DNA from: Psilocybe cubensis
Taxonomy: Eukaryota
DNA length: 64,000 nt
Reading direction: 5' to 3'
Assembly: GCA_017499595.2 (NCBI GenBank)
Contig: CM039000.1
Span: forward strand, 248,001 to 312,000
Shown here: positions 1 to 64,000 of the stretch, piece after piece
How positions within the stretch are numbered: position 1 is the stretch's first letter
Layout: every line of letters begins with the position of its first letter
Notes under the pieces: generated by a model
Told to the model about the DNA's origin: nothing
Database searches by the model: none
Seen by the model: only the letters and a program-made list of their open reading frames with translations
Translations under genes and position numbers: made by a program

Positions 1-1462
1 CTTCACAGGAAACCCTTTTTGTATTGTTGGCTGCCCTGTACGAGTCGGAATGTGAGTATTGCAGGTGGTATTGTGGCCAGAGCTTGTAGCTGATCGCCTC
101 TGCATGCCGTCGTAGCACCAGAGTTACTTCTGCAACAGTTCCTGCAGTTTCTGGAACAGGAAAGGAGAGAGAATACCTCTCAAACTCCATTCCAGTGTGG
201 TTCAAGCACGGAAGTATCATCACACATACCATTATCCACGGCTTCTTCTGGATTTGATGGTCACGATCTCAGCGCTACGTGTATCCGTGAGTCTTTGCAC
301 TGAATCCACCAACAAAATTCTCAAGGAAGGTACCAAATACAGCACCTTATTCATCTCCATCGACATCGTCCACAGGTTCATTGTCATTCCATCGCGTGAA
401 TGAACAGTCTCCTGAGATATCATACCCATGAGACCCTTGTGCTCCCTACATGCAAGATGAGGTATTGGATCAGCATAATTTGCAAAGTGAGCCGGTTCCA
501 CCAGAGTAATAATTCTATGCAAAACTGACCTTACCCGTCAGCGAGAACCCACAGTTCCCCACCGGGTCATACTGACTCTGGTTGGGATGCTCTGCCACAA
601 GACACATTGTGGCCAACAAACCATGTCCCAGTATTTAGGGACAATTATCCTTCTTCCTTCATGGAAGCACCCATTGGCGCCTCAGACAACAAACTGGGCA
701 TCATGCAAGACCCAATGCTCCCACCAGTTCTCGCTTCAATGCCCACATATGAATTTGAAAGGCCGGTGGAGATCCCAACTGGGCAAGTGTCCACATCGTA
801 TGAGTGAATTTCCTCTTGTTTTATCCAATGCTAACCTTCCGTAAATTTACAGACACGGCATGGACACTGCGTCGGTGACTGCTAATGAAGCAGAACGCAG
901 CATCTACGACAACTGGCCTCTGATGCAGTTGTCATTCCTTCCAACCCCGAGCAATCAAGAAGGAAGCAACTATCCAGCCTGTATGTCCTTCAATCCCGTT
1001 GTTTTGGGTCTGTGAACTGACAAATTCTTTTACTCTTTTTCATTTATGTAGTCTCAAATACATTAGGAGAAGGTTTGGATGGTCACAATTTAAGATCCAC
1101 TGACGACAGGCAAATCGTCGCAACTCAGTGCTCCGGGGATCTCCCTGTTGAGCATGGTCACAGCGAACCCAACGTAGATGGAAGGTATGTGTATATCCGC
1201 CCCTTCTCCAGCAGTAAATATTAACTTGGATTGTCCACAAAGGGCATATGAGTCTATGGCAGAGCCGTATGCCAGTGCAGTAACATGGACAAACGATTCC
1301 ATGCAGCTGCCCATCGCACCGGAGCAGCCTACTCCGAGCACGTCCCAAATACAAGGTCACATCCCCAACTGCATGGGGGGCCTCGGCCTCAGCGTCACGC
1401 GTGAACGCAAGAGGTGGCGGAAAGACAAGGGTATTCGGTTTGTCAATCTATCCAGCACCTAG
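1..1462 (+). pseudogene. Orphan family 'gene X', copy 1 (5' end outside window; premature stop)
   Basis: Exons splice collinearly with the intact copy at 43030-44636 (donors near 52, 287, 487, 798, 981, 1185). The last exon ends ...HIPNCMGGLGLSVTRERKRWRKDKGIRFVNLSST*. TGA at 429-431 aligns with TGG (Trp) of copy 4. Confidence 0.7.
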
Positions 1463-2079
1463 ATTGGAAAACCACTACCACGGCGGCGGCGGATAAGCGA
1501 GGCAAAGGAAACAGGATCAAAATCTGTATACCGTAAGCGTTCTGCTCCCTCGCAGGAAAAGAATATAACAAGTACCTGAACACTTTTCACAGATGCGAGA
1601 CATGCTTCAGCGCGGGCCTACAGGGGAGGGGGGCATCGAGTGGTCGAGCCGGTAGACAAAGGTGATGCTTCACCGCTCACCTTTTTCCCCGTACGACCGC
1701 GATATCGATGGGCCGGGTGCGTGGGAGTTCCACGCACCATCTTCGAGGCCGAAATTTAGTCGGATAGCGGTCTTTTTGTAGGATTATGATCAGATCAGGG
1801 CGCAATAAATAGATTTCATCTATACGAGGAAACTGACTTTGTATCTTTGACCCCCAAAATTCCCTACAATACTTGACAAGAAGCATCGCACACTGGTTTT
1901 TTAATTTTTATTAACATGATATCTACCTTCACAAAATCTCAACTTATATTATTGTCTGCACTCTTATTAGATTGATTAGTTCGGTCCTAATCTATGTCCC
2001 AGCCACTCTCAATGATAAACTATGCAGACATTCCGGCGACAAAAGCAAGTTGCAAGTCGGAGGATCGAAAAGAAAGAGG

Positions 2080-2905
2080 AATAGCAAGAAACGCGTGGTC
2101 GCACTATTGTGCAGAATAGATATCACAATGCATCAGTGATGCAATCCACGCAGAAGAGCGACGCCTGTTGCTATGCAGTAGGGTGTACGCAGACAAAGAA
2201 AGATGAACAACGAGGTACGAGGAACAGCAAAAAAACGCGTGGTCGCACTATGGGGTGTTGTTGCGATGAAAGGCCATGTGCCGTATAGACACAACAATGT
2301 ATCAGTGACGCAATTCATACAGAAAAGCGACGCCATGAACGAAAGGGAAATTCCATACACCTTGCGATGCCAATGGTCTCAAATACCATGCGGGAAGGGG
2401 GAAAGAAGTGTCATGTCAACCATAATATCAATCAATGTAAGCAATGCATGAAGAACCAATGCATCGGGGACATTGATGGAGACTGGCGTTTAGGTACTTT
2501 GCCCCTTCTCGAGGTAATTGTTAAATGGTTTTGACTCGGACATGCATGGTCAGGCTAGGCTAGAATTAAGAGCAAACAGCGGCTAAACGCTTCTTTAATC
2601 CTTCCCAGACAGAGAGCCAGGTGTCTCGCACTGAAGGAGATATCCATGCGGTTATGGTGATCAAAACAAATGGACAGAGAGTAGGTGGGGGAGTATGGAG
2701 TGCAAAGACAAATGTAGCGAGGCAAGAGAAACTGTAAAGCACGCGTTGGTGAGGTAAATTGTAAGCAAATGCTGACCAAGGTCTGCATAGAAGGGTAAGA
2801 GTCTTGCAGTGCCCACCGGTCCATGGACACACCAACATTCAACGGATGCATCGATGAGGGACAGCCATGATGCTGACACACGCACGTACCAAAGAGAAAA
2901 AACAA
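2080..2905. repeat. Degenerate, internally repetitive segment homologous to 10230-11655
   Basis: Shares AAACGCGTGGTCGCACTAT (near 2089 and 2232; variant near 10692), ACGCGTTGGTGAGGTAAA (near 2741, 11200, 11362) and GGTACTTTGCCCCTTCTCGAGGTAAT (near 2493, 10934). No coherent ORF. Confidence 0.75.
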
Positions 2906-5900
2906 CTAGTACAACGGCCTCTTTGCTTGGCCTCTTTGTGCTGCATGCCGCCTATGCATCCAACCGCGTCTCTCCTACTATCCTCCGCTGTCCTCGTACA
3001 TTTTTCTCATCAGAGTGGCTTCAAGCACTCACCCCTGTTCTCAGGGGTCATGAAGAAGACTGCTCACAGCCAGAAAACCACGTCCACGACATGACAAGAC
3101 AAGAGTCGGTTTGGACGACACACCGGAGGCACGGAAATTCAATGCCTATAGCATCATGTTCTAGTTCGCACTCACCTCTTCCCCTTTCCTGCTCTTGTTC
3201 AACCGTCCTTTGCCATCCCAAGCGTCCGGAATGTGTCCAATTCAGCTAACTTGGTCTGCCACCGACATTGCCTGTGTCAACCTGCATCCTATAAAACGGA
3301 CATGGTAAGTACTTTGACCAGTAAATATCGCACTCTACTCACACTTAATGTACGCTCCCGTCTGCCCTCCAGCCTGTATCCCCCTAATATCTCCTCCGTT
3401 GCCCTTGCGTCGTGTGCTTCAAGGGCTGGGTCGAGACTGGGTTGCAACGTCTGTGGAACCCACCATTGCCCACGGCGTCGATGGCCGTTGAAGACAGCGC
3501 GGGTGAACGGGTTTGTTTACATTTGTCACGGGTGACACTTGTTACTCGGATCCTGTGTGGTTCCACTAACCATCGTTCGCTCCGTTGTGCAAAACGACAA
3601 CGCCGCTGTCTCTTCAAGATGCGTCAACGACAACCTCAACATCATTTAGCAGGGTAATCACTTGCTACCTTGACATCAGAGCGCATGGCGGAGGGTTTAT
3701 TGCGGCGGGGGACTGTCCTGGTGCATTGCTAATGGCTTCATGCAACACCGTCGTCTACAACATGCGGCGTTGGGGATCTGCGAACATGGTACGTCAGAAT
3801 GAGTACTCATGTTTGTTTCCACTGACCGCTGCGACAACGCCATTGTCTCCTCAACGTGTGTCAACAGCGGCCTCAATATTATTTGGAGCATAATCGCTGC
3901 GTCGAGATCAAAGCTCGTAGCGGAGGGCTCATTACGACAAGGGAATCTTCTCCATGCATTTCACCGGCGTCGCATCCTAGCCTCGTCGTGCAACGCGTCG
4001 GTTCATGTTGTCAATTGTGCTTACCACTCGCCATCGCGTTCTGCAAATCGACTGCCGGAGAAGACAACCTGGATGGTGGAGACTGGAGTACACCAATGGG
4101 TTGTGAGGGTGTTTGTTAAGGTGCATCGTCACTTGTAAGCGGTCTACGCGTTGTGCAACCGTGAATGCCGTACTCATCTTGCGAGATATGTTGAACTTTG
4201 TAGGGATGATGACCAGTCCATTGTAGACTGCGTAACGGGAACGAACTGCCAGCAAAGATAGGTTGGGCTCGAGCACATCCGAGGGAGGTTTGCCAAGGTG
4301 CGTCATCAGTATTTTATGTGTTGACTGGCTGCGGCGATCGTCACTGCGCAGCGACGAGCGGGGGGTCAGCAGAAGTGCGTCATCGAGGAGGCGCAACTCA
4401 CCATTGCGAACCGTCTTGCAATGCCAAGGTTACAGAACACATTTGTTACAGACACCGTCAACGGAAAATTCAATGACGCGGCTTAATGTTAGGGCCGTCA
4501 TTCGTCTTTGGGGGGCAAACTGCGCAATGACGAGAATAGGCTCAGCACCAGCGTGTCTAGGAAGGGTTACAGCTCGCCTTTGTGGTCCCCTCTACGTTCT
4601 TAAGATCTTCCGAGCACATTGTCAGCGCCGTCGCTGACAAGAGTCACAGAACAACACTCTCACCGTGGGGAGACAGGCGCCATCGAGTTCACCAACGACA
4701 AGAGAATGCTTGGGGAAGAGGTTCTTTGACCCGAAATGGCAAAGAAAATGAGGTGACGAGGGAATGAATGATGCCAGTAAGGTGCGTTCCCTTTATATAC
4801 ACGTGAGGTTCTAGTACGAGTGTTACTAGTACTCCATATTACATGGCGTAAGTAGGCTGAAAATGCATTTTTTTTTGTCGCATTTTAGTTCGCATCGGAA
4901 TATCATAATGGTGGTGTTCTTGGTGTTGGCGGCCTTAGCATGATGATTACAAAAGGTACAGGATCTACGAGAATGTTAGTACTAGTGGATGGAGATTCTG
5001 TGCTAGAATAGTAGAAATAAACACATATGTAAATCCATGACGGCATCCAAATTACGTTTGACACCACGCCAATAGATCTGCGAAGCTTTTTAACAATTAG
5101 CAGGCATTGCTGAAAACGAGCCAGGTCAACGTCTTTGACAAGTTTGTTTATCACTTCAGAGTTCAAGGAACTGTTAAGCAGTTTATTACATTCAGCGTTA
5201 TTCAGCCTGTTTCCGTTGTTTTGATCTGAACTGTCGAGTCAAGAGTATGAAACTGAAAGAGAAGGATTGCTTGATATGTATTAATATTGAACCGGACCCT
5301 GTAATTCACAAGTTGGACCCTGATTCTACTGAGGCTGTTGAGTTCGTCTCTGTGGGACCATGCCTAGTGCCCGCGTCATCTCTTCATGCTTTACCGGGGG
5401 GCATTCTGCATCGTGTCCTCTCCAAGTCCTTGGGTATTCTTCAAACTTATTATGCCTCAGGGACCCACTCCGTCATCTATAAGCTTACTGCTTTACATAC
5501 CAAATTGATAACTTTGTAAGCAAAGCGGCAAAAGGAATCTCAAAACTTCACCCCTGAAATTATTCGTAATTCCTGTCGATGAATGTGGGTGAGCTTGCAG
5601 ATATTTAGTGAACCCTCAGGGACTGGTGAGCCTATGAAGATATGTTATCTAGTGCATTCGCTCCGCCTCAAGGATTGTGGCATGCCGCATGTGGTTGGCG
5701 TGGACGGCTAGTCTGAGTCCTAATCCGTGCCCTGACAGAGTGTCGATCCTCCGAACGGCGTTTGTTAACCTTTGTGCGAACTCGGTCAATTAACAGCACT
5801 TCACAAACGGTGCATGAGCTTCTGCGATCCACACCCGGATTGGTCTTGAGACCATACCCGAAGGTGCACATGGCACAAACACGCGAATAAGGGGAATGGA

Positions 5901-6192
5901 AGCACCAGAAGCAATGAGCGCTCCCCGCTAAACGGTCAAGACAAGACCAAATGTAAAAATAGACACACAAATCCAATGCAAGTCCTGAGTGGGCGCTCAG
6001 CGGGAGCATTCGAGCATAGTTCAGCTCTTCATTGAATTATGCACGGTGCTTCTAGCGTGCAACAAGGTATGGCTCCAGCTTTCTCTATCCGTAGTGCTGA
6101 AGTGTAAGATACATGCAGCGTAGGAAAATCGACGCAAGTTGTTTCGATCGTGTCACTTAAAAAGTAAAATCGCCTCTGGAGGAAGGTGGAAC

Positions 6193-6915
6193 ATGACCTA
6201 CTACATTTTCGCCAGCAGAACATTTTATCTCTCCTCTAATGAGCCATGGGATGCGACATATACCACAGAGCGAGGAATCACACTTTACAAAACCGAGCCC
6301 AAGTGGACATGGAGGGTCAAACTCCATACCAAAATATTGCGCACCATTCCAACATATTACCCACAGCATACAAGCTCGTACCAGACATCTTTGGGTTATT
6401 CTCTTAGTATTCTTGCGGATATGAAGGAACATTTCTTTCGTCCCACCACGATAAGATATGATGGTAGAGAGCTGACGGTCGACGAGTTCTTCCAAAGAAA
6501 TGCATCCAACATGTGGGGAAGGTACGTCGATTCCATAATTCCATGTCCTCGACAGGTGCAGAGACATATCTCTTGCTCAGAAACTACGTATTCGCTGGCC
6601 ACAATGGAGTAGAGTATGTGTGGAAGATGGAGGTCGACACGGTCAAGGTAATGTTCTTCCTCCTTAAAAATCCCACGAAGGATTCAGACAAAACTCATCT
6701 CCGCCATGTATCGCGTCCAGCTGTTTGTCAACGACTGGAGAAATACCCTCGTTGCCCACTTTCACCAAAGGAATTTGGGGCTCATGCACCAAGCTCGTCC
6801 CGCATACTTGGAGCTTTTTGGAAATTTAGACGACCGTACGGTAGACCAGATTATTGTCACATTCGTCTATGTGGAGAAGTATCGCAGGGAATGTGACAAT
6901 TGGGATGCTATTTGA
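6193..6915 (+). CDS. DUF6593-like protein A (3 exons)
   Basis: Introns about 6522-6580 and 6648-6720. Spliced product MTYYIFASRTFYLSSNEPWDATYTTERGITLYKT...FAGHNGVEYVWK...VAHFH...PAYLEL...DQIIVTFVYVEKYRR fits the basidiomycete DUF6593 pattern (F.G.DG.EY.W; P..LEI......D.I..TFVY.EK.R). Confidence 0.8.
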
Positions 6916-7218
6916 GGAATATTAGAGGGACCGAGGGATATAATTCTGAAGCAGGAGCTGTGAAGGATGTACAGGAAGTAGACGGTGCGAATTTATTAGG
7001 TATTAAAGTTGTCAATGGAGTGTGTGGTGTAGTACTGGAATCAAGTTCTGGCGAATGTGCCGCGCTCAAAATAAGCGCACATATGTAGATCCGGTGACGG
7101 CATCCAAGCTATGCTTACTAACTATATGAATTGTTGATACAGCCTTTATCCTCCGATCTGGTAGCAGGCGAGTGGGCGTGTCCTGAAGAAATATCAGCAT
7201 TGATTTCTTCTGTTCATT

Positions 7219-7288
7219 GACATTCTTATAAGCCCCGTCTGACAGCTAATACCCGTATCCACCCGAATCTCGAAGCATTTGATAAGAC
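7219..7288 (+). promoter_or_regulatory. Conserved non-coding block upstream of gene X (copies on - at 40668-40735 and 45287-45352)
   Basis: TTATAA.CCCCGT.TGACA...ACCCGT....ACCCGA.TC...GAAG...TGATAAG recurs about 700 bp upstream of three gene X start codons. Confidence 0.5.
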
Positions 7289-8008
7289 AGAGAGAGCTAA
7301 CCTGTGGAGTTGTGTGGTGGTGGTGAACGGCCTACACGCGTGTCTATTCCACACACAATACGGTGAAATCTCATTCGACGGGTCTTTAGTATCTCCTAGT
7401 TGGTAGGAAATCAGTCGGTCTTAGATTCTTGTGATTGCTGATCCTATCCTGGTCGTTTTTCACACAGCAAAGAAGAACAAAGGAACTGCAGCGCCGAGGA
7501 GAACTCTTCTTCTGCTCAATTAGGTCTAGTTCCTGAGCATTGGCGATAGTAACCGATGGGAGTCGACAGATGTAGAATACACAGTTTCGATGCAGTAACA
7601 AGCATTTTTATGCGTCATAGCCAGCACTTGTAAAGAAATGTTGAAGGCCAGCAAACACCAGGCATGCAACTCGGGAATAAGGTCGAACGGAAGAATATAT
7701 AATTCCCCATGAGATTTGAATGTAGTAGCCTAAATAAGAGCGGCGGAAAATGAGAGGAGGTACGTCGCCTGATGGATACCTCATTGTGTGTATGTGTGGG
7801 AGAAAAAAATGATGTGAACAGAAGCAGCGCTGATAGACGAACAGGTGGTGAGTCAGAAGCTGGAGACACGGAACTGGTTAGTGAGCCTGGGACTTTTTGT
7901 GTCTGTCGCCACTCGAATCTGTGTTTTGAGGGGAAGGTTCTGTCCTTACTCTTTTCACACAATTTTGACTCTGTCCCATCTCCCCCATCCTCCTTTTCAT
8001 TTGTCCCA

Positions 8009-9348
8009 ATGTCTGAGCACCAAAACGAATCCTTTGATGTTCCTTCACAGGAAACCCTTTTTGTATTGTTGGCTGCCCTGTACGAGTCGGAATGTGAGTA
8101 TTGCAGGTGACATTGTGGCCAGAGCTTGTAGCTGATCGACTCTGCATGCCGTCGTAGCACCAGAGTTACTTCTGCAACAGTTCCTGCAGTTTCTGGAACA
8201 GGAAAGGAGAGAGAACACCTCTCAAACTCCATTCCAGTGTGGTTCAAGCACGGAAGTATCATCACATTCATCACACATACCATTATCCACGGCTTCTTCT
8301 GGATTTCATGGTCACGATCTCAGCGCTACGTATAACCCAGTGAGTCTTTGCACTGAATTCACCGACAAAATAGTCATACATGATGCGACTCACAGCGCTC
8401 TATTCACCACCATCAACATTGTCCACATTTTCCCCCTTATCCCATCCTGTGGATACACAATCCCCAGTGGTTCCCAGTGTCTGAGCACCAAAAAGAATCC
8501 TTTGATGTTCCTTCACGGGAAGCCCTTTTTGTATTGTTGGCTGCCCTGTACGAGTCGGAATGTGAGTATTGCAGGTGGTATTATGGCCAGAGCTTGTAGC
8601 TGATTGACTCTCTGTGCCATCGTAGCACCAGAGGTATTCCTTCAATGGTTTCTGCAGTTCCTGGAACAGCAAAAGAGAGAATACCTGTCAATCTCCATTC
8701 CGGCATGGTTCAAGCACGGAAATACCATCATACACGTCATTATCCGCGGAGACACGGCATGGGCGCTGCGTTGGTGACTGTTAATGAACCACAACGCGGG
8801 ATGTACGATAACTGGCCTTTGATGCAGTTCTCGTTCCTTCCAACCTCGAGCAATCAAGAAGGAAGCAACCATCCAGTATGTATGTCCTTCAATCCCGTTG
8901 TTTTGGGTCTGTGAACTGACAAATTCTTTTACTCTTTTTCATTTATGTAGTCTCAAATACATTAGGAGAAGGTTTGGATAATCACAACTTGAGATCCACT
9001 GACAACAGGCAAATTGTCGCAACTCAGTGCTCCGGGGATCTCCCTGTTGAGCATGGTCACAGCGAACCCAACGTAGATGGAAGGTATGTGTATATCCGCC
9101 CCCTCTCCAGCAGTAAATGTTAACTTGGATTTTCCACATAGGGCATGCGAGTCCATGACAGAGTCGTATACCAATGCAACGAGTCCATGCAGCTGCCCAT
9201 CGCACCGGAGCAGCATGCTCCGAGCACATCCCACGTACAAGGTCACATCCCCAACTGCATGGGGGGCCTCGGCGTCAGTGTCACGCGTGAACGCAAGAGG
9301 TGGCGGAAAGACAAGGGTATTCGGTTTGTCAATCTATCCAGCACCTAG
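8009..9348 (+). pseudogene. Gene X copy 2, scrambled pseudogene
   Basis: Starts MSEHQNESFDVPSQETLFVLLAALYESE. Exons 1-2 recur at about 8477-8750 and join directly to exon 5 (exon 4 lost). There is a frameshift in the second exon 2 and a ~13-nt deletion near 9178. The C-terminal tail is still present. Confidence 0.75.
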
Positions 9349-10229
9349 ATTGGAAAACCACTACCACGGCGACAGCGGATAAGCGAGGCAAAGGAAACAG
9401 GATCAAAATCTGTATACCGTAAGCGTTCTGCTCCCTCGCAGGTAAAGAATATAACAAGTACCTGAACACTTTTCACAGATGCGAGACATGCTTCAGCGCG
9501 GGCCTACAGGGGAGGGGGGCATCGAGTGGTCGAGCCGGTAGACAAAGGTGATGCTTCACCGCTCACCTTTTCCCCGTACGACCGCGATATCGATGGGCCG
9601 GGTGCGTGGGAGTTCCACGCACCATCTTCGAGGCCGAAATTTAGTCAGATTTTGGTCTTTTGGTAGGACTGTGATCAGATTAGTGCACAATAAACAGATT
9701 TCATTTAAGTTGAAATACCTTTTATCTTTTTAAGTAATACCTTTGAACATCGATAAAGATGGTATACCACATATCTAACCATGTTGCAGGAAACTGAACG
9801 AATATTTTGACCCCAAAAGTTTCCTACAATACTTGACAAGAAGCACTGCACACCGGTTTTTTTAAAAATTCCCTTACCATGATATCCACCTTCACAAATC
9901 ACAAATCACGCACTGTACACTACTATTAAGTTGATTAGTTTGGTTCTAATCTATGTACCAGAACCTCCCAACGACGAACTCTGCAAATATTCCAGTACCA
10001 AAAGCAAATTGCAAATCGCAGGATCGATATTGCTTGGCTGTTCAGACTTCATGATTGCATTTCGCTTGTATATACTGGATAGTCGATCAAACATATGAGG
10101 TTGCTCATGACCACGGTCTATGTAAGTTCGATAATATGCTATACTGGTACTCAGTCGCCTGGTCATAGATCGCCCCTGATTAAGTCCTCACGATTGTCAT
10201 TTACTTATAAAAGACCAAAATGCAATCGG

Positions 10230-11655
10230 GCGCTGTTCAGCTGAAAGACCATGTGCAGAGTAGACGCCGCAATGCATCTGTGAGGGATAGCGGCATAATT
10301 TATGCAAAAGAGTGATGCCATGAACAAGAGAAATAGATTTCCCTGCACTTTTTGGATGTCAATGGCCTCAAATGCCATACGAGAAGGCGGAACGAAGTTT
10401 CAACCCATCGCATCCATCGATGTAAGCAAAACATTGATGGAGGCTGGCATATACATGCTTTTGCCTTGTCGAGATATTCTTGGCTCGGACATGCAGTGTC
10501 AGACTAGAGTAACCTGTGGCTAAACAATTCTTTAGTCCCTCCTAAGCAGAGGGCTAATTATCTCGCGCTGAAGGAGATATCTTCGTGGACATGTGGAGGG
10601 CAAGTATGCGGGGCGAATGGATAGTGTTGACATGGAGTAGGGAGTGAGCAGACAAAAGCAAGAGAAACAACGAGACACGAGGACCAGCGAGAAACGCGTG
10701 GTCGTACTATCGGGCGTTGTTGTGATGAGGTCATGTGCCGTATAGACAGTGATGCAACTCATACAAAGCACCGACGCCATGAGCGAATGAGAGATTTCTC
10801 TGCACTTTTGTATGTCCATGGCCTCAAATACCATGCGAGAAGGGGGAAAGAGGTGTCAACCAATCACACCCATCAATGTAAGCAACGCATGCTGAATCGA
10901 TGCATCGGGGACATTGATGGAGTCTGACTTATAGGTACTTTGCCCCTTCTCGAGGTAATCGTGAATGGTTCTGGCTCGGATATGCAGGGGGTTAGGCTAG
11001 GCAAAAATCTAGGGTAACCGATGGCGTAACACTTCTGTAGTCTTTCCCAGACAGAGAGCTAGGCGTCTCGCGCTGAAGGAGATATCCACGCGCATATGTG
11101 TATGGAAAGTGATCAAAGCGAATGAACAGAGTAGGTGGGGGAATATGGAGTGCGAAGGCATAGGCAAGGCGAATAGCAAAGCACGAGAAGCTGTGGAGAA
11201 CGCGTTGGTGAGGTAAAGTATAAATATATGTGCGCCGAAAGTCCGCATAGAAGCGCACGAAGTTCGTAGTGCACAAGAAAACAGCATACACCGGCGCACA
11301 ACCACCAATAGACATTTAACGGTCAGTGGACAAGAGACCCAGTGTACCAGGAACAGCAAGCACGCGTTGGTGAGGTAAACTGCACTTATATGCGCACCGA
11401 AAAATCCGCAGAATAGCACACACCGGCAAACAACCGACCATAGACGGTCAAAGGATGACGAACAAGAGATTAAGTGTACCAGTGGCAGCGAGGCACGGGT
11501 TGATGAAGTAAACTCAAAATATATGCGCGCCAAAAAGTCCACATAGAAGCGTAGCAGCATTTCAGGGGCACACAGAGAGAAAGACCCGCCCATGGACATC
11601 CAGCGAATGAGGATCAGCGATGATTCTTACACACTCACGTAGCAAAGAAACAAGA
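10230..11655. repeat. Degenerate tandem sub-repeat array, expanded paralog of 2080-2905
   Basis: Two rounds of a ~450-bp unit (about 10240-10620 and 10690-11100), then shorter units with ACGCGTTGGTGAGGTAAA or variants (near 11200, 11362, 11495). Confidence 0.7.
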
Positions 11656-13249
11656 AGTAAAACCAGTCCAACGCGCCCAAGAAACCTCAATCCACGATAC
11701 GGCGCGGTGCAAAGTCTTCACAACCATGTTGTCACGTTGTTCACAGGGGTGCGGATTGTTCGCGCTATGTGCACCCGCATCCACTGGAGATACCAACAGT
11801 ACAACATGTTTGTCAAGACAGCAGCAGCCGTCCATAGCACCAGTTTAGAACAGCCTCTCATACAGTCCCAAGCAAGCCCGACTTGAGGCAGGTGTAACAA
11901 CACGGGCGCGCATGTACATGACACGCATATATGGCATCCTCGAGAAGTCACGTAGTTTGTTGAGGTCAAATTCGGTGTTGGAGCTGGAATTTTACCGGAT
12001 AGAGCGACGGGGTAGAGCAGCAGCACCATCGTAGACCGTACCCTCAGCGACTGAACGCACCGCGTCGTGTCATCGTGTCACTGGCGACACCGTGAGAGAC
12101 GCGGACACAGAGCAAAGGAAGAAAACAGCGCAAAAAATTCCCGAGACTTTGTAAAGGTGAGCACTGGAGCTGTAGAGACGAGAACATGGTGGTAGGAAAG
12201 AAAGCGTGACGGCGCGTTGAGTCGCGATCACTCTGGCAAGGCACGTGCTCGCGGAACAACCCGCGCTGAGAACCAAAATAAAGATTACGTTAACGTAGAA
12301 TGGAACCGGCATCCGGCAACTGAATGCCGACTTTAAAAACCGTTCTCGGCGTTCATTTACTAAGTACAATTGTAGACCAACGTCGAACGACTACCTTCTG
12401 CACTATGTAACGCCAATTATAGTCATAGGAATGGCTATACCGTATAGGTATTGGCATATGTATGGCCTGGACCATGAATTGTTTCCCATTTACAGAGGTT
12501 CAGAAGCGCAGAAGTGCAGAAGTCTGATTGACCATCGCGCCCAAGTTCCAACCGGCTTCCCTGACCTTTGCCAACAGACTGGACTAGACATTGGATTTAC
12601 ATTTACACTTACATACTAAGATACCCGTGATACTAAGCATCTTTTGTAGGTCTGTACTGAAGCTTGTTGAAGCATTCAAGCAAGCACCGACCGACGGACC
12701 AGCTCACGAGTCAATTGTCATAGGTTCATCAAATGTCTAAATGCCTGTATACATAAATATTACTATCTCATCTCATCCTCCACCCAAATCCCGAACCTAG
12801 CAAAGCCGTACTTACAGCGTATAGTAATATACGTAACCCCCTTTCACTCTTCCTATTCCCCTTCCCATTCCTATTTCAGGAAGAATGGCCTCGAGGTAAG
12901 TGAGTAAGTTTAGGCACTGACACACGCGTGATGCGGCATAAGTCCCCCGGTGGTATTTGACAGAACAATGGCTAATGCTTACAGTATAGTGTAGTTGGGT
13001 TATATGTGTTTCTGGGATCAGAATGAGAAGCAGAGCAAATGCATCAATATCTATCACATCTATCATACGTATCAAAAGTTCGCTGTAGTAGTAGCAGAAG
13101 ACGGTTTATTATTAACAAACGGGATCTCCGCTTCATACTTTGACTTTGCTCTTCGGGTTTCTGACGCATTGGGGTTACAATGCTAAATGGCTCCCCAATG
13201 TAAAGCTAATGCCCTTCTTCGATGCGAAACGTCCAAAAACACATTGTTC

Positions 13250-13830
13250 TTCTGGTTAAGGATATCATAATCAAGATCATTGCATTAGCTATTCTATACA
13301 TCCTTTCTTCAAAGACTTATGTGTGATAATCATCTAAATAGTAGTTTATGAACTACAACGGAACCAGCGTTCTTTTCTGGTGGTTGAACTATGTCGGTGG
13401 AATGGTGCATAAATGGAGATGGATTTACGCATGCATGCGCATCTCCCATACGCGAGCCAGTGAGCGCTCCCACACGTCGCCGGCGGTACAAAGCTAATTA
13501 CCATCACAACAATTGTGGCCGTCATACGGTCTCCGAACCGGTCCATGAACTTCAACCTGAGTTCGGAATGTATGCATTTGCGAAAATGTTTCTTGTAAAT
13601 AAAATACAAGACTTATACTCAACTTCGGAACGTGAAGTACAACAACTCCTAAATTAACAAACAAACGATAACTTCACAAATAGATGGCTCGTGACCCCCT
13701 TTCCCCTTCGCAACATAAATTGGGGCCCTTTTTCAAGACTGCAGATATCCCGAGTCAAAAGCGTCACGGTGTCGTGTTGTCCTCGAAAAATGTACAGATG
13801 CTTTCTAGTTGATGTTCTTATTTCATGTCC
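13250..13830 (+). pseudogene. Possible decayed BTB/POZ-domain gene
   Basis: Fragments VEWCINGDGF and MYAFAKMFLVNKIQDL resemble fungal BTB motifs (..WLY.GDY; .Y..ADKY.I..L). Stops interrupt the region. Confidence 0.25.
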
Positions 13831-16800
13831 AAATTGATACAAGTAGAATAAACACCCTCGATGCCATGACGAGAGAAAACAACCCACTCAGGCTCATCAT
13901 ATCATATCATATGCGATAACGACAATAATAATTGATAACGGTATGCTCTGAGTGATCTCAGTGATGGATAAAGTACGGTATGTATGTAGTGGGATCACTG
14001 ATGGTCGCCTCTGCCACCAATCACTGCAGACCATCAGTCCATCAAACACCACACGCACGCTGACCCGTTCGTTCAACTCGCTAATCAATATAGCTTGGTT
14101 ATGTAATTCTGATCCCTGAGCGCGAACATTGGAGTCGGGACGTCGGTGACTCACCAAAAGCCCGCGAGGAAAGGAAAGGGGGGGAGCGAAGATGCGCATC
14201 AAAATGATAGAATGATAAGCATGACGACGGCCAACCGCGCCTGATGCGTTCCGAACCGCGAGCTGGTTCGGTTTCATGTTCGCACAAATCGCCCACACCC
14301 GCCAAACTCAGCCAAACTCCCGCGGACAGGTTAAAGTTATAATCGAGACTTCTTGAAGTTGAAGTTGAACGAACTACTTGACTGGATGAGTACACGTACG
14401 CGCCTTGATCCACACCTCCATTCCTGTTTTCTCTTTTAATCTGTTCTTTTCGTTCATTTTGGACGATGAATGGGATCAAATGGATCAGAAGGTTTTAAAA
14501 GACCGACAAGCTCAACGATCAATCCAATCTTGAATTACCAATACCTAGTCTTCGTGCATTTTGTACCATTACCTGCAGCTCGGAAATGAGTCATGGCTCG
14601 AAGTCAAGAAAGACTGGGCTCTGAGGCTGGCATTCGGAACAGTCACCTGCAGTGTATCCCTACATAACTTCTGCCGTGACCACAACGATCAACGATCTTC
14701 TAGCATTGACGCGCTTCCGACGAGTCTCTCTTGTCCACTTCTCCATTTCCCCTCCTCTTCCCTTCCTCTTAGCAAATAATCGGTCACAGCATCAGACATC
14801 CCCCACTGGGCCGGCTTGAACTCAAACTCGCACAATTCTCGATCTTCGCGCACATTCTCCTTTACATATCCCAATCCCAACATTGAACACCGACCTCCGC
14901 GAGTCCGCCACCATCATGTCCTATTCTATCCTATCCAAGACATACTTACCTGAGCCTGAGCGCGAGCTTTAGCCTTAGCCTCGGAACGTCGGTCCACAAA
15001 CAAACAACCCTCTCCGATCCGAATCAGAGTCCGAGGTCGCGTGCCGTGTCCGCTTACGCTTTGCATTCTTACATTTTTCACCCTGCCTCGCGTCTGCATC
15101 GCTTTCAATTGCCTCACGGACCCACTCTGCCGTCTAACGTAGAAACGGGGTTCGCAAGCTGCTTATATTATAATGCTTAGGCGGCTGACCCTCTGCGGCT
15201 CAGGCGACACTCGGACATAAGCTTATTATTAAATGACTTAGAAAATGGAATCGTTGACATAAGAGAGCAACGCATTCAATATTCAAGGTTGGCTTGACAC
15301 GATCCATTCATGATACAATCACAAAAACTCAGGTAAACGCTACTAGGCCACGTACGTACTTATTCTAATTCCAATTCCAATACACTCGTTTTGATACTAC
15401 TATACAATATACAATATATCCTAGCCGGAAGATCCGCTTAGGGCACTCAATACGTGCCAACATGTGGATAAACCCTTCCAGACCCTTACAGTCCACAACG
15501 GGCAATCATGATGGACTCGTCTTCGCCTCGTTTGACAAATATCGAACATCGGATATGAATCACAGAAGCGAGCTCTGCTCTGCGACTGGGAGCCTGTAGC
15601 AAGCCTAATCGCAACTTGAACCCTTCGCTTTCCCTGTCCCTGTCCCTGTCCTGCATATGTTAAGTGCATACGTGTCGATCCTCCTCGAGTCTCGACTCTC
15701 GCGCCTCGTGGTTCATGTTCATCCTTTCCTAGCCACGCCACTATCTATCAAGGACATTGCATTACACGTTATTCCCACCTGAAAACCATATTCTGAACCC
15801 AAATCCGCACCATATGCCTGTGCGCCACTGCACCCTACTTAATGTTAGATAAAATAGGGCAGGCTAAGCAGCCCTGAAATAAGAAACTTGAATTTGGAGT
15901 GGTACATGCATTTATTTTCTTAAGTTTAGAGTGGGTAACTCCACTCCCAGGCCATATTTTCTCGCCCCACGCCCCACGCCCCACGCACACCGTACTCCAT
16001 GCTCCAGCCACTGCACTGTGCCAGGTGCACAACATCCATCTATCTACACTGTTGTCTGTATATTAAGATAACGATGGCATGGATAGCGCATGGAACTTTT
16101 AGACAAATTGAGCGGGATGATTGGAGTTGAAAATGGTAACTTCAAAAAGAACTCGGCCCTCTGAACTTGGACGCGCAGAAATACCGGTACCGGCTCGGTT
16201 TACTCAGTTAACTGCTCAGACTGCTCGCTTTGCACTTTGTACTTTAGATTTTGGATTTGCACGGTCCAGTCAGGCACCTTCTGAAATCTGTCTTACTCTC
16301 ACCGACCACTGACCTCGCTATGATTGTGATAATCGCAGGATGATGATGAGGAAGAGAGGCGCAGAAGGAGGAACGAAGCCAGAACCACACGCCCACTTAT
16401 CCCACCGTTCTATTAATAATCATAATTCCTCCCCAAAATTCCAAAAATCCGGGAACAAAAAACCATACAAGATTATCCGACCTACATACGCAAAGTTCGA
16501 AGTAAAATAAAATAAAAAAACCATAAAAAACTTAGTTAAGAAAAAAACCAATACCCTCGGACCCCGCGGCATCCCTCTCCTTCTTTCTCCCTCTCTCCCT
16601 CCCCCTTCCTCCCTTCACATCCTCTTCCGAGACCCGGAGTCTCCCGGAGTACACATACGCTCGAGCGCTCGAGCGCTTGACTCGCGCAAGCAAAAAGCGC
16701 GGAACGAGACTCGGAACTCGGAGATACACCCCGGGTCCTCCGTCTCCCGAGTCCCGTCTCCCGTCTGCAGACTCCCCGTACCCAATCTCCTGCGTTCGGA

Positions 16801-17952
16801 ACATAAGCTATACTATCCAATGTAAAAGCTGCTCGTAAGCGGCGCCGGAACATAAAACATAGCATCAAATATCAAACAGTGCATTTCGCAAATTTGAATT
16901 TCGTATGTTTCGCCCGGGGTCGACGTACGCACTTCGACTTCAAACTTCACACTTTGAACGTTGAACTTTGAACAATATTTTCACATTGCATTTTGCACAT
17001 TCGAAACATCATAAAAACCACACAAAACATAACACAGAAAAAACCAAAACCGTTCAAGTCAAAAAAGGATCCGTACAAAGTACACTAATTTATATATATG
17101 CGTTGCGTTGCGTTGTATGTCTGTATGTATGTATGTATGTGAAAAAAGCTCGACCGGTATATGCGATGTGTGATGTATAAGACAAGTGTATGCGGTGTGG
17201 TGGATAAGTGGATGTGAAGTACGGGACAAAAAATGCGGGTAGAACACGACAGGGAAAAGATGAGAAAAGGAAAGAAAGTAAAAAATTACTTTAATAAACA
17301 GAAAGAAACGAGACGAAAAGGAAAAGAGAAAAAAAAATCAATATCTATACGTACGGAACCCAGCAAACACAAAAAGAAAAAAAGAAATCAAAAGTCAAAC
17401 TCAAAGAAGCGACAATCCAGCAAAAAAAAAAGACAGGAAAGAGTCAAACCAAAAGGAAAACAGTACACTTTTTGAGCGAGATCAAAGAGAAAACGATGGG
17501 ATATTGGATATACAAGGGAAATCAGGACAAAGACGAGGATAAGTCGTCGGTCGGATTTTGATGGGTGATGTGGTTGTGGTGGGGTCGGTGGTGATACAAC
17601 GAGATAAAAAATCACGGTGAATAATGTATGCTTATCAAACACGGATAGAGTGAGTGGGATAGAAGTAGTGGTGGAAGTGAGGAGGGATAAACGGTGTTGG
17701 TGGTGGTACAAATGGTACAGAAAGTTCGCAAAGGAGCTGTGAGCGACGGTTACATTTGCTTGTGCGATTATTCGATTATTGTGGAAAAAGAGACGAAAGA
17801 AAGTAAAAAAGAGTGGTATCGTGGCGGGGATCGTTATAGTTGCATTGCGTTGCGTGGCATGGTGTGGTGTGGGTGTTGCGAATAAATATAGGTAGTGTAG
17901 TAGAATTGGCGGGTGAATGGGGTCGATGCGTAGAAGTCGATTTGCTTCCTCC

Positions 17953-18897
17953 TCACGCCTCAACACTCACAACGCTCGACAAACAGCTCTTCACATAATC
18001 CCTCCCCTGGCCTTGCGTATGCATCGCCATGCGACGGCGCATCGGCTTGCCGACGGCATGCACCCTGTTCAAAAGGATGCTTGCGACGACTTTAGACAGG
18101 TTTGGTGGCGGCGCGCGGGGGAGGGGCGTTGGCGTTGGCGTTGCTGATCGCTGTGGGTTGGGTGTGGGAGAAGTCGATCGAGCTGGAGTCACAGCACCGG
18201 CAGCAGGCGTGAACGATGGCGCACGCGGAGAAAGCGTTGTGGATATCGGACGGGGACGCGGGCGCGGAGGCGTGTACATCTGGATATCCGACGCAGCGGC
18301 GGGTGGGATGTGGATCGTATACGGCGCCGCGGGTGTATGCGTATGCGTCGGCTGCTGCTGCTCCGAGACCGATACGGCGTCATTCAGCGAGTCCGATGCA
18401 GGCGCAGCAGCACCCGCCGAGACAGGCTCGTCCGCGAACGGGTCGAACTTGTACGTCGGCGGCATGCGGATCGACACCGAACGGCGCCTGCTGCCGCTGC
18501 GCTGGGCGTCCGCGCTGGGCTTCCGCGGTCCATTCGGGGCATACGAGGCGTGAGCGTGCTGTCCTCCCTGCAGCTGAGGCTGCTGGCGATGCGCGCTCCC
18601 CGCTCCTACAACGGGAGCCCCGCCATGGGTGAGATCCCGCAGGTGGTGCGTGTACATGTGGGTGTTGTGCGTGCTGATGCTCGTGTACCCCCCGTGCTGG
18701 CTCTGGTGGTGGTGGTGGTGAGGACGCGGGGGTTGTGAGATGATATTATTGTGATTAGCGGGCGAGTTATGGTTGTGGTTGAACTGGTTGAGGTACTGGG
18801 AGGAGGCAGATGTGGCGGCCCAGGCTGCGGAGTGCGGGTGCGCGGCGGAGAAGGAAGAATGGATGGTGCGGATATAGTGGGCGGGGGCGGCAGCCAT
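17953..18897 (-). CDS. Intronless His/Pro/Ala-rich hypothetical protein, 314 aa
   Basis: GC-rich ORF inside AT-rich, low-complexity flanks. TATATAAA lies about 110 nt upstream (near 19008-19015). The C-terminus looks ordered: PPPNLSKVVASILLNRVHAVGKPMRRR...YVKSCLSSVVSVEA. Confidence 0.75.
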   Translation of the reverse strand: MAAAPAHYIRTIHSSFSAAHPHSAAWAATSASSQYLNQFNHNHNSPANHNNIISQPPRPHHHHHQSQHGGYTSISTHNTHMYTHHLRDLTHGGAPVVGAGSAHRQQPQLQGGQHAHASYAPNGPRKPSADAQRSGSRRRSVSIRMPPTYKFDPFADEPVSAGAAAPASDSLNDAVSVSEQQQPTHTHTPAAPYTIHIPPAAASDIQMYTPPRPRPRPISTTLSPRAPSFTPAAGAVTPARSTSPTPNPQRSATPTPTPLPRAPPPNLSKVVASILLNRVHAVGKPMRRRMAMHTQGQGRDYVKSCLSSVVSVEA

Positions 18898-21800
18898 TGA
18901 TGAAGTGGTCGTCGTCGTCGTCGGGGGCGTTGGTGGGCGTTGGTGTTGGTGATGCAGAAGGGGAACGAGGCAGTTGTAGAGGGACTTGTGGGCTGATGAG
19001 AGGCGGTGTTTATATAAACGGAAAAGATAACAACGTTCGCTCCTAATTTGGGCTTGGGATGTGATCGGGATCGACTCTTTGACCCCGAGCCGAACCGGTG
19101 CGAGCCTGGCGAGCTTCTCGTAACGCCTGGACAGGAGCTGGCTCGTCTCGATGCTTCCTTGTTGCTCCAGGCGTTGTCCCTTGTATAGAGTACGCTTTGT
19201 CCAGCCGTCCCTGCATTCCGACTTTCTCCACTTACGATATCATCACGGGCACCGCATATATTCACACATTCCAGTACATTCTAAACTCTAATTTCTATTG
19301 CTGATAGCTGCGAGAGCGATAGTTCAGGGATATACGACTTGTACGACTGGGAAGACTACCGCCACGTCAAAACGAAAGCAGCAGTCTGACTTGCAAACTG
19401 AACCGACTCGACTCGTTCATCCAACTTACCAAATATGTACATACATCCATAACAAAAATAAATATCCAATTTTGACTTGATTCAATTGCACAAAAATGCA
19501 GCACGTGGATCTGCCAAACCCTTTTGCTCAAATGCGGTGCGATGATGACGCATACGCAAACAATGCCAACGCAGGGGAGCACAGATGCTGCAATGTATAG
19601 ATGAAGAGATCAGATTTCCCATCGCTCGTCTCGTCCACTCACAAGCGATTCGCGATTCGCGAAAGTGGATCTTGCTTCTTCTCCTGCTCCTGGGAGAAAA
19701 AGCATAAAGAAAGGGGAGAGGGACCGGTTACATCCGCGTCCGGTCTGCTGCTGTGCTAGGGCCCCTGGGGTAAACGTAAATCGCAAAACTAAGCATGTGT
19801 CTCAGTGTGGTGCAAACTGCAACTTCACACTCACACTCACTTAAACTGCCGCGGCGCGACGGCGGAGGAGGCAAAGGCGGAGGGAAAGACGACACAAGTG
19901 CACAGGCGCATTGTTCACATCGATCGATCTTGCACTAAACATATAATCAAACCTCCGTCCTTCCGTTTCCTGCGCCCTCTGCGTATATTGCCCAGCCTCA
20001 GTTCCAGTGCTCAGTGAACTGTACTATGTCCGTCCAGATAAAGAGTACCGTTTGTACCTCCTGAACGTCAAAAACCCTTTTGTTTCGTGATAAGCATGTA
20101 TAAATGCACTATTAATCACCTTCTCGAATTCTAATGTCAACCGCAACCTGTACATTGGGGCCGCTAAGATTATCTTACTTGGCTTAATCATAATAGCAAC
20201 TCGACCGTCGACGTCAATCCGCTCCCGCACCTCGCCCGACAACGCGACATATGGTTATGCACGCTATACATGGCGGCGGGATGCACATATGTCTGGTGAC
20301 AATTGATGATGATGTCGATAAGTATGGAAAGGGATAGGATTGGTGTGCTAGTACTAGCATACTAGCATACAAATATGCTAAGATAGCAATACGAATACAG
20401 TGCTAGCAGTACTAGTAATCACGGAGTCGGCGGGGAGTGTTAGAAACTTGCACTGCACCACGCTCAGTTTAACCCATCAACCGATGCAGAACGGTCAACA
20501 TTCAAGCTCCACGATCCGACTCGGACTCCGTGCGCAGTGTGAATACAATTACAATTACGCCTTAAGGGGCCTATGAACTTTGAAGTCTAGACTCGACTCA
20601 AAAATAAACCATACACTTAGGTTAGGGTAAGTCAAAGCTCGACGGAGTCATCCGTCCATGGAATCATGAATGAACGTTGATGTAATCAGCATCGGAATCT
20701 TTGTCCCTTTCTATTAACCAAGTTCTGATGGAAATAGTATTAGTAGCAGTAATAGTAATGGATTGATACTGGTAACGATAACAATAAGAACAACAATGCT
20801 CCATTCGCCATTCACCATTCACATTTACACTCACCATTCTTAAGAAGCAGAAGCCTCGCTCATTGGCAGATGTCTTTCGTATAGTCAATAAGATGCTTAC
20901 CTACTCTAATTTACTTCGCTTTGCTTTCCTTCGAAATCTTTTCTTAAACTCGATCCTGACGAGCGACATGAAAAATGATATTGTTACTGATACCGATAAA
21001 AATAAAAATAAAGATACGTACATACGTGATCATGATACCAAGTCTAAATCAAAGTATAAGGAAATAGAAAACAGGAAGTGATGGTTCCTCTCGCCTTGTG
21101 AATCGCATCTCCATAAACTATCTCCTCTCCTCCTCTCCTCTCTTCCTCCTCTTCCTCTCTTACTTCTCCTTGCTTCTTCTTCTCCAAACAAACAAATAAA
21201 CAAAGCCATTACTGCCGCTGCCCCAATCCTAACAGATATACCCATTCAATTACCACATACCCTACAGAGTATCGAATTAGACACCCCAAACGAAGTGCAT
21301 ATTTTGACCACATAGCTCCATGAACTGAGTGGATGAAGAGCGGGTCCGGGAGCCGGCAACTCTAAACACGGGAAATACCCGGACATACCCGGCACAGCTA
21401 TTCATGTCACCAATCGGCATCAGCATTCGGCATCAGACATCTGGCATTCGGCATTGTCGCGGCACCGGGCAGGGTTTGAAATTCTGTTACCTGCAACTTA
21501 CGTAAGTATAACTTTAAGTAATGCCGTTTTGCCGCACAATACAATTCCGCCGTTGAAAGACAGCCAGGGTCGACTGAAGACCTCAAGAGACTCAGAGTCA
21601 CAAATTTCAATGCTAATTTAAATCAGTCATACTAATAGTATTACAGTAAGAGTAATAGAAATAGTCAGACAGACGCCACAGGTAGTCTAGTAATTAAGTT
21701 TGATGCGTTAACGTTTAGAATTGGAGTGGAGGGACTCTAAAGGTCCGAGATACAAGGTCCGAGGTCCGACGGACGAGAAATGGTTTGGTTGTGGTTGGGC

Positions 21801-23386
21801 GTTGGCTATTGGGCGGTTACACCGTGCGCGAGTTTCCCTTTCTTCTCTGTTATTTGGGGAAGACATCAGAGGCCCAACGGGACATGTCATCGAATAATGT
21901 AAACAAGGTAACTTGAGTAATGGTTTGATCAAGGTCAAAGGTTCTGTGAGCTCGAAGTCGAACTTTGAACTTTAAACTGTGAGCTTCTATCACTGGAAGA
22001 TAGTAAAAAAATTCTGAGATTCGGACCCATACATTACATGTTGAATTAAAAGGCAACATCACAGTAATCCCCCCGGCGCGCATACATCTAAGCATCTCGC
22101 GTATACAATACTTAGACTCTGAATCAGAGCGAGTGTACATTTCGCCAATTGACGTCGACGTCAATAACCCGGACCGTGACGGGCATGGCAATGGGCAACG
22201 GGCGACGGGCGACGGGAGCTATGTGACGTCGAGAGTCGAGACGTCGAGGGGTTACCCAGGTCCTCCGTGTTGTAATTATTGCAAGTTTCTTTATTGTTTA
22301 CCCGGCAAATTTTTTTGACAACTTGAATGCAATGGAATGAAGTCTCTGCGGCAATGACGTGCGGGTTCCGGACGCCAGCCTTGCTTCATTCCAAACGAAC
22401 GCGCTGGAGGATACACAGGAACATTAAGAGAAGGAAGGAGAGTAGTCGAATTCGGAATCGAATGAAGGTGAAATTGTGAATTGCGAGTTTTCGCCGGATC
22501 TGAGGTGCTAAGGCAGTCCGAGACCGTAAACGCTGATTATCTCTCAAGTGCCGACCTCCACTGTTTGATTTTTTGATTTCAACATTTAAGCTTCAGCATT
22601 ATTCAGAGTCTGTCTGTAACCCGGAACTCGGGACGACGTCAACATCAACAAAAAAGATGCATTTTTAACCCGTTTCTTATTTAACATGAAGGCCGCGTTC
22701 GAGTTCACCTGCCAGGAAGCTTCTGATGCATTGTCGTTGGTCAGTCAGCTATGTCGGTCACTTTATAATCAAGTTATAGCACTGACAGAAGCTGACAGAC
22801 AACCTGAGCCTCGTGCGTGTGTGTATATACACTGGGTAGCGTTTGGGAAGGCCGTGAGCCCATGGGTTCTCTCATAACTCAGCGTTTAGGTTGATCGCTG
22901 ACGCGGTCGTGATAGGAAGAAGCACTGCGACACGGACATGTCTTTTGATTTTGACGGAACGTGAACATCCAGTACACATGTGCACGCCAGACTCAGACGA
23001 ACACGCGCATGCGCATTGGCATTGATTTGAAGAGCTCCCGAATGATGGTGATTGAAGTGTGCCAATCTGTTCAAGCTCCCCCAGAATTCTGATGCCGTCG
23101 GTATAGATCGGTATGGTCGACGGTGATGCTATCGATGATGTGCTTTGTCTAATGAGAATGATACATTTAATTGACAGATGCTGGTTGTAGGTTTGAGTTG
23201 GGAATTTGACGGTGACGACTGTATGGACGGCTGCTGTTATATTCCCCGGATTTTTAGCTTACCGTATACTGATACAAAATGTGATGTATGATGTACTCTG
23301 ATGCTTGATAAATTTGCCTGATTATGCACATATTTATAATAACAGATTAAATGAAAACTACAGGGTATATCTAAGTTTACACTACG

Positions 23387-25121
23387 TTATTGAAGAAGTG
23401 AAGGGAAGTCGTAGTACTTTTTACGAACAAAAACTATCCTAATATGCCAGGTTGTATCAACATAAGATACGAGATCAAGGTTAAGATTCTCCTTTAAAAT
23501 CCCACCACTCTTGATCTCTGCATATTTGTAACCCGTTTCCTCGCTGTCAACGCTCGCAACCCAGCCAACAATGTAGAAGGACTCTTTCTCAAACTGAATC
23601 GTCTCGCTCTTCCCTTCTTCGGCGTGTGATTTTTTGGCTAGTCCTATCTCCTCTTCCCGCTTTCCTCTAAGCCCTTCAATGATGCCCTTCTTTCTAGCCG
23701 GCGTACAGTCCATAACTCTCTGAAAACCAGATATAGTCCCGTTCTCAAGCGTGACACGGCGCGATTTGCTCGACGGGTCCTGTCTACTAGACTCCCGCGT
23801 CTCCGTCATCCCAAACTCCTTCCGATCATAGGTCGTCCCCCGGTCCATACTAATCTGATCATCCTCAAACGGGTTCTTCTTCTTCCACTCCACGACCTTG
23901 CGCAGGAAGCTGTACCGGTTCAGCAGGTCATTCAGCTCCCCTTTGGACCGTTTGAGACGCCGCAGGGCGGTTTCACGCGCGACAGTGTCCTGCCCCATAT
24001 GCGTGCGGTCGCGTCTGAAGTTGGTTACGTGTTTCTGTGCGTCTGCGACGGTCTGTCGGTAAGCTTCGAAGTCGGGGTGTGAACACTGGGCTGCGAGGTT
24101 GTCGATTTTCACGCAGAGTTCCTCTGCCTGATGAAGGTCGGAGAAGATTGTTCTGGCAACTGGAAGCTTGTTTTCAATATCTACAGAGGGCACCACGCTA
24201 TAATGGCGGCATCACCGACATTGAGCCATACATGCCTCATAAACAAAGGTAGTAGAGCACACCTGTAATGCCGAAGCAGCGCTATCCGTGGGGTCCCCGT
24301 TGGCTTCGTTTTAGCCTTCTTGAGTTTCTGTGTGAACTCCAATGCAGCTGCAAGCTTTCCCAACGTTGTCAGATCCTGCACGAGTTCAAAATCGCACCCC
24401 GTTTGTTCAAAATCGACTGAAGCCACAAAGTCGTATTCAGAGGACTTCTTCGAGATATCTAACTCTGTCTTTGCAGAAAACAGCTTATCGAGCGAGGTGC
24501 GGGCACGGGATTTAAAGTCCTTCATGTTCTCAGTGTTGCTCGCTCTTTACAGCCAGGGTGGATGTAAATCAATACTATTATCAAACAATAAATGAAAAAA
24601 ACGTACTTGCACACCATGATCACATCAAACGAGTAGAACCTCTGCACTCCCGCGACAAAGTAGTCCCCATACCGCTCGCGAAACTTGACATAGTTCTTTG
24701 CCTGCAATATAGTTTCTGCACTCCCCCGGAGCTGCAACTTCGTCAGATCCAGCTGCTCGGGTTCAAACAGGCCCTCCGCCCTATGTCGGAAAACGACCGT
24801 ACGCTCAGAAGATCCCTTTGATTTTTCCAGCGCAATTCCCGCATCGATCGACACGCCCGTAATAGGTGCCGCTACTGGGAGGACGACGTTGACGGTCCCA
24901 GAGGAGCTGATCCGCTTCTTCTGCAAGGACGTGATGGTTTCCTCCGCAGCAGTGATTTTAGATGCTGACCTTTCGATTTTTGAGCTTTTGGCTGGTTCGG
25001 TAACTGTTCTGAAAGGGTTGGCGGCAATACCACCGGTGAGAGCATTTAATCCTAGTCCAAGTTTGAAGCCTAGAAGATCCCATGGTAGCTTGAGTGTTGT
25101 GTCAAACCTCTCCAGTGTCAT
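23387..25121 (-). CDS. MACPF/CDC-like putative pore-forming protein (3 exons, 535 aa)
   Basis: Introns 24545-24606 and 24198-24262 give one continuous frame (1608 nt). Motifs: N-terminal LGLGLNALTG, MACPF-signature-like FRERYGDYFVAG, GTPRIALLRHY, and a C-terminal beta-rich IVGW...GGIL...WHIRIVFV...YDF. No signal peptide is evident. Confidence 0.7.
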
Positions 25122-27723
25122 GATCCTAGCTTCGCAGAACGGTGTGTGGTGCGTTATCAGATGAATGGGTACACGACTAGTATCCGGACTTTGCAGTGCA
25201 AGTCAATATAAAGCAATACGTACCTTAATAATAACAGGACAACAAATCAGTAATGTTTGCGCAAAGGACGGTGGAAGATGTGGCTGTACTATAGAGGCTG
25301 TATTGCCGGCTTCAGCAGTAGTCACGCTGGAATCCAGGCATCGGACTCCAGGCTGTATATTGTACCAGTTCTCTTATTCTTTATCATTTGCAACTTTGGA
25401 AAAATTACAAAAAAAAAAAAAAACGCTTCAACACACCTCAGTATATTCGCACAGAAGAAATACTAACAGACTACATGGTTTTAGACTTACTCGACACTGC
25501 AGTGGCAAAGTTGGGAAGTTGGGCCGATAAGAATATGATAAATTTGTTACAAATATAACCAGGATTACACACAAAGCTTCAATAGATGCACGGAAGCTCC
25601 GGGGGCTCAGGTAGATGATGTAAAATTATAAACACATTTGATATTCAACGTCGTTCACACTAGCAGGCAGTCCACGTCAGACGGGACAATGCTCAAGATC
25701 GGCTTCTCATACTCGGATGGATATACTAAGATGCTACATGGGCGTGTTGAGCTAGGAAAAGAAGGCAGAAACCACATGATAGCCTGGGCGTTGTGGACTC
25801 GGAGTCGGGTAAACGACAGATCGTGAAGCAGCTTCATTGGCTGGGCCACGTCAGGTAGGACGGAGGGAAGGACGTCATCGCATAATAGTGTCGCGTCGAA
25901 TCGCGTCGTCGAGAGTAGCCTCGGCTTTACCTGGTATTTAATGATGATACGCGTGTCATGTACATCCAGAGCAAATCAACAATCCTCGGAAAAGATGCTG
26001 GCCGTGAGCATAATGCGTCCTCAGGCAAAAGACCTGAAAATTTCGGAGTCGGAGTCGGGTACTACTCACAATCAGAAACAAAGTGTTCATTCCGGGTACA
26101 CATCAGCCACGCAATGAGTCGTGAACAAGTCCGAGGCTGCCCCAGGCTGCCAAAGAACAGGAGGCTGAAATCGGACACGCCCTCGGGGTAGATTCAAGGC
26201 TGCCATTGCCAATTTTGCTCTGCAAGAACAGCATGAATCGCATGAAAGAGAAACAAATGTGATAAGTATCCATAACGGCCACTATACCAGACGAGCGTAA
26301 GGACCGGCTGTGACGCGACAGTGATAGTGTTGGTGTGATCAATAGTTCTTTGTGTTCTGATACAGGATAACAAACCGCCGACGGATATCGTTCAGAAAGT
26401 TTTGGATATGCTACTTGCCGACTGTGGTGGTGGTGGTGGAAGCTGGTAGAAGGGAAAGCACTCGGTTCACTGGAAGTTCGTCTATCAGCTTGAGTTTGCT
26501 GATCATGTGAACAGTTCGACAGAGACCGAATTAAACCAAGCCAGCCCAATAATATTTCGAGCAATGTGTTCTCTTGACTATATGCGTGGGCTTCTTGCAC
26601 GCTACGTAACAACCTTGCAACGCCTCGAGGCCCGCTTCCAAATTCCAGGAACAACAACCGAGCTATGAGTATTGCAAGAACTAAGAATGAGGTTTGAGCT
26701 TGTAGAAAGAAATGACTTGTTCTTTTGATGCCATGATATACCAAAAAGTAAGTCGGGTGACCGTATTTCATTCTAATAGATTTAAATTCTACCCTATTCG
26801 TGTACCTGAACATCCATGATGAGCTTGGAGCCAGAATTGTTAAAAAGTCCTAGGATATCTGAGCCTTCGTATTGGCATAAGCATAACAGGATTCAAAATT
26901 GTATGCTTTGTTGTTTCCATATTATCCATTTAGGGATCTGGATACATTCAAAATAGACCCTGTGTACAATAAGATGCGCCTCTAGCTCCAGCGTGAAAAT
27001 AAGACAACCTTATCTATCTAGTCAAGTCTAGTACTACTTTCAAAGGGAGGAGGAATACGTATCATGTGGTACATGAGCTCATCCACTGTATTGAATTCAA
27101 AATTGGCGGAATCACCGCCCTATAGCAAAATAGTTGAAACGAGGTCTCGTCAGCTGTTTACAAATAGATTTTCATGCTCCATATAGCATTTCATGGTTTT
27201 CCCGGCCATGGAAGAGGGACTATCTGAAAGATTTGACGGCATTTCACCCGGTGCCGGATAGGTGTCAATTGTCATGTCAGACAAAGCTTCTTTCGTTTTA
27301 AATTAGGCAATGCAAATCGTATGATATTTGATTCAAGTAATTTGGCATATGATGTATATAGTAGATCATAAACTTCGATATCTTCAATTATGTCTTAATT
27401 CAATTAAGGACATGTTATAAAACCCTAAATAATATGACAAGATAATGGAGATATATTAGAGGCACATGAAATATATTGAAACTATGTTGTTTAGAATCTT
27501 TCGAGATCCGGTCACTGGCGTTGGTGTTCGCGCGACTGCTGATCATGCCGTGAGAACAATTACACGTGATTTTTGAAAATCAACAGCGACGCCTTTTCTG
27601 TTTTCTTTAAGATCCTGCCTACATCCTCCTTGGTGTTCTCGTCGTTCCACGAGCTTTGAAAGTCATAAACCTACAAATCAGTATAGAGATTCACACGAAA
27701 AATCTTGATACCGAATCAACATC

Positions 27724-29010
27724 ATGGGACACAATACAATCAAAGGCGGTGAGTGGCATCCAACATTCAAGTTGAGTTGGCAGTCAGCGTTGTTGGGTGT
27801 GCGGACGTCTAACGCATTCTTTTAACTTCTCTAGTGTCCTTGCTTATTCAACCCTGAACTGGTAGAATAACCCTTCATCCGCGAACTATTGGCTGTCAAT
27901 CATAAAATGCAAAAAATGTTATGCAACAAGGTCAAAATCGCGTGCGTGTTAGCTTTATGCTACATAATATTTGATACTTCTTTCTCCATACTGTTGATCT
28001 ACTCATATAGACTCATATAACAGTTTACGCTTCATTGACCAGGTGGTACAAGCACCATACAAGTCTGGGTTTTTATCACCTGGACAGTTGACCATATCGT
28101 CATTTTCTGATGTCTTCCTTCACACAACAATCACGGTCTACTCTCATCTCGCTGATCGCCGGTAATAACTGCTGCGGAAAGTATGTGCTATACCTAAAAA
28201 CATTTATTCAATGGCAGAGCTGCTCGGTGAAGGGGGAAAATGACGTTTGAACCAACTTCTCCAACGTTAGGCCAGCGCTCGCACCATGCTTAACATTCAT
28301 CAACCCTAACTGGACGTACAGTCATAGGTATCTATTCTCCTATGTCAGGTAATTTTCCCTACGTGAGCGAGTACTATGCATACTGCTCGTTCACTTCTCG
28401 GATATAGTCAACAGATTACTCCGCCGACATTCCATTACGGTAATGGTGCGCCATTACTCGCTATAGTCGTCGTAACTTCCCGCGGCAACAGATGTCAAGC
28501 ATGGTTACTTTCTAATTTCGAGTGAACAGGTGGTTCGCACTAGTTCATGCTCTAAAAGATTCTAGGTACCATGCAAGTGTGGGACCTTTACCCAGGCTGT
28601 CCTTCTTTTCTATTCTTAAAAGGTAATCCACGGCCGGCCTTCCTTTCCATTATTAAGATTTGCTCTCGACACCTTGGTTGTTTCAGGTTATGAAGAGAAC
28701 CACTTTCTTCCATGGTTATTGCCCAGCGCCGTTCAATTTCTTGGCTGGCCTGATGAAGAGCGTTGGTTCCGTCTATCCTCTTAATCAAGGATGCTGTCTT
28801 GGCACTGTTGCATCTGCTCTGGTAAACTGGTTACTCTGACTGATCAAAAAGGACTTGTGGGATGAATATTCTCCTTTTAATATCTTTCTGCTATAGCCCC
28901 TCCATCGCCACCACGTCTGTAGTACTATCTTCATCGTTGCGCCAAAGCGGTATATCTACCGGCGGGTTTCACATCCACCCTGTTGATAGCAAAAAGAAGC
29001 AAGAAGACCT
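27724..29010 (+). pseudogene. Heavily decayed argininosuccinate synthase-like remnant
   Basis: Collinear fragments: KG|VLAYS (cf. KGxVLLAYSGG), SL..PVI (cf. TSLARPVIA), SCSVKGEND (cf. GCTGKGND), VG...IK.GC (cf. GVGRID...IKSRGC), GGF, IAKRSKK (cf. IRIKK). Many stops and frameshifts. Confidence 0.4.
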
Positions 29011-30081
29011 TTTATAAATATTATGGCTTACATGATTCTGCTCTGCCAGCTCTGGTGCTTTGCGTGGCGCATCCATTCTATGCTTCTGAACCCTGCTCCT
29101 GCTATCTGTTCCTGGCCCGCATTTTGTTTAGCCAAACTTGGGTAAAATTTCCCGCTATGCTTCTGAGACTACTACTGTCCAGTCCATTACTTTGGATTGT
29201 GTTGTCCATTGTCGGATGAGCTCTCCAAGCGCTCACTAGTTCCATAAATTTCAACTTCATAATTGGGGTTCTTCGGATACGTTACTACAAAGACAATGCT
29301 ACGATAAGGCCACTATACTGTACACGACTAAGCTTCTTGGTTCTCATCTTCGAAGGACCATCGACGTTGCATAAGTTTGCGATGCAGAATGCCCATCCAT
29401 TAAAGATTGACATTGCGGCAGAGTGACGCCCTTGTATGTCTCAAAAAGTGTCCGGTCACCATTTTCCAGTTCCGATTGCCCACCCCCTAATGTGCATCTG
29501 CAATCATTATGATGATTAACAAAAGAGTGCGTGTGAAGAACATCTTCGGCGCTATGTTACTGACGAGTAATCCTTGAAGAGCCAATCACTACAAATTGCT
29601 TCAATGACAACCGCACTTTTCTTGCTTGCGAATATCCATGAACTGCCATCACGATACCGCCACCGTCCTCTCACAGGATATAATTTCAAAGCCTTACCGC
29701 CGCTTCTTTTACTTTATCAATGCCTGCTACTAGTATTAAACCCGTTCCAAGGCAATGTTCACAGTTGTTAATTATAGACAATTCCAGCTAATCTTCAGTA
29801 AAAACATTGTCCAAGGGCAGACTTTGCTGGCGCTTGTTATTACCGGGGTTCGTCGTAACCAAACTTTTTCCATCCTTATCACTGTATGTTCTCAGGAGTC
29901 GTCGAAACCATGCCTCCCAATCATCCTCCGGTGATTGATCTGATCATTGCTGGCGCACGTGTTACATCCACTATCATAGAAATGCCATCCCAAATGTGAA
30001 ATCTGCTATCCTGCCTTTATTTTATTTTCCTCTCCCCCTCCGACGATTCCCATATCCCTATGTGTGCTAGTGACATAGGCC

Positions 30082-31716
30082 ATGGAACACCTTGCAATTT
30101 CGTTCTACAACTTCTTTGAGCTTTCTGGACTGGTTCTATTAGTTTTTGTGTTCTTTACGGCCTTGTTATCGTCGGAAGTCCGTAGAGCAGGGATCTGGTT
30201 CAACCTGCTTTCAGCGGTCATTCTCTCTACCGTCAGTCAGGTGATGCTGCTTGGTCGACAGCTGGGACCGACGCCTGCTAGAGGTATATGCTTCTTGCAG
30301 GCTATCTTGGTTTATCCCCTGACTGTCTTGTGAGTGTAAAATATCCGGACCATCCAAAAATTAAAAAATACTTATCTATCACAATAGATGCTCCCTGGTT
30401 GGAGCGGCCCTTCTTCTTCAAGTTTATATTCAGAGTTGTCCCTCTAATGGTATTGTAGAAATGCTCAAATACTCCTATAATTTCTTTTTACCGTAGGTCT
30501 ATCTTTCCATGATTTTAGCTTGCCAGTCGCGCACGCTGCATAACAAGCATGTTCTCTGGGTGGGTGCCTATGTTCAATTTTCTACGAGGACTGACATTGG
30601 CTCGTGATGGATATCAAGATCAACACCATCCCGATAGTTGTTTCTGTATCTGTGCTCATTCTGTCTTCGCCGTACGTCGTTTTAGATTTCCAATGACCAA
30701 CGTCATTGTTTTAAACGATTACACGGCTTGCGCTCGTGCATATTTTCCAGAAAAATATCTATCAGTAATTATGTTTCCTGTTCATTTTTGACATATTTGC
30801 CTGGAATATAGACTTCGGGGTTGCCTAATCAGGGAACCCCGAAGTCTATATACCTCAAAAATACGTCGAAAACGAACAGGAAACATAACTGCCAATACAT
30901 ATTTTGCTGGCAAATATGTATGAGCGCCAGCGGTGTTACTAAGGTTGGGGCTGCCAATTCATCCATTGCGGTCAGAGACCCATCAGGCATGCGCTGTCAT
31001 TTTGTTTCCAATCTCGTGTGAGTCATCAAAGTGGTCTGGCCGTTTTACCACAAATGGAATCAGAGGATCATAGACCTAATATTGCAATTGGACTTTCCAT
31101 GGTCGGGGGTGTAATGATCATGGTGCTTCAAGGCATGGCCCAACCTATTTCACTGTTTCAGTTACATTAACTGAAATATTTTTCCAGGGCTTGTTAAAAA
31201 AAATTTTTATCGGCAAAGGAGCCAGATGTTCAAAGAGACTATGGACAAGAATAAATTGTCTCCTCGAGTGGTGATACGTGTTCTGATATTCAACGCAATG
31301 ATGACTGTGGTCATGATGTACGTTAATCACGAACAGACCATGTTGTGATCGAGAGATGACAAAAATTCTTCGATTTTTACAGTTGCAGTGCTTCGGTTTG
31401 GTTTATCACCAGTCTTGATGATGCAGCCAAGTTCCGATTTTCAAACTTGACCATGGCTTTGTGTGAGTGTTGGGCTATCTGAACATGAGACCAAAGATTA
31501 AATATAATCTGCTTGACAGTACCGTTTGGAGAGGGTATCATTTTCGGAACACAGAGTGTAAGCCAAGCTGTCTCTGTAACTGAAAAGGTTGCAATTTTAA
31601 TGTCCGTCCCGTCTCAATGATAGGACATTGTGAATGCCTGGCTGTTGTGGCTTAGGATCAAGAAAGGTTCCTCAGGCTCCCTGACGCCGCCCGACAAAGT
31701 TTTAAGATCTTCATGA
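30082..31716 (+). CDS. Multi-exon 7TM GPCR-like membrane protein of a basidiomycete family (possibly disrupted)
   Basis: Hydrophobic exons MEHLAISFYNFFELSG...WFNLL...GICFLQAILVY, RDPSGMRCHF and IRVLIF, ending GIIFGTQ|DIVNAWLLW (FGTQxD..W motif). About 10 introns, one with a GC donor near 31133. The frame across the intron at about 30672-30943 is uncertain. Confidence 0.6.
30721..30936. mobile_element. MITE-like fold-back element inside an intron
   Basis: Two ~100-bp imperfect inverted arms (core TATAGACTTCGGGGTT / AACCCCGAAGTCTATA) around a 12-nt loop. Ends are ACACGG...CGGTGT. The host intron is about 270 nt versus about 55 nt for its neighbours. Confidence 0.7.
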
Positions 31717-31769
31717 GGCCAAAACGTGCAGAAAAGGCCGAGATGGTATTACTGTGTACTTTGCGTAAA

Positions 31770-32496
31770 TCAAATACTGTCGGAGAAAAACAATGCTGAT
31801 GAAATAATATCTCTTGCTTCCGTCCGTATCTCTTCCTCTAAAATGAGGAAAGACGCAATAATCTCGTCCCAGAAGGTTTCAGTTCCGTGCGAAAGAATCA
31901 AAGCTAGTGGTGTCGAGGGATATGCAGAAGTTGGGAATTGTGCATAAACTAATGGAACACCGGACGATTTGTCAGGATATAACTCAATGCCAAAAATTAA
32001 GACTTCTGTAGCACACAATGTATGATGTGATACGTACTGCAAGACGATACGTGGTATTCCTTTTCCAAACAAAAGTCCCATGAGAGGTATGTACGGCCCA
32101 TTGTTTCCTTGAATTGCAAGTTGGGATGTTAGTGCAAGGTGCATCCCAAAGGTTAAACATCATTTGGGCGAGTGCGGGCGAGTCGACACACCTCCCGTTT
32201 TCTGTTTTCCCAACAACAAGCCAGACCTTTTGCTTCACAGATCTCCCTTCGTACTTGTGCGAAAACGTCACGGAATTTGGGTGCAACTTCCTCCTCCTGA
32301 TCGTCAAAAGAACCTCACTGCTTGCTAAATCTGTCACTGTCGTACATGCCCCTGCGGAATCTGTCGTCGCGACCTTCAGATATGGTCGGTCATCAAGCCA
32401 CAGAGTGGAGGTTATGCAGTTCAACGGCTTAGAGAATGTCAAAATGGCACGTGTATCTGGGTTAACCAGTGTTGTTTGAGACCAGTTTGATTGCAT
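31770..32496 (-). CDS. Divergent DUF6593-like protein D (3 exons)
   Basis: MQSNWSQTTL...YLKVATTDSAGACTTVTDL...IRRRKLHPNSVTF...GTFVWK...YRLA|LYP...DEIIASFLILEEEIR, with two GT-AG introns. Confidence 0.65.
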
Positions 32497-32860
32497 AGTG
32501 GTGTCGTATCCAGAGTAAATCAAGGAGTCCAGAGCAGTACAGAGCAGTGCCAGCGGAAACGATATAACAGCCAATTTTATAAGATGAACACGTTGTGCCT
32601 TGATGCCAAGTGCCCAGCTTGAATTGAATGTGCCAATCCACTTCAGTTAGGGGTAACTTGGTCAAACAGAACACATTGAGGAGACCAAAGAGAGGTTCGA
32701 CAGACTTTCCAACACCGAGCTCAAGTGAATCTACGGACGTATGAGCCAAGCATGAACATGCCATTCAATACTACACGCGATTTTCTTTTGGTCTCCTGAA
32801 CTTCCAAAATAAAGCAAATACAGTAATACGGTGCGCACTTGTTACCCCTATCCTAGCCTC

Positions 32861-35800
32861 CTACACGTGAATCTGTACGCTGAATGCTTTGTCGAGTGGG
32901 ATTCCTGCATTCACATCCAACACCTTTGTGGTTTGATCCCACTGAACATCGCCCTCTCTAACCGTTTTTCCATTCACCTTCACCTGCCCCTTGTCCGGTT
33001 TCGCACCCACCCCAAGGAACCGCACCCTCTTCACAGCAACGCCAGTATCAAACCCAAACGTCCCCGAAACATCCAGCCGCCCGCCATTGAACGCCATCTT
33101 CACTTGAGTAGTCGCACTGGCAGGTGGAGACACTGTTTCCCCGTCATCAATGTACAGCTTGCCACTCGCTTGGCCGGTGCGTGCATCAGGAGCAACGACG
33201 AACTCAAAGTCTTGCTTCCTCAGCTCTGTCGTCGTCATTGTGCTCGCCACCCGCAAGGGAAGCACTGTGCCGCTTCTGATGTATACGGGAATAGTCGTGA
33301 AGTTGATGTTTTGAAGAGTTACAGAGGCCCCGGTACCTTGAATGGGAGCGAGAGTGAGGAAGTCGTAAAATGTATCGTGAGGGAGGTAGATGGAGACGGA
33401 AGTCGAGTTTTCGTCCGTAACAGGTGAGATGAGGACTGAATCGCCGAAGAAAAATTGAAGATCGATAGGAAACGTGTTAGGGTCCTTGGGATACTTGAAA
33501 AAGAGGGGTTGGAGGACGGGAGTACCGTCGGTATGAGCTGTATGGAATGCAGTGTAGATGTAGTCCATAAGTCGATATCTTTTCATGGTGATAAGATAAC
33601 GATATACTTGAAGATACCCAAACAAGGTACCCACCGAATGTCAAGAGCGTTCCTAGCAGCTTGTGCAACGCTCGGCCATGTATAAAATTCCTGGCTAATG
33701 GACGTGTCTGAGTTGTGCTAATGCAGCCAGGCTGAATGAGTAACAGTATATAAAAGAAGTAGGCAATTTCGTACATTTCGCATAAATGGGTAAAAGGCGC
33801 CCAACATCGCCCATCTCGCACACAGATTCTCGGTCGTATCTTCCGCTGTTCACAAGTGAAACAAAGCATGAAACCCACAACATCCAATAGCACAAACACA
33901 AAAACTCACCGTAACCACAAATATCCGCACCAACCATAGGTACTTGATATACACCCGCAAAGCCCAGGACACCCGAAATCGACGCGCGGTAGTGGTCCCA
34001 CTGGCTGAAGTTATCACCCAGCCACTTGCCAACCTTCGCGCCGGCGCCAGCGAACGTCGAGCGCGTGATGACGAGCGTCTTTTTCCCGGGCCGGCGTGCA
34101 AGCATGGCGTTGTGTGTACCGACGGACATCATTGTTCCGTACAGGTTGTGCGTATCATATTCGGCGAGTCCGTTCGCATGCCTGATATTGGTCTACCAAA
34201 ACATTATGAAACTTTACACAGTTTTTCTGAAGATCATAGGTCACTTACAAATGCGGTTTTGCTCGACAATGCACCCGCAGCATTGTTGATTGCGTATGGT
34301 GGGTTGAGCAAGTCAACGTCGTCTCTTCGGCTCAGTGCCTGGCCACTGGAGTTGACGAATATCGGTGTGTTGGGGTCAGGTGGCGGATTTGCTCTCGGAG
34401 GGGGAATATTCATTTGTATTGCTTGCTGATATGGGTCATCGCAAGGGAGATTGCAGAACTGAATAGAAGCATCAAACATTATGCTCAAAGAAAATTTCGA
34501 ATACTAAACGCACATTAGATGGTTCGTTCATATCAATCCACGCGCCGTCGATGTCAAGCCCTGTATCAGGGTTATAAAAGCTCTCGAACTCATTAGTCCA
34601 AAACCTGAAAAGTGAAAATTTAGTTAGCTTTAAGAACCCCTTTGTCATAAGATACGGACTGTTGCGCATTAGGATGGAACCAATCTATGATATTTCAAGC
34701 TAGCTTAGCCAAACTAGTCGTAAAACACCTATATGATAAGACGTACCAGGGAAAACCGTAACGCCTAGTACAATGCGTGAGCGGATATATGTAGAAATAA
34801 CACGCAAAACGCGTACCTGGCCATACAACACCCAAACTTTCGCTCCCATTCGGCGCCTTCAGCCAAACATCAAGATCCTTTCCATTATTATATGGCGCGT
34901 ATGTATCATTCGGAAGGTACGCCACGGCCGGGTCGGTCATTAACACTGTCGAATGCATTGTGATCAAAACATTTCATGCATTCAAAATTGAGGGACACAC
35001 GTACCGAAACGCTGTTGGTGAGAGTGGAGATAATCCACTATTTCGCGCATACGTGCTAATGGGAAGTAGTCTGGGTCGACCGTGAAGATTCTCCGTTGGA
35101 ACATGTAGTCTATGTTGTATTAACAGTCAGCGCCTTCAAGTGCGATTACTATGAATTGCACAGTCTGGGACTCACCAATATCAGTCCACATCGTCTCCAA
35201 AGGTATCTGAGCCGCAGCATATCTAGTGATAACATTTGCGACATCGACGAAGCCTGTCCGCATGATCCTCTTAAGTCAGAGTGTTAAAAATGGAAAAGAA
35301 AGCGGACGTACTTTGATACCCAAACCTGCATTGATGCAGCCCAAACGACCAATACGGCACCTCTGCCGGCGTACCCACCACCTCCGCGTACTGCCTCGCT
35401 ACTGCAGTCGGATCGCTTTCGCTCCCCGCGAGAAAATAAAAATCTAACACCCCGCCAATGACATTGTACTCCAGCGAAGGCCCTCCCGACGCGCTGCCGT
35501 TGTTGGTGAGTTTGATATCCATCCCATTCGAGTTGAGCAGGAACACGCCATGGGTGCCCGATGTCCGGTGCTCAAAGTATATCGGATGGTTTCCGTACAG
35601 ATTCGTCCCTGTGGGCACACCGTACGCGTCTCGCGACCATAGCGTCAAGGTTGTGTTGTCTGGAGGGAGGCGGAACGAGTTTGTATGCTCTCCGAGGCCG
35701 TATATGTTGGCGTTTGCAGGCAAGCTGGTCTTGACACGAAGATATTGCGGTTCAAATATAAGCGCGTGGCCTTTTGTTGAGAAGAGTACCTCGTTGTCGG

Positions 35801-36233
35801 AAGAGCGGGAAACAGTGAAGGAGAAGGGGGAAGCTGTGTAGCTGAATTGTATGGAGGATGCTTTGGAGGATGCACCTGGGGAGCTCGAAGGGCGTGGAAG
35901 AATAGATTCTGGGACTTCGTAGCGGGCGCTGGATGGGTCAATGATCTTGACGTGCAGTCTATCGTCTACGGAGGTCTGTAAGGTTAAACACTCATTGTGT
36001 GAAGATTGTTACTCGCCTGTTTCATATGTAACGTTCAAAGAAAGTCTCTGCACATCATTCCCGAAAACGTTACAAGCCTCTCCTGCCAATACTAAATCTG
36101 CACTCAACCCATCGTGGCGGACTTTCACGTTGGAGGCGGCGTATCCTGGACAAGCTTCCAAGACACATGGATCGACAAAGGTGGCGACGGCGTATACAGG
36201 CGCAAGAGCCACAATGACCCCTCGTAATCGCAT
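32861..36233 (-). CDS. Secreted glycoside hydrolase family 31 alpha-glucosidase (multi-exon)
   Basis: Signal peptide [56 protein letters not shown], catalytic [20 protein letters not shown] and PMVGADICG. Confidence 0.95.
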
Positions 36234-36949
36234 TCCACCTCAGTACTTATATACGACAGTTGGAAAACGGGAAGTAGTGAGCAGAAAGAACACGAACCTA
36301 GTGCGTCCAAATGCCGTACCACATTCACTAATTTATAGCAGTCTAGTCAGGAACAGGTGACATGAGACTACATTTTGTTGAAGCTTCGACTGTGATCCCT
36401 GGGTACTTCGAATCTTGCCGACAATGGTGGTGAAAGGAGTTGAAGAGTCAAAATACTGGCGAAGTGGGGAGCGGAGTTTCCTATCCGATGAGTCCGACCG
36501 CGTGATTTGGCTCAGGTGGTGGGGGCGAGAGGGTTTCATCTTCCCCTCTGCCGTTTGCCAGCATGGTTTCTGTCATTCTGTTCTACTTTTGAGCCGAATT
36601 AGTCGGGAGACTGGCGTCACTATTTTACCTTTCGTAACCGTTTATTTTTATGCTTCTACTTCGAAATCCTCGCCATCCTGCGGTGTTCGACCAAACATGA
36701 TTCAACGTTTCAACGTTCAACCTCGTTCAACATTTGGCCAGTCCTCTTAAACTCTCTTATCGCTAACTTCCTATGTCACCTTTACAAATTTCGAACCCAT
36801 CTATCCATTTCCTCGGAAGAATTGCCATACTCCCCGCTGTGACAATGAGACAATCCGGTCAACTGTACGGTCGTCATAAAACACCAAGTATGCGGGAAGG
36901 GCGTGGTGCATGAGCCGTAAACGCATATGCAAATTTAGAATGAGGGTAA

Positions 36950-37500
36950 CTGCTCTAGTGACGAACATCTGGCCCTTGACGAGGTATGTTTTCTAAATTT
37001 TCCTCGTGGGAAATTTGAGAAGGAAGGACGTTTACTTTGACCTTTGTGAACCTCCATCTACATCCTAAGAGTCGAGACGTACTCTAATGGAATCCATCTC
37101 TCCATTTTACTTGGACTCAGTTGTCAGAGAGAGAATTCTCGCTCAGTGGTATATGTCTGGTTTTATGGCTCGTCGGAGGCGCCAGTCGTTCCGCTGGTGC
37201 GAAATGAAGCAAGTCATTTTGCACCTTCCTCTGGAGTCGGTATGCAGCGGGGTAATACCACTCGTCGTCAGCGCCACGGAGATAAAATTTTGGAGACGTA
37301 CTCCTTTCCTACGCTTGGGTTGTTTCAGAGGACAAGTTTGTACGAGTGCTTATGCACAGCGCGCACCTAAAATCTGTACTAGGTTCTGTGAATCTATTTT
37401 TACTCTCCTCCTCCTGCTCTCATATTCACCGTCAAGAAGTGGGATCAAAGAGGTCTTCCTACATCGCATTTTCGGCTGTTCCAGGTAGTAGCTTCATGGA
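36950..37500 (+). pseudogene. Possible decayed G-protein alpha-like fragment
   Basis: WYM...KQVILHLPL...SPSR...FLH loosely tracks the G-alpha C-terminal half (W.IYDVGG...QAIIFLAPL...SP..R.F..H). The diagnostic DVGG and NKxD motifs are not retained. Confidence 0.25.
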
Positions 37501-38447
37501 TTTAGTGTTTGATTCTCCTTATTCGCCGCCTATGTGTAGATGTGAAATAGGCTAACTTCCCTCATTGTTAACAACTCAGTGTTGTATATGTTCTTCATCA
37601 GGGCGGAGAAATTAAGAGTCAACGATGTGCCCGAATCGCATATTAAGAGATATAAATATCTTACATTGATCGTGGGGTGAGAATACCGACATATTTTATC
37701 CAAATTTTATCGTTAACCAACGCCCTTCATGGATAATTGACCAACCTTTATATTTTAGGACAAATTTTGGACTATCGACCATACAGAGGACTAAAAATGA
37801 TGACGACACGATCAAACTTCCGACTTCCACCTTTCTTCCGTCCCCAGGGAACAAATTCAATCAACTTGATATATCATTTTAGTGCCGAAAGTCGATATGT
37901 AAATCGTGATTTTGAAGGAAATTAAGTTCATTAGATCTAAAATTCAGTGTACAATATTTCTTACCACCTATTGTAAGAGTTTTGTGAGTTCAGAGTGTTT
38001 GAGATTTGGTTAAATATGTATTATTCCTCCTTTGCTGATGTACCGAAATATATCTCAAAAAGATACCAAGGCATTGCAAGTTATCAATGAAATCTATTAA
38101 TTGAGTGCTAATTCGATCACAATCCTACCAAAATCACACTATCCGACTAAATCTCGACCTCGAAGATGGTGCCAGGAACTCCCACGCACCCGGCCATCGA
38201 TATTGCGTTGTATAAGCCGGAAGAAAAAGGTGAGCAGTGACGCATCGCCTTTATCTACCGGCTCGACCCCTCGACGTCCCCCTCATTCTCTGTAGTCTCT
38301 CCATAGGCCCGCACGGAAGGACGGCTTGCACCTGTGAAAAGTGCCCAGGTACTTGTTAGAATGTTTAATTGCAAGCGATCAGATCACTTACGGTATTCAG
38401 ATTTTAGTATTGCTCTCGTGTACCCGCCAATGTCCCCTTCTGCAACT

Positions 38448-39953
38448 TTAGTCGCTGGTGAGGTTAACAAAGCAGACGCTTTTGTCTGCCCGCCTCCTCT
38501 TGCGCTCACGAGTGACGCTGACGCCGAGGCCCCCCATGCAGTTGGGGATGTGACCTCGGACTTGGGACGTGTTTGCAGTTGGCTGCTCCGATGCGAGGGG
38601 CAGGTCCATGGATGTGTTTGTCCATGCCTCGGTTTTGGTACCATGTGGCTTTTCCATGGATTCATATGCCCTGGAGTGGCTACCCAGGGCATTGGTCAGT
38701 GCATATAGACCACTGTGGTCAGACCATGGTCAGGACTCTTCATTTTGAAAGAAGAGAAGATACTTGACAATGTCACATACTTGTATGCTGAATCCATAGA
38801 AGCCAGGTGCTCCCTGCTATTTATTATGTGAATAATAATACAAGTCAATGTCTACTCCTGGAGGAGGGGAGGATGTACACATACCTTCCATTTGCATTGG
38901 GCTCGCTGCGACTTTGCTCGACAGGGGAATCCCTGGAGCGTGGATCCGTGACAGTTTGCCTATTGTCAGTGGATTCTAAGTGATACTCCAAACCTTCTCC
39001 TAATGTGTTAGAGACTAACAAAAGGGAGAGCAGGGCTTGTTAGTGTACAATCCTACAGTCACCGGATTGCAGGACATACAGGCTGAGTATTTGTTTACAT
39101 CTCGATTGCTTGAGATTGGAGTGCGCGACAACTGCCTATAAGGACGGTTGTCGTAGATGCCAGCTTCCACCTCATTAGTAGTCATCCATGCATCTTGTAT
39201 TCTATATTTGTAGAAATTATGCATGGTCAGTATTTTCAGTGGTATTGATAGTTTATCCATTCTTACGATGGAACCGCCAGTTCTTCCGTAGTCCCCGATA
39301 GCATTGGGAGCTTACATGCCGGAATTGGAGAAGAGAATTCCGACAATGTTGGATCGTGAGTTGAACCCCATCGGCTTTGTGTGTCGTTACCAGACAATGG
39401 TTCCATGAAGGAAGAGGGATAATTGCTTTTAAATACGGGCGCTCTCGATGATGTCCAAGACGAGTTGTGTGGATTAGTGGTAGTCAGCCAAGGGTGAAAG
39501 GGGGTGGGGGAGGAGGGATGCGCGCTTGCTGATAGGTGTGGTTAGCTGTAGGCATAATAAAATTGTTGATGAATCGCCTCACATTGGTGATTACTCTGAT
39601 GGCTCCAATCTGTCTGTGTACAGTGGGATAGAGAATCCCGGGGATGCAACAATTGCATGTCGTTCTCAATTACGGGAGGGAATAAAGACTCTGAGAACGG
39701 AGGCGGATTTGATGGCCATTCTGTTTGTAATGATACTGCGGCGCTCGAATCAGATTCTACTTGAGTATCTTGTGCTAGAAACTGTTCAACCAATAATTTG
39801 GATGCTGCTGCAGCGACGTGAGTGGATCGCTCGCAAGCTTTTTTTAATGCACCGCCCTCAATACTCACAATCAAACTCGAACACGGCGGCAGAGAATTCT
39901 AGAATAAACTCATCCAAGGGGACATCGAACGAAGTGGCTTGCTGATTAGCCAT
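38448..39953 (-). CDS. Gene X copy 3, apparently intact (7 coding exons), unknown function
   Basis: MANQQATSFDVPLDEFILEFSAAVFEFD|SASKLLVEQFL...APVFKSNYPSSFMEP...GIYDNRP...SNTLGEGL...micro-exon...HIPNCMGGLGVSVTRERKRRRADKSVCFVNLTSD*. All junctions are GT-AG and in frame by manual splicing. Confidence 0.75.
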
Positions 39954-42900
39954 GGGGACAAGCACAGAGGTGAGTGGGGGTCAAGTTTGAGACAAAAATG
40001 AGTGAACAGGACAGGAAGAGGGCGTTTCCCTCAAAACATAAACTTGAGTGGCGACGGACATAAAAATCCCAGGCTCATTAACTAGTGCCGAGTCTCCAGC
40101 TTCTGACTGACTCACCATCTAGTCGTGTATCAGCGCTGCTGCTGTTCACATCAACTTTTCTCCCACACATACGCACAATGAGGACGCCTTCAGGCGACAT
40201 AGCTCCTCTTTTTTTCCGCAGCTCGTACCTGGGATAATACGTTGGAACCTCATGGATAGTGGTATAGTCTCTTTCCTAACCACGTTCCCGAGCCGCCTTC
40301 CTAGCGTTAGATAACATTCAACATTCCTTGCCAGTAGGTATTGTCTATGACAAACGAAAGGAACTTGTTACTACATCACGAGTGCATATCCTACGTCTGT
40401 CGACTGCCATCAATCCCGGGCCCTATCGCAAAGGCTCAGGCACTATTCCTAAATGAGAAGACGAACAGTTGGGCTCGGGGTTGGAATTCCATTGTTCCTC
40501 TCTCCTGCGTGAGAACAAGACTGGGTCATGAGCATCAATCACAAAGATTTGGTACCGACTGCATCCTTACCCCACTGAAAATACCATTACACTGTATCAC
40601 TGTGTGTACGAAATGGGCGCGCGCATAGACGGTGCTCCGACACACAACCATCAGCCTAGTTCTCTTCGTCTTATCAGGCTTCTCGACTCGGGCTAACACG
40701 GGTATCAGGTGTCAAACGGAACTTATAAGACCGTCATAGAAGGTAGAAAGGGATGGTGATATTCACTCGAAAGGCATGTACTTCCATAAGATTGACTGCT
40801 TCAAAGGTTTCTTGACATCGTTGACAAAGATAGTTTACATGCCGTCATTGGATCTACGCGCCTATGGAACTATACACACGCTCAATATGTTTGGGCCATC
40901 ATACTGAGATTCTCTGAATGTGATACCGCTATTGTAAGGGGAACATACCAACGAACTCATGTGCTAGTAGCGTTCAATAATTGACCCTCAACCAACTTAA
41001 CGCTATAACTCACCTCCTAGTTGCCAGCATCTGTGCTTTAATGAACTTAACGGCATCTCGTTCTGCGTTTGATCCGCCTTCCCAATCTGTTTCTGAAATC
41101 ATGATGCACCGCAACGGTGTCTCTCGAGAACCAGAACCAAGTAAGTAAAGCTTGTTTTTGAAAAAGAAGATTCCAAGCAGAGAAACTTCGTTTTCATACT
41201 TTTGTCTAGATTTCACTTTGAGACGCGGAAAGACACTTCGGACCTGAAAATAAATGGGTAAGATCCTCTTTCCAATTTTAGTACTAGAAGAAAGTTGGCG
41301 GCCCATAAAAGAAATAGCAAGTCCACGATATCAGATAAATTACATTTAAATCTTAATGCTTAGGTTGATGCACCGAATAAACGAGCAGGCGAGCAGGAAA
41401 GGACTTGGAAAGTGAGAAAGTGCTTCTGTCGGCGTGGCTGTTTGATGACCTGTTGGAGAGGGAACGGTGCCGTCCAGTGCCGTGTGCTGGAATTTTTTAT
41501 TAGGGCCACGCGGTTGGCGCGGAGTTCGTATTAAGTAGTAATTTGATTGCCGGAGGGTTGGCGATGCCCCAGGACGTGGGAAATATGGCTCAATCATGCA
41601 CTCGGTTCTTCTACTACCACCACAGGTCCAGATTGTTCTCCAACGCACTGTGCTGTGTCCCTCGCTGTCATATTCTAACCTCCCAAGTTCATCACACCAT
41701 GCAACACGACGAGACACGACGCGGACCCCAGCGGCGCAATGCACTATGTACATGTTGTACACGTTTAATAGCATTCGACATCATCTCTCTGGCGAAATTT
41801 CAACAATCAACACATCCTCCAGATTCTCATACTCATGCTTGTGCTTTGAATCTTGTATCCTGCAGTCGTCCGGTTACATGGTAATGGTATGGCATGACCA
41901 TGCATCGAGATGACGCCAACGCAAGAATATACAATAAATTCCATTTTCTTGGTCTCTCATGTACCCAGTGCTTGCCTTTGACCTAGATAATCCTTCCCAG
42001 GCTGACAAAACAAAGGTGGTTGTTGGTCTCACTGCCGAAGAGGTATCGATGAAATCATCAAATGATTGACTGAAAGCGTCTCTGTACAATCGCTATATAT
42101 ATTCTGTCCGTCTGTTACATGACACGAATGTTTAATCCAATTGTATCTGAAGAATGCGTGGTATCGGTTAGTGGCTGGTTGGCTGGTTCAGTGTTGAATC
42201 TAATCTTGCAAGATCGGCGTTCATTTAAATCAGTCTCGTATGGAGGCACTGGATTGAATTATAGCGCTTAGTGACATAGTGTGTTTGTTGTTTAACCGCT
42301 ACGACGTTATTTGACAGCCATGCAGATTGAAAGCGTGATCTATGAGGATGAACCTCTAAGGGATAGTGTTAAAAAGTCTTTGTTATTTCTCCATTCATGT
42401 CAATAATTCTCAACTCATCATGGTTCAACTGTTCAACTCAGCCTATGCGAGTTAAAATCATTAATATGAAAATTTACTTTGTACCGCCGACGGTGTGAGG
42501 AGTACTGGTGTCATCAATTCACTTTCTGATTTCAATACCTGCTTGACCTAGTTATTGTTACAGATGGATAATTGTTTGAACAAAGAGTACCATTTATTGA
42601 GAGTGTGTGCAATGAACAGAACCAGTGGTAATAGTAACAAGAAATAGCTTTATTGAGTGCCAATTGATCACAATCCTGCTAAAACCACATTATTCAGCTA
42701 AATTTTGCCCTCGAAGACGCCAATTATAGCGAATTCGAGGCATTGTGGACGTCGTGCATGGAACTCCCACGCATCCGGTCCATCGATATCACGCTATATC
42801 GCGGTTGTATAAGCCGGAAGGAAAAGATGAGCACTGAAGCATCATCATTGTCTACCAGCTCGACCTCTCGACGGCCTTTCCCTTCCTATTAGCGCTACAG

Positions 42901-43029
42901 GCCCTGTGTATTCAAGCTGTACAGGTAAGTTTGTTAGATTGTTTGTTTGTGAGAACACAAATCACTTACGGTATAGAAGATTTCTCTTGGTCTTGCGTAC
43001 CCGCCATCGCCCTCCGTGCCAATGCAACA

Positions 43030-44636
43030 CTAATTGCTAGCAAGGTTGACGAACCGAATGCCCTTGTCCCTCCGCCACCTCTTGCGTTCGCGCGTGACGC
43101 TGACGCTGAGCCCCCCCATACAGTTAGGAACGTGGCCTTCGACTAGGGACATGCTCGGAGCAGGCTGCTCCGGTGCAATGGGCAGGTGCAAGGACTCATT
43201 TGTCCATGCTTCTGCGTTAGGTAGCCCCTCCAGGGCATTGTCCAGTCCGTATGGATCGCTGTGGGCAGGGTATTGTCAGGACTGCTCATGCTGAAATAAG
43301 AGAAGATATCCGATGGCTACATACTTGTTCATTGAATCCGTCTGAGCGCGGTGCTGCCCCGCGCTTTTTGTGTCAAGATCACGAGTTAACATCTACTGCT
43401 GGAGAAGGGGCAGGAATACACATACCTTCCATGTGTGTTAGGCTCGTTCCGACCTTGCTCGACGGGGGGATCCCCGGAGCATTGATCTTCGACCGTATGC
43501 CATTTGTTGGTGGATTTCATGGTGTTATATCCCAAACCTTCTCCAAATGTATTGGAGACTAAAACGTGCAAGGTGGGACTCAGTTTTAAGCCAAAAATCA
43601 TTAGATTACAGGACATACAGGCTGGGTAGTTAATTCCTTCATGATTGCTCAACTCGGAGGTTGGAAGTAACGGCAACTGCATCGGAGGCCAGTTATCGTA
43701 CGTGCCACGTCCTTCTTCATTAACAGTCACCGACGCAACACCCATGTCATGTCTGTAAGTTTACGGATGGTTAGCATTGATTGAAATCATAGGAAATTGA
43801 CTCATACGATGTGGACGCTTGTTCAGTCGGGATCTCTACTGGCATTTCAAATTCATATATAGGCACTGAAGCGCCATATAGTGGTGGCGTCGGGTCTTTC
43901 ATAATGCCCAATTTGTCCTCCGAGGCGTCAATGGGTCCTTCCATGAAGGAAGAACGATAATCGCCCCTAAATACGGGTACGCGGGTATCTGGCCATGGCC
44001 CAGGTAAGTGTTGTGGCAGAGGGCGCCACACAGACTCGGTACAAACTGGGAGAGACGGATGGGCTCCCGCTGACGGATGTGGTCAGTTATATACACAATT
44101 AATACTGTTGCGGAATTGGCACACTTTGGAAACTATGCTGATCCAGTAATTGTCCCTGCATATGGGAAGCAGGGGGATACCATGGGTCGAATAACTGTCC
44201 CTCGCCTTCAGCCGCAGGATGGTATAAAGAGGTACTGGTAGGCAATGTTGATGGATGTGAATATGATGCTGTAATTGATATTTTATTGTATATCTCTTGA
44301 GAGTGATTTCAGTGAAAAGACTTACAAATGAGCGTAGGGCTGATGTCTTGAGCATCAAATTCAGACGATGCCGTGGATAACGGAATATGTGATGAGTTTG
44401 TCGTGCTTGAACCATATTGGAATCGAGGTCGAGAGGTATTCTCCATCGAATCTTGCTCCAGAAATTTTTGTTCAAGAAATAATTCGGGCGCTATGATGGC
44501 ATGAGGAATAGATCAACAAGCTTTATCCACAACACCATTCATGACCCTTACATTCTGATTCAAATAAAGCGGCAAAGAGTCCAGCAGGAAGTTCGTACAA
44601 AGGCACATCGAAGGATGATTCTTGCTGTTCAGACAT
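43030..44636 (-). CDS. Gene X copy 4, apparently intact (8 coding exons, roughly 390 aa), unknown function
   Basis: MSEQQESSFDVPLYELPAGLFAALFESE|SPELFLEQKFLE...VPVFRGDYRSSFMEGP...GTYDNWP...SNTFGEGL...HVPNCMGGLSVSVTRERKRWRRDKGIRFVNLASN*. The frame stays open through seven GT-AG introns. Confidence 0.8.
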
Positions 44637-45805
44637 GGGGACAAATACAGAAGGGAATGGATGCGATGGTGCAAATACAGGATTGTGTAGAAAGGGCAAG
44701 AAGAAAGAAGTCCTTCCCCTCAAAACATAAAACTTGAGTAGCGAACGGACAAAAAAAAATCCCAGGCTCATTAACCAGTTCCCTGTTTCCAGCTTCTGAC
44801 TCACCATGTGTATCAGCGCTGTTGCTGTTCACATCATTTTCTCCCACACACACACACAATGAGGTGTCCATCAGGCCACGTACCTTATTTTCCGCCGCTC
44901 ATTTGTCTACTACATTGGAACCTCATGGCGAGCCTGACCTCGTTCCAGAGTTGTATCCCCTCTTACACATCAAATAAACCTATTACTATTAGATTGCAAC
45001 TGTGTATCAATTTGTCGAATACCATCAATTATTATCGCAAACGCTCAGGCACTATTCCTAAATGAGAAGAAGAACAGCGTTCCTCGGAACTAAAATTCCA
45101 TTGTTCTTCTCTTCTGTGTGAAAACAAGACTGGGACGGGATTAGCAATCACAAGTATCTTATACCGAGTGCTTCTTACCCTCTCAAAGATCCTGAAATTC
45201 CATTGAACTGAATTCTATCCCATTGCGCATATGGAATAGACACACCCGTAGCCAATTTCACTACCACACATGCCAACTCGCTCCAACTTATCAGACTTCT
45301 CGACTCGGGTTGACACGGGTCTCCGGTGTCAAACGGGGTTTATAAGAATGTCATACAAATCAATCGATGGTGATACATTCAAGGGACATGCACCTACCTA
45401 CTAGTGGACGACAAGATAGCAATGCATAAACAGCTTTACAGCTTTCGTCGTATTTTTTTCAAACATAGATGATGTCGTCATTGGATCTACATATATGTGC
45501 GCTTATTTCGAGCACGGCTTCTCAATTTCTCAAAAGCCTGATTGGTTACTTGGCGTTAAGGCATAAGCGAATAATTATATTTTCATATCTATTACATAGG
45601 AAGACTATAAAGCCAATATAAAGGTACCCTTCCTCTCATATGCACCTTTTTCTCAAGTAGTTGGCCCAATTTTTGCATTCAAGGCACGATATGAACTCCG
45701 CGCGCTTGATGGGCAGCGGAGTTTCTGGTTGAGCTTAACCACGTGACTTGAATCAGGAGGCCAGCAGATTTGAACTCAACCAATTTGCCTGGTCTCGAAT
45801 CATCC

Positions 45806-46498
45806 TCAAACATGTCCACGCTCTAGCCTGCGATATCTCTCTGCGTAAACGAATGTGACAATAATCTGATCGACTGTGCGATTGTCCAACTTTCCAAAGA
45901 GCTCCAAGTAGCCGAGCCGTGTTTCATGCATGAATCCATAACGCGTGCGGTGGTAATTTGTAACAAGGGTATTGCTCGAGTCGGCAATGAATAGCTACTT
46001 GGGTGAGTTCTTTTGTTGTATGACCGTACAAAAAAAAATTTACCTTGCATTTGTCTTCCTCCATTGTCCACACGTACTCTACTCCATTGTGGCCGGTGAA
46101 GACGTATTTCCTGCGACAGCCGAGTCAATCACAGACGTTTTCGAAGACAATATTTCGAGTTACCTTCCCCACATATTGGATGGCCTTCTGCGGAAAAAGT
46201 CGTCCACCGACCGCTCTTTACCGTCGTATCTGATAATTGTGGAACGGAAGGTATGGAACTCGATATCCGCCAGCAAACCAAAGGAGTCCTTCAATGAAAC
46301 ATCGGCTGTAGAACTCGTCTCCTGGGCCTGGAAAGACGGAATGGCGCGTAGGATCTTGGTATGGAACTTGGTACTCCACAATGACGACGATTCGGTTTTG
46401 TAAAGACTTAAGCCATGTTCAGTGGTAAACGTCGCTCTCCATGGCTCGTCGGAAGAGAGATACAGATTGTTGCTGATGTCAATTGGGGACGAAGACAT
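45806..46498 (-). CDS. DUF6593-like protein B (3 exons), close paralog of 6193-6915
   Basis: LYLSSDEPWRATFTTEHGLSLYKTE...HTKILRAIP...IRYDG...SNMWGR|KYVFTGHNGVEYVW...YLELFGKLDNRTVDQIIVTFVYAERYRR. Intron positions match protein A. Confidence 0.8.
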
Positions 46499-47413
46499 GT
46501 TTCACCATTCTCTGCAAAATTGGTGGCCTTTTATGCAGAGGGGCACCGCTTTGCCTCTCCCTCAGTCTTGTTGGTGCGTTGTTACACGGGGAGCATCGTA
46601 CTTGTACCGTTGGTGAGCTCCAAACTGTTCGAGTAACCGTCATTTTGGATTTGCACCGCCTCCATGTTTTTTAATGGCTTCTGGCCTGTGCACCGGCGCT
46701 GCGTTTCCTTGAAAATGCTGCTAAGGTACGTTGAGATCGTACATGCATGTACAATCGTATATGTACGGATAATGAGCAAATGCAATTATGGCTGCGAACA
46801 GGAATGGCACCCACAACAAAGGACGCTCAGATGTACCGACATAGAAGGACTGCATACTAAGGATGTCTGTGTTTGCGCTTCCGGGTTGAATTTGTACGAT
46901 TTGACTATTTACCTATCACGCCTTTCTCTTCACTTATGAAGCACCTGAAACTGTCAGACCGGGATGACCGATCCAGTTTTCCGAGGATAGTGAGTCAATT
47001 AACAGTACGCATACCAATGGTTTACTAATTCGCTGACAAGTCAAAGTCCTCACTTGGCGGGGTATGGTTTGAATGAAAACGCACCATCGCCTCGACCCCA
47101 ACTGACACGAACAATTCTTTTTTCGACAGTTATACGTATTGCCACAAATGGCGTCAACGCGCCGAATGCCTTTACGTCGTGCGTGATGATTAAAAACTGA
47201 CTGTTTCTTAAACTGTCCCGGAAACGCCTTCCAGCACAAGCACTTAGGTGAGCAATCTTCAATTTTGGTGGCTCATGTTCGTCATAGCACCTCAGTAATC
47301 CTGAGCCTGAGTGGCCAGGGGTCAAGAGGATAAATTTTGTGATATAATGCCTCACCGCAGACTTTAGTGCGTTCAATTGTTTAGAATATTCTATCTACGA
47401 ACAAAAATTGCTC

Positions 47414-48385
47414 ATGTCTGCCTTCAACTCCCCGCCATTTGTACTCGCAACACTTGGCTACTATTCTCCCCCTGCCGACGGTGGAAAACCTTACCAAAAG
47501 GGCGTTGTAGATCCCAGCACTGGAATTCGCTCCCTGGAGCGCAATTGGTTCCCAATTGATGTTCCTGGCATTGCCATCGAGAACGCTCGTGGACGAGAGC
47601 ACGAAGTGTCCCTCGATAAAACTGGATTTGCGTTCTTCCATCACGTTTCAAAGCACACATCTTTCGAAAACGAGGACAATGTCAAGACAGCATATTACCT
47701 CGAAAGCGCTGAATTGCTCAAGAAACTGACAGGCGCTAATCGTGTTGAAATCTTCGATCACAGTACGTCGCGCATAGTTTTGTCAAACTTCTTCTAAATA
47801 TCGATTTTTTCAACCATTTACATTACCCAGCTGTCAGGAAGAGTAATCTGGGCCCTGGAGTTGAAAATTTAATATATGGCCCAGTATCTATGGTCCACAT
47901 CGACCAGTCGAACGACGCATCTGTCGCTCGTGTCCACCTCCACATGCCCGCAGCCGACGTGCCCAAGCTCCTCTCAAAGCGTTTCCAGATTATCAACCTG
48001 TGGAGGCCAATACACCACACCGCTTTGGATTACCCCCTCGCACTTTGCGATAGCAGGTCCGTCGACCCCACGGACATCGTGCCGGTCAAACTCATATTCC
48101 CAGACCGGGTGGGAGAGTTGCTCTCGGTCAAACATAGCGAGAAGCATAAGTGGTGGTACCTGCGAGGGATGACTCCGGATGATATTGTTCTTATTAAGTG
48201 GTGAGTAAGGTATACCCCGGTTCACTGTAGCACAAAATTTAAGATTCCACATTAGCTACGACTCTGTACAGGATGGAAGTGTTGCAGTGGCCACTCCGCA
48301 CACTGCCTTCTATGACCCAACTGCACCGGATGGTGCGATCCCGCGAGAGTCTATTGAGCTGAGGGCTCTAGTATTTTACGACTAG
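47414..48385 (+). CDS. CmcJ/NvfI/AsaB-like 2OG-Fe(II) hydroxylase/desaturase (3 exons)
   Basis: SLDKTGF, YY.E...LLK..TGA.RV.IFDH, HID, FQIINLWRPI, PLALCD, HKWWY..GMTPD, PHTAF and RESIELRALVFY. Introns about 47764-47830 and 48201-48254. Confidence 0.9.
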
Positions 48386-48673
48386 GATACAATCGAGCAG
48401 ACTTTACCATTGTTACAAAGTAGAGCTTCGGGTATTCCTATCGCACAAGAAGAAGTTAAACAAGGTTAACGAAACAACCTGTAGTTTCCAGCCATTAGAC
48501 CACAGAATAATGATTGCTTTTACAACTTCGAATATATACTGACATCATTGACAAACATAGAATAAATGCCGTCATTGACTCTATATATGTGCACCTATTT
48601 CATGCTTCTTAAAAACATAGTTAGTTTATTAACACTAACAAGCGAAATCGAAAGACCTGAGACAATAATTGGA

Positions 48674-49388
48674 CTATCCTAGTGTGGATACAGCATTTGC
48701 AACTAATTCAACTATGTCTTTCCTCTCCATACGCAATTTTTCCATATAAACAAATGTTGCGACAATGATATCCATAAGCTCCTCTTTGTCTACAGATATC
48801 TCCAAGTATGCTGGCCGAGATCTCCGAATAATTCCCCCCTTTGCTTTGTGAAAAACAGCAACAGGATTCCTCCTAGAGTCATTGGAAAAAAGCTGGTGCT
48901 CGATAGTAAATAAGGCACTGGACACTATTTCTTGTGAAATCATCCTGCCCACCTTCGAAGTCGATCCGATTTTCCACATGTATTCTCCCCCAATAGGACT
49001 CATAAATACTCGGTTTCTAAACGGTCCAAGAACAAGTCTAAAATTTGACAGATTAAATTTTACCGCTCTGTGCTTACCTGGGCCCAAGGAAGCTCAACCC
49101 TTTCTTTCTAAAAAATACATTTTTCGGTTGAGAGTCTCGCCCATCGTAAAGTTGGATTTGAGCTTTGTGAACATTCCGGTATTGTATTTCTGCTAAGGTA
49201 GAAAACGAGACATTGGTTGTCGTACTTTCGGAGTAGGGCGGATTTGCGCGGAGGAGTTTGATGGTTTTGACTTCTTCTGTCCAGGATGGCGGGGGTTCCG
49301 TTTTGTATACGATATAGCCTTCGCTAGTCATATATGAGGCATTCCACGGAATCTCTGAAGATAGGTATAACCTCTGGGAAGTAGTCAT
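48674..49388 (-). CDS. DUF6593-like protein C (3 exons)
   Basis: LYLSSEIPWNASYMTSEGYIVYKTE...FMSPIGGEYMWK|LFSND...VAVFH...RPAYLEI...MDIIVATFVYMEKLR. Same two intron positions as A and B. Confidence 0.8.
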
Positions 49389-50163
49389 GGGTATAAGACT
49401 AAGAATATGCAATCACATAGTCCCATCCCTTTACCATTAAATACCTTTGCGAAGAACCATATCTATTTCTTGCCCAGAGATAGCTGTTTCACTGCAGTCT
49501 ATAACTGCCAGGCTCCAAAGCAGATCTCTATAATTAACTATATAACTTTCAATATTTGTCAAGTGATCTACTCCAACGTCATCAGTAGCAACGTTTTGTG
49601 GTGTGGGAAGTCCGAACTGGAAACTTGCAGCCTGCGATGAAAACGTGCGGTCATGGGCAGTCTCGTACCCATCCGTTATTATATATTTCGCACGATCCTT
49701 CGGCATTGCAGTCACGAATGCGCTGTGCCACGGTATAGGTGTCTTTCGGGTACGTACCAGGGTCATAGTTTGGCAATAAGTTCTCTGGTGGCTTATTTGC
49801 TTTTTACATGATACATGTCTGGGTATTGGATGTTGGATTTGCGACGACCAATCTGTATATTGTATCGACTAGGCAAGTATCCTCATTGGGTGAGAACCCC
49901 GAGTCTTGGACACCGACGGGAAAATGTTTTACTGTTCGTGTAGGACGAAGCCTTCCCCAACTTAGTGCCGAGTTAATTTACACAGATTAAATTTTACGAA
50001 ATCTTGTGGAGCCGGACCGCTATGACAGCCAACAGACAGCCAGGTGAGTACATCATACCTGCCAACACAATTGAATAATTGATAAGATGAAAACGCGATC
50101 GATAAAAACGCGTATTTCTCTGCCTGTGTATTGTTCCTCCTTGTACGATACTCCTACAACACC

Positions 50164-51867
50164 ATGGACCCGATAGTAAGTGACTGATCCATCGCGATTG
50201 TGGATGTGATGCTTGTGGTCATGTACTCGAAGCCATAGCCTAACTCCAATTCTATTGAACAGCCTACCCAAGAAGTGAACAGCGTCCTGAGGGCTCATGT
50301 TTTCAATATGATGCCCATTCGACTACTACAGCTTCCAGAAATGAAACTCATCGAAAGGGGCGACGTCTTCAAGCATCTTCTTCCTAAAATGTCTGATATC
50401 ACCGAGGCTTGGATAGAGGACAGGATAAAATCGACGAAATGGGAAAGTGTTGCATTTGTTTCGGGAAAGATCGACAGGCGAAAGCGAGTAATCGAGGAGG
50501 CCGTCACGGAGCGTGCACAGTACGCAATCCTGTCACATACCTGGCTGTTGGAAGAAAGGGAAATTACATACGGCGATTGGGTATCCCAGCAAAACCTTTC
50601 TGGAGCTGGATATGCGAAGTTGAAAAACTTCTGCAAGGTGGCTTATCACGACCACGGGATGACACTTGCATGGCTTGATACGCTCTGCATAAATAAGGAC
50701 AGCACCTCTGAACTCGACGAATCTATACGTTCCATGTACCGTTGGTATCTTCACTCTGCAATCTGTATCATCATACTTGCGGATACATCCATCATCGACG
50801 ATGTACCCAAGGATCGTTGGTTCACCCGTGGTTGGACTCTTCAGGAACTTTTGGCCCCCAGTCGATTAAAGTTTTATTCAAAGGATTGGAAACCACTTTT
50901 GCAGGGCCATAACGATAAAGCATATGTTGAGAAGGATGAGGACAATAGTGATGGCGACGACAGCAATAGCGACGACAGCACCAGCGCAGACGGAAACAAT
51001 TTATCAGTGTTTGGACCCCTTATTGAGCAGGCGACGGGAATATCTCTCAACGAGTTACGGACTTTTGATCCAGCTGGAACTCGGAGGAACATCCCTACGC
51101 GGATGATGTGGGCGTCAAAAAGAGTTACGACACGCGAAGAGGACTCTGCATATTGCCTCATGGGCATTTTTGGTGTCAGCTTTTCGATTGCCTATGGGGA
51201 GGGTAGAGAGCGCGCCTTCTTTCGGCTTCTGGAGGCCATTATGACAACCTACCGGGATATTCTAGCAATTCTAGACTGGTCAGGAAAGCCGATAGGGCAT
51301 GACGTGCACGCAACGTCCCTTCTTCCGTCAGGGCCAGAGTGCTACAAGCTTGCTCCAGGGGATAAAAGATTGGAATCCTTCGCATGGTACGACATACAAG
51401 ATTACGTACCGTTCTCCTTTGCGCCAAAGGAGCCAATGACCCTAACTCACCTCGGAATTCGCATTGATCTGTACTGCGTGCCTGCCACAGTACATTCCTT
51501 TGAGGAAAAAGATGGAATTTATACAGTTTATATGAAATGTGGCGCCCGTTTTTGCGAGGAACCCATTGCCATAAACGTCTACCCCCACACCTACGCCATG
51601 TTCGACGAGGACGAGGATGAAGGATACGGCAAAGAATTCATGTTTGGTATATGGACATTTGAAAGGGACAGTCAAGACACCGTATACATCCCTAATGAGC
51701 CTTGTCGAGTATTCCTGTTGGAGTCTACAGACCCATATCAGCCCATTGAGATGCCTCGACTCTGGCATAAAGTCGACACACCTGATCCCCTCAGAATATC
51801 GCCCGACTCGCCATGGGAAGATGACTGGGACAAGGAGAAAATATCGATAAAAACCTTCATTCTTTGA
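50164..51867 (+). CDS. Stand-alone HET (heterokaryon incompatibility, PF06985-type) domain protein
   Basis: Short first exon MDPI, then intron 50176-50262 in frame. Motifs MPIRLL, YAILSHTW, W.DTLCINK, ELDESIRSMYRWY, WFTRGWTLQELLAP, R.TTREED.AYCLMGIFGV and IAYGEG. Confidence 0.92.
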
Positions 51868-52123
51868 GACAGTCAGTTTCGTTATCAGGTGAGTCATACA
51901 ATCAAGGAGGAAGAACGGTAAAGAATTATGCGCAGGACTGAACGATAATAGTCATACCAAAATTGTATTAAATTTTCTTGAATGCGATATATTAAGAAGC
52001 ATTTCAATGTATGGTAGGGCGACTTACAGGAAGGGTGTTGGTCATTATTTTCAGAACCATTTACATCCAGAGGTGTAGAACCCGCACAAGGCAGATATAA
52101 CCTCAGAAACAGGGTTTGGACAC

Positions 52124-54444
52124 TTAATATCTGATGACAGCTTCCTGACCCTGACCCCAACACCTCCACATTCTTTCCACAACCCTCAACTTCGCCTCTC
52201 TACCAAGTTGTGTATCCTCTAAATCTCCGAGGTCCTCAAGGAAAGCTGCCTGAATGTTTGCAGGTAGATTTGCCAGTGCATACGATCGGAGGCGCGTCAG
52301 AGAAAGGATAAGAAGGCCTGTTGGGAGGGGTGCTATAGGCGAGTCTGAATTCAATGTATCAGAGACGGACGGTCCTGAGGGAGGTTGAAGGATCAAAAGG
52401 CGTTCAATTCGTCTGTAAACAGGCCATCATCAGTAGGTGTAAAATATTGTCGAGGAACAAACATACCGCAGCCGTTCCCATACTCCTCTCCTTTTTCTGC
52501 GGCCACCATACCGGCTGCCTGAGCTGGTCTTCAACAGGCGACCGGCTGCACCAAAGAATGCCCAGACGATAGCCAAGGACGGTGCTACTCCGACAAAGGC
52601 AAACGTCAGCTCTTGAGATTTCAAAAGTCGGTCGATCCCAGCCAGAGCTTGATCGATATCGACCTATTTGTGAGCGGTCAAAAACACAAGGAGCAGAAAT
52701 AGACCATAAGAAACGCACTTTGGCTTTCTGGACTTGAATGAAAGCATTCCGCAGGAGTGTACCGGTAATTGCGGATTTTAAAGGGGTGCGGATGTCTTCT
52801 TCGTAGATTTCCATCACCGGTGTCAAATCACCCAACCTCACCTGCTCAGCCAGGCTTTCGAGTTGAGAGGGTGTATATTGGAGCGCGTCGCGCGCCAGTG
52901 ACAGCGTCATGCGCTCTAAGCTCTACTGCCGGTGTTAGCGATCCTGGATTCAATGCCTTTATAAAAGGAGGAACATTTTATACCTCTAAGTCGGCCGCGA
53001 CGCCTTCTTTACTGACCAGAACGTCACCTTTCCCACCGACACGAACCGTATGTAAAACTCCCAATAGGGGTTCCACGAGCCATCCCTGGACAAATCCACG
53101 AACAGTTTCATCCGCGTCTTTTAGCATGTTAATGAGAGCTGGAATCCATGCTTCCCGTGATGAATAGATATAAAGCGCTACGGCAGGGAAAACCATGAGA
53201 CGGGGCCATATTCGGGTTAGCATTGACGGCCGGAGGAGGTTTTGGTCATTTAGATACAAAGTGTGGTTCATGTTGAGAGTGGGCATGGTTTGCAACAGCG
53301 TTGTAAGAGGAAAAATTGCAGAGGTGGAGGCGTGTAACGAGGATGGGGACGCGGAATACGACACAACTCGGGCGAGGGTATCAAGGAATGTCGTATATTT
53401 GCGAGTCGCCAATGAATCTACTCGGATACCCGCTGAACTATGAACAAGGCTCGCGAGTGGTATACGCAATTGCGCCAGTTCTCCCAGAACACGCGCACGT
53501 TCATCCCTAATTCTCTCCAGAGCCTTTTGGTTGTATCTGCACTCTTGCCTGGTAATTTCCAGAGGCAAAATAAAAAAACGGAACGTCCAAGTGAGTGTGT
53601 GGACCATGCGATGGAATGATTTGCGTAGTCGAACGTAAACGGCGTTAGTTGATTCTGAGACCTCATGGTCCAACGCATAGGTTGATGACGACGCTGGCAA
53701 AAGGACAGAAAGGCTCAGAGATTGTTGGTGTCTAAGGTGAGGGAAAAAACTGGTGGTAAGAACACCAGGTCGAAGACTCAGCGTTGAGGTGGAAAATAAA
53801 GCGTGTAGCGAGGAGGGAGAAAGGGTAGATAAATTCATAGGAAGTTGATGGGATCGTAGTGTGGTGATGATAGTTCGTAAGACATTGCAAACACGCGAAG
53901 GAAGAGCTACGGAAAGAAACATTATTCATCAGTCATCAATAAATTCAACTCAGGTTAACGCACTTTGAAGGAGATAGAGACAAACTTGAATACGGGAGCT
54001 TTCCACGTCAGACCACCATTCTGCTTCTGCCTCTACTTGGGTAGCCTGGGTTATGAAAATTTCCAAAGCATCAGAATATAAAGACACTGTCAATTTCCCT
54101 ATAATTGCTTGTTCGAGAGCGTCTTCTTCCGCGTCGGGTACGCTTACTCGGCTGACTTCTGTGCTTTCAGCAGTTACGCCTGCGGTTCTTGATTTTAAAA
54201 GTCCTTCCAATGTAGGTAAACTACGTTGGATATCGTCCAGAGATACGGTATGTTGGTTCAACGACAATAGCAATGCGTGTAACGCTGCTTTTCTTGCTGA
54301 CGCCGAAGTAGAAGAAGACGTAACGACATTGGTCTGAGTTTTATGACCTTTTGTGTTGAATGTCGAGGACGGCGGTGGCGAGGTTGGTCTGGAGGTGGAA
54401 GGCTCCAGGGTACGTGTAAAATGGTTCACAAACTCGGATGGCAT
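52124..54444 (-). CDS. NCA2: NCA2-family mitochondrial ATP synthase regulation protein (multi-exon)
   Basis: LTRIWPRL, GWLVEPL, EGVAADL|ESLERM, GDLTPVMEIYEEDIRTPLKSAITGTLLR, IQVQKAK|VDIDQALAGID.LLKSQELTFAFVGVAPS and FLEDL.DLED. Confidence 0.88.
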
Positions 54445-55355
54445 ATTACTAGGAGCCTCGCCTTAGGAGGCTTGCTGTCTGCTGTCCGCCAATTGGTGAG
54501 TAAATTGTAGACCTGATAGAAATAATGGAGCCTCTGTACCTCAGATAAAGACGGAGGCTATCTCCAAGCTATCAAGCTGGTTTCCTCGCTCAGAATCATC
54601 CAGTTTAGTTCAGTTGGTGGTGGACGAGTTTGGTGACGCGTGACGCATAACATGCCAATCAATCCGACTGGTAGTCAAATTTGAATCTCCGAAAATAGTA
54701 GTCATTGCTTCTTCTGGCATCGTAATTTTTTGTGCTTGTTTGAGTTTTTCGCTTTCTTAACCTTTGACCCTGTGGCACTGTCTTACTATTTCGCTTTAGA
54801 CATGTCCCAATATTCAGGTCCATCAATAGTCTCCAACCTTCACAGTTATTTTTGGTATGAAATCCGATCCGAGTGAGCACAGTTGAACTCATAATTGAGC
54901 TAGATGGAACTAGCATACGTTATTGGCGTCACACTTGGGAATATGTATGTAGGTCATCGGATATTGGTTCATCCAACTTTAGTGGCTAGGTTGGTACGTA
55001 CCGTCTGATATCTGATTAACCTGCTATCGGATAGGGAATAACAAGTTGTAACGAATATGAAGAAATCGGACGATCAGTAGGTAGGTAAAGTTCTTTCCGT
55101 TTTCTTTCGAGTGAGCGCGTGGCAACGTGCGTAATGGAAGAGTGCTGAAGGCTAAAATGATGCTATTTAGATGCTATTCAAAAAATTTGTAATCTATCAT
55201 CACAGATTTTGACAGCCCGCTTGGCACTTATAAAAATGTAAAGGTACCGATTTTTGTGACTCGTTTCTTCTCCTCCTTCAAGTTCAAATATTTACAGGGT
55301 TGCCAGAGGCTTCACACTTTGGATTCTATTGCTGATACCCAGAGGAGGGAAAGGA

Positions 55356-57476
55356 ATGACAAACACTCATGGCGATGACTCCGAGGCAACCCCTTTGCTA
55401 GCTCACATCAAACATGAAGACGTGTATCGTCGCTTCGAACCATCTCAAAAGCGAGTAATTCTCGCAATTGTTTCTACGACGGGGCTTCTTCCTTGTAAGT
55501 TATATCCATATTTCTGATCATATGTACTTTACACGTTTCTCTTGTCAGTGTTTGTGTCGGGGACGTTTGTCCCCTCGATACCTCAAATTGCAAAAGACCT
55601 TAATTCTAACGGGACAGTTGTAAGGTATGTGTGATCAAGTAGTCTTTATTCTGGCCTATTGCCTGTTGTCTATTGTCCATTGTACCGATCGTACCATTCT
55701 TCTAGTTGGGCTGTGAGTCTTTCGATCATGGCTTCGTCTTTGGGCTCGCTTCTGGGCGCAACCTATTCCGGATTCTGTAAGGCGGCGTTAAGTATCATCG
55801 TTTCCGGACCGAATTAATTGAACGATTTAGATGGAAGAAGGCCTATCTATCTCGTTGGGACGCCACTGCTTTTTATTGGTTCAATGGGTGTCGCTTTGGC
55901 ACAAAATATACCTCAGCTCATGATATGGAGGTTTGTACAGGCGATTGGAGCATCTCCAGGATTGGCCGTTGGGTCCGGAGTCATTGGTGATATATACAAG
56001 CTCGAAGAACGAGGGGGAGCTATGGGTATCTTCTTCGCCGTGAGTATAATCATAACAAGTTTTAACCGATAAAATTTGATACGATGATGATATCCGGTGG
56101 TGACGCAGGCTGTTCTATTGGGTCCTGCGCTAGCGCCACTTGCGGGAGGTAAAAGGTCAAAATGCCCAACACGATCATGTCTAATACTTTAAACATACAG
56201 GTTTTGCAGCGCATTACTTCTCTTGGCGAATAATGCAATTCTGGCTCGGGATCACAGGACTCGTTGTCTTTTTCATCGTTCTGTTTATACTTCCAGAGAC
56301 ATTCCACCCCGGCGAACGAGGTGTTGAAAAGGCCGATCCTGCATCCCTCCCTAAATGGCGCCCGGTGTTCCTTAATTTCTTAGAACCTTTGTGGATCATG
56401 AGGAGTCCAAATTTAATGGCAGTTGTGCGTTGTCGTTCATTATATCATTCATGCTCTGTGATGCTTGTTCTGATTGAATTCTTTGAAGATTTTGGCTGGG
56501 CTCTTTACTCTTATGACTGACTATGGTATGGTATAGACCTACCTTGCATGGGGTGCTAATTGAATCTCGTCATTATTACAGTTCTTCTTGTCCCAATCGC
56601 GTATACAATAGTGAGCTCTCAGATATACCTCCCTGCATAGGTGATCTTTTTACCCTTCTTGTAGGGCGCCAAGTACAATATCACGAATGAAGCGCTGATC
56701 GGGGCTTGCTTCCTACCATGCGGGCTTGGAAATATGAGTAAGTGCCTCTTCTTGCTGCGTACAATTATCAGAGCTCTTACCATCATTTCTAGTTGGTGCT
56801 CCCTTGGCTGGGAGCATCTCTGACAAGGTTGTCATCTATTACAGAAAATCCCGAGGCGGAGAATGGTACCCAGAAGACAGGTTGCGAACGACACTAATTG
56901 GCGGACTCATTTTCGTCCCGCTGTCGGTACTAATGTCTGGCCTACTGACAACGTATGTGCCAGGAAAGTTGGGACTTGCTTTGAATCTGGTTTGCTTATT
57001 TATTAATGGACTCGGGGTAAGTAGCTCTTGTCACACAATGCTGCAGTCCAAGCTATAAAATACCTTGTCATTGACGCTCCAGGTCGACTTTGTTCTGAGC
57101 CCATCTGCTGCTTACATAGTCGATCTAATGCATTCTCGAAGCGCAGAAGCAATGGCTGCTGGGAAGTAAGTCTCCCCTTTCTTCCACCGTCTTTTCATCA
57201 CATCCTGACTCTACACGCCAGTGGGTTCCGATCATTTATGATGGCAATTGGAATTGCTTGCATCCTGCCAATGATCAACACCTACGGTGTAGCCGTGACT
57301 GATGCGATTGCCGCCGTTTTCGCGTGGATCGGTTTTATGTAAGTGGCTTGACTAGACGATTCAATTGACCTAGTAGTTATTGACAATATTGTAGCCTGTT
57401 ATGGGTAACCATTCGTTACGGAGATCGACTCCGGGCAGTTGTCGACGTCGGATTCTCGACAGCAGATAACAATTAA
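55356..57476 (+). CDS. MFS transporter, DHA1-like drug:H+ antiporter (many exons)
   Basis: FVPSIPQIAKDL, GRRPIYL, RFVQAIGAS, GSGVIGDIYKLEERGGAMG, GPALAPLAGG, LPET and PEDRL; ends VDVGFSTADNN*. Confidence 0.92.
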
Positions 57477-57968
57477 TGCGGAGAGATGTATCTCAGCAAT
57501 TCGTAAGTACTTTGAAATATTGAAAGCCTATACCATAGGCTCTGCGAAGGCCAGAAGACTGCCGTTTAACGACTCCGTTCACAAAACTTTTACGACGCAA
57601 GATTGTACTGTTAATGTACAACAATGTGATATGATGTGTTTTGACTTCCTTAGGCAGAATTTATTCCGATCCCGTAGACTATCTTAGTCTCATGACCATG
57701 ACCATGATCTGCAGAAATTGCTCTGCGAAGGGTTCGGACCTGGTCAATGAACAAGTTTGGATGTGACTTGGTTCCTACTGATTATCGTGTATACCTCACA
57801 GGTTTGTCTGGCGCCTTTTCTGAGGCTGCCACACGCTCAGCATCCGGTGCCACTCTGATAAGTGGCGTGGCGGATTCCAATAACTTTTAGCGGATTTGTG
57901 GGCCTACGTACAATCCAGATAATTGTCCTGAAAACATCATATTTCCTCCCGAAGTCTACCAAAGGCCG

Positions 57969-58023
57969 CATCCTGTGTCTGTCCCCAGCCTCCCTCAGGG
58001 AGGCTGGGGACAGACACAGGATG
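57969..58023. repeat. Perfect 27-bp inverted repeat with 1-nt spacer (55-bp palindrome)
   Basis: CATCCTGTGTCTGTCCCCAGCCTCCCT-C-AGGGAGGCTGGGGACAGACACAGGATG. Confidence 0.95.
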
Positions 58024-61000
58024 AAGGACAGAGGGTGGACTGATATTGATTCTTTGGGGGCGCTCACCAGATATTACAGACGCTTTGCTATCAAAGCCAA
58101 TTATTTCAAGGCAATAACTTGGCTATGTACGGTTCTACAAACACTCCAAAGGCTAAAGGTGCCTGTAATTTGAAGCAGGTCCTGGACGTGACCCCTGACA
58201 CCGCCCTCTGCCAGTGATAAGTCGCGAGCGTCTTCTGCTGGACTCCCATGTTGAGTTCACTCTGTCGAATCACTGTAACGGCTACCATTATATTGACCTA
58301 AAGTTGCTCGAAAGGAGTTCTGTCGTCAACGAGGCAGGAGAAATCAGATAGATATGACTCGTTGCCCCACTAGTTCGTTATGCCAGAGGGAGTGCGAATG
58401 CATGGTTCTGATATAGAAGAGCTTGCACACGTACCAGCAGAGAGGATGTGGATAGGTGGGAGCGGTGACACAATTTATGTCGCACTCACTGCAACAAATC
58501 GTCTTCTTGAAGGTCCCGCTAGTCTACAATCATCGACATCTTCACTAAAAACCTATATTCGCTTCCAATCCGTTGGGGGAGCAACAAATGACATTGGCTC
58601 ATCAGACCAATGACACTACAATTTCAATCCCTATCTACCCAGTGACCTTTCATGTTTATTTTGAGATTTTGGCGAACTTAAAGAGGCCAGAACGGACCGA
58701 TGGACCATTGTTCCGAAGTATGGGGGGACTTTTCCGGAAATAGTGGGGTACTGTGGTATACACGAGTGCTATTTCATTACAATCTGCAGTGAAATTGTAC
58801 GTACAATCCAATTTCCGTTCCATTAAACAGGCGAACGGGCCCGGAATAGGCACTAATCATATCAAGTTGATCATAACAAGCAAGCTTTTCATGTTAATTT
58901 TTTTCTCGGAAATGAAACCGGCTCCACGTTCTTTTATCTTCTCGAAAGTAAAGCCAAAGCGAAGCTCGATATCAGTGACTATTACTCTGTATGTAGTAGA
59001 GAGGAACAAAGCTGGTTTGTCATTGCGATCTCGAAAAGTTCGAATCGATAAGCCTGTACTGCTGTACTGGGTGAAATTGAAATTATTCCTTTGAAACATG
59101 ACAGTACATCCGGCATTCTATCATCAATCCGATGGTAAGGTGATCAGCTCAGATATTTCTGTTTGATGTGGTACATAGTTTCAAAATATATGGGCGGCCA
59201 AGCTTTGCTTTTTCTTTCTTGCCTTTATGCTTCGACACCTGATTCCGAATGATTTCGGGACCTGTGGCTATAAATAAGCATTGTTCTAAAAATAGACACA
59301 TCTGAGGGACTTGGTATCTTCGTGCTGAAGTTGAGCAATTCAAGACTGTCTCAAGTTGAGTGCGATATGCTGCTCTAATAATGCATTAAGTAGGGGTATA
59401 CGGGTATACCAGTTAAACTACATTGAATCTGTCAAAATACTCCTTAGGTCCTACTATTCTCTACCACATAGTAGTAGTCTAGCCAACAGAAATTCAGGAG
59501 ACAGAGACAAACTTCGCGTTATGGACACAGGCAGACGCTCAACTAAACCCATACCAGCTGGCATCCTCGAGAAAGAACTCGGGGAATCGGAGCCGCGCAA
59601 TATCTCGAATTTGAACCCAACGTCGCTATAGGCATGGATAAGTTCCACAACTATTGCGTTTCTAATTTTCATTGCAATCGCCGCTCAAATACGGGGCGGT
59701 TAGGGCGGATGGTCGGTGGATTTCTACTGTCTTAGTACGTGTCTGAGAGTCAAAAGATATCCGTGTTGCTAATGCTGACAGGTTTTCTGCAATTAAATTT
59801 GTTACAAGTTTGTGATAATGTTGGTAATTACTCTGTTCAAGGATAGTCAACTCAAATCCAGGGTCGGTCTGGCTGCATGTAGAAGGACGACCTCCGGAAA
59901 TGGACGTGGTGTTAGCCGTGGGTCCTTCGTAAAGGAGGAGGGTAGATATCTATAATCGATGCAGGATGATCATCTTATTCTGACCACAAGTATGCATCGA
60001 ACAAGTTTCATGAAATTGCGATGAGATAGCACAGGGTCGCATACCATATCATATCACATTGGACTGCATTGTACTAGTAGTTGTAGCTGGCAGACACGAA
60101 CATCGCAAAGACGAGCCAGTTTGATTTTGACCTTGCCCTCGAGGTTTTAATGATCACGATCAAATGGAAATATGGTATTAGACTCGGGCCTTGACCTGAG
60201 GGCTGTCAGGCTTCACGTCTTTGAGGACGTGCAAAATTGAACCTGTGTAAATGGGGGTTGCCGAAGGACGGCGCCGGGCAGATGACCATTCTTCAACGGT
60301 TCAAGGGTGATCGATGGCGTGCGGCGAACGTGCCACTGACAGCTCGCAGTGAAGCTTCAATCAACCAACTTATTCGCAGAATCGTATTCAGTCCGATTGT
60401 TGGTCAACTGTATATTCTGCCGTCACAACGGCTTCGTGAGGCTGTAACGTAGCTCGTAACCTGGACATATTGCGCCAAAATAGATGGGTTTTGCCTTACT
60501 ATGTATGTTGCTTCCAAGTCCTCCCTCAATAACCAATTGCACACGAGACTATGTCCCCAAGCCTGGTTCGCAGCGGGTCTGATTCCAATCGAGGACGGTG
60601 TTCTGATATGCTTCGCTGATTCTCCAAGGGGCGGTACCCAGGTATATTGAAGATTGATTGTTATGTTATCGGTGGGCGGGTTGACGGCAGAGGGAAACGG
60701 TTGTAAAGTGCTAAATTGTGTGGTTCTGATGATGCTACTACTGGTCTGGTGGGAGCACCACCGGAATGTGTGGGACCGCCGAGGTGGCAAAAGCAAGAGG
60801 ATAGCTATAAACAAACCTACACTTGGGATTTCCCGATAATTCTGGAAATTGGAAGAAAGACGTATAGGTCGGGCGCGTCGCGGACTCCATTACGCGCTGC
60901 TTTACCTCTGGGGTATGTTTGGGATTCGATGGGCGCCCCCTCATCCCTGCGCGCGCTGGGAAATGCCTTGTTTAGATATGCACTTGAGTGATTCGGGTTT

Positions 61001-61996
61001 CACACCGCCCGGCTAATAAGTACTCTCCTAGATAGGAATAATGTCAAATAAGGGTTCTCCGAGTCCCAGTAGAATGACGATGGTGGCCTGACCAAGTAAG
61101 TAATAACAACCCGGAGCCTTGCCGTTATTGAATGTGAGTTATCATTATGATGGATCAGATAGCACCCAGCGTCGCCAGACCCCGCCGAGTGACCGCGATG
61201 TTCCCAGTTAATTATAAAATACCAGAAAAACATAACATAACAGGCAGGCCGGTACTCTGATTTGATTCTGGAGCATTCTGGCTGGCTCGGAAGTCCGCTT
61301 GATAGTCCACGATGGGATAAATCAGAGGAGATTCGGAGAAGGGAAATTCCATGGTACCTCCGCTAAAATTCACGGCCGCTTTGTTTTCTCCGGATGGTGA
61401 TAAGCCATTACATTATATCATTGGCAGCTGGGTGCACACTCGTCCCAAGAACATTTCTCTGTGAGAAATATGAAGCGTCTCGGAGTTTGGCTATTATGGG
61501 AGAATCGTTGGGAACTTGGAGAATGTGAAAAGCGGTGCTTGGTATCCTCGACAGCATATGTTGGAGGAGACATCCGTCTGGGAAACTAGTTTGAGATATT
61601 TTCTTGGTTCTGTCAGCTCTGCGAATGATATTGGAGTCCAAGAGGCTGGAAGAGGCAAAAGGTTGCGCTCACCATCAAACCACGTGGGATGCCTCGAGGC
61701 TGTTTGGCAGGCGGAGTGGCAGGAGTCCCTGTGTGAGTATGTTAATTACGTAATAATCTCCAAACATGTGGCCCCACTGCCTCTGTACGGTTCAGTTCGA
61801 AACGTCTCTCTTCCAGACGCTCTCCTCCTCCGATTTACATTCGATTGTCTCTGTCTTGGTAAAATATGGACGAATACTGACTGCACGACAATCACTGTAA
61901 GTAATTCCTCTGTCAAATCCGCCATCGTAGAATTTGTTGTGGCTCTAGTTGGGCTTTCGTGGCTGTTCGTGGCTAACATTTTTTACCACTACAGGT

Positions 61997-64000
61997 ATGC
62001 ATATTGCTATGACCTTTGTGGGCCATTCTATGGACGTACCACCCGACTCCCAGTGCAATGCATTGGGATCAGGACTGATGAGGACTCCCCAGGAGGGCCG
62101 TTTCTCGGGTTATGGACGGTCAATTGATATTTTTTATGAACCTTACGCTGCTTCAAACTATGCATCGTCTTCTACTTCCACATGTGGTGCACACTGGAAT
62201 CAAAATGACAGCGGCTCTGCAAATTTGTCATGTTGTTCGTCGTGGTCAACGACAAACCATACCCCTTACGTCCAGTACCGGGGACCAGTGTTCCAGCATT
62301 CACAATTGCTCGACGATGACCACGTGGGGATTAACACACAACTATCACCCATCCAAACTGGACTGAAATCCACATTGGCCAGGGATCTGCCCCCCGCCGA
62401 TCCTAACACCGATTACATGGATCACCTATCCTCCATCACGGCAGAAGGCCCGCTCTCGCCTTTGTCATTTTTCCGGGACTGGCAAGGCAGCCAGCTTCCT
62501 TTGGACCCTCTGCACAACGAGATTTATATCCCGAACACGCAGCTGCCACGCCAGTTGGACCAGAAGGAACGCGAGCGCGGATCCCACATGAACTCTGATG
62601 ACGAGAATGACACGAGCCCGGAAAGGCGCCCATACCCACCGTTGTTGGATATGGGCATAGGCCACGAGTGGATGACGAGTCCAGAGTCGGTCGACACCGA
62701 TCTCGACGATGAAAGCGTACTTTCTTGTTCTACCTCATCGTTATCGCCGCCATATCCCGATTCAGATCTTCGCCACTTCACCGACTCGGAAGACTACCTG
62801 GACGACCTAAATGACGATGACCTTTATTTACCACACGCATTTGCTTCACTGGGATCCAATTCAACTACACCGTCGCCGCTGACCGACATATACCACCCCC
62901 TAGATCAATACCCTTCGCATTACCAGCAATTGTACAAATCTATCACCAGAACCACATCCCCAACACCCCCGCCTTTGACACTGCATGAACCACCGCTGAG
63001 CGAGCCACCGCCACACCCGCCACCACCAATACCGGAGCCATCTGCGCAAACAAGTAAGGAGGATCCGCCACTCCCGACCTTACTGACCGCAACACCAACG
63101 CCTGCTCGCTCTCCGCCATCATTTGGCTCGCCTTGCGAATTTGATTTCGACAATGGTGAGCTGATACCATGTTCGCCATCCCGCAGGCGCTCAACGGAGC
63201 TGCCCAGCATGCACGACGACACGTCAGGCAGTGACAGTACAAATCAGTTATCGGAGCCTCAACCCCAGCGTACAGCGTGGCTCAACCTCCCCGGTGCAGA
63301 GACAGACGATGACCTCATACCCACCGAACTTGCGTCGAAGAACTACGTTCCAGACCCAACCATCACCGTGCCGACCTCTCAGCCAATGCACAGCTTGCTC
63401 ATCTGGGGCCCGACGTCGGCCACGGCGTTTACTTTCCCGAGTTCGTGTATGAGCGATTTTCTGCCTGCGGCTGTGCGGTCACCGTCGCCCGAGGCGTCGT
63501 CGATCGACCTTGATCTGGACCCGGCAACACTGGCGGAGCTTGCGCCGGAGGGAGAAAGTGAGGATGCACAGAAGCTTTGGGAGATGCGGGTGAGAAAGGC
63601 GAGGAGTGAGAATTGGGAAAAGGAGCGGTGTCGCGAGCTGGAAGCGCTTTTGAGGTTGAAGCTCAGGTTGGACGAGAAGAGGGCTGATGGTGCGAGCAGT
63701 GGAGTCGACACCGATGCTGACGCGACGACTGGCGCTATGCGAGCCGCGTCTCACCATTCCCCGCCCAGACGATCGTCTTCTTCGTCCAAAGGGAGAATTA
63801 CCAACATGGCACAGCTCGTCGCCAACATGGTGTTCCACCGCCAGCAAGAACCGTCGTCGCCGAAAAGGAGCCATCATCCTGCACCGCGCAGCAGCTCCAT
63901 CGTGTCGTCCCCCCAGCCGTCCGTTGCTGCTGGTGTGAAAACGCATCCGACGCCACGCTCGCCGTTGCGTCAGGTTACGCTGCCTGATGAGCTTGAGGAT
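61997..64000 (+). CDS. Long Pro/Ser/Asp-rich hypothetical protein, at least 668 aa, runs off the window
   Basis: The frame is open from ATG 61997 to the window end, so it is absent from the ORF track (no stop). Probable 5'-UTR intron about 61897-61994. Helical-looking EKERCRELEALLRLKL and ITNMAQLVANMVFHR lie near the end. Confidence 0.75.
   Translation, partial: MHIAMTFVGHSMDVPPDSQCNALGSGLMRTPQEGRFSGYGRSIDIFYEPYAASNYASSSTSTCGAHWNQNDSGSANLSCCSSWSTTNHTPYVQYRGPVFQHSQLLDDDHVGINTQLSPIQTGLKSTLARDLPPADPNTDYMDHLSSITAEGPLSPLSFFRDWQGSQLPLDPLHNEIYIPNTQLPRQLDQKERERGSHMNSDDENDTSPERRPYPPLLDMGIGHEWMTSPESVDTDLDDESVLSCSTSSLSPPYPDSDLRHFTDSEDYLDDLNDDDLYLPHAFASLGSNSTTPSPLTDIYHPLDQYPSHYQQLYKSITRTTSPTPPPLTLHEPPLSEPPPHPPPPIPEPSAQTSKEDPPLPTLLTATPTPARSPPSFGSPCEFDFDNGELIPCSPSRRRSTELPSMHDDTSGSDSTNQLSEPQPQRTAWLNLPGAETDDDLIPTELASKNYVPDPTITVPTSQPMHSLLIWGPTSATAFTFPSSCMSDFLPAAVRSPSPEASSIDLDLDPATLAELAPEGESEDAQKLWEMRVRKARSENWEKERCRELEALLRLKLRLDEKRADGASSGVDTDADATTGAMRAASHHSPPRRSSSSSKGRITNMAQLVANMVFHRQQEPSSPKRSHHPAPRSSSIVSSPQPSVAAGVKTHPTPRSPLRQVTLPDELED

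Follow-up and report, generated by a model that had tools for sequence, protein, structure and literature searches.

The genes described below come closest to lineage-restricted (orphan) multicopy fungal genes, a kind in which the products are disordered and carry a short conserved motif. Proteins of the wtf drivers, to which such genes may be compared, have a membrane topology. In an excerpt of PMC9562144, the wtf meiotic drivers of fission yeasts are multi-exon and multicopy, and they are accompanied by pseudogenes and non-allelic gene conversion. For docking on PP1 (Glc7), the RVxF consensus is given as [RK]x0-1[VI]{P}[FW] (excerpt of PMC4794898). In the SUMO enzyme Ubc9, the residues R13, K14, R17 and K18 bind Uba2 (excerpt of PMC3012696).

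Here, a real, spliced gene family is described that has so far been seen only in Psilocybe cubensis. The window analysed is a stretch of 64,000 nucleotides (GCA_017499595.2, contig CM039000.1, positions 248,001 to 312,000, forward strand), and all coordinates refer to it.

Organization of the family

A first-pass annotation of the window had proposed a four-copy family. The positions of its four paralogs are correct, and a common exon structure is borne out by the agreement of intron positions and phases. The four window copies are real, but the family has 16 loci in total, and only two of the four paralogs are open, the others being disrupted.

1..1462, plus strand: copy W1; ATG 34 bases upstream of the window, exon 3 interrupted by a single in-frame stop
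8009..9348, plus strand: copy W2, broken; internal duplication (8004-8264 resembling 8472-8730), deletion of about 440 bases, frame shift ahead of the tail
38448..39953, minus strand: copy W3, open 374-aa gene model; two introns skipped in X5 contigs
39953-39869, 39807-39583, 39528-39267, 39201-39080, 39014-38885, 38816-38781, 38712-38448, minus strand: modelled exons of W3, which lacks family intron 2 by deletion
38451..38555, minus strand: conserved 35-aa tail of W3, from the tail alignment
43030..44636, minus strand: copy W4, open 396-aa gene model
44636-44552, 44490-44326, 44268-44125, 44069-43808, 43752-43619, 43558-43426, 43363-43325, 43258-43030, minus strand: modelled exons of W4
43033..43137, minus strand: conserved 35-aa tail of W4, from the tail alignment

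The 16 loci are spread over three chromosome arms, at distances of 96-345 kb from the telomeres. Ten of them hold open gene models of 298-396 aa with common intron phases and six are broken; the seven phases common to family copies are 1,1,1,2,1,2,2. All homologs found so far are P. cubensis records, in a comparison set without other Psilocybe genomes. Pfam matched none of 11 last exons and gave none among the precomputed results for full proteins; the ESM Atlas contained no usable match for the whole protein or for the tail. Metagenome contigs yielded no relative of the last exon, and the same contigs also lacked a match to the Uba2 domain. In three of 12 public protein models (P0009-P0011), two of which are window copies, part of the tail is clipped by splicing, so the motif is hidden from proteome searches. 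The earlier description of an apparently undescribed, spliced family with fast turnover and a constrained tail is supported. A DUF6593 gene was considered as a fixed partner and rejected: it adjoins the window copies only, and none of its 12 matches lies in the C7 or C10 clusters.

The conserved C-terminal tail

Nearly all strong constraint is confined to the last ~34-35 residues. Omega, taken from a purpose-written codon model (IQ-TREE gave none) and approximate because branch lengths were scaled from one tree despite recombination, was 0.17 for the tail in nine models (2dL 53.8) and 0.14 in 15 tails (2dL 76). The latter value applies to the frame proposed by the first-pass annotation, which has no stops, and the purifying selection suggested there is far beyond chance, with dN/dS not near 1. 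The other five frames of the tail DNA contain 5-50 stops, and antisense coding was rejected on this ground; the frame with omega 0.29 has five stops and its third positions coincide with those of the sense frame. Eighteen of 37 columns are invariant in all 15 tails, as are the motifs GHxPxCM, SVTRERK and FVNL, and the tail pattern first quoted is exact in all four window copies.

The classical monopartite NLS consensus is K[KR]x[KR]. A basic cluster of this form, the putative NLS noted earlier, is found in 13 of the 15 tails and is absent from the two most divergent copies; shuffled tails contain it at a rate of 5-10%. The MAPK D-motif pattern occurs in every tail but also in 22-30% of shuffles, and was set aside as uninformative. 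A WetA-like FVNF motif was considered as well and set aside, as no match backs it.

The end of the tail had been read as an RVxF motif, through which the protein would be a PP1 (Glc7) targeting subunit, either family-wide or in the window clade only. The short consensus is present in C3y and in all four copies of the window, the motif follows basic residues in a region predicted to be disordered (pLDDT <70 throughout), and its Phe is invariant. However, the other ten of the 15 tails fail the short consensus and none fits the stricter or extended form. The V/I position is among the most variable tail columns (F 9, I 4, V 1, gap 1), whereas the V-N-L following the Phe is invariant. Shuffled tails fit the pattern 5-11% of the time, and the short consensus is found in about 25% of proteins (excerpt of PMC4794898). 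Conservation in homologs had been set beforehand as one test of this claim, and it failed; family-wide PP1 docking is not supported because the motif is not kept across tails, and a PP1-targeting role of either scope is very improbable.

As a lead only, there is a weak likeness between the tail and the N-terminal helix by which Ubc9 binds the E1. When the last-exon profile was compared with the PDB, 13 of 14 matches were to Ubc9 residues about 1-27 (E 0.17-1.7), and a search with the W1 tail gave 24 matches, every one of them bearing the name Ubc9/UBE2I/Ube2i2 (best E 0.015; for five of these, E at domain level was 1.1-2.7). A score of 11.3 bits was obtained for the N-terminus of the Ubc9 encoded in this genome (P 1.2e-5; 0 of 20000 shuffles). 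By column, E12, R13, K14, R17 and F24 are matched in all 15 tails, K18 and D19 in 11 and F22 in nine, a set that includes all four Uba2-binding residues (excerpt of PMC3012696); Q15 and W16 reappear in different clades. The tail could then be a captured or mimicked Ubc9 helix that competes for the ubiquitin-fold domain of the E1 (Uba2) or for SUMO. Against this, the PDB matches all come from a single protein family, with E near 1, basic clusters readily match one another, and a profile of all 15 tails had no PDB match at E up to 10. DNA likeness was no higher than the protein match predicts (79-1082 of 2000 recodings as high), and the W16 codon is deleted in nine of the 15 copies, whose spacing is thereby off by one codon. 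Nothing in Ubc9 corresponds to the invariant GH.P.C, SVTR and VNL, and the tail has no beta1-beta2 loop. A UBC fold with catalytic Cys is absent (no Pfam match in 11 of 11 last exons, no fold in the AlphaFold model). SIM-like patterns occur in three of nine models and SUMO acceptor sites in none. A complex prediction that paired the W1 tail with the ubiquitin-fold domain of this genome's Uba2 scored 0.04 against a mark of 0.34, which speaks neither for nor against binding. Such a decoy is regarded as improbable, as is its extended form, a newborn decoy set of 16 loci that would damp the nuclear E1-E2 hand-over, be checked by 3'UTR intron, hairpins and antisense RNA, and possibly serve as a weapon between nuclei or spores.

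Transcripts and non-coding elements

For W3 at least, there are spliced transcripts among the RNA-like contigs of runs X4 and X5, whose RNA status is a tool's guess and in which each splice joint rests on one contig. X5 contigs skip the W3 introns 38884-38817 and 38780-38713 as predicted, and one also skips the 3'UTR intron (CT..AC on the plus strand), so that three predicted W3 introns are spliced. Contigs from both runs match the 3' part of W1, and neither run covers the 5' parts of W3 or the bulk of W4. Conserved elements surround the coding regions:

38332..38391, minus strand: W3 3'UTR intron, predicted, 56 nt past the stop codon; skipped in one X5 contig
38169..38249, minus strand: W3 3'UTR hairpins A (38229-38249) and B (38169-38189), conserved structure; pairing broken twice in B and once in A
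39954..40848, minus strand: W3 conserved upstream region, with TGAGTCA (40107-40114) and TATA-like (40717-40728) motifs and a block at 40839-40848
42917..42969, minus strand: W4 3'UTR intron, predicted from sequence only, 60 nt past the stop codon
42649..42846, minus strand: W4 3'UTR hairpins A (42826-42846) and B (42754-42774), conserved structure, and AATAAA (42649-42655)
44637..45481, minus strand: W4 conserved upstream region, from copy comparison
1533..1809, plus strand: W1 3'UTR intron (1533-1592), hairpins (1661-1681 and 1717-1737) and AATAAA (1803-1809), from copy comparison
42925..42976, plus strand: GT..AG intron of an antisense transcript over the W4 3' end, in one X5 contig with 79 letters on the shorter side

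Several features are new here. Conservation is higher in the non-coding flanks than in the body of the coding region, as identity between clades shows (introns 0.60, CDS 0.65, upstream 0.72, tail 0.75, 3' block 0.80); a 3'UTR intron is predicted in 15 of 15 copies; each of the 16 loci has hairpin B, which does not occur elsewhere at <=2 mismatches; and one contig is antisense-spliced. In the hairpins, 95.5% of cells are paired and two pairs show two-sided change, a result equalled by one of 500 shuffles in a test that leaves relatedness uncontrolled and derives the structure from the very sequences tested. Stem B changes at 0.75 per column against 0.83 in the surrounding block. A TATA-like box lies on the plus strand at about 42807-42817, upstream of the W4 antisense intron, and the spliced antisense transcript holds no conserved ORF.

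These features raise an alternative in which the unit serves chiefly as a locus for regulatory RNA or as a non-autonomous mobile unit, with the protein as secondary cargo. Flank conservation above that of the coding body fits this proposal, as does copy C7b, which retains both flanks yet lacks start and tail. KDZ and TET/JBP transposon genes are present in two of the three clusters. Antisense splicing at W4 points the same way, together with a 52-nt skip at W1 that is compatible with a homologous antisense intron; the skip also fits a sense GT..AG, however, and antisense intron signals are seen in just five of 15 copies. The low tail omega in a single frame and the retention of seven in-phase introns argue for a protein-coding role. 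Nor do the duplicated units look mobile: their end points are staggered between copies, no minus-strand match links the flanks in 14 of 14 copies, as terminal inverted repeats would, and no sharp ends are held in common. Rfam gave no match at E up to 1 (window 37000-47000). On balance, this alternative is improbable.

The protein body and exchange between copies

The protein has about 300-400 aa, and its body is acidic, lysine-poor and, according to the AlphaFold model, without a fold (mean pLDDT 38.6, no residue >70). The body is rich in S/P/T, with 16-18% F/W/Y/L and 0-6 lysines; its net charge is -23 to -40, against +5/+6 in the tail. The first-pass annotation had called the body divergent; it is itself under weak constraint (omega 0.65, 2dL 40.5). 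About 60-70% of well-aligned sites are compatible with neutrality, and a large part of the body could therefore be no more than a spacer.

Non-allelic gene conversion has taken place among the copies. Identity between C7f and C7g runs 98/76/94% along the gene, trees are incongruent along its length, and AU tests reject the trees of other parts in five of six comparisons. In runs X2 and X3, parts of W3 are matched by a pair of contigs, of which the first is identical and the second divergent; the divergent contigs show 23 differences in 279, or 18 plus five gaps in 208, whereas adjoining long X2/X3 contigs show 13-29 differences in 7.3 kb. The divergent contigs probably represent a deep allele, although depth is not copy number.

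The first-pass annotation had likened the turnover to that of conflict genes. In a full form of this idea, a meiotic driver, suppressor or allorecognition factor would have a toxic or dosage-sensitive product and arms-race turnover, with antisense and 3'UTR elements guarding the carrier. Six broken loci among 16, the exchange between copies, the allele-like W3 haplotype and a HET-domain gene 5.6 kb from W4 are consistent with it, but ordinary population mixing can also yield a deep allele. Positive selection is lacking: M2a equals M1a on 183 strict columns, with no site class of omega >1, and over all 369 columns M2a fitted better (p=0.0096) but added a class of omega 1.0. No membrane segment was found in nine of nine models (top 19-residue hydropathy 0.5-1.1), and neither the C7 nor the C10 cluster has a coding partner duplicated along with the copies. 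In the window, the forkhead core GTAAAYA occurs about as often as expected by chance (13 vs 16), and it is missing from intron 1 of W1 to W4. The conflict idea thus keeps its gene conversion and allele-like haplotype, and loses positive selection, membrane segment and fixed partner gene; as a whole it is unlikely.

A proposed role

Our preferred reading, with a probability of roughly 0.45, is a species-restricted, tightly regulated family of disordered nuclear adaptors, in which the tail would serve as import signal and as docking module for a host partner. The basic core (ERK..RK) may direct nuclear import or bind an acidic surface, and the flanking invariant blocks (GHxPxCMxG, SVT and the terminal FVNL, which stands at a fixed distance from the C-terminus) may dock on one conserved host partner. 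Acidic activation domains provide a model for the acidic aromatic body, which could be a tolerant activation or competitor region. Expression would be kept low or stage-specific by promoter blocks, 3'UTR intron, hairpins and antisense transcription. Copies would spread by segmental duplication in distal arms and be reshuffled by gene conversion, with frequent loss. Against the nuclear adaptor count the chance rate of the NLS pattern and its absence from the two most divergent copies, the lack of control for relatedness in the hairpin test, the near-background rate of change in stem B, and the large neutral-like share of the body.

A family without detectable relative beyond one mushroom species, yet with strong selection on a 34-residue module and RNA-level elements, offers a clean case. 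If the partner were the SUMO E1 or a meiotic factor, this would be an unusual host family built on the surface of a core enzyme, or a mushroom conflict gene.

Comparison with known systems

Like PP1-interacting RVxF proteins, the family is disordered and has basic residues ahead of hydrophobic-x-Phe in five of 15 copies; unlike them (excerpt of PMC4794898), its motif is not conserved, and what is invariant is found upstream of it and behind the Phe. The tail pattern ERK.WRKD..F.F recalls the Ubc9 N-terminal helix, including its E1-binding residues (excerpt of PMC3012696), but the family lacks the UBC fold, catalytic Cys and beta1-beta2 loop of Ubc9, and the likeness stands at E near 1. With the wtf drivers it has in common multiple exons, multiple copies, pseudogenes and non-allelic gene conversion. 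It differs from them in that no sequence likeness was found, and in the absence of a membrane segment and of evidence for poison and antidote transcripts. The wtf drivers also have a second, meiosis-specific start within intron 1, marked by a FLEX motif; the first introns of W1 to W4 contain no site of this type, although a basidiomycete may use another factor. As in orphan multicopy fungal genes, no homolog was found outside the species, the copies form distal clusters with birth and death, and the disordered body is weakly constrained. Unlike such genes, the family has a strongly constrained 34-aa tail, and its non-coding flanks, 3'UTR intron and hairpin outdo the coding body in conservation.

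Genomic setting and composition of the family

The stretch corresponds to positions 248001-312000 of contig C3 (G000:C3:248001-312000) in a genome of 46.6 Mb and 21 contigs. Contigs C3, C7 and C10 open with telomere repeats, so the distance from family loci to the chromosome ends is 96-345 kb. The first-pass annotation described four copies with a shared exon structure and a common C-terminal pattern. The pattern is exact in all four window copies (W1-W4), which sit within larger duplicated blocks, and up to seven coding introns (47-82 nt; phases 1,1,1,2,1,2,2) occupy common positions in an alignment of ten loci; the copy number has to be raised, with at least 15 tails and at least 16 loci in genome searches (at least six on C3, eight on C7, two on C10). 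At 10 of the 16 loci the model is open, with a product of 298-396 aa, including W3 (38448-39953) and W4 (43030-44636), the two copies within the originally reported range. The other six are broken:

W1 (1-1462, +): one stop
W2 (8009-9348, +): rearranged and frame-shifted
C7h: frame-shifted and triplicated in part
C7e: internal deletion
C10b: truncated at the 5' end
C7b: fragment

Repeated, partly nested stretches lie 3' of W1 and W2 (2166-2793 and 10225-11551); the one ORF scanned there has no Pfam match.

All proteins matching the family are named Psilocybe cubensis: 12 with a last-exon profile, 10 with a full-length profile, and nine in a HMMER search of 1.84 billion representatives (E up to 0.001), five already named and four new. 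The searched libraries presumably contain proteomes of related gilled mushrooms. No relatives were found in Pfam, the ESM Atlas or metagenome contigs, and titles and abstract openings in the literature hold no description of the family, although these loci may be named in supplementary gene lists. The family is real and apparently undescribed and species-restricted; the four copies described first prove to belong to one of its clades.

Protein body and tail

The body is acidic (net charge -23 to -40) with 0-6 lysines and 16-18% F/W/Y/L, and the last 40 residues carry +5 or +6. Hydropathy revealed no membrane segment in the family models, and AlphaFold2 with a 12-row alignment gave a mean pLDDT of 38.6. 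In a purpose-written codon model applied to nine models (eight open copies plus W1; C3x and C3y omitted), omega was 0.17 in the tail, 0.39 in exon 1, 0.65-0.73 in the remaining exons and 0.65 over the body. Together with 0.14 for the 15 tails in the frame read originally, this bears out the suggested purifying selection on the tail; site models found no class with omega above 1. Invariant tail residues are G-H-x-P-x-C-M-x-G, S-V-T-R-E-R-K, one further R, and F-V-N-L. Trees built from three segments of the gene conflict, and C7f and C7g are 98, 76 and 94% identical along their length, which indicates non-allelic exchange.

The product is best read as a nuclear adaptor (probability about 0.45), with some probability left to readings other than those weighed here. 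A disordered acidic body would be joined to a constrained tail serving import plus docking, and conserved 3' elements may provide control at the RNA level.

PP1 docking had been proposed from the window tails. The short RVxF consensus (from an excerpt of PMC4794898) fits 5/15 tails, namely the four window copies and C3y, and shuffled tails match it 5-11% of the time; its V/I position is Phe in the nine C7/C10 tails and lost in C3x, and the extended consensus fits 0/15. Judged on tail sequences, docking is refuted as a family-wide function, and a family of PP1 recruiters is highly improbable; the window clade alone could still dock.

A decoy for the SUMO pathway, suggested by likeness of the tail to Ubc9, is also improbable. 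Ubc9 N-termini made up 13 of 14 PDB matches to the last-exon profile (E 0.17-1.7) and all 24 to the W1 tail (best E 0.015, aided by a second weak stretch), whereas the 15-tail profile had no PDB match. The genome's own Ubc9 (L077) matched the tail at P 1.2e-5, with 0/20000 shuffles as high; this equals E near 0.15 over a proteome that we take to hold about 13,000 proteins. DNA comparison with Ubc9 added no signal, spacing relative to Ubc9 is shifted in nine tail copies, and most invariant tail residues lack a Ubc9 counterpart, although the matched Ubc9 residues include binders of the SUMO E1 domain (PMC3012696, in part).

Separately, 20 of 45 ubiquitin-conjugating-enzyme matches (C8:553401-655102 and C17:8121-74620; L049-L067, L070) are near-identical copies at ~8.4 kb spacing and make up an extended tandem array whose units each carry a single E2 gene.

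Conserved 3' region and transcripts

When the window clade is compared with the C7/C10 clade, intron cores have an identity of 0.60, coding sequence 0.65, the upstream region 0.72, the tail 0.75 and the stretch 150-400 nt past the stop 0.80. An intron donor lies 50-70 nt past the stop in all 15 tail-bearing copies. Of the intron classes in Cryptococcus, those of the 3'UTR are conserved least, and 98-99% of intron-retention events there were not NMD-sensitive (excerpt of PMC5006051); in Neurospora, introns close to the stop are named among NMD signals (PMC7746235, in part), which may or may not extend to mushrooms.

Two hairpins, A and B, lie downstream of this intron. Hairpin B occurs at 16/16 loci and nowhere else in the genome when 2 or fewer mismatches are allowed (1 for the reversed control). 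Of the cells at 22 named pairs, 95.5% are paired, two pairs changed on both sides and 1/500 shuffles scored as high, in related rows from which the structure was itself drawn; the covariation term is near zero (-0.24) and the stem change rate is no lower. One-sided changes in stem B mostly yield G-U on the sense strand, favouring RNA over a DNA palindrome. Rfam has no family match for the region. Homology ends are staggered between copies and no terminal inverted repeats were found around them, which argues that gene and control regions spread together by segmental duplication and do not make up a defined transposon. That the whole is an RNA-centred or cargo unit is unlikely.

Upstream of C7 copies lies a further repeated block (C7:328480-329861, 332462-333841, 340785-341985, 281212-282402, 297082-297913) that reaches 1.4 kb in length. 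It is non-coding, has no common ORF and contains TATA-like and CT-rich stretches.

Contigs of X5, taken as an RNA run by automated guess, skip two W3 coding introns and the W3 3'UTR intron where these were predicted, each skip being carried by a single contig. Another traverses the W3 tail (38390-38552) unspliced, which disfavours the public model P0010, where this tail is spliced away; P0009, P0010 and P0011 all lose part of the conserved tail by splicing. Judging by record lengths, the 60-nt sense intron of W1 is probably absent from an X5 contig. Antisense to W4, one X5 contig skips 42925-42976 (GT..AG on the + strand). A contig of X4, another RNA-like run, lacks 52 bases and matches W1 (19 differences to W4 and 7 to W3, as in W1); the gap fits the homologous antisense intron and also a sense GT..AG. 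Antisense splice signals occur in only 5/15 copies.

Neighbouring genes and elements

Transposon genes (KDZ, TET/JBP) occur in two of the family's clusters, and other genes lie nearby:

L044:194-6463 (G000:C10:122194-128463): TET/JBP dioxygenase and KDZ transposase, adjoining C10b
L032:3651-5206: KDZ transposase, within the C7 cluster
Window 50239-51867 (+): single-frame HET-domain ORF, 542 aa, E 2.3e-9, 5.6 kb from W4
Window 6124-6912 (+), 45826-46501 (-), 48677-49412 (-), 36838-37239 (-): copies of a DUF6593 gene, lying in between family members

Contigs of X4 and X5 show splicing of the DUF6593 gene at 45797-46989. Ahead of another, window 4923-5150 matches the upstream region of the divergent copy C3y at 87%, with no family gene there. 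A palindromic, MITE-like element of 220 bp (window 30718-30937) matches G000:C7:285769-285988 at 82% in both orientations. At G000:C7:288196-291996 (L034), two related single-frame ORFs of 632 and 563 aa with 31% identity are arranged head-to-head-out; one of them has an F-box-like match.

Comparison with conflict genes

DNA runs X2 and X3 each contain two versions of W3 parts, the first the same as in the window and the second diverging from it by about 8-9%; long contigs beside them show 13-29 differences in 7.3 kb. An X5 version of 38885-39017 shows 13 differences. The second version is probably a deep allele. Among the matches listed, the 12 classed W3 differences are seven replacement, four silent and one intronic, and the four in W4 are one, two and one, respectively.

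The earlier comparison with conflict genes survives in part. Set against the wtf genes as portrayed in an excerpt of PMC9562144, the family shows no positive selection (no omega class above 1) and no membrane segments; intron 1 of the window copies has no FLEX-type site, and the C7 and C10 clusters gave no co-duplicated partner gene. A conflict gene is an unlikely identity for the family; what it does share with wtf genes is copy turnover, gene conversion and the putative deep allele of W3.
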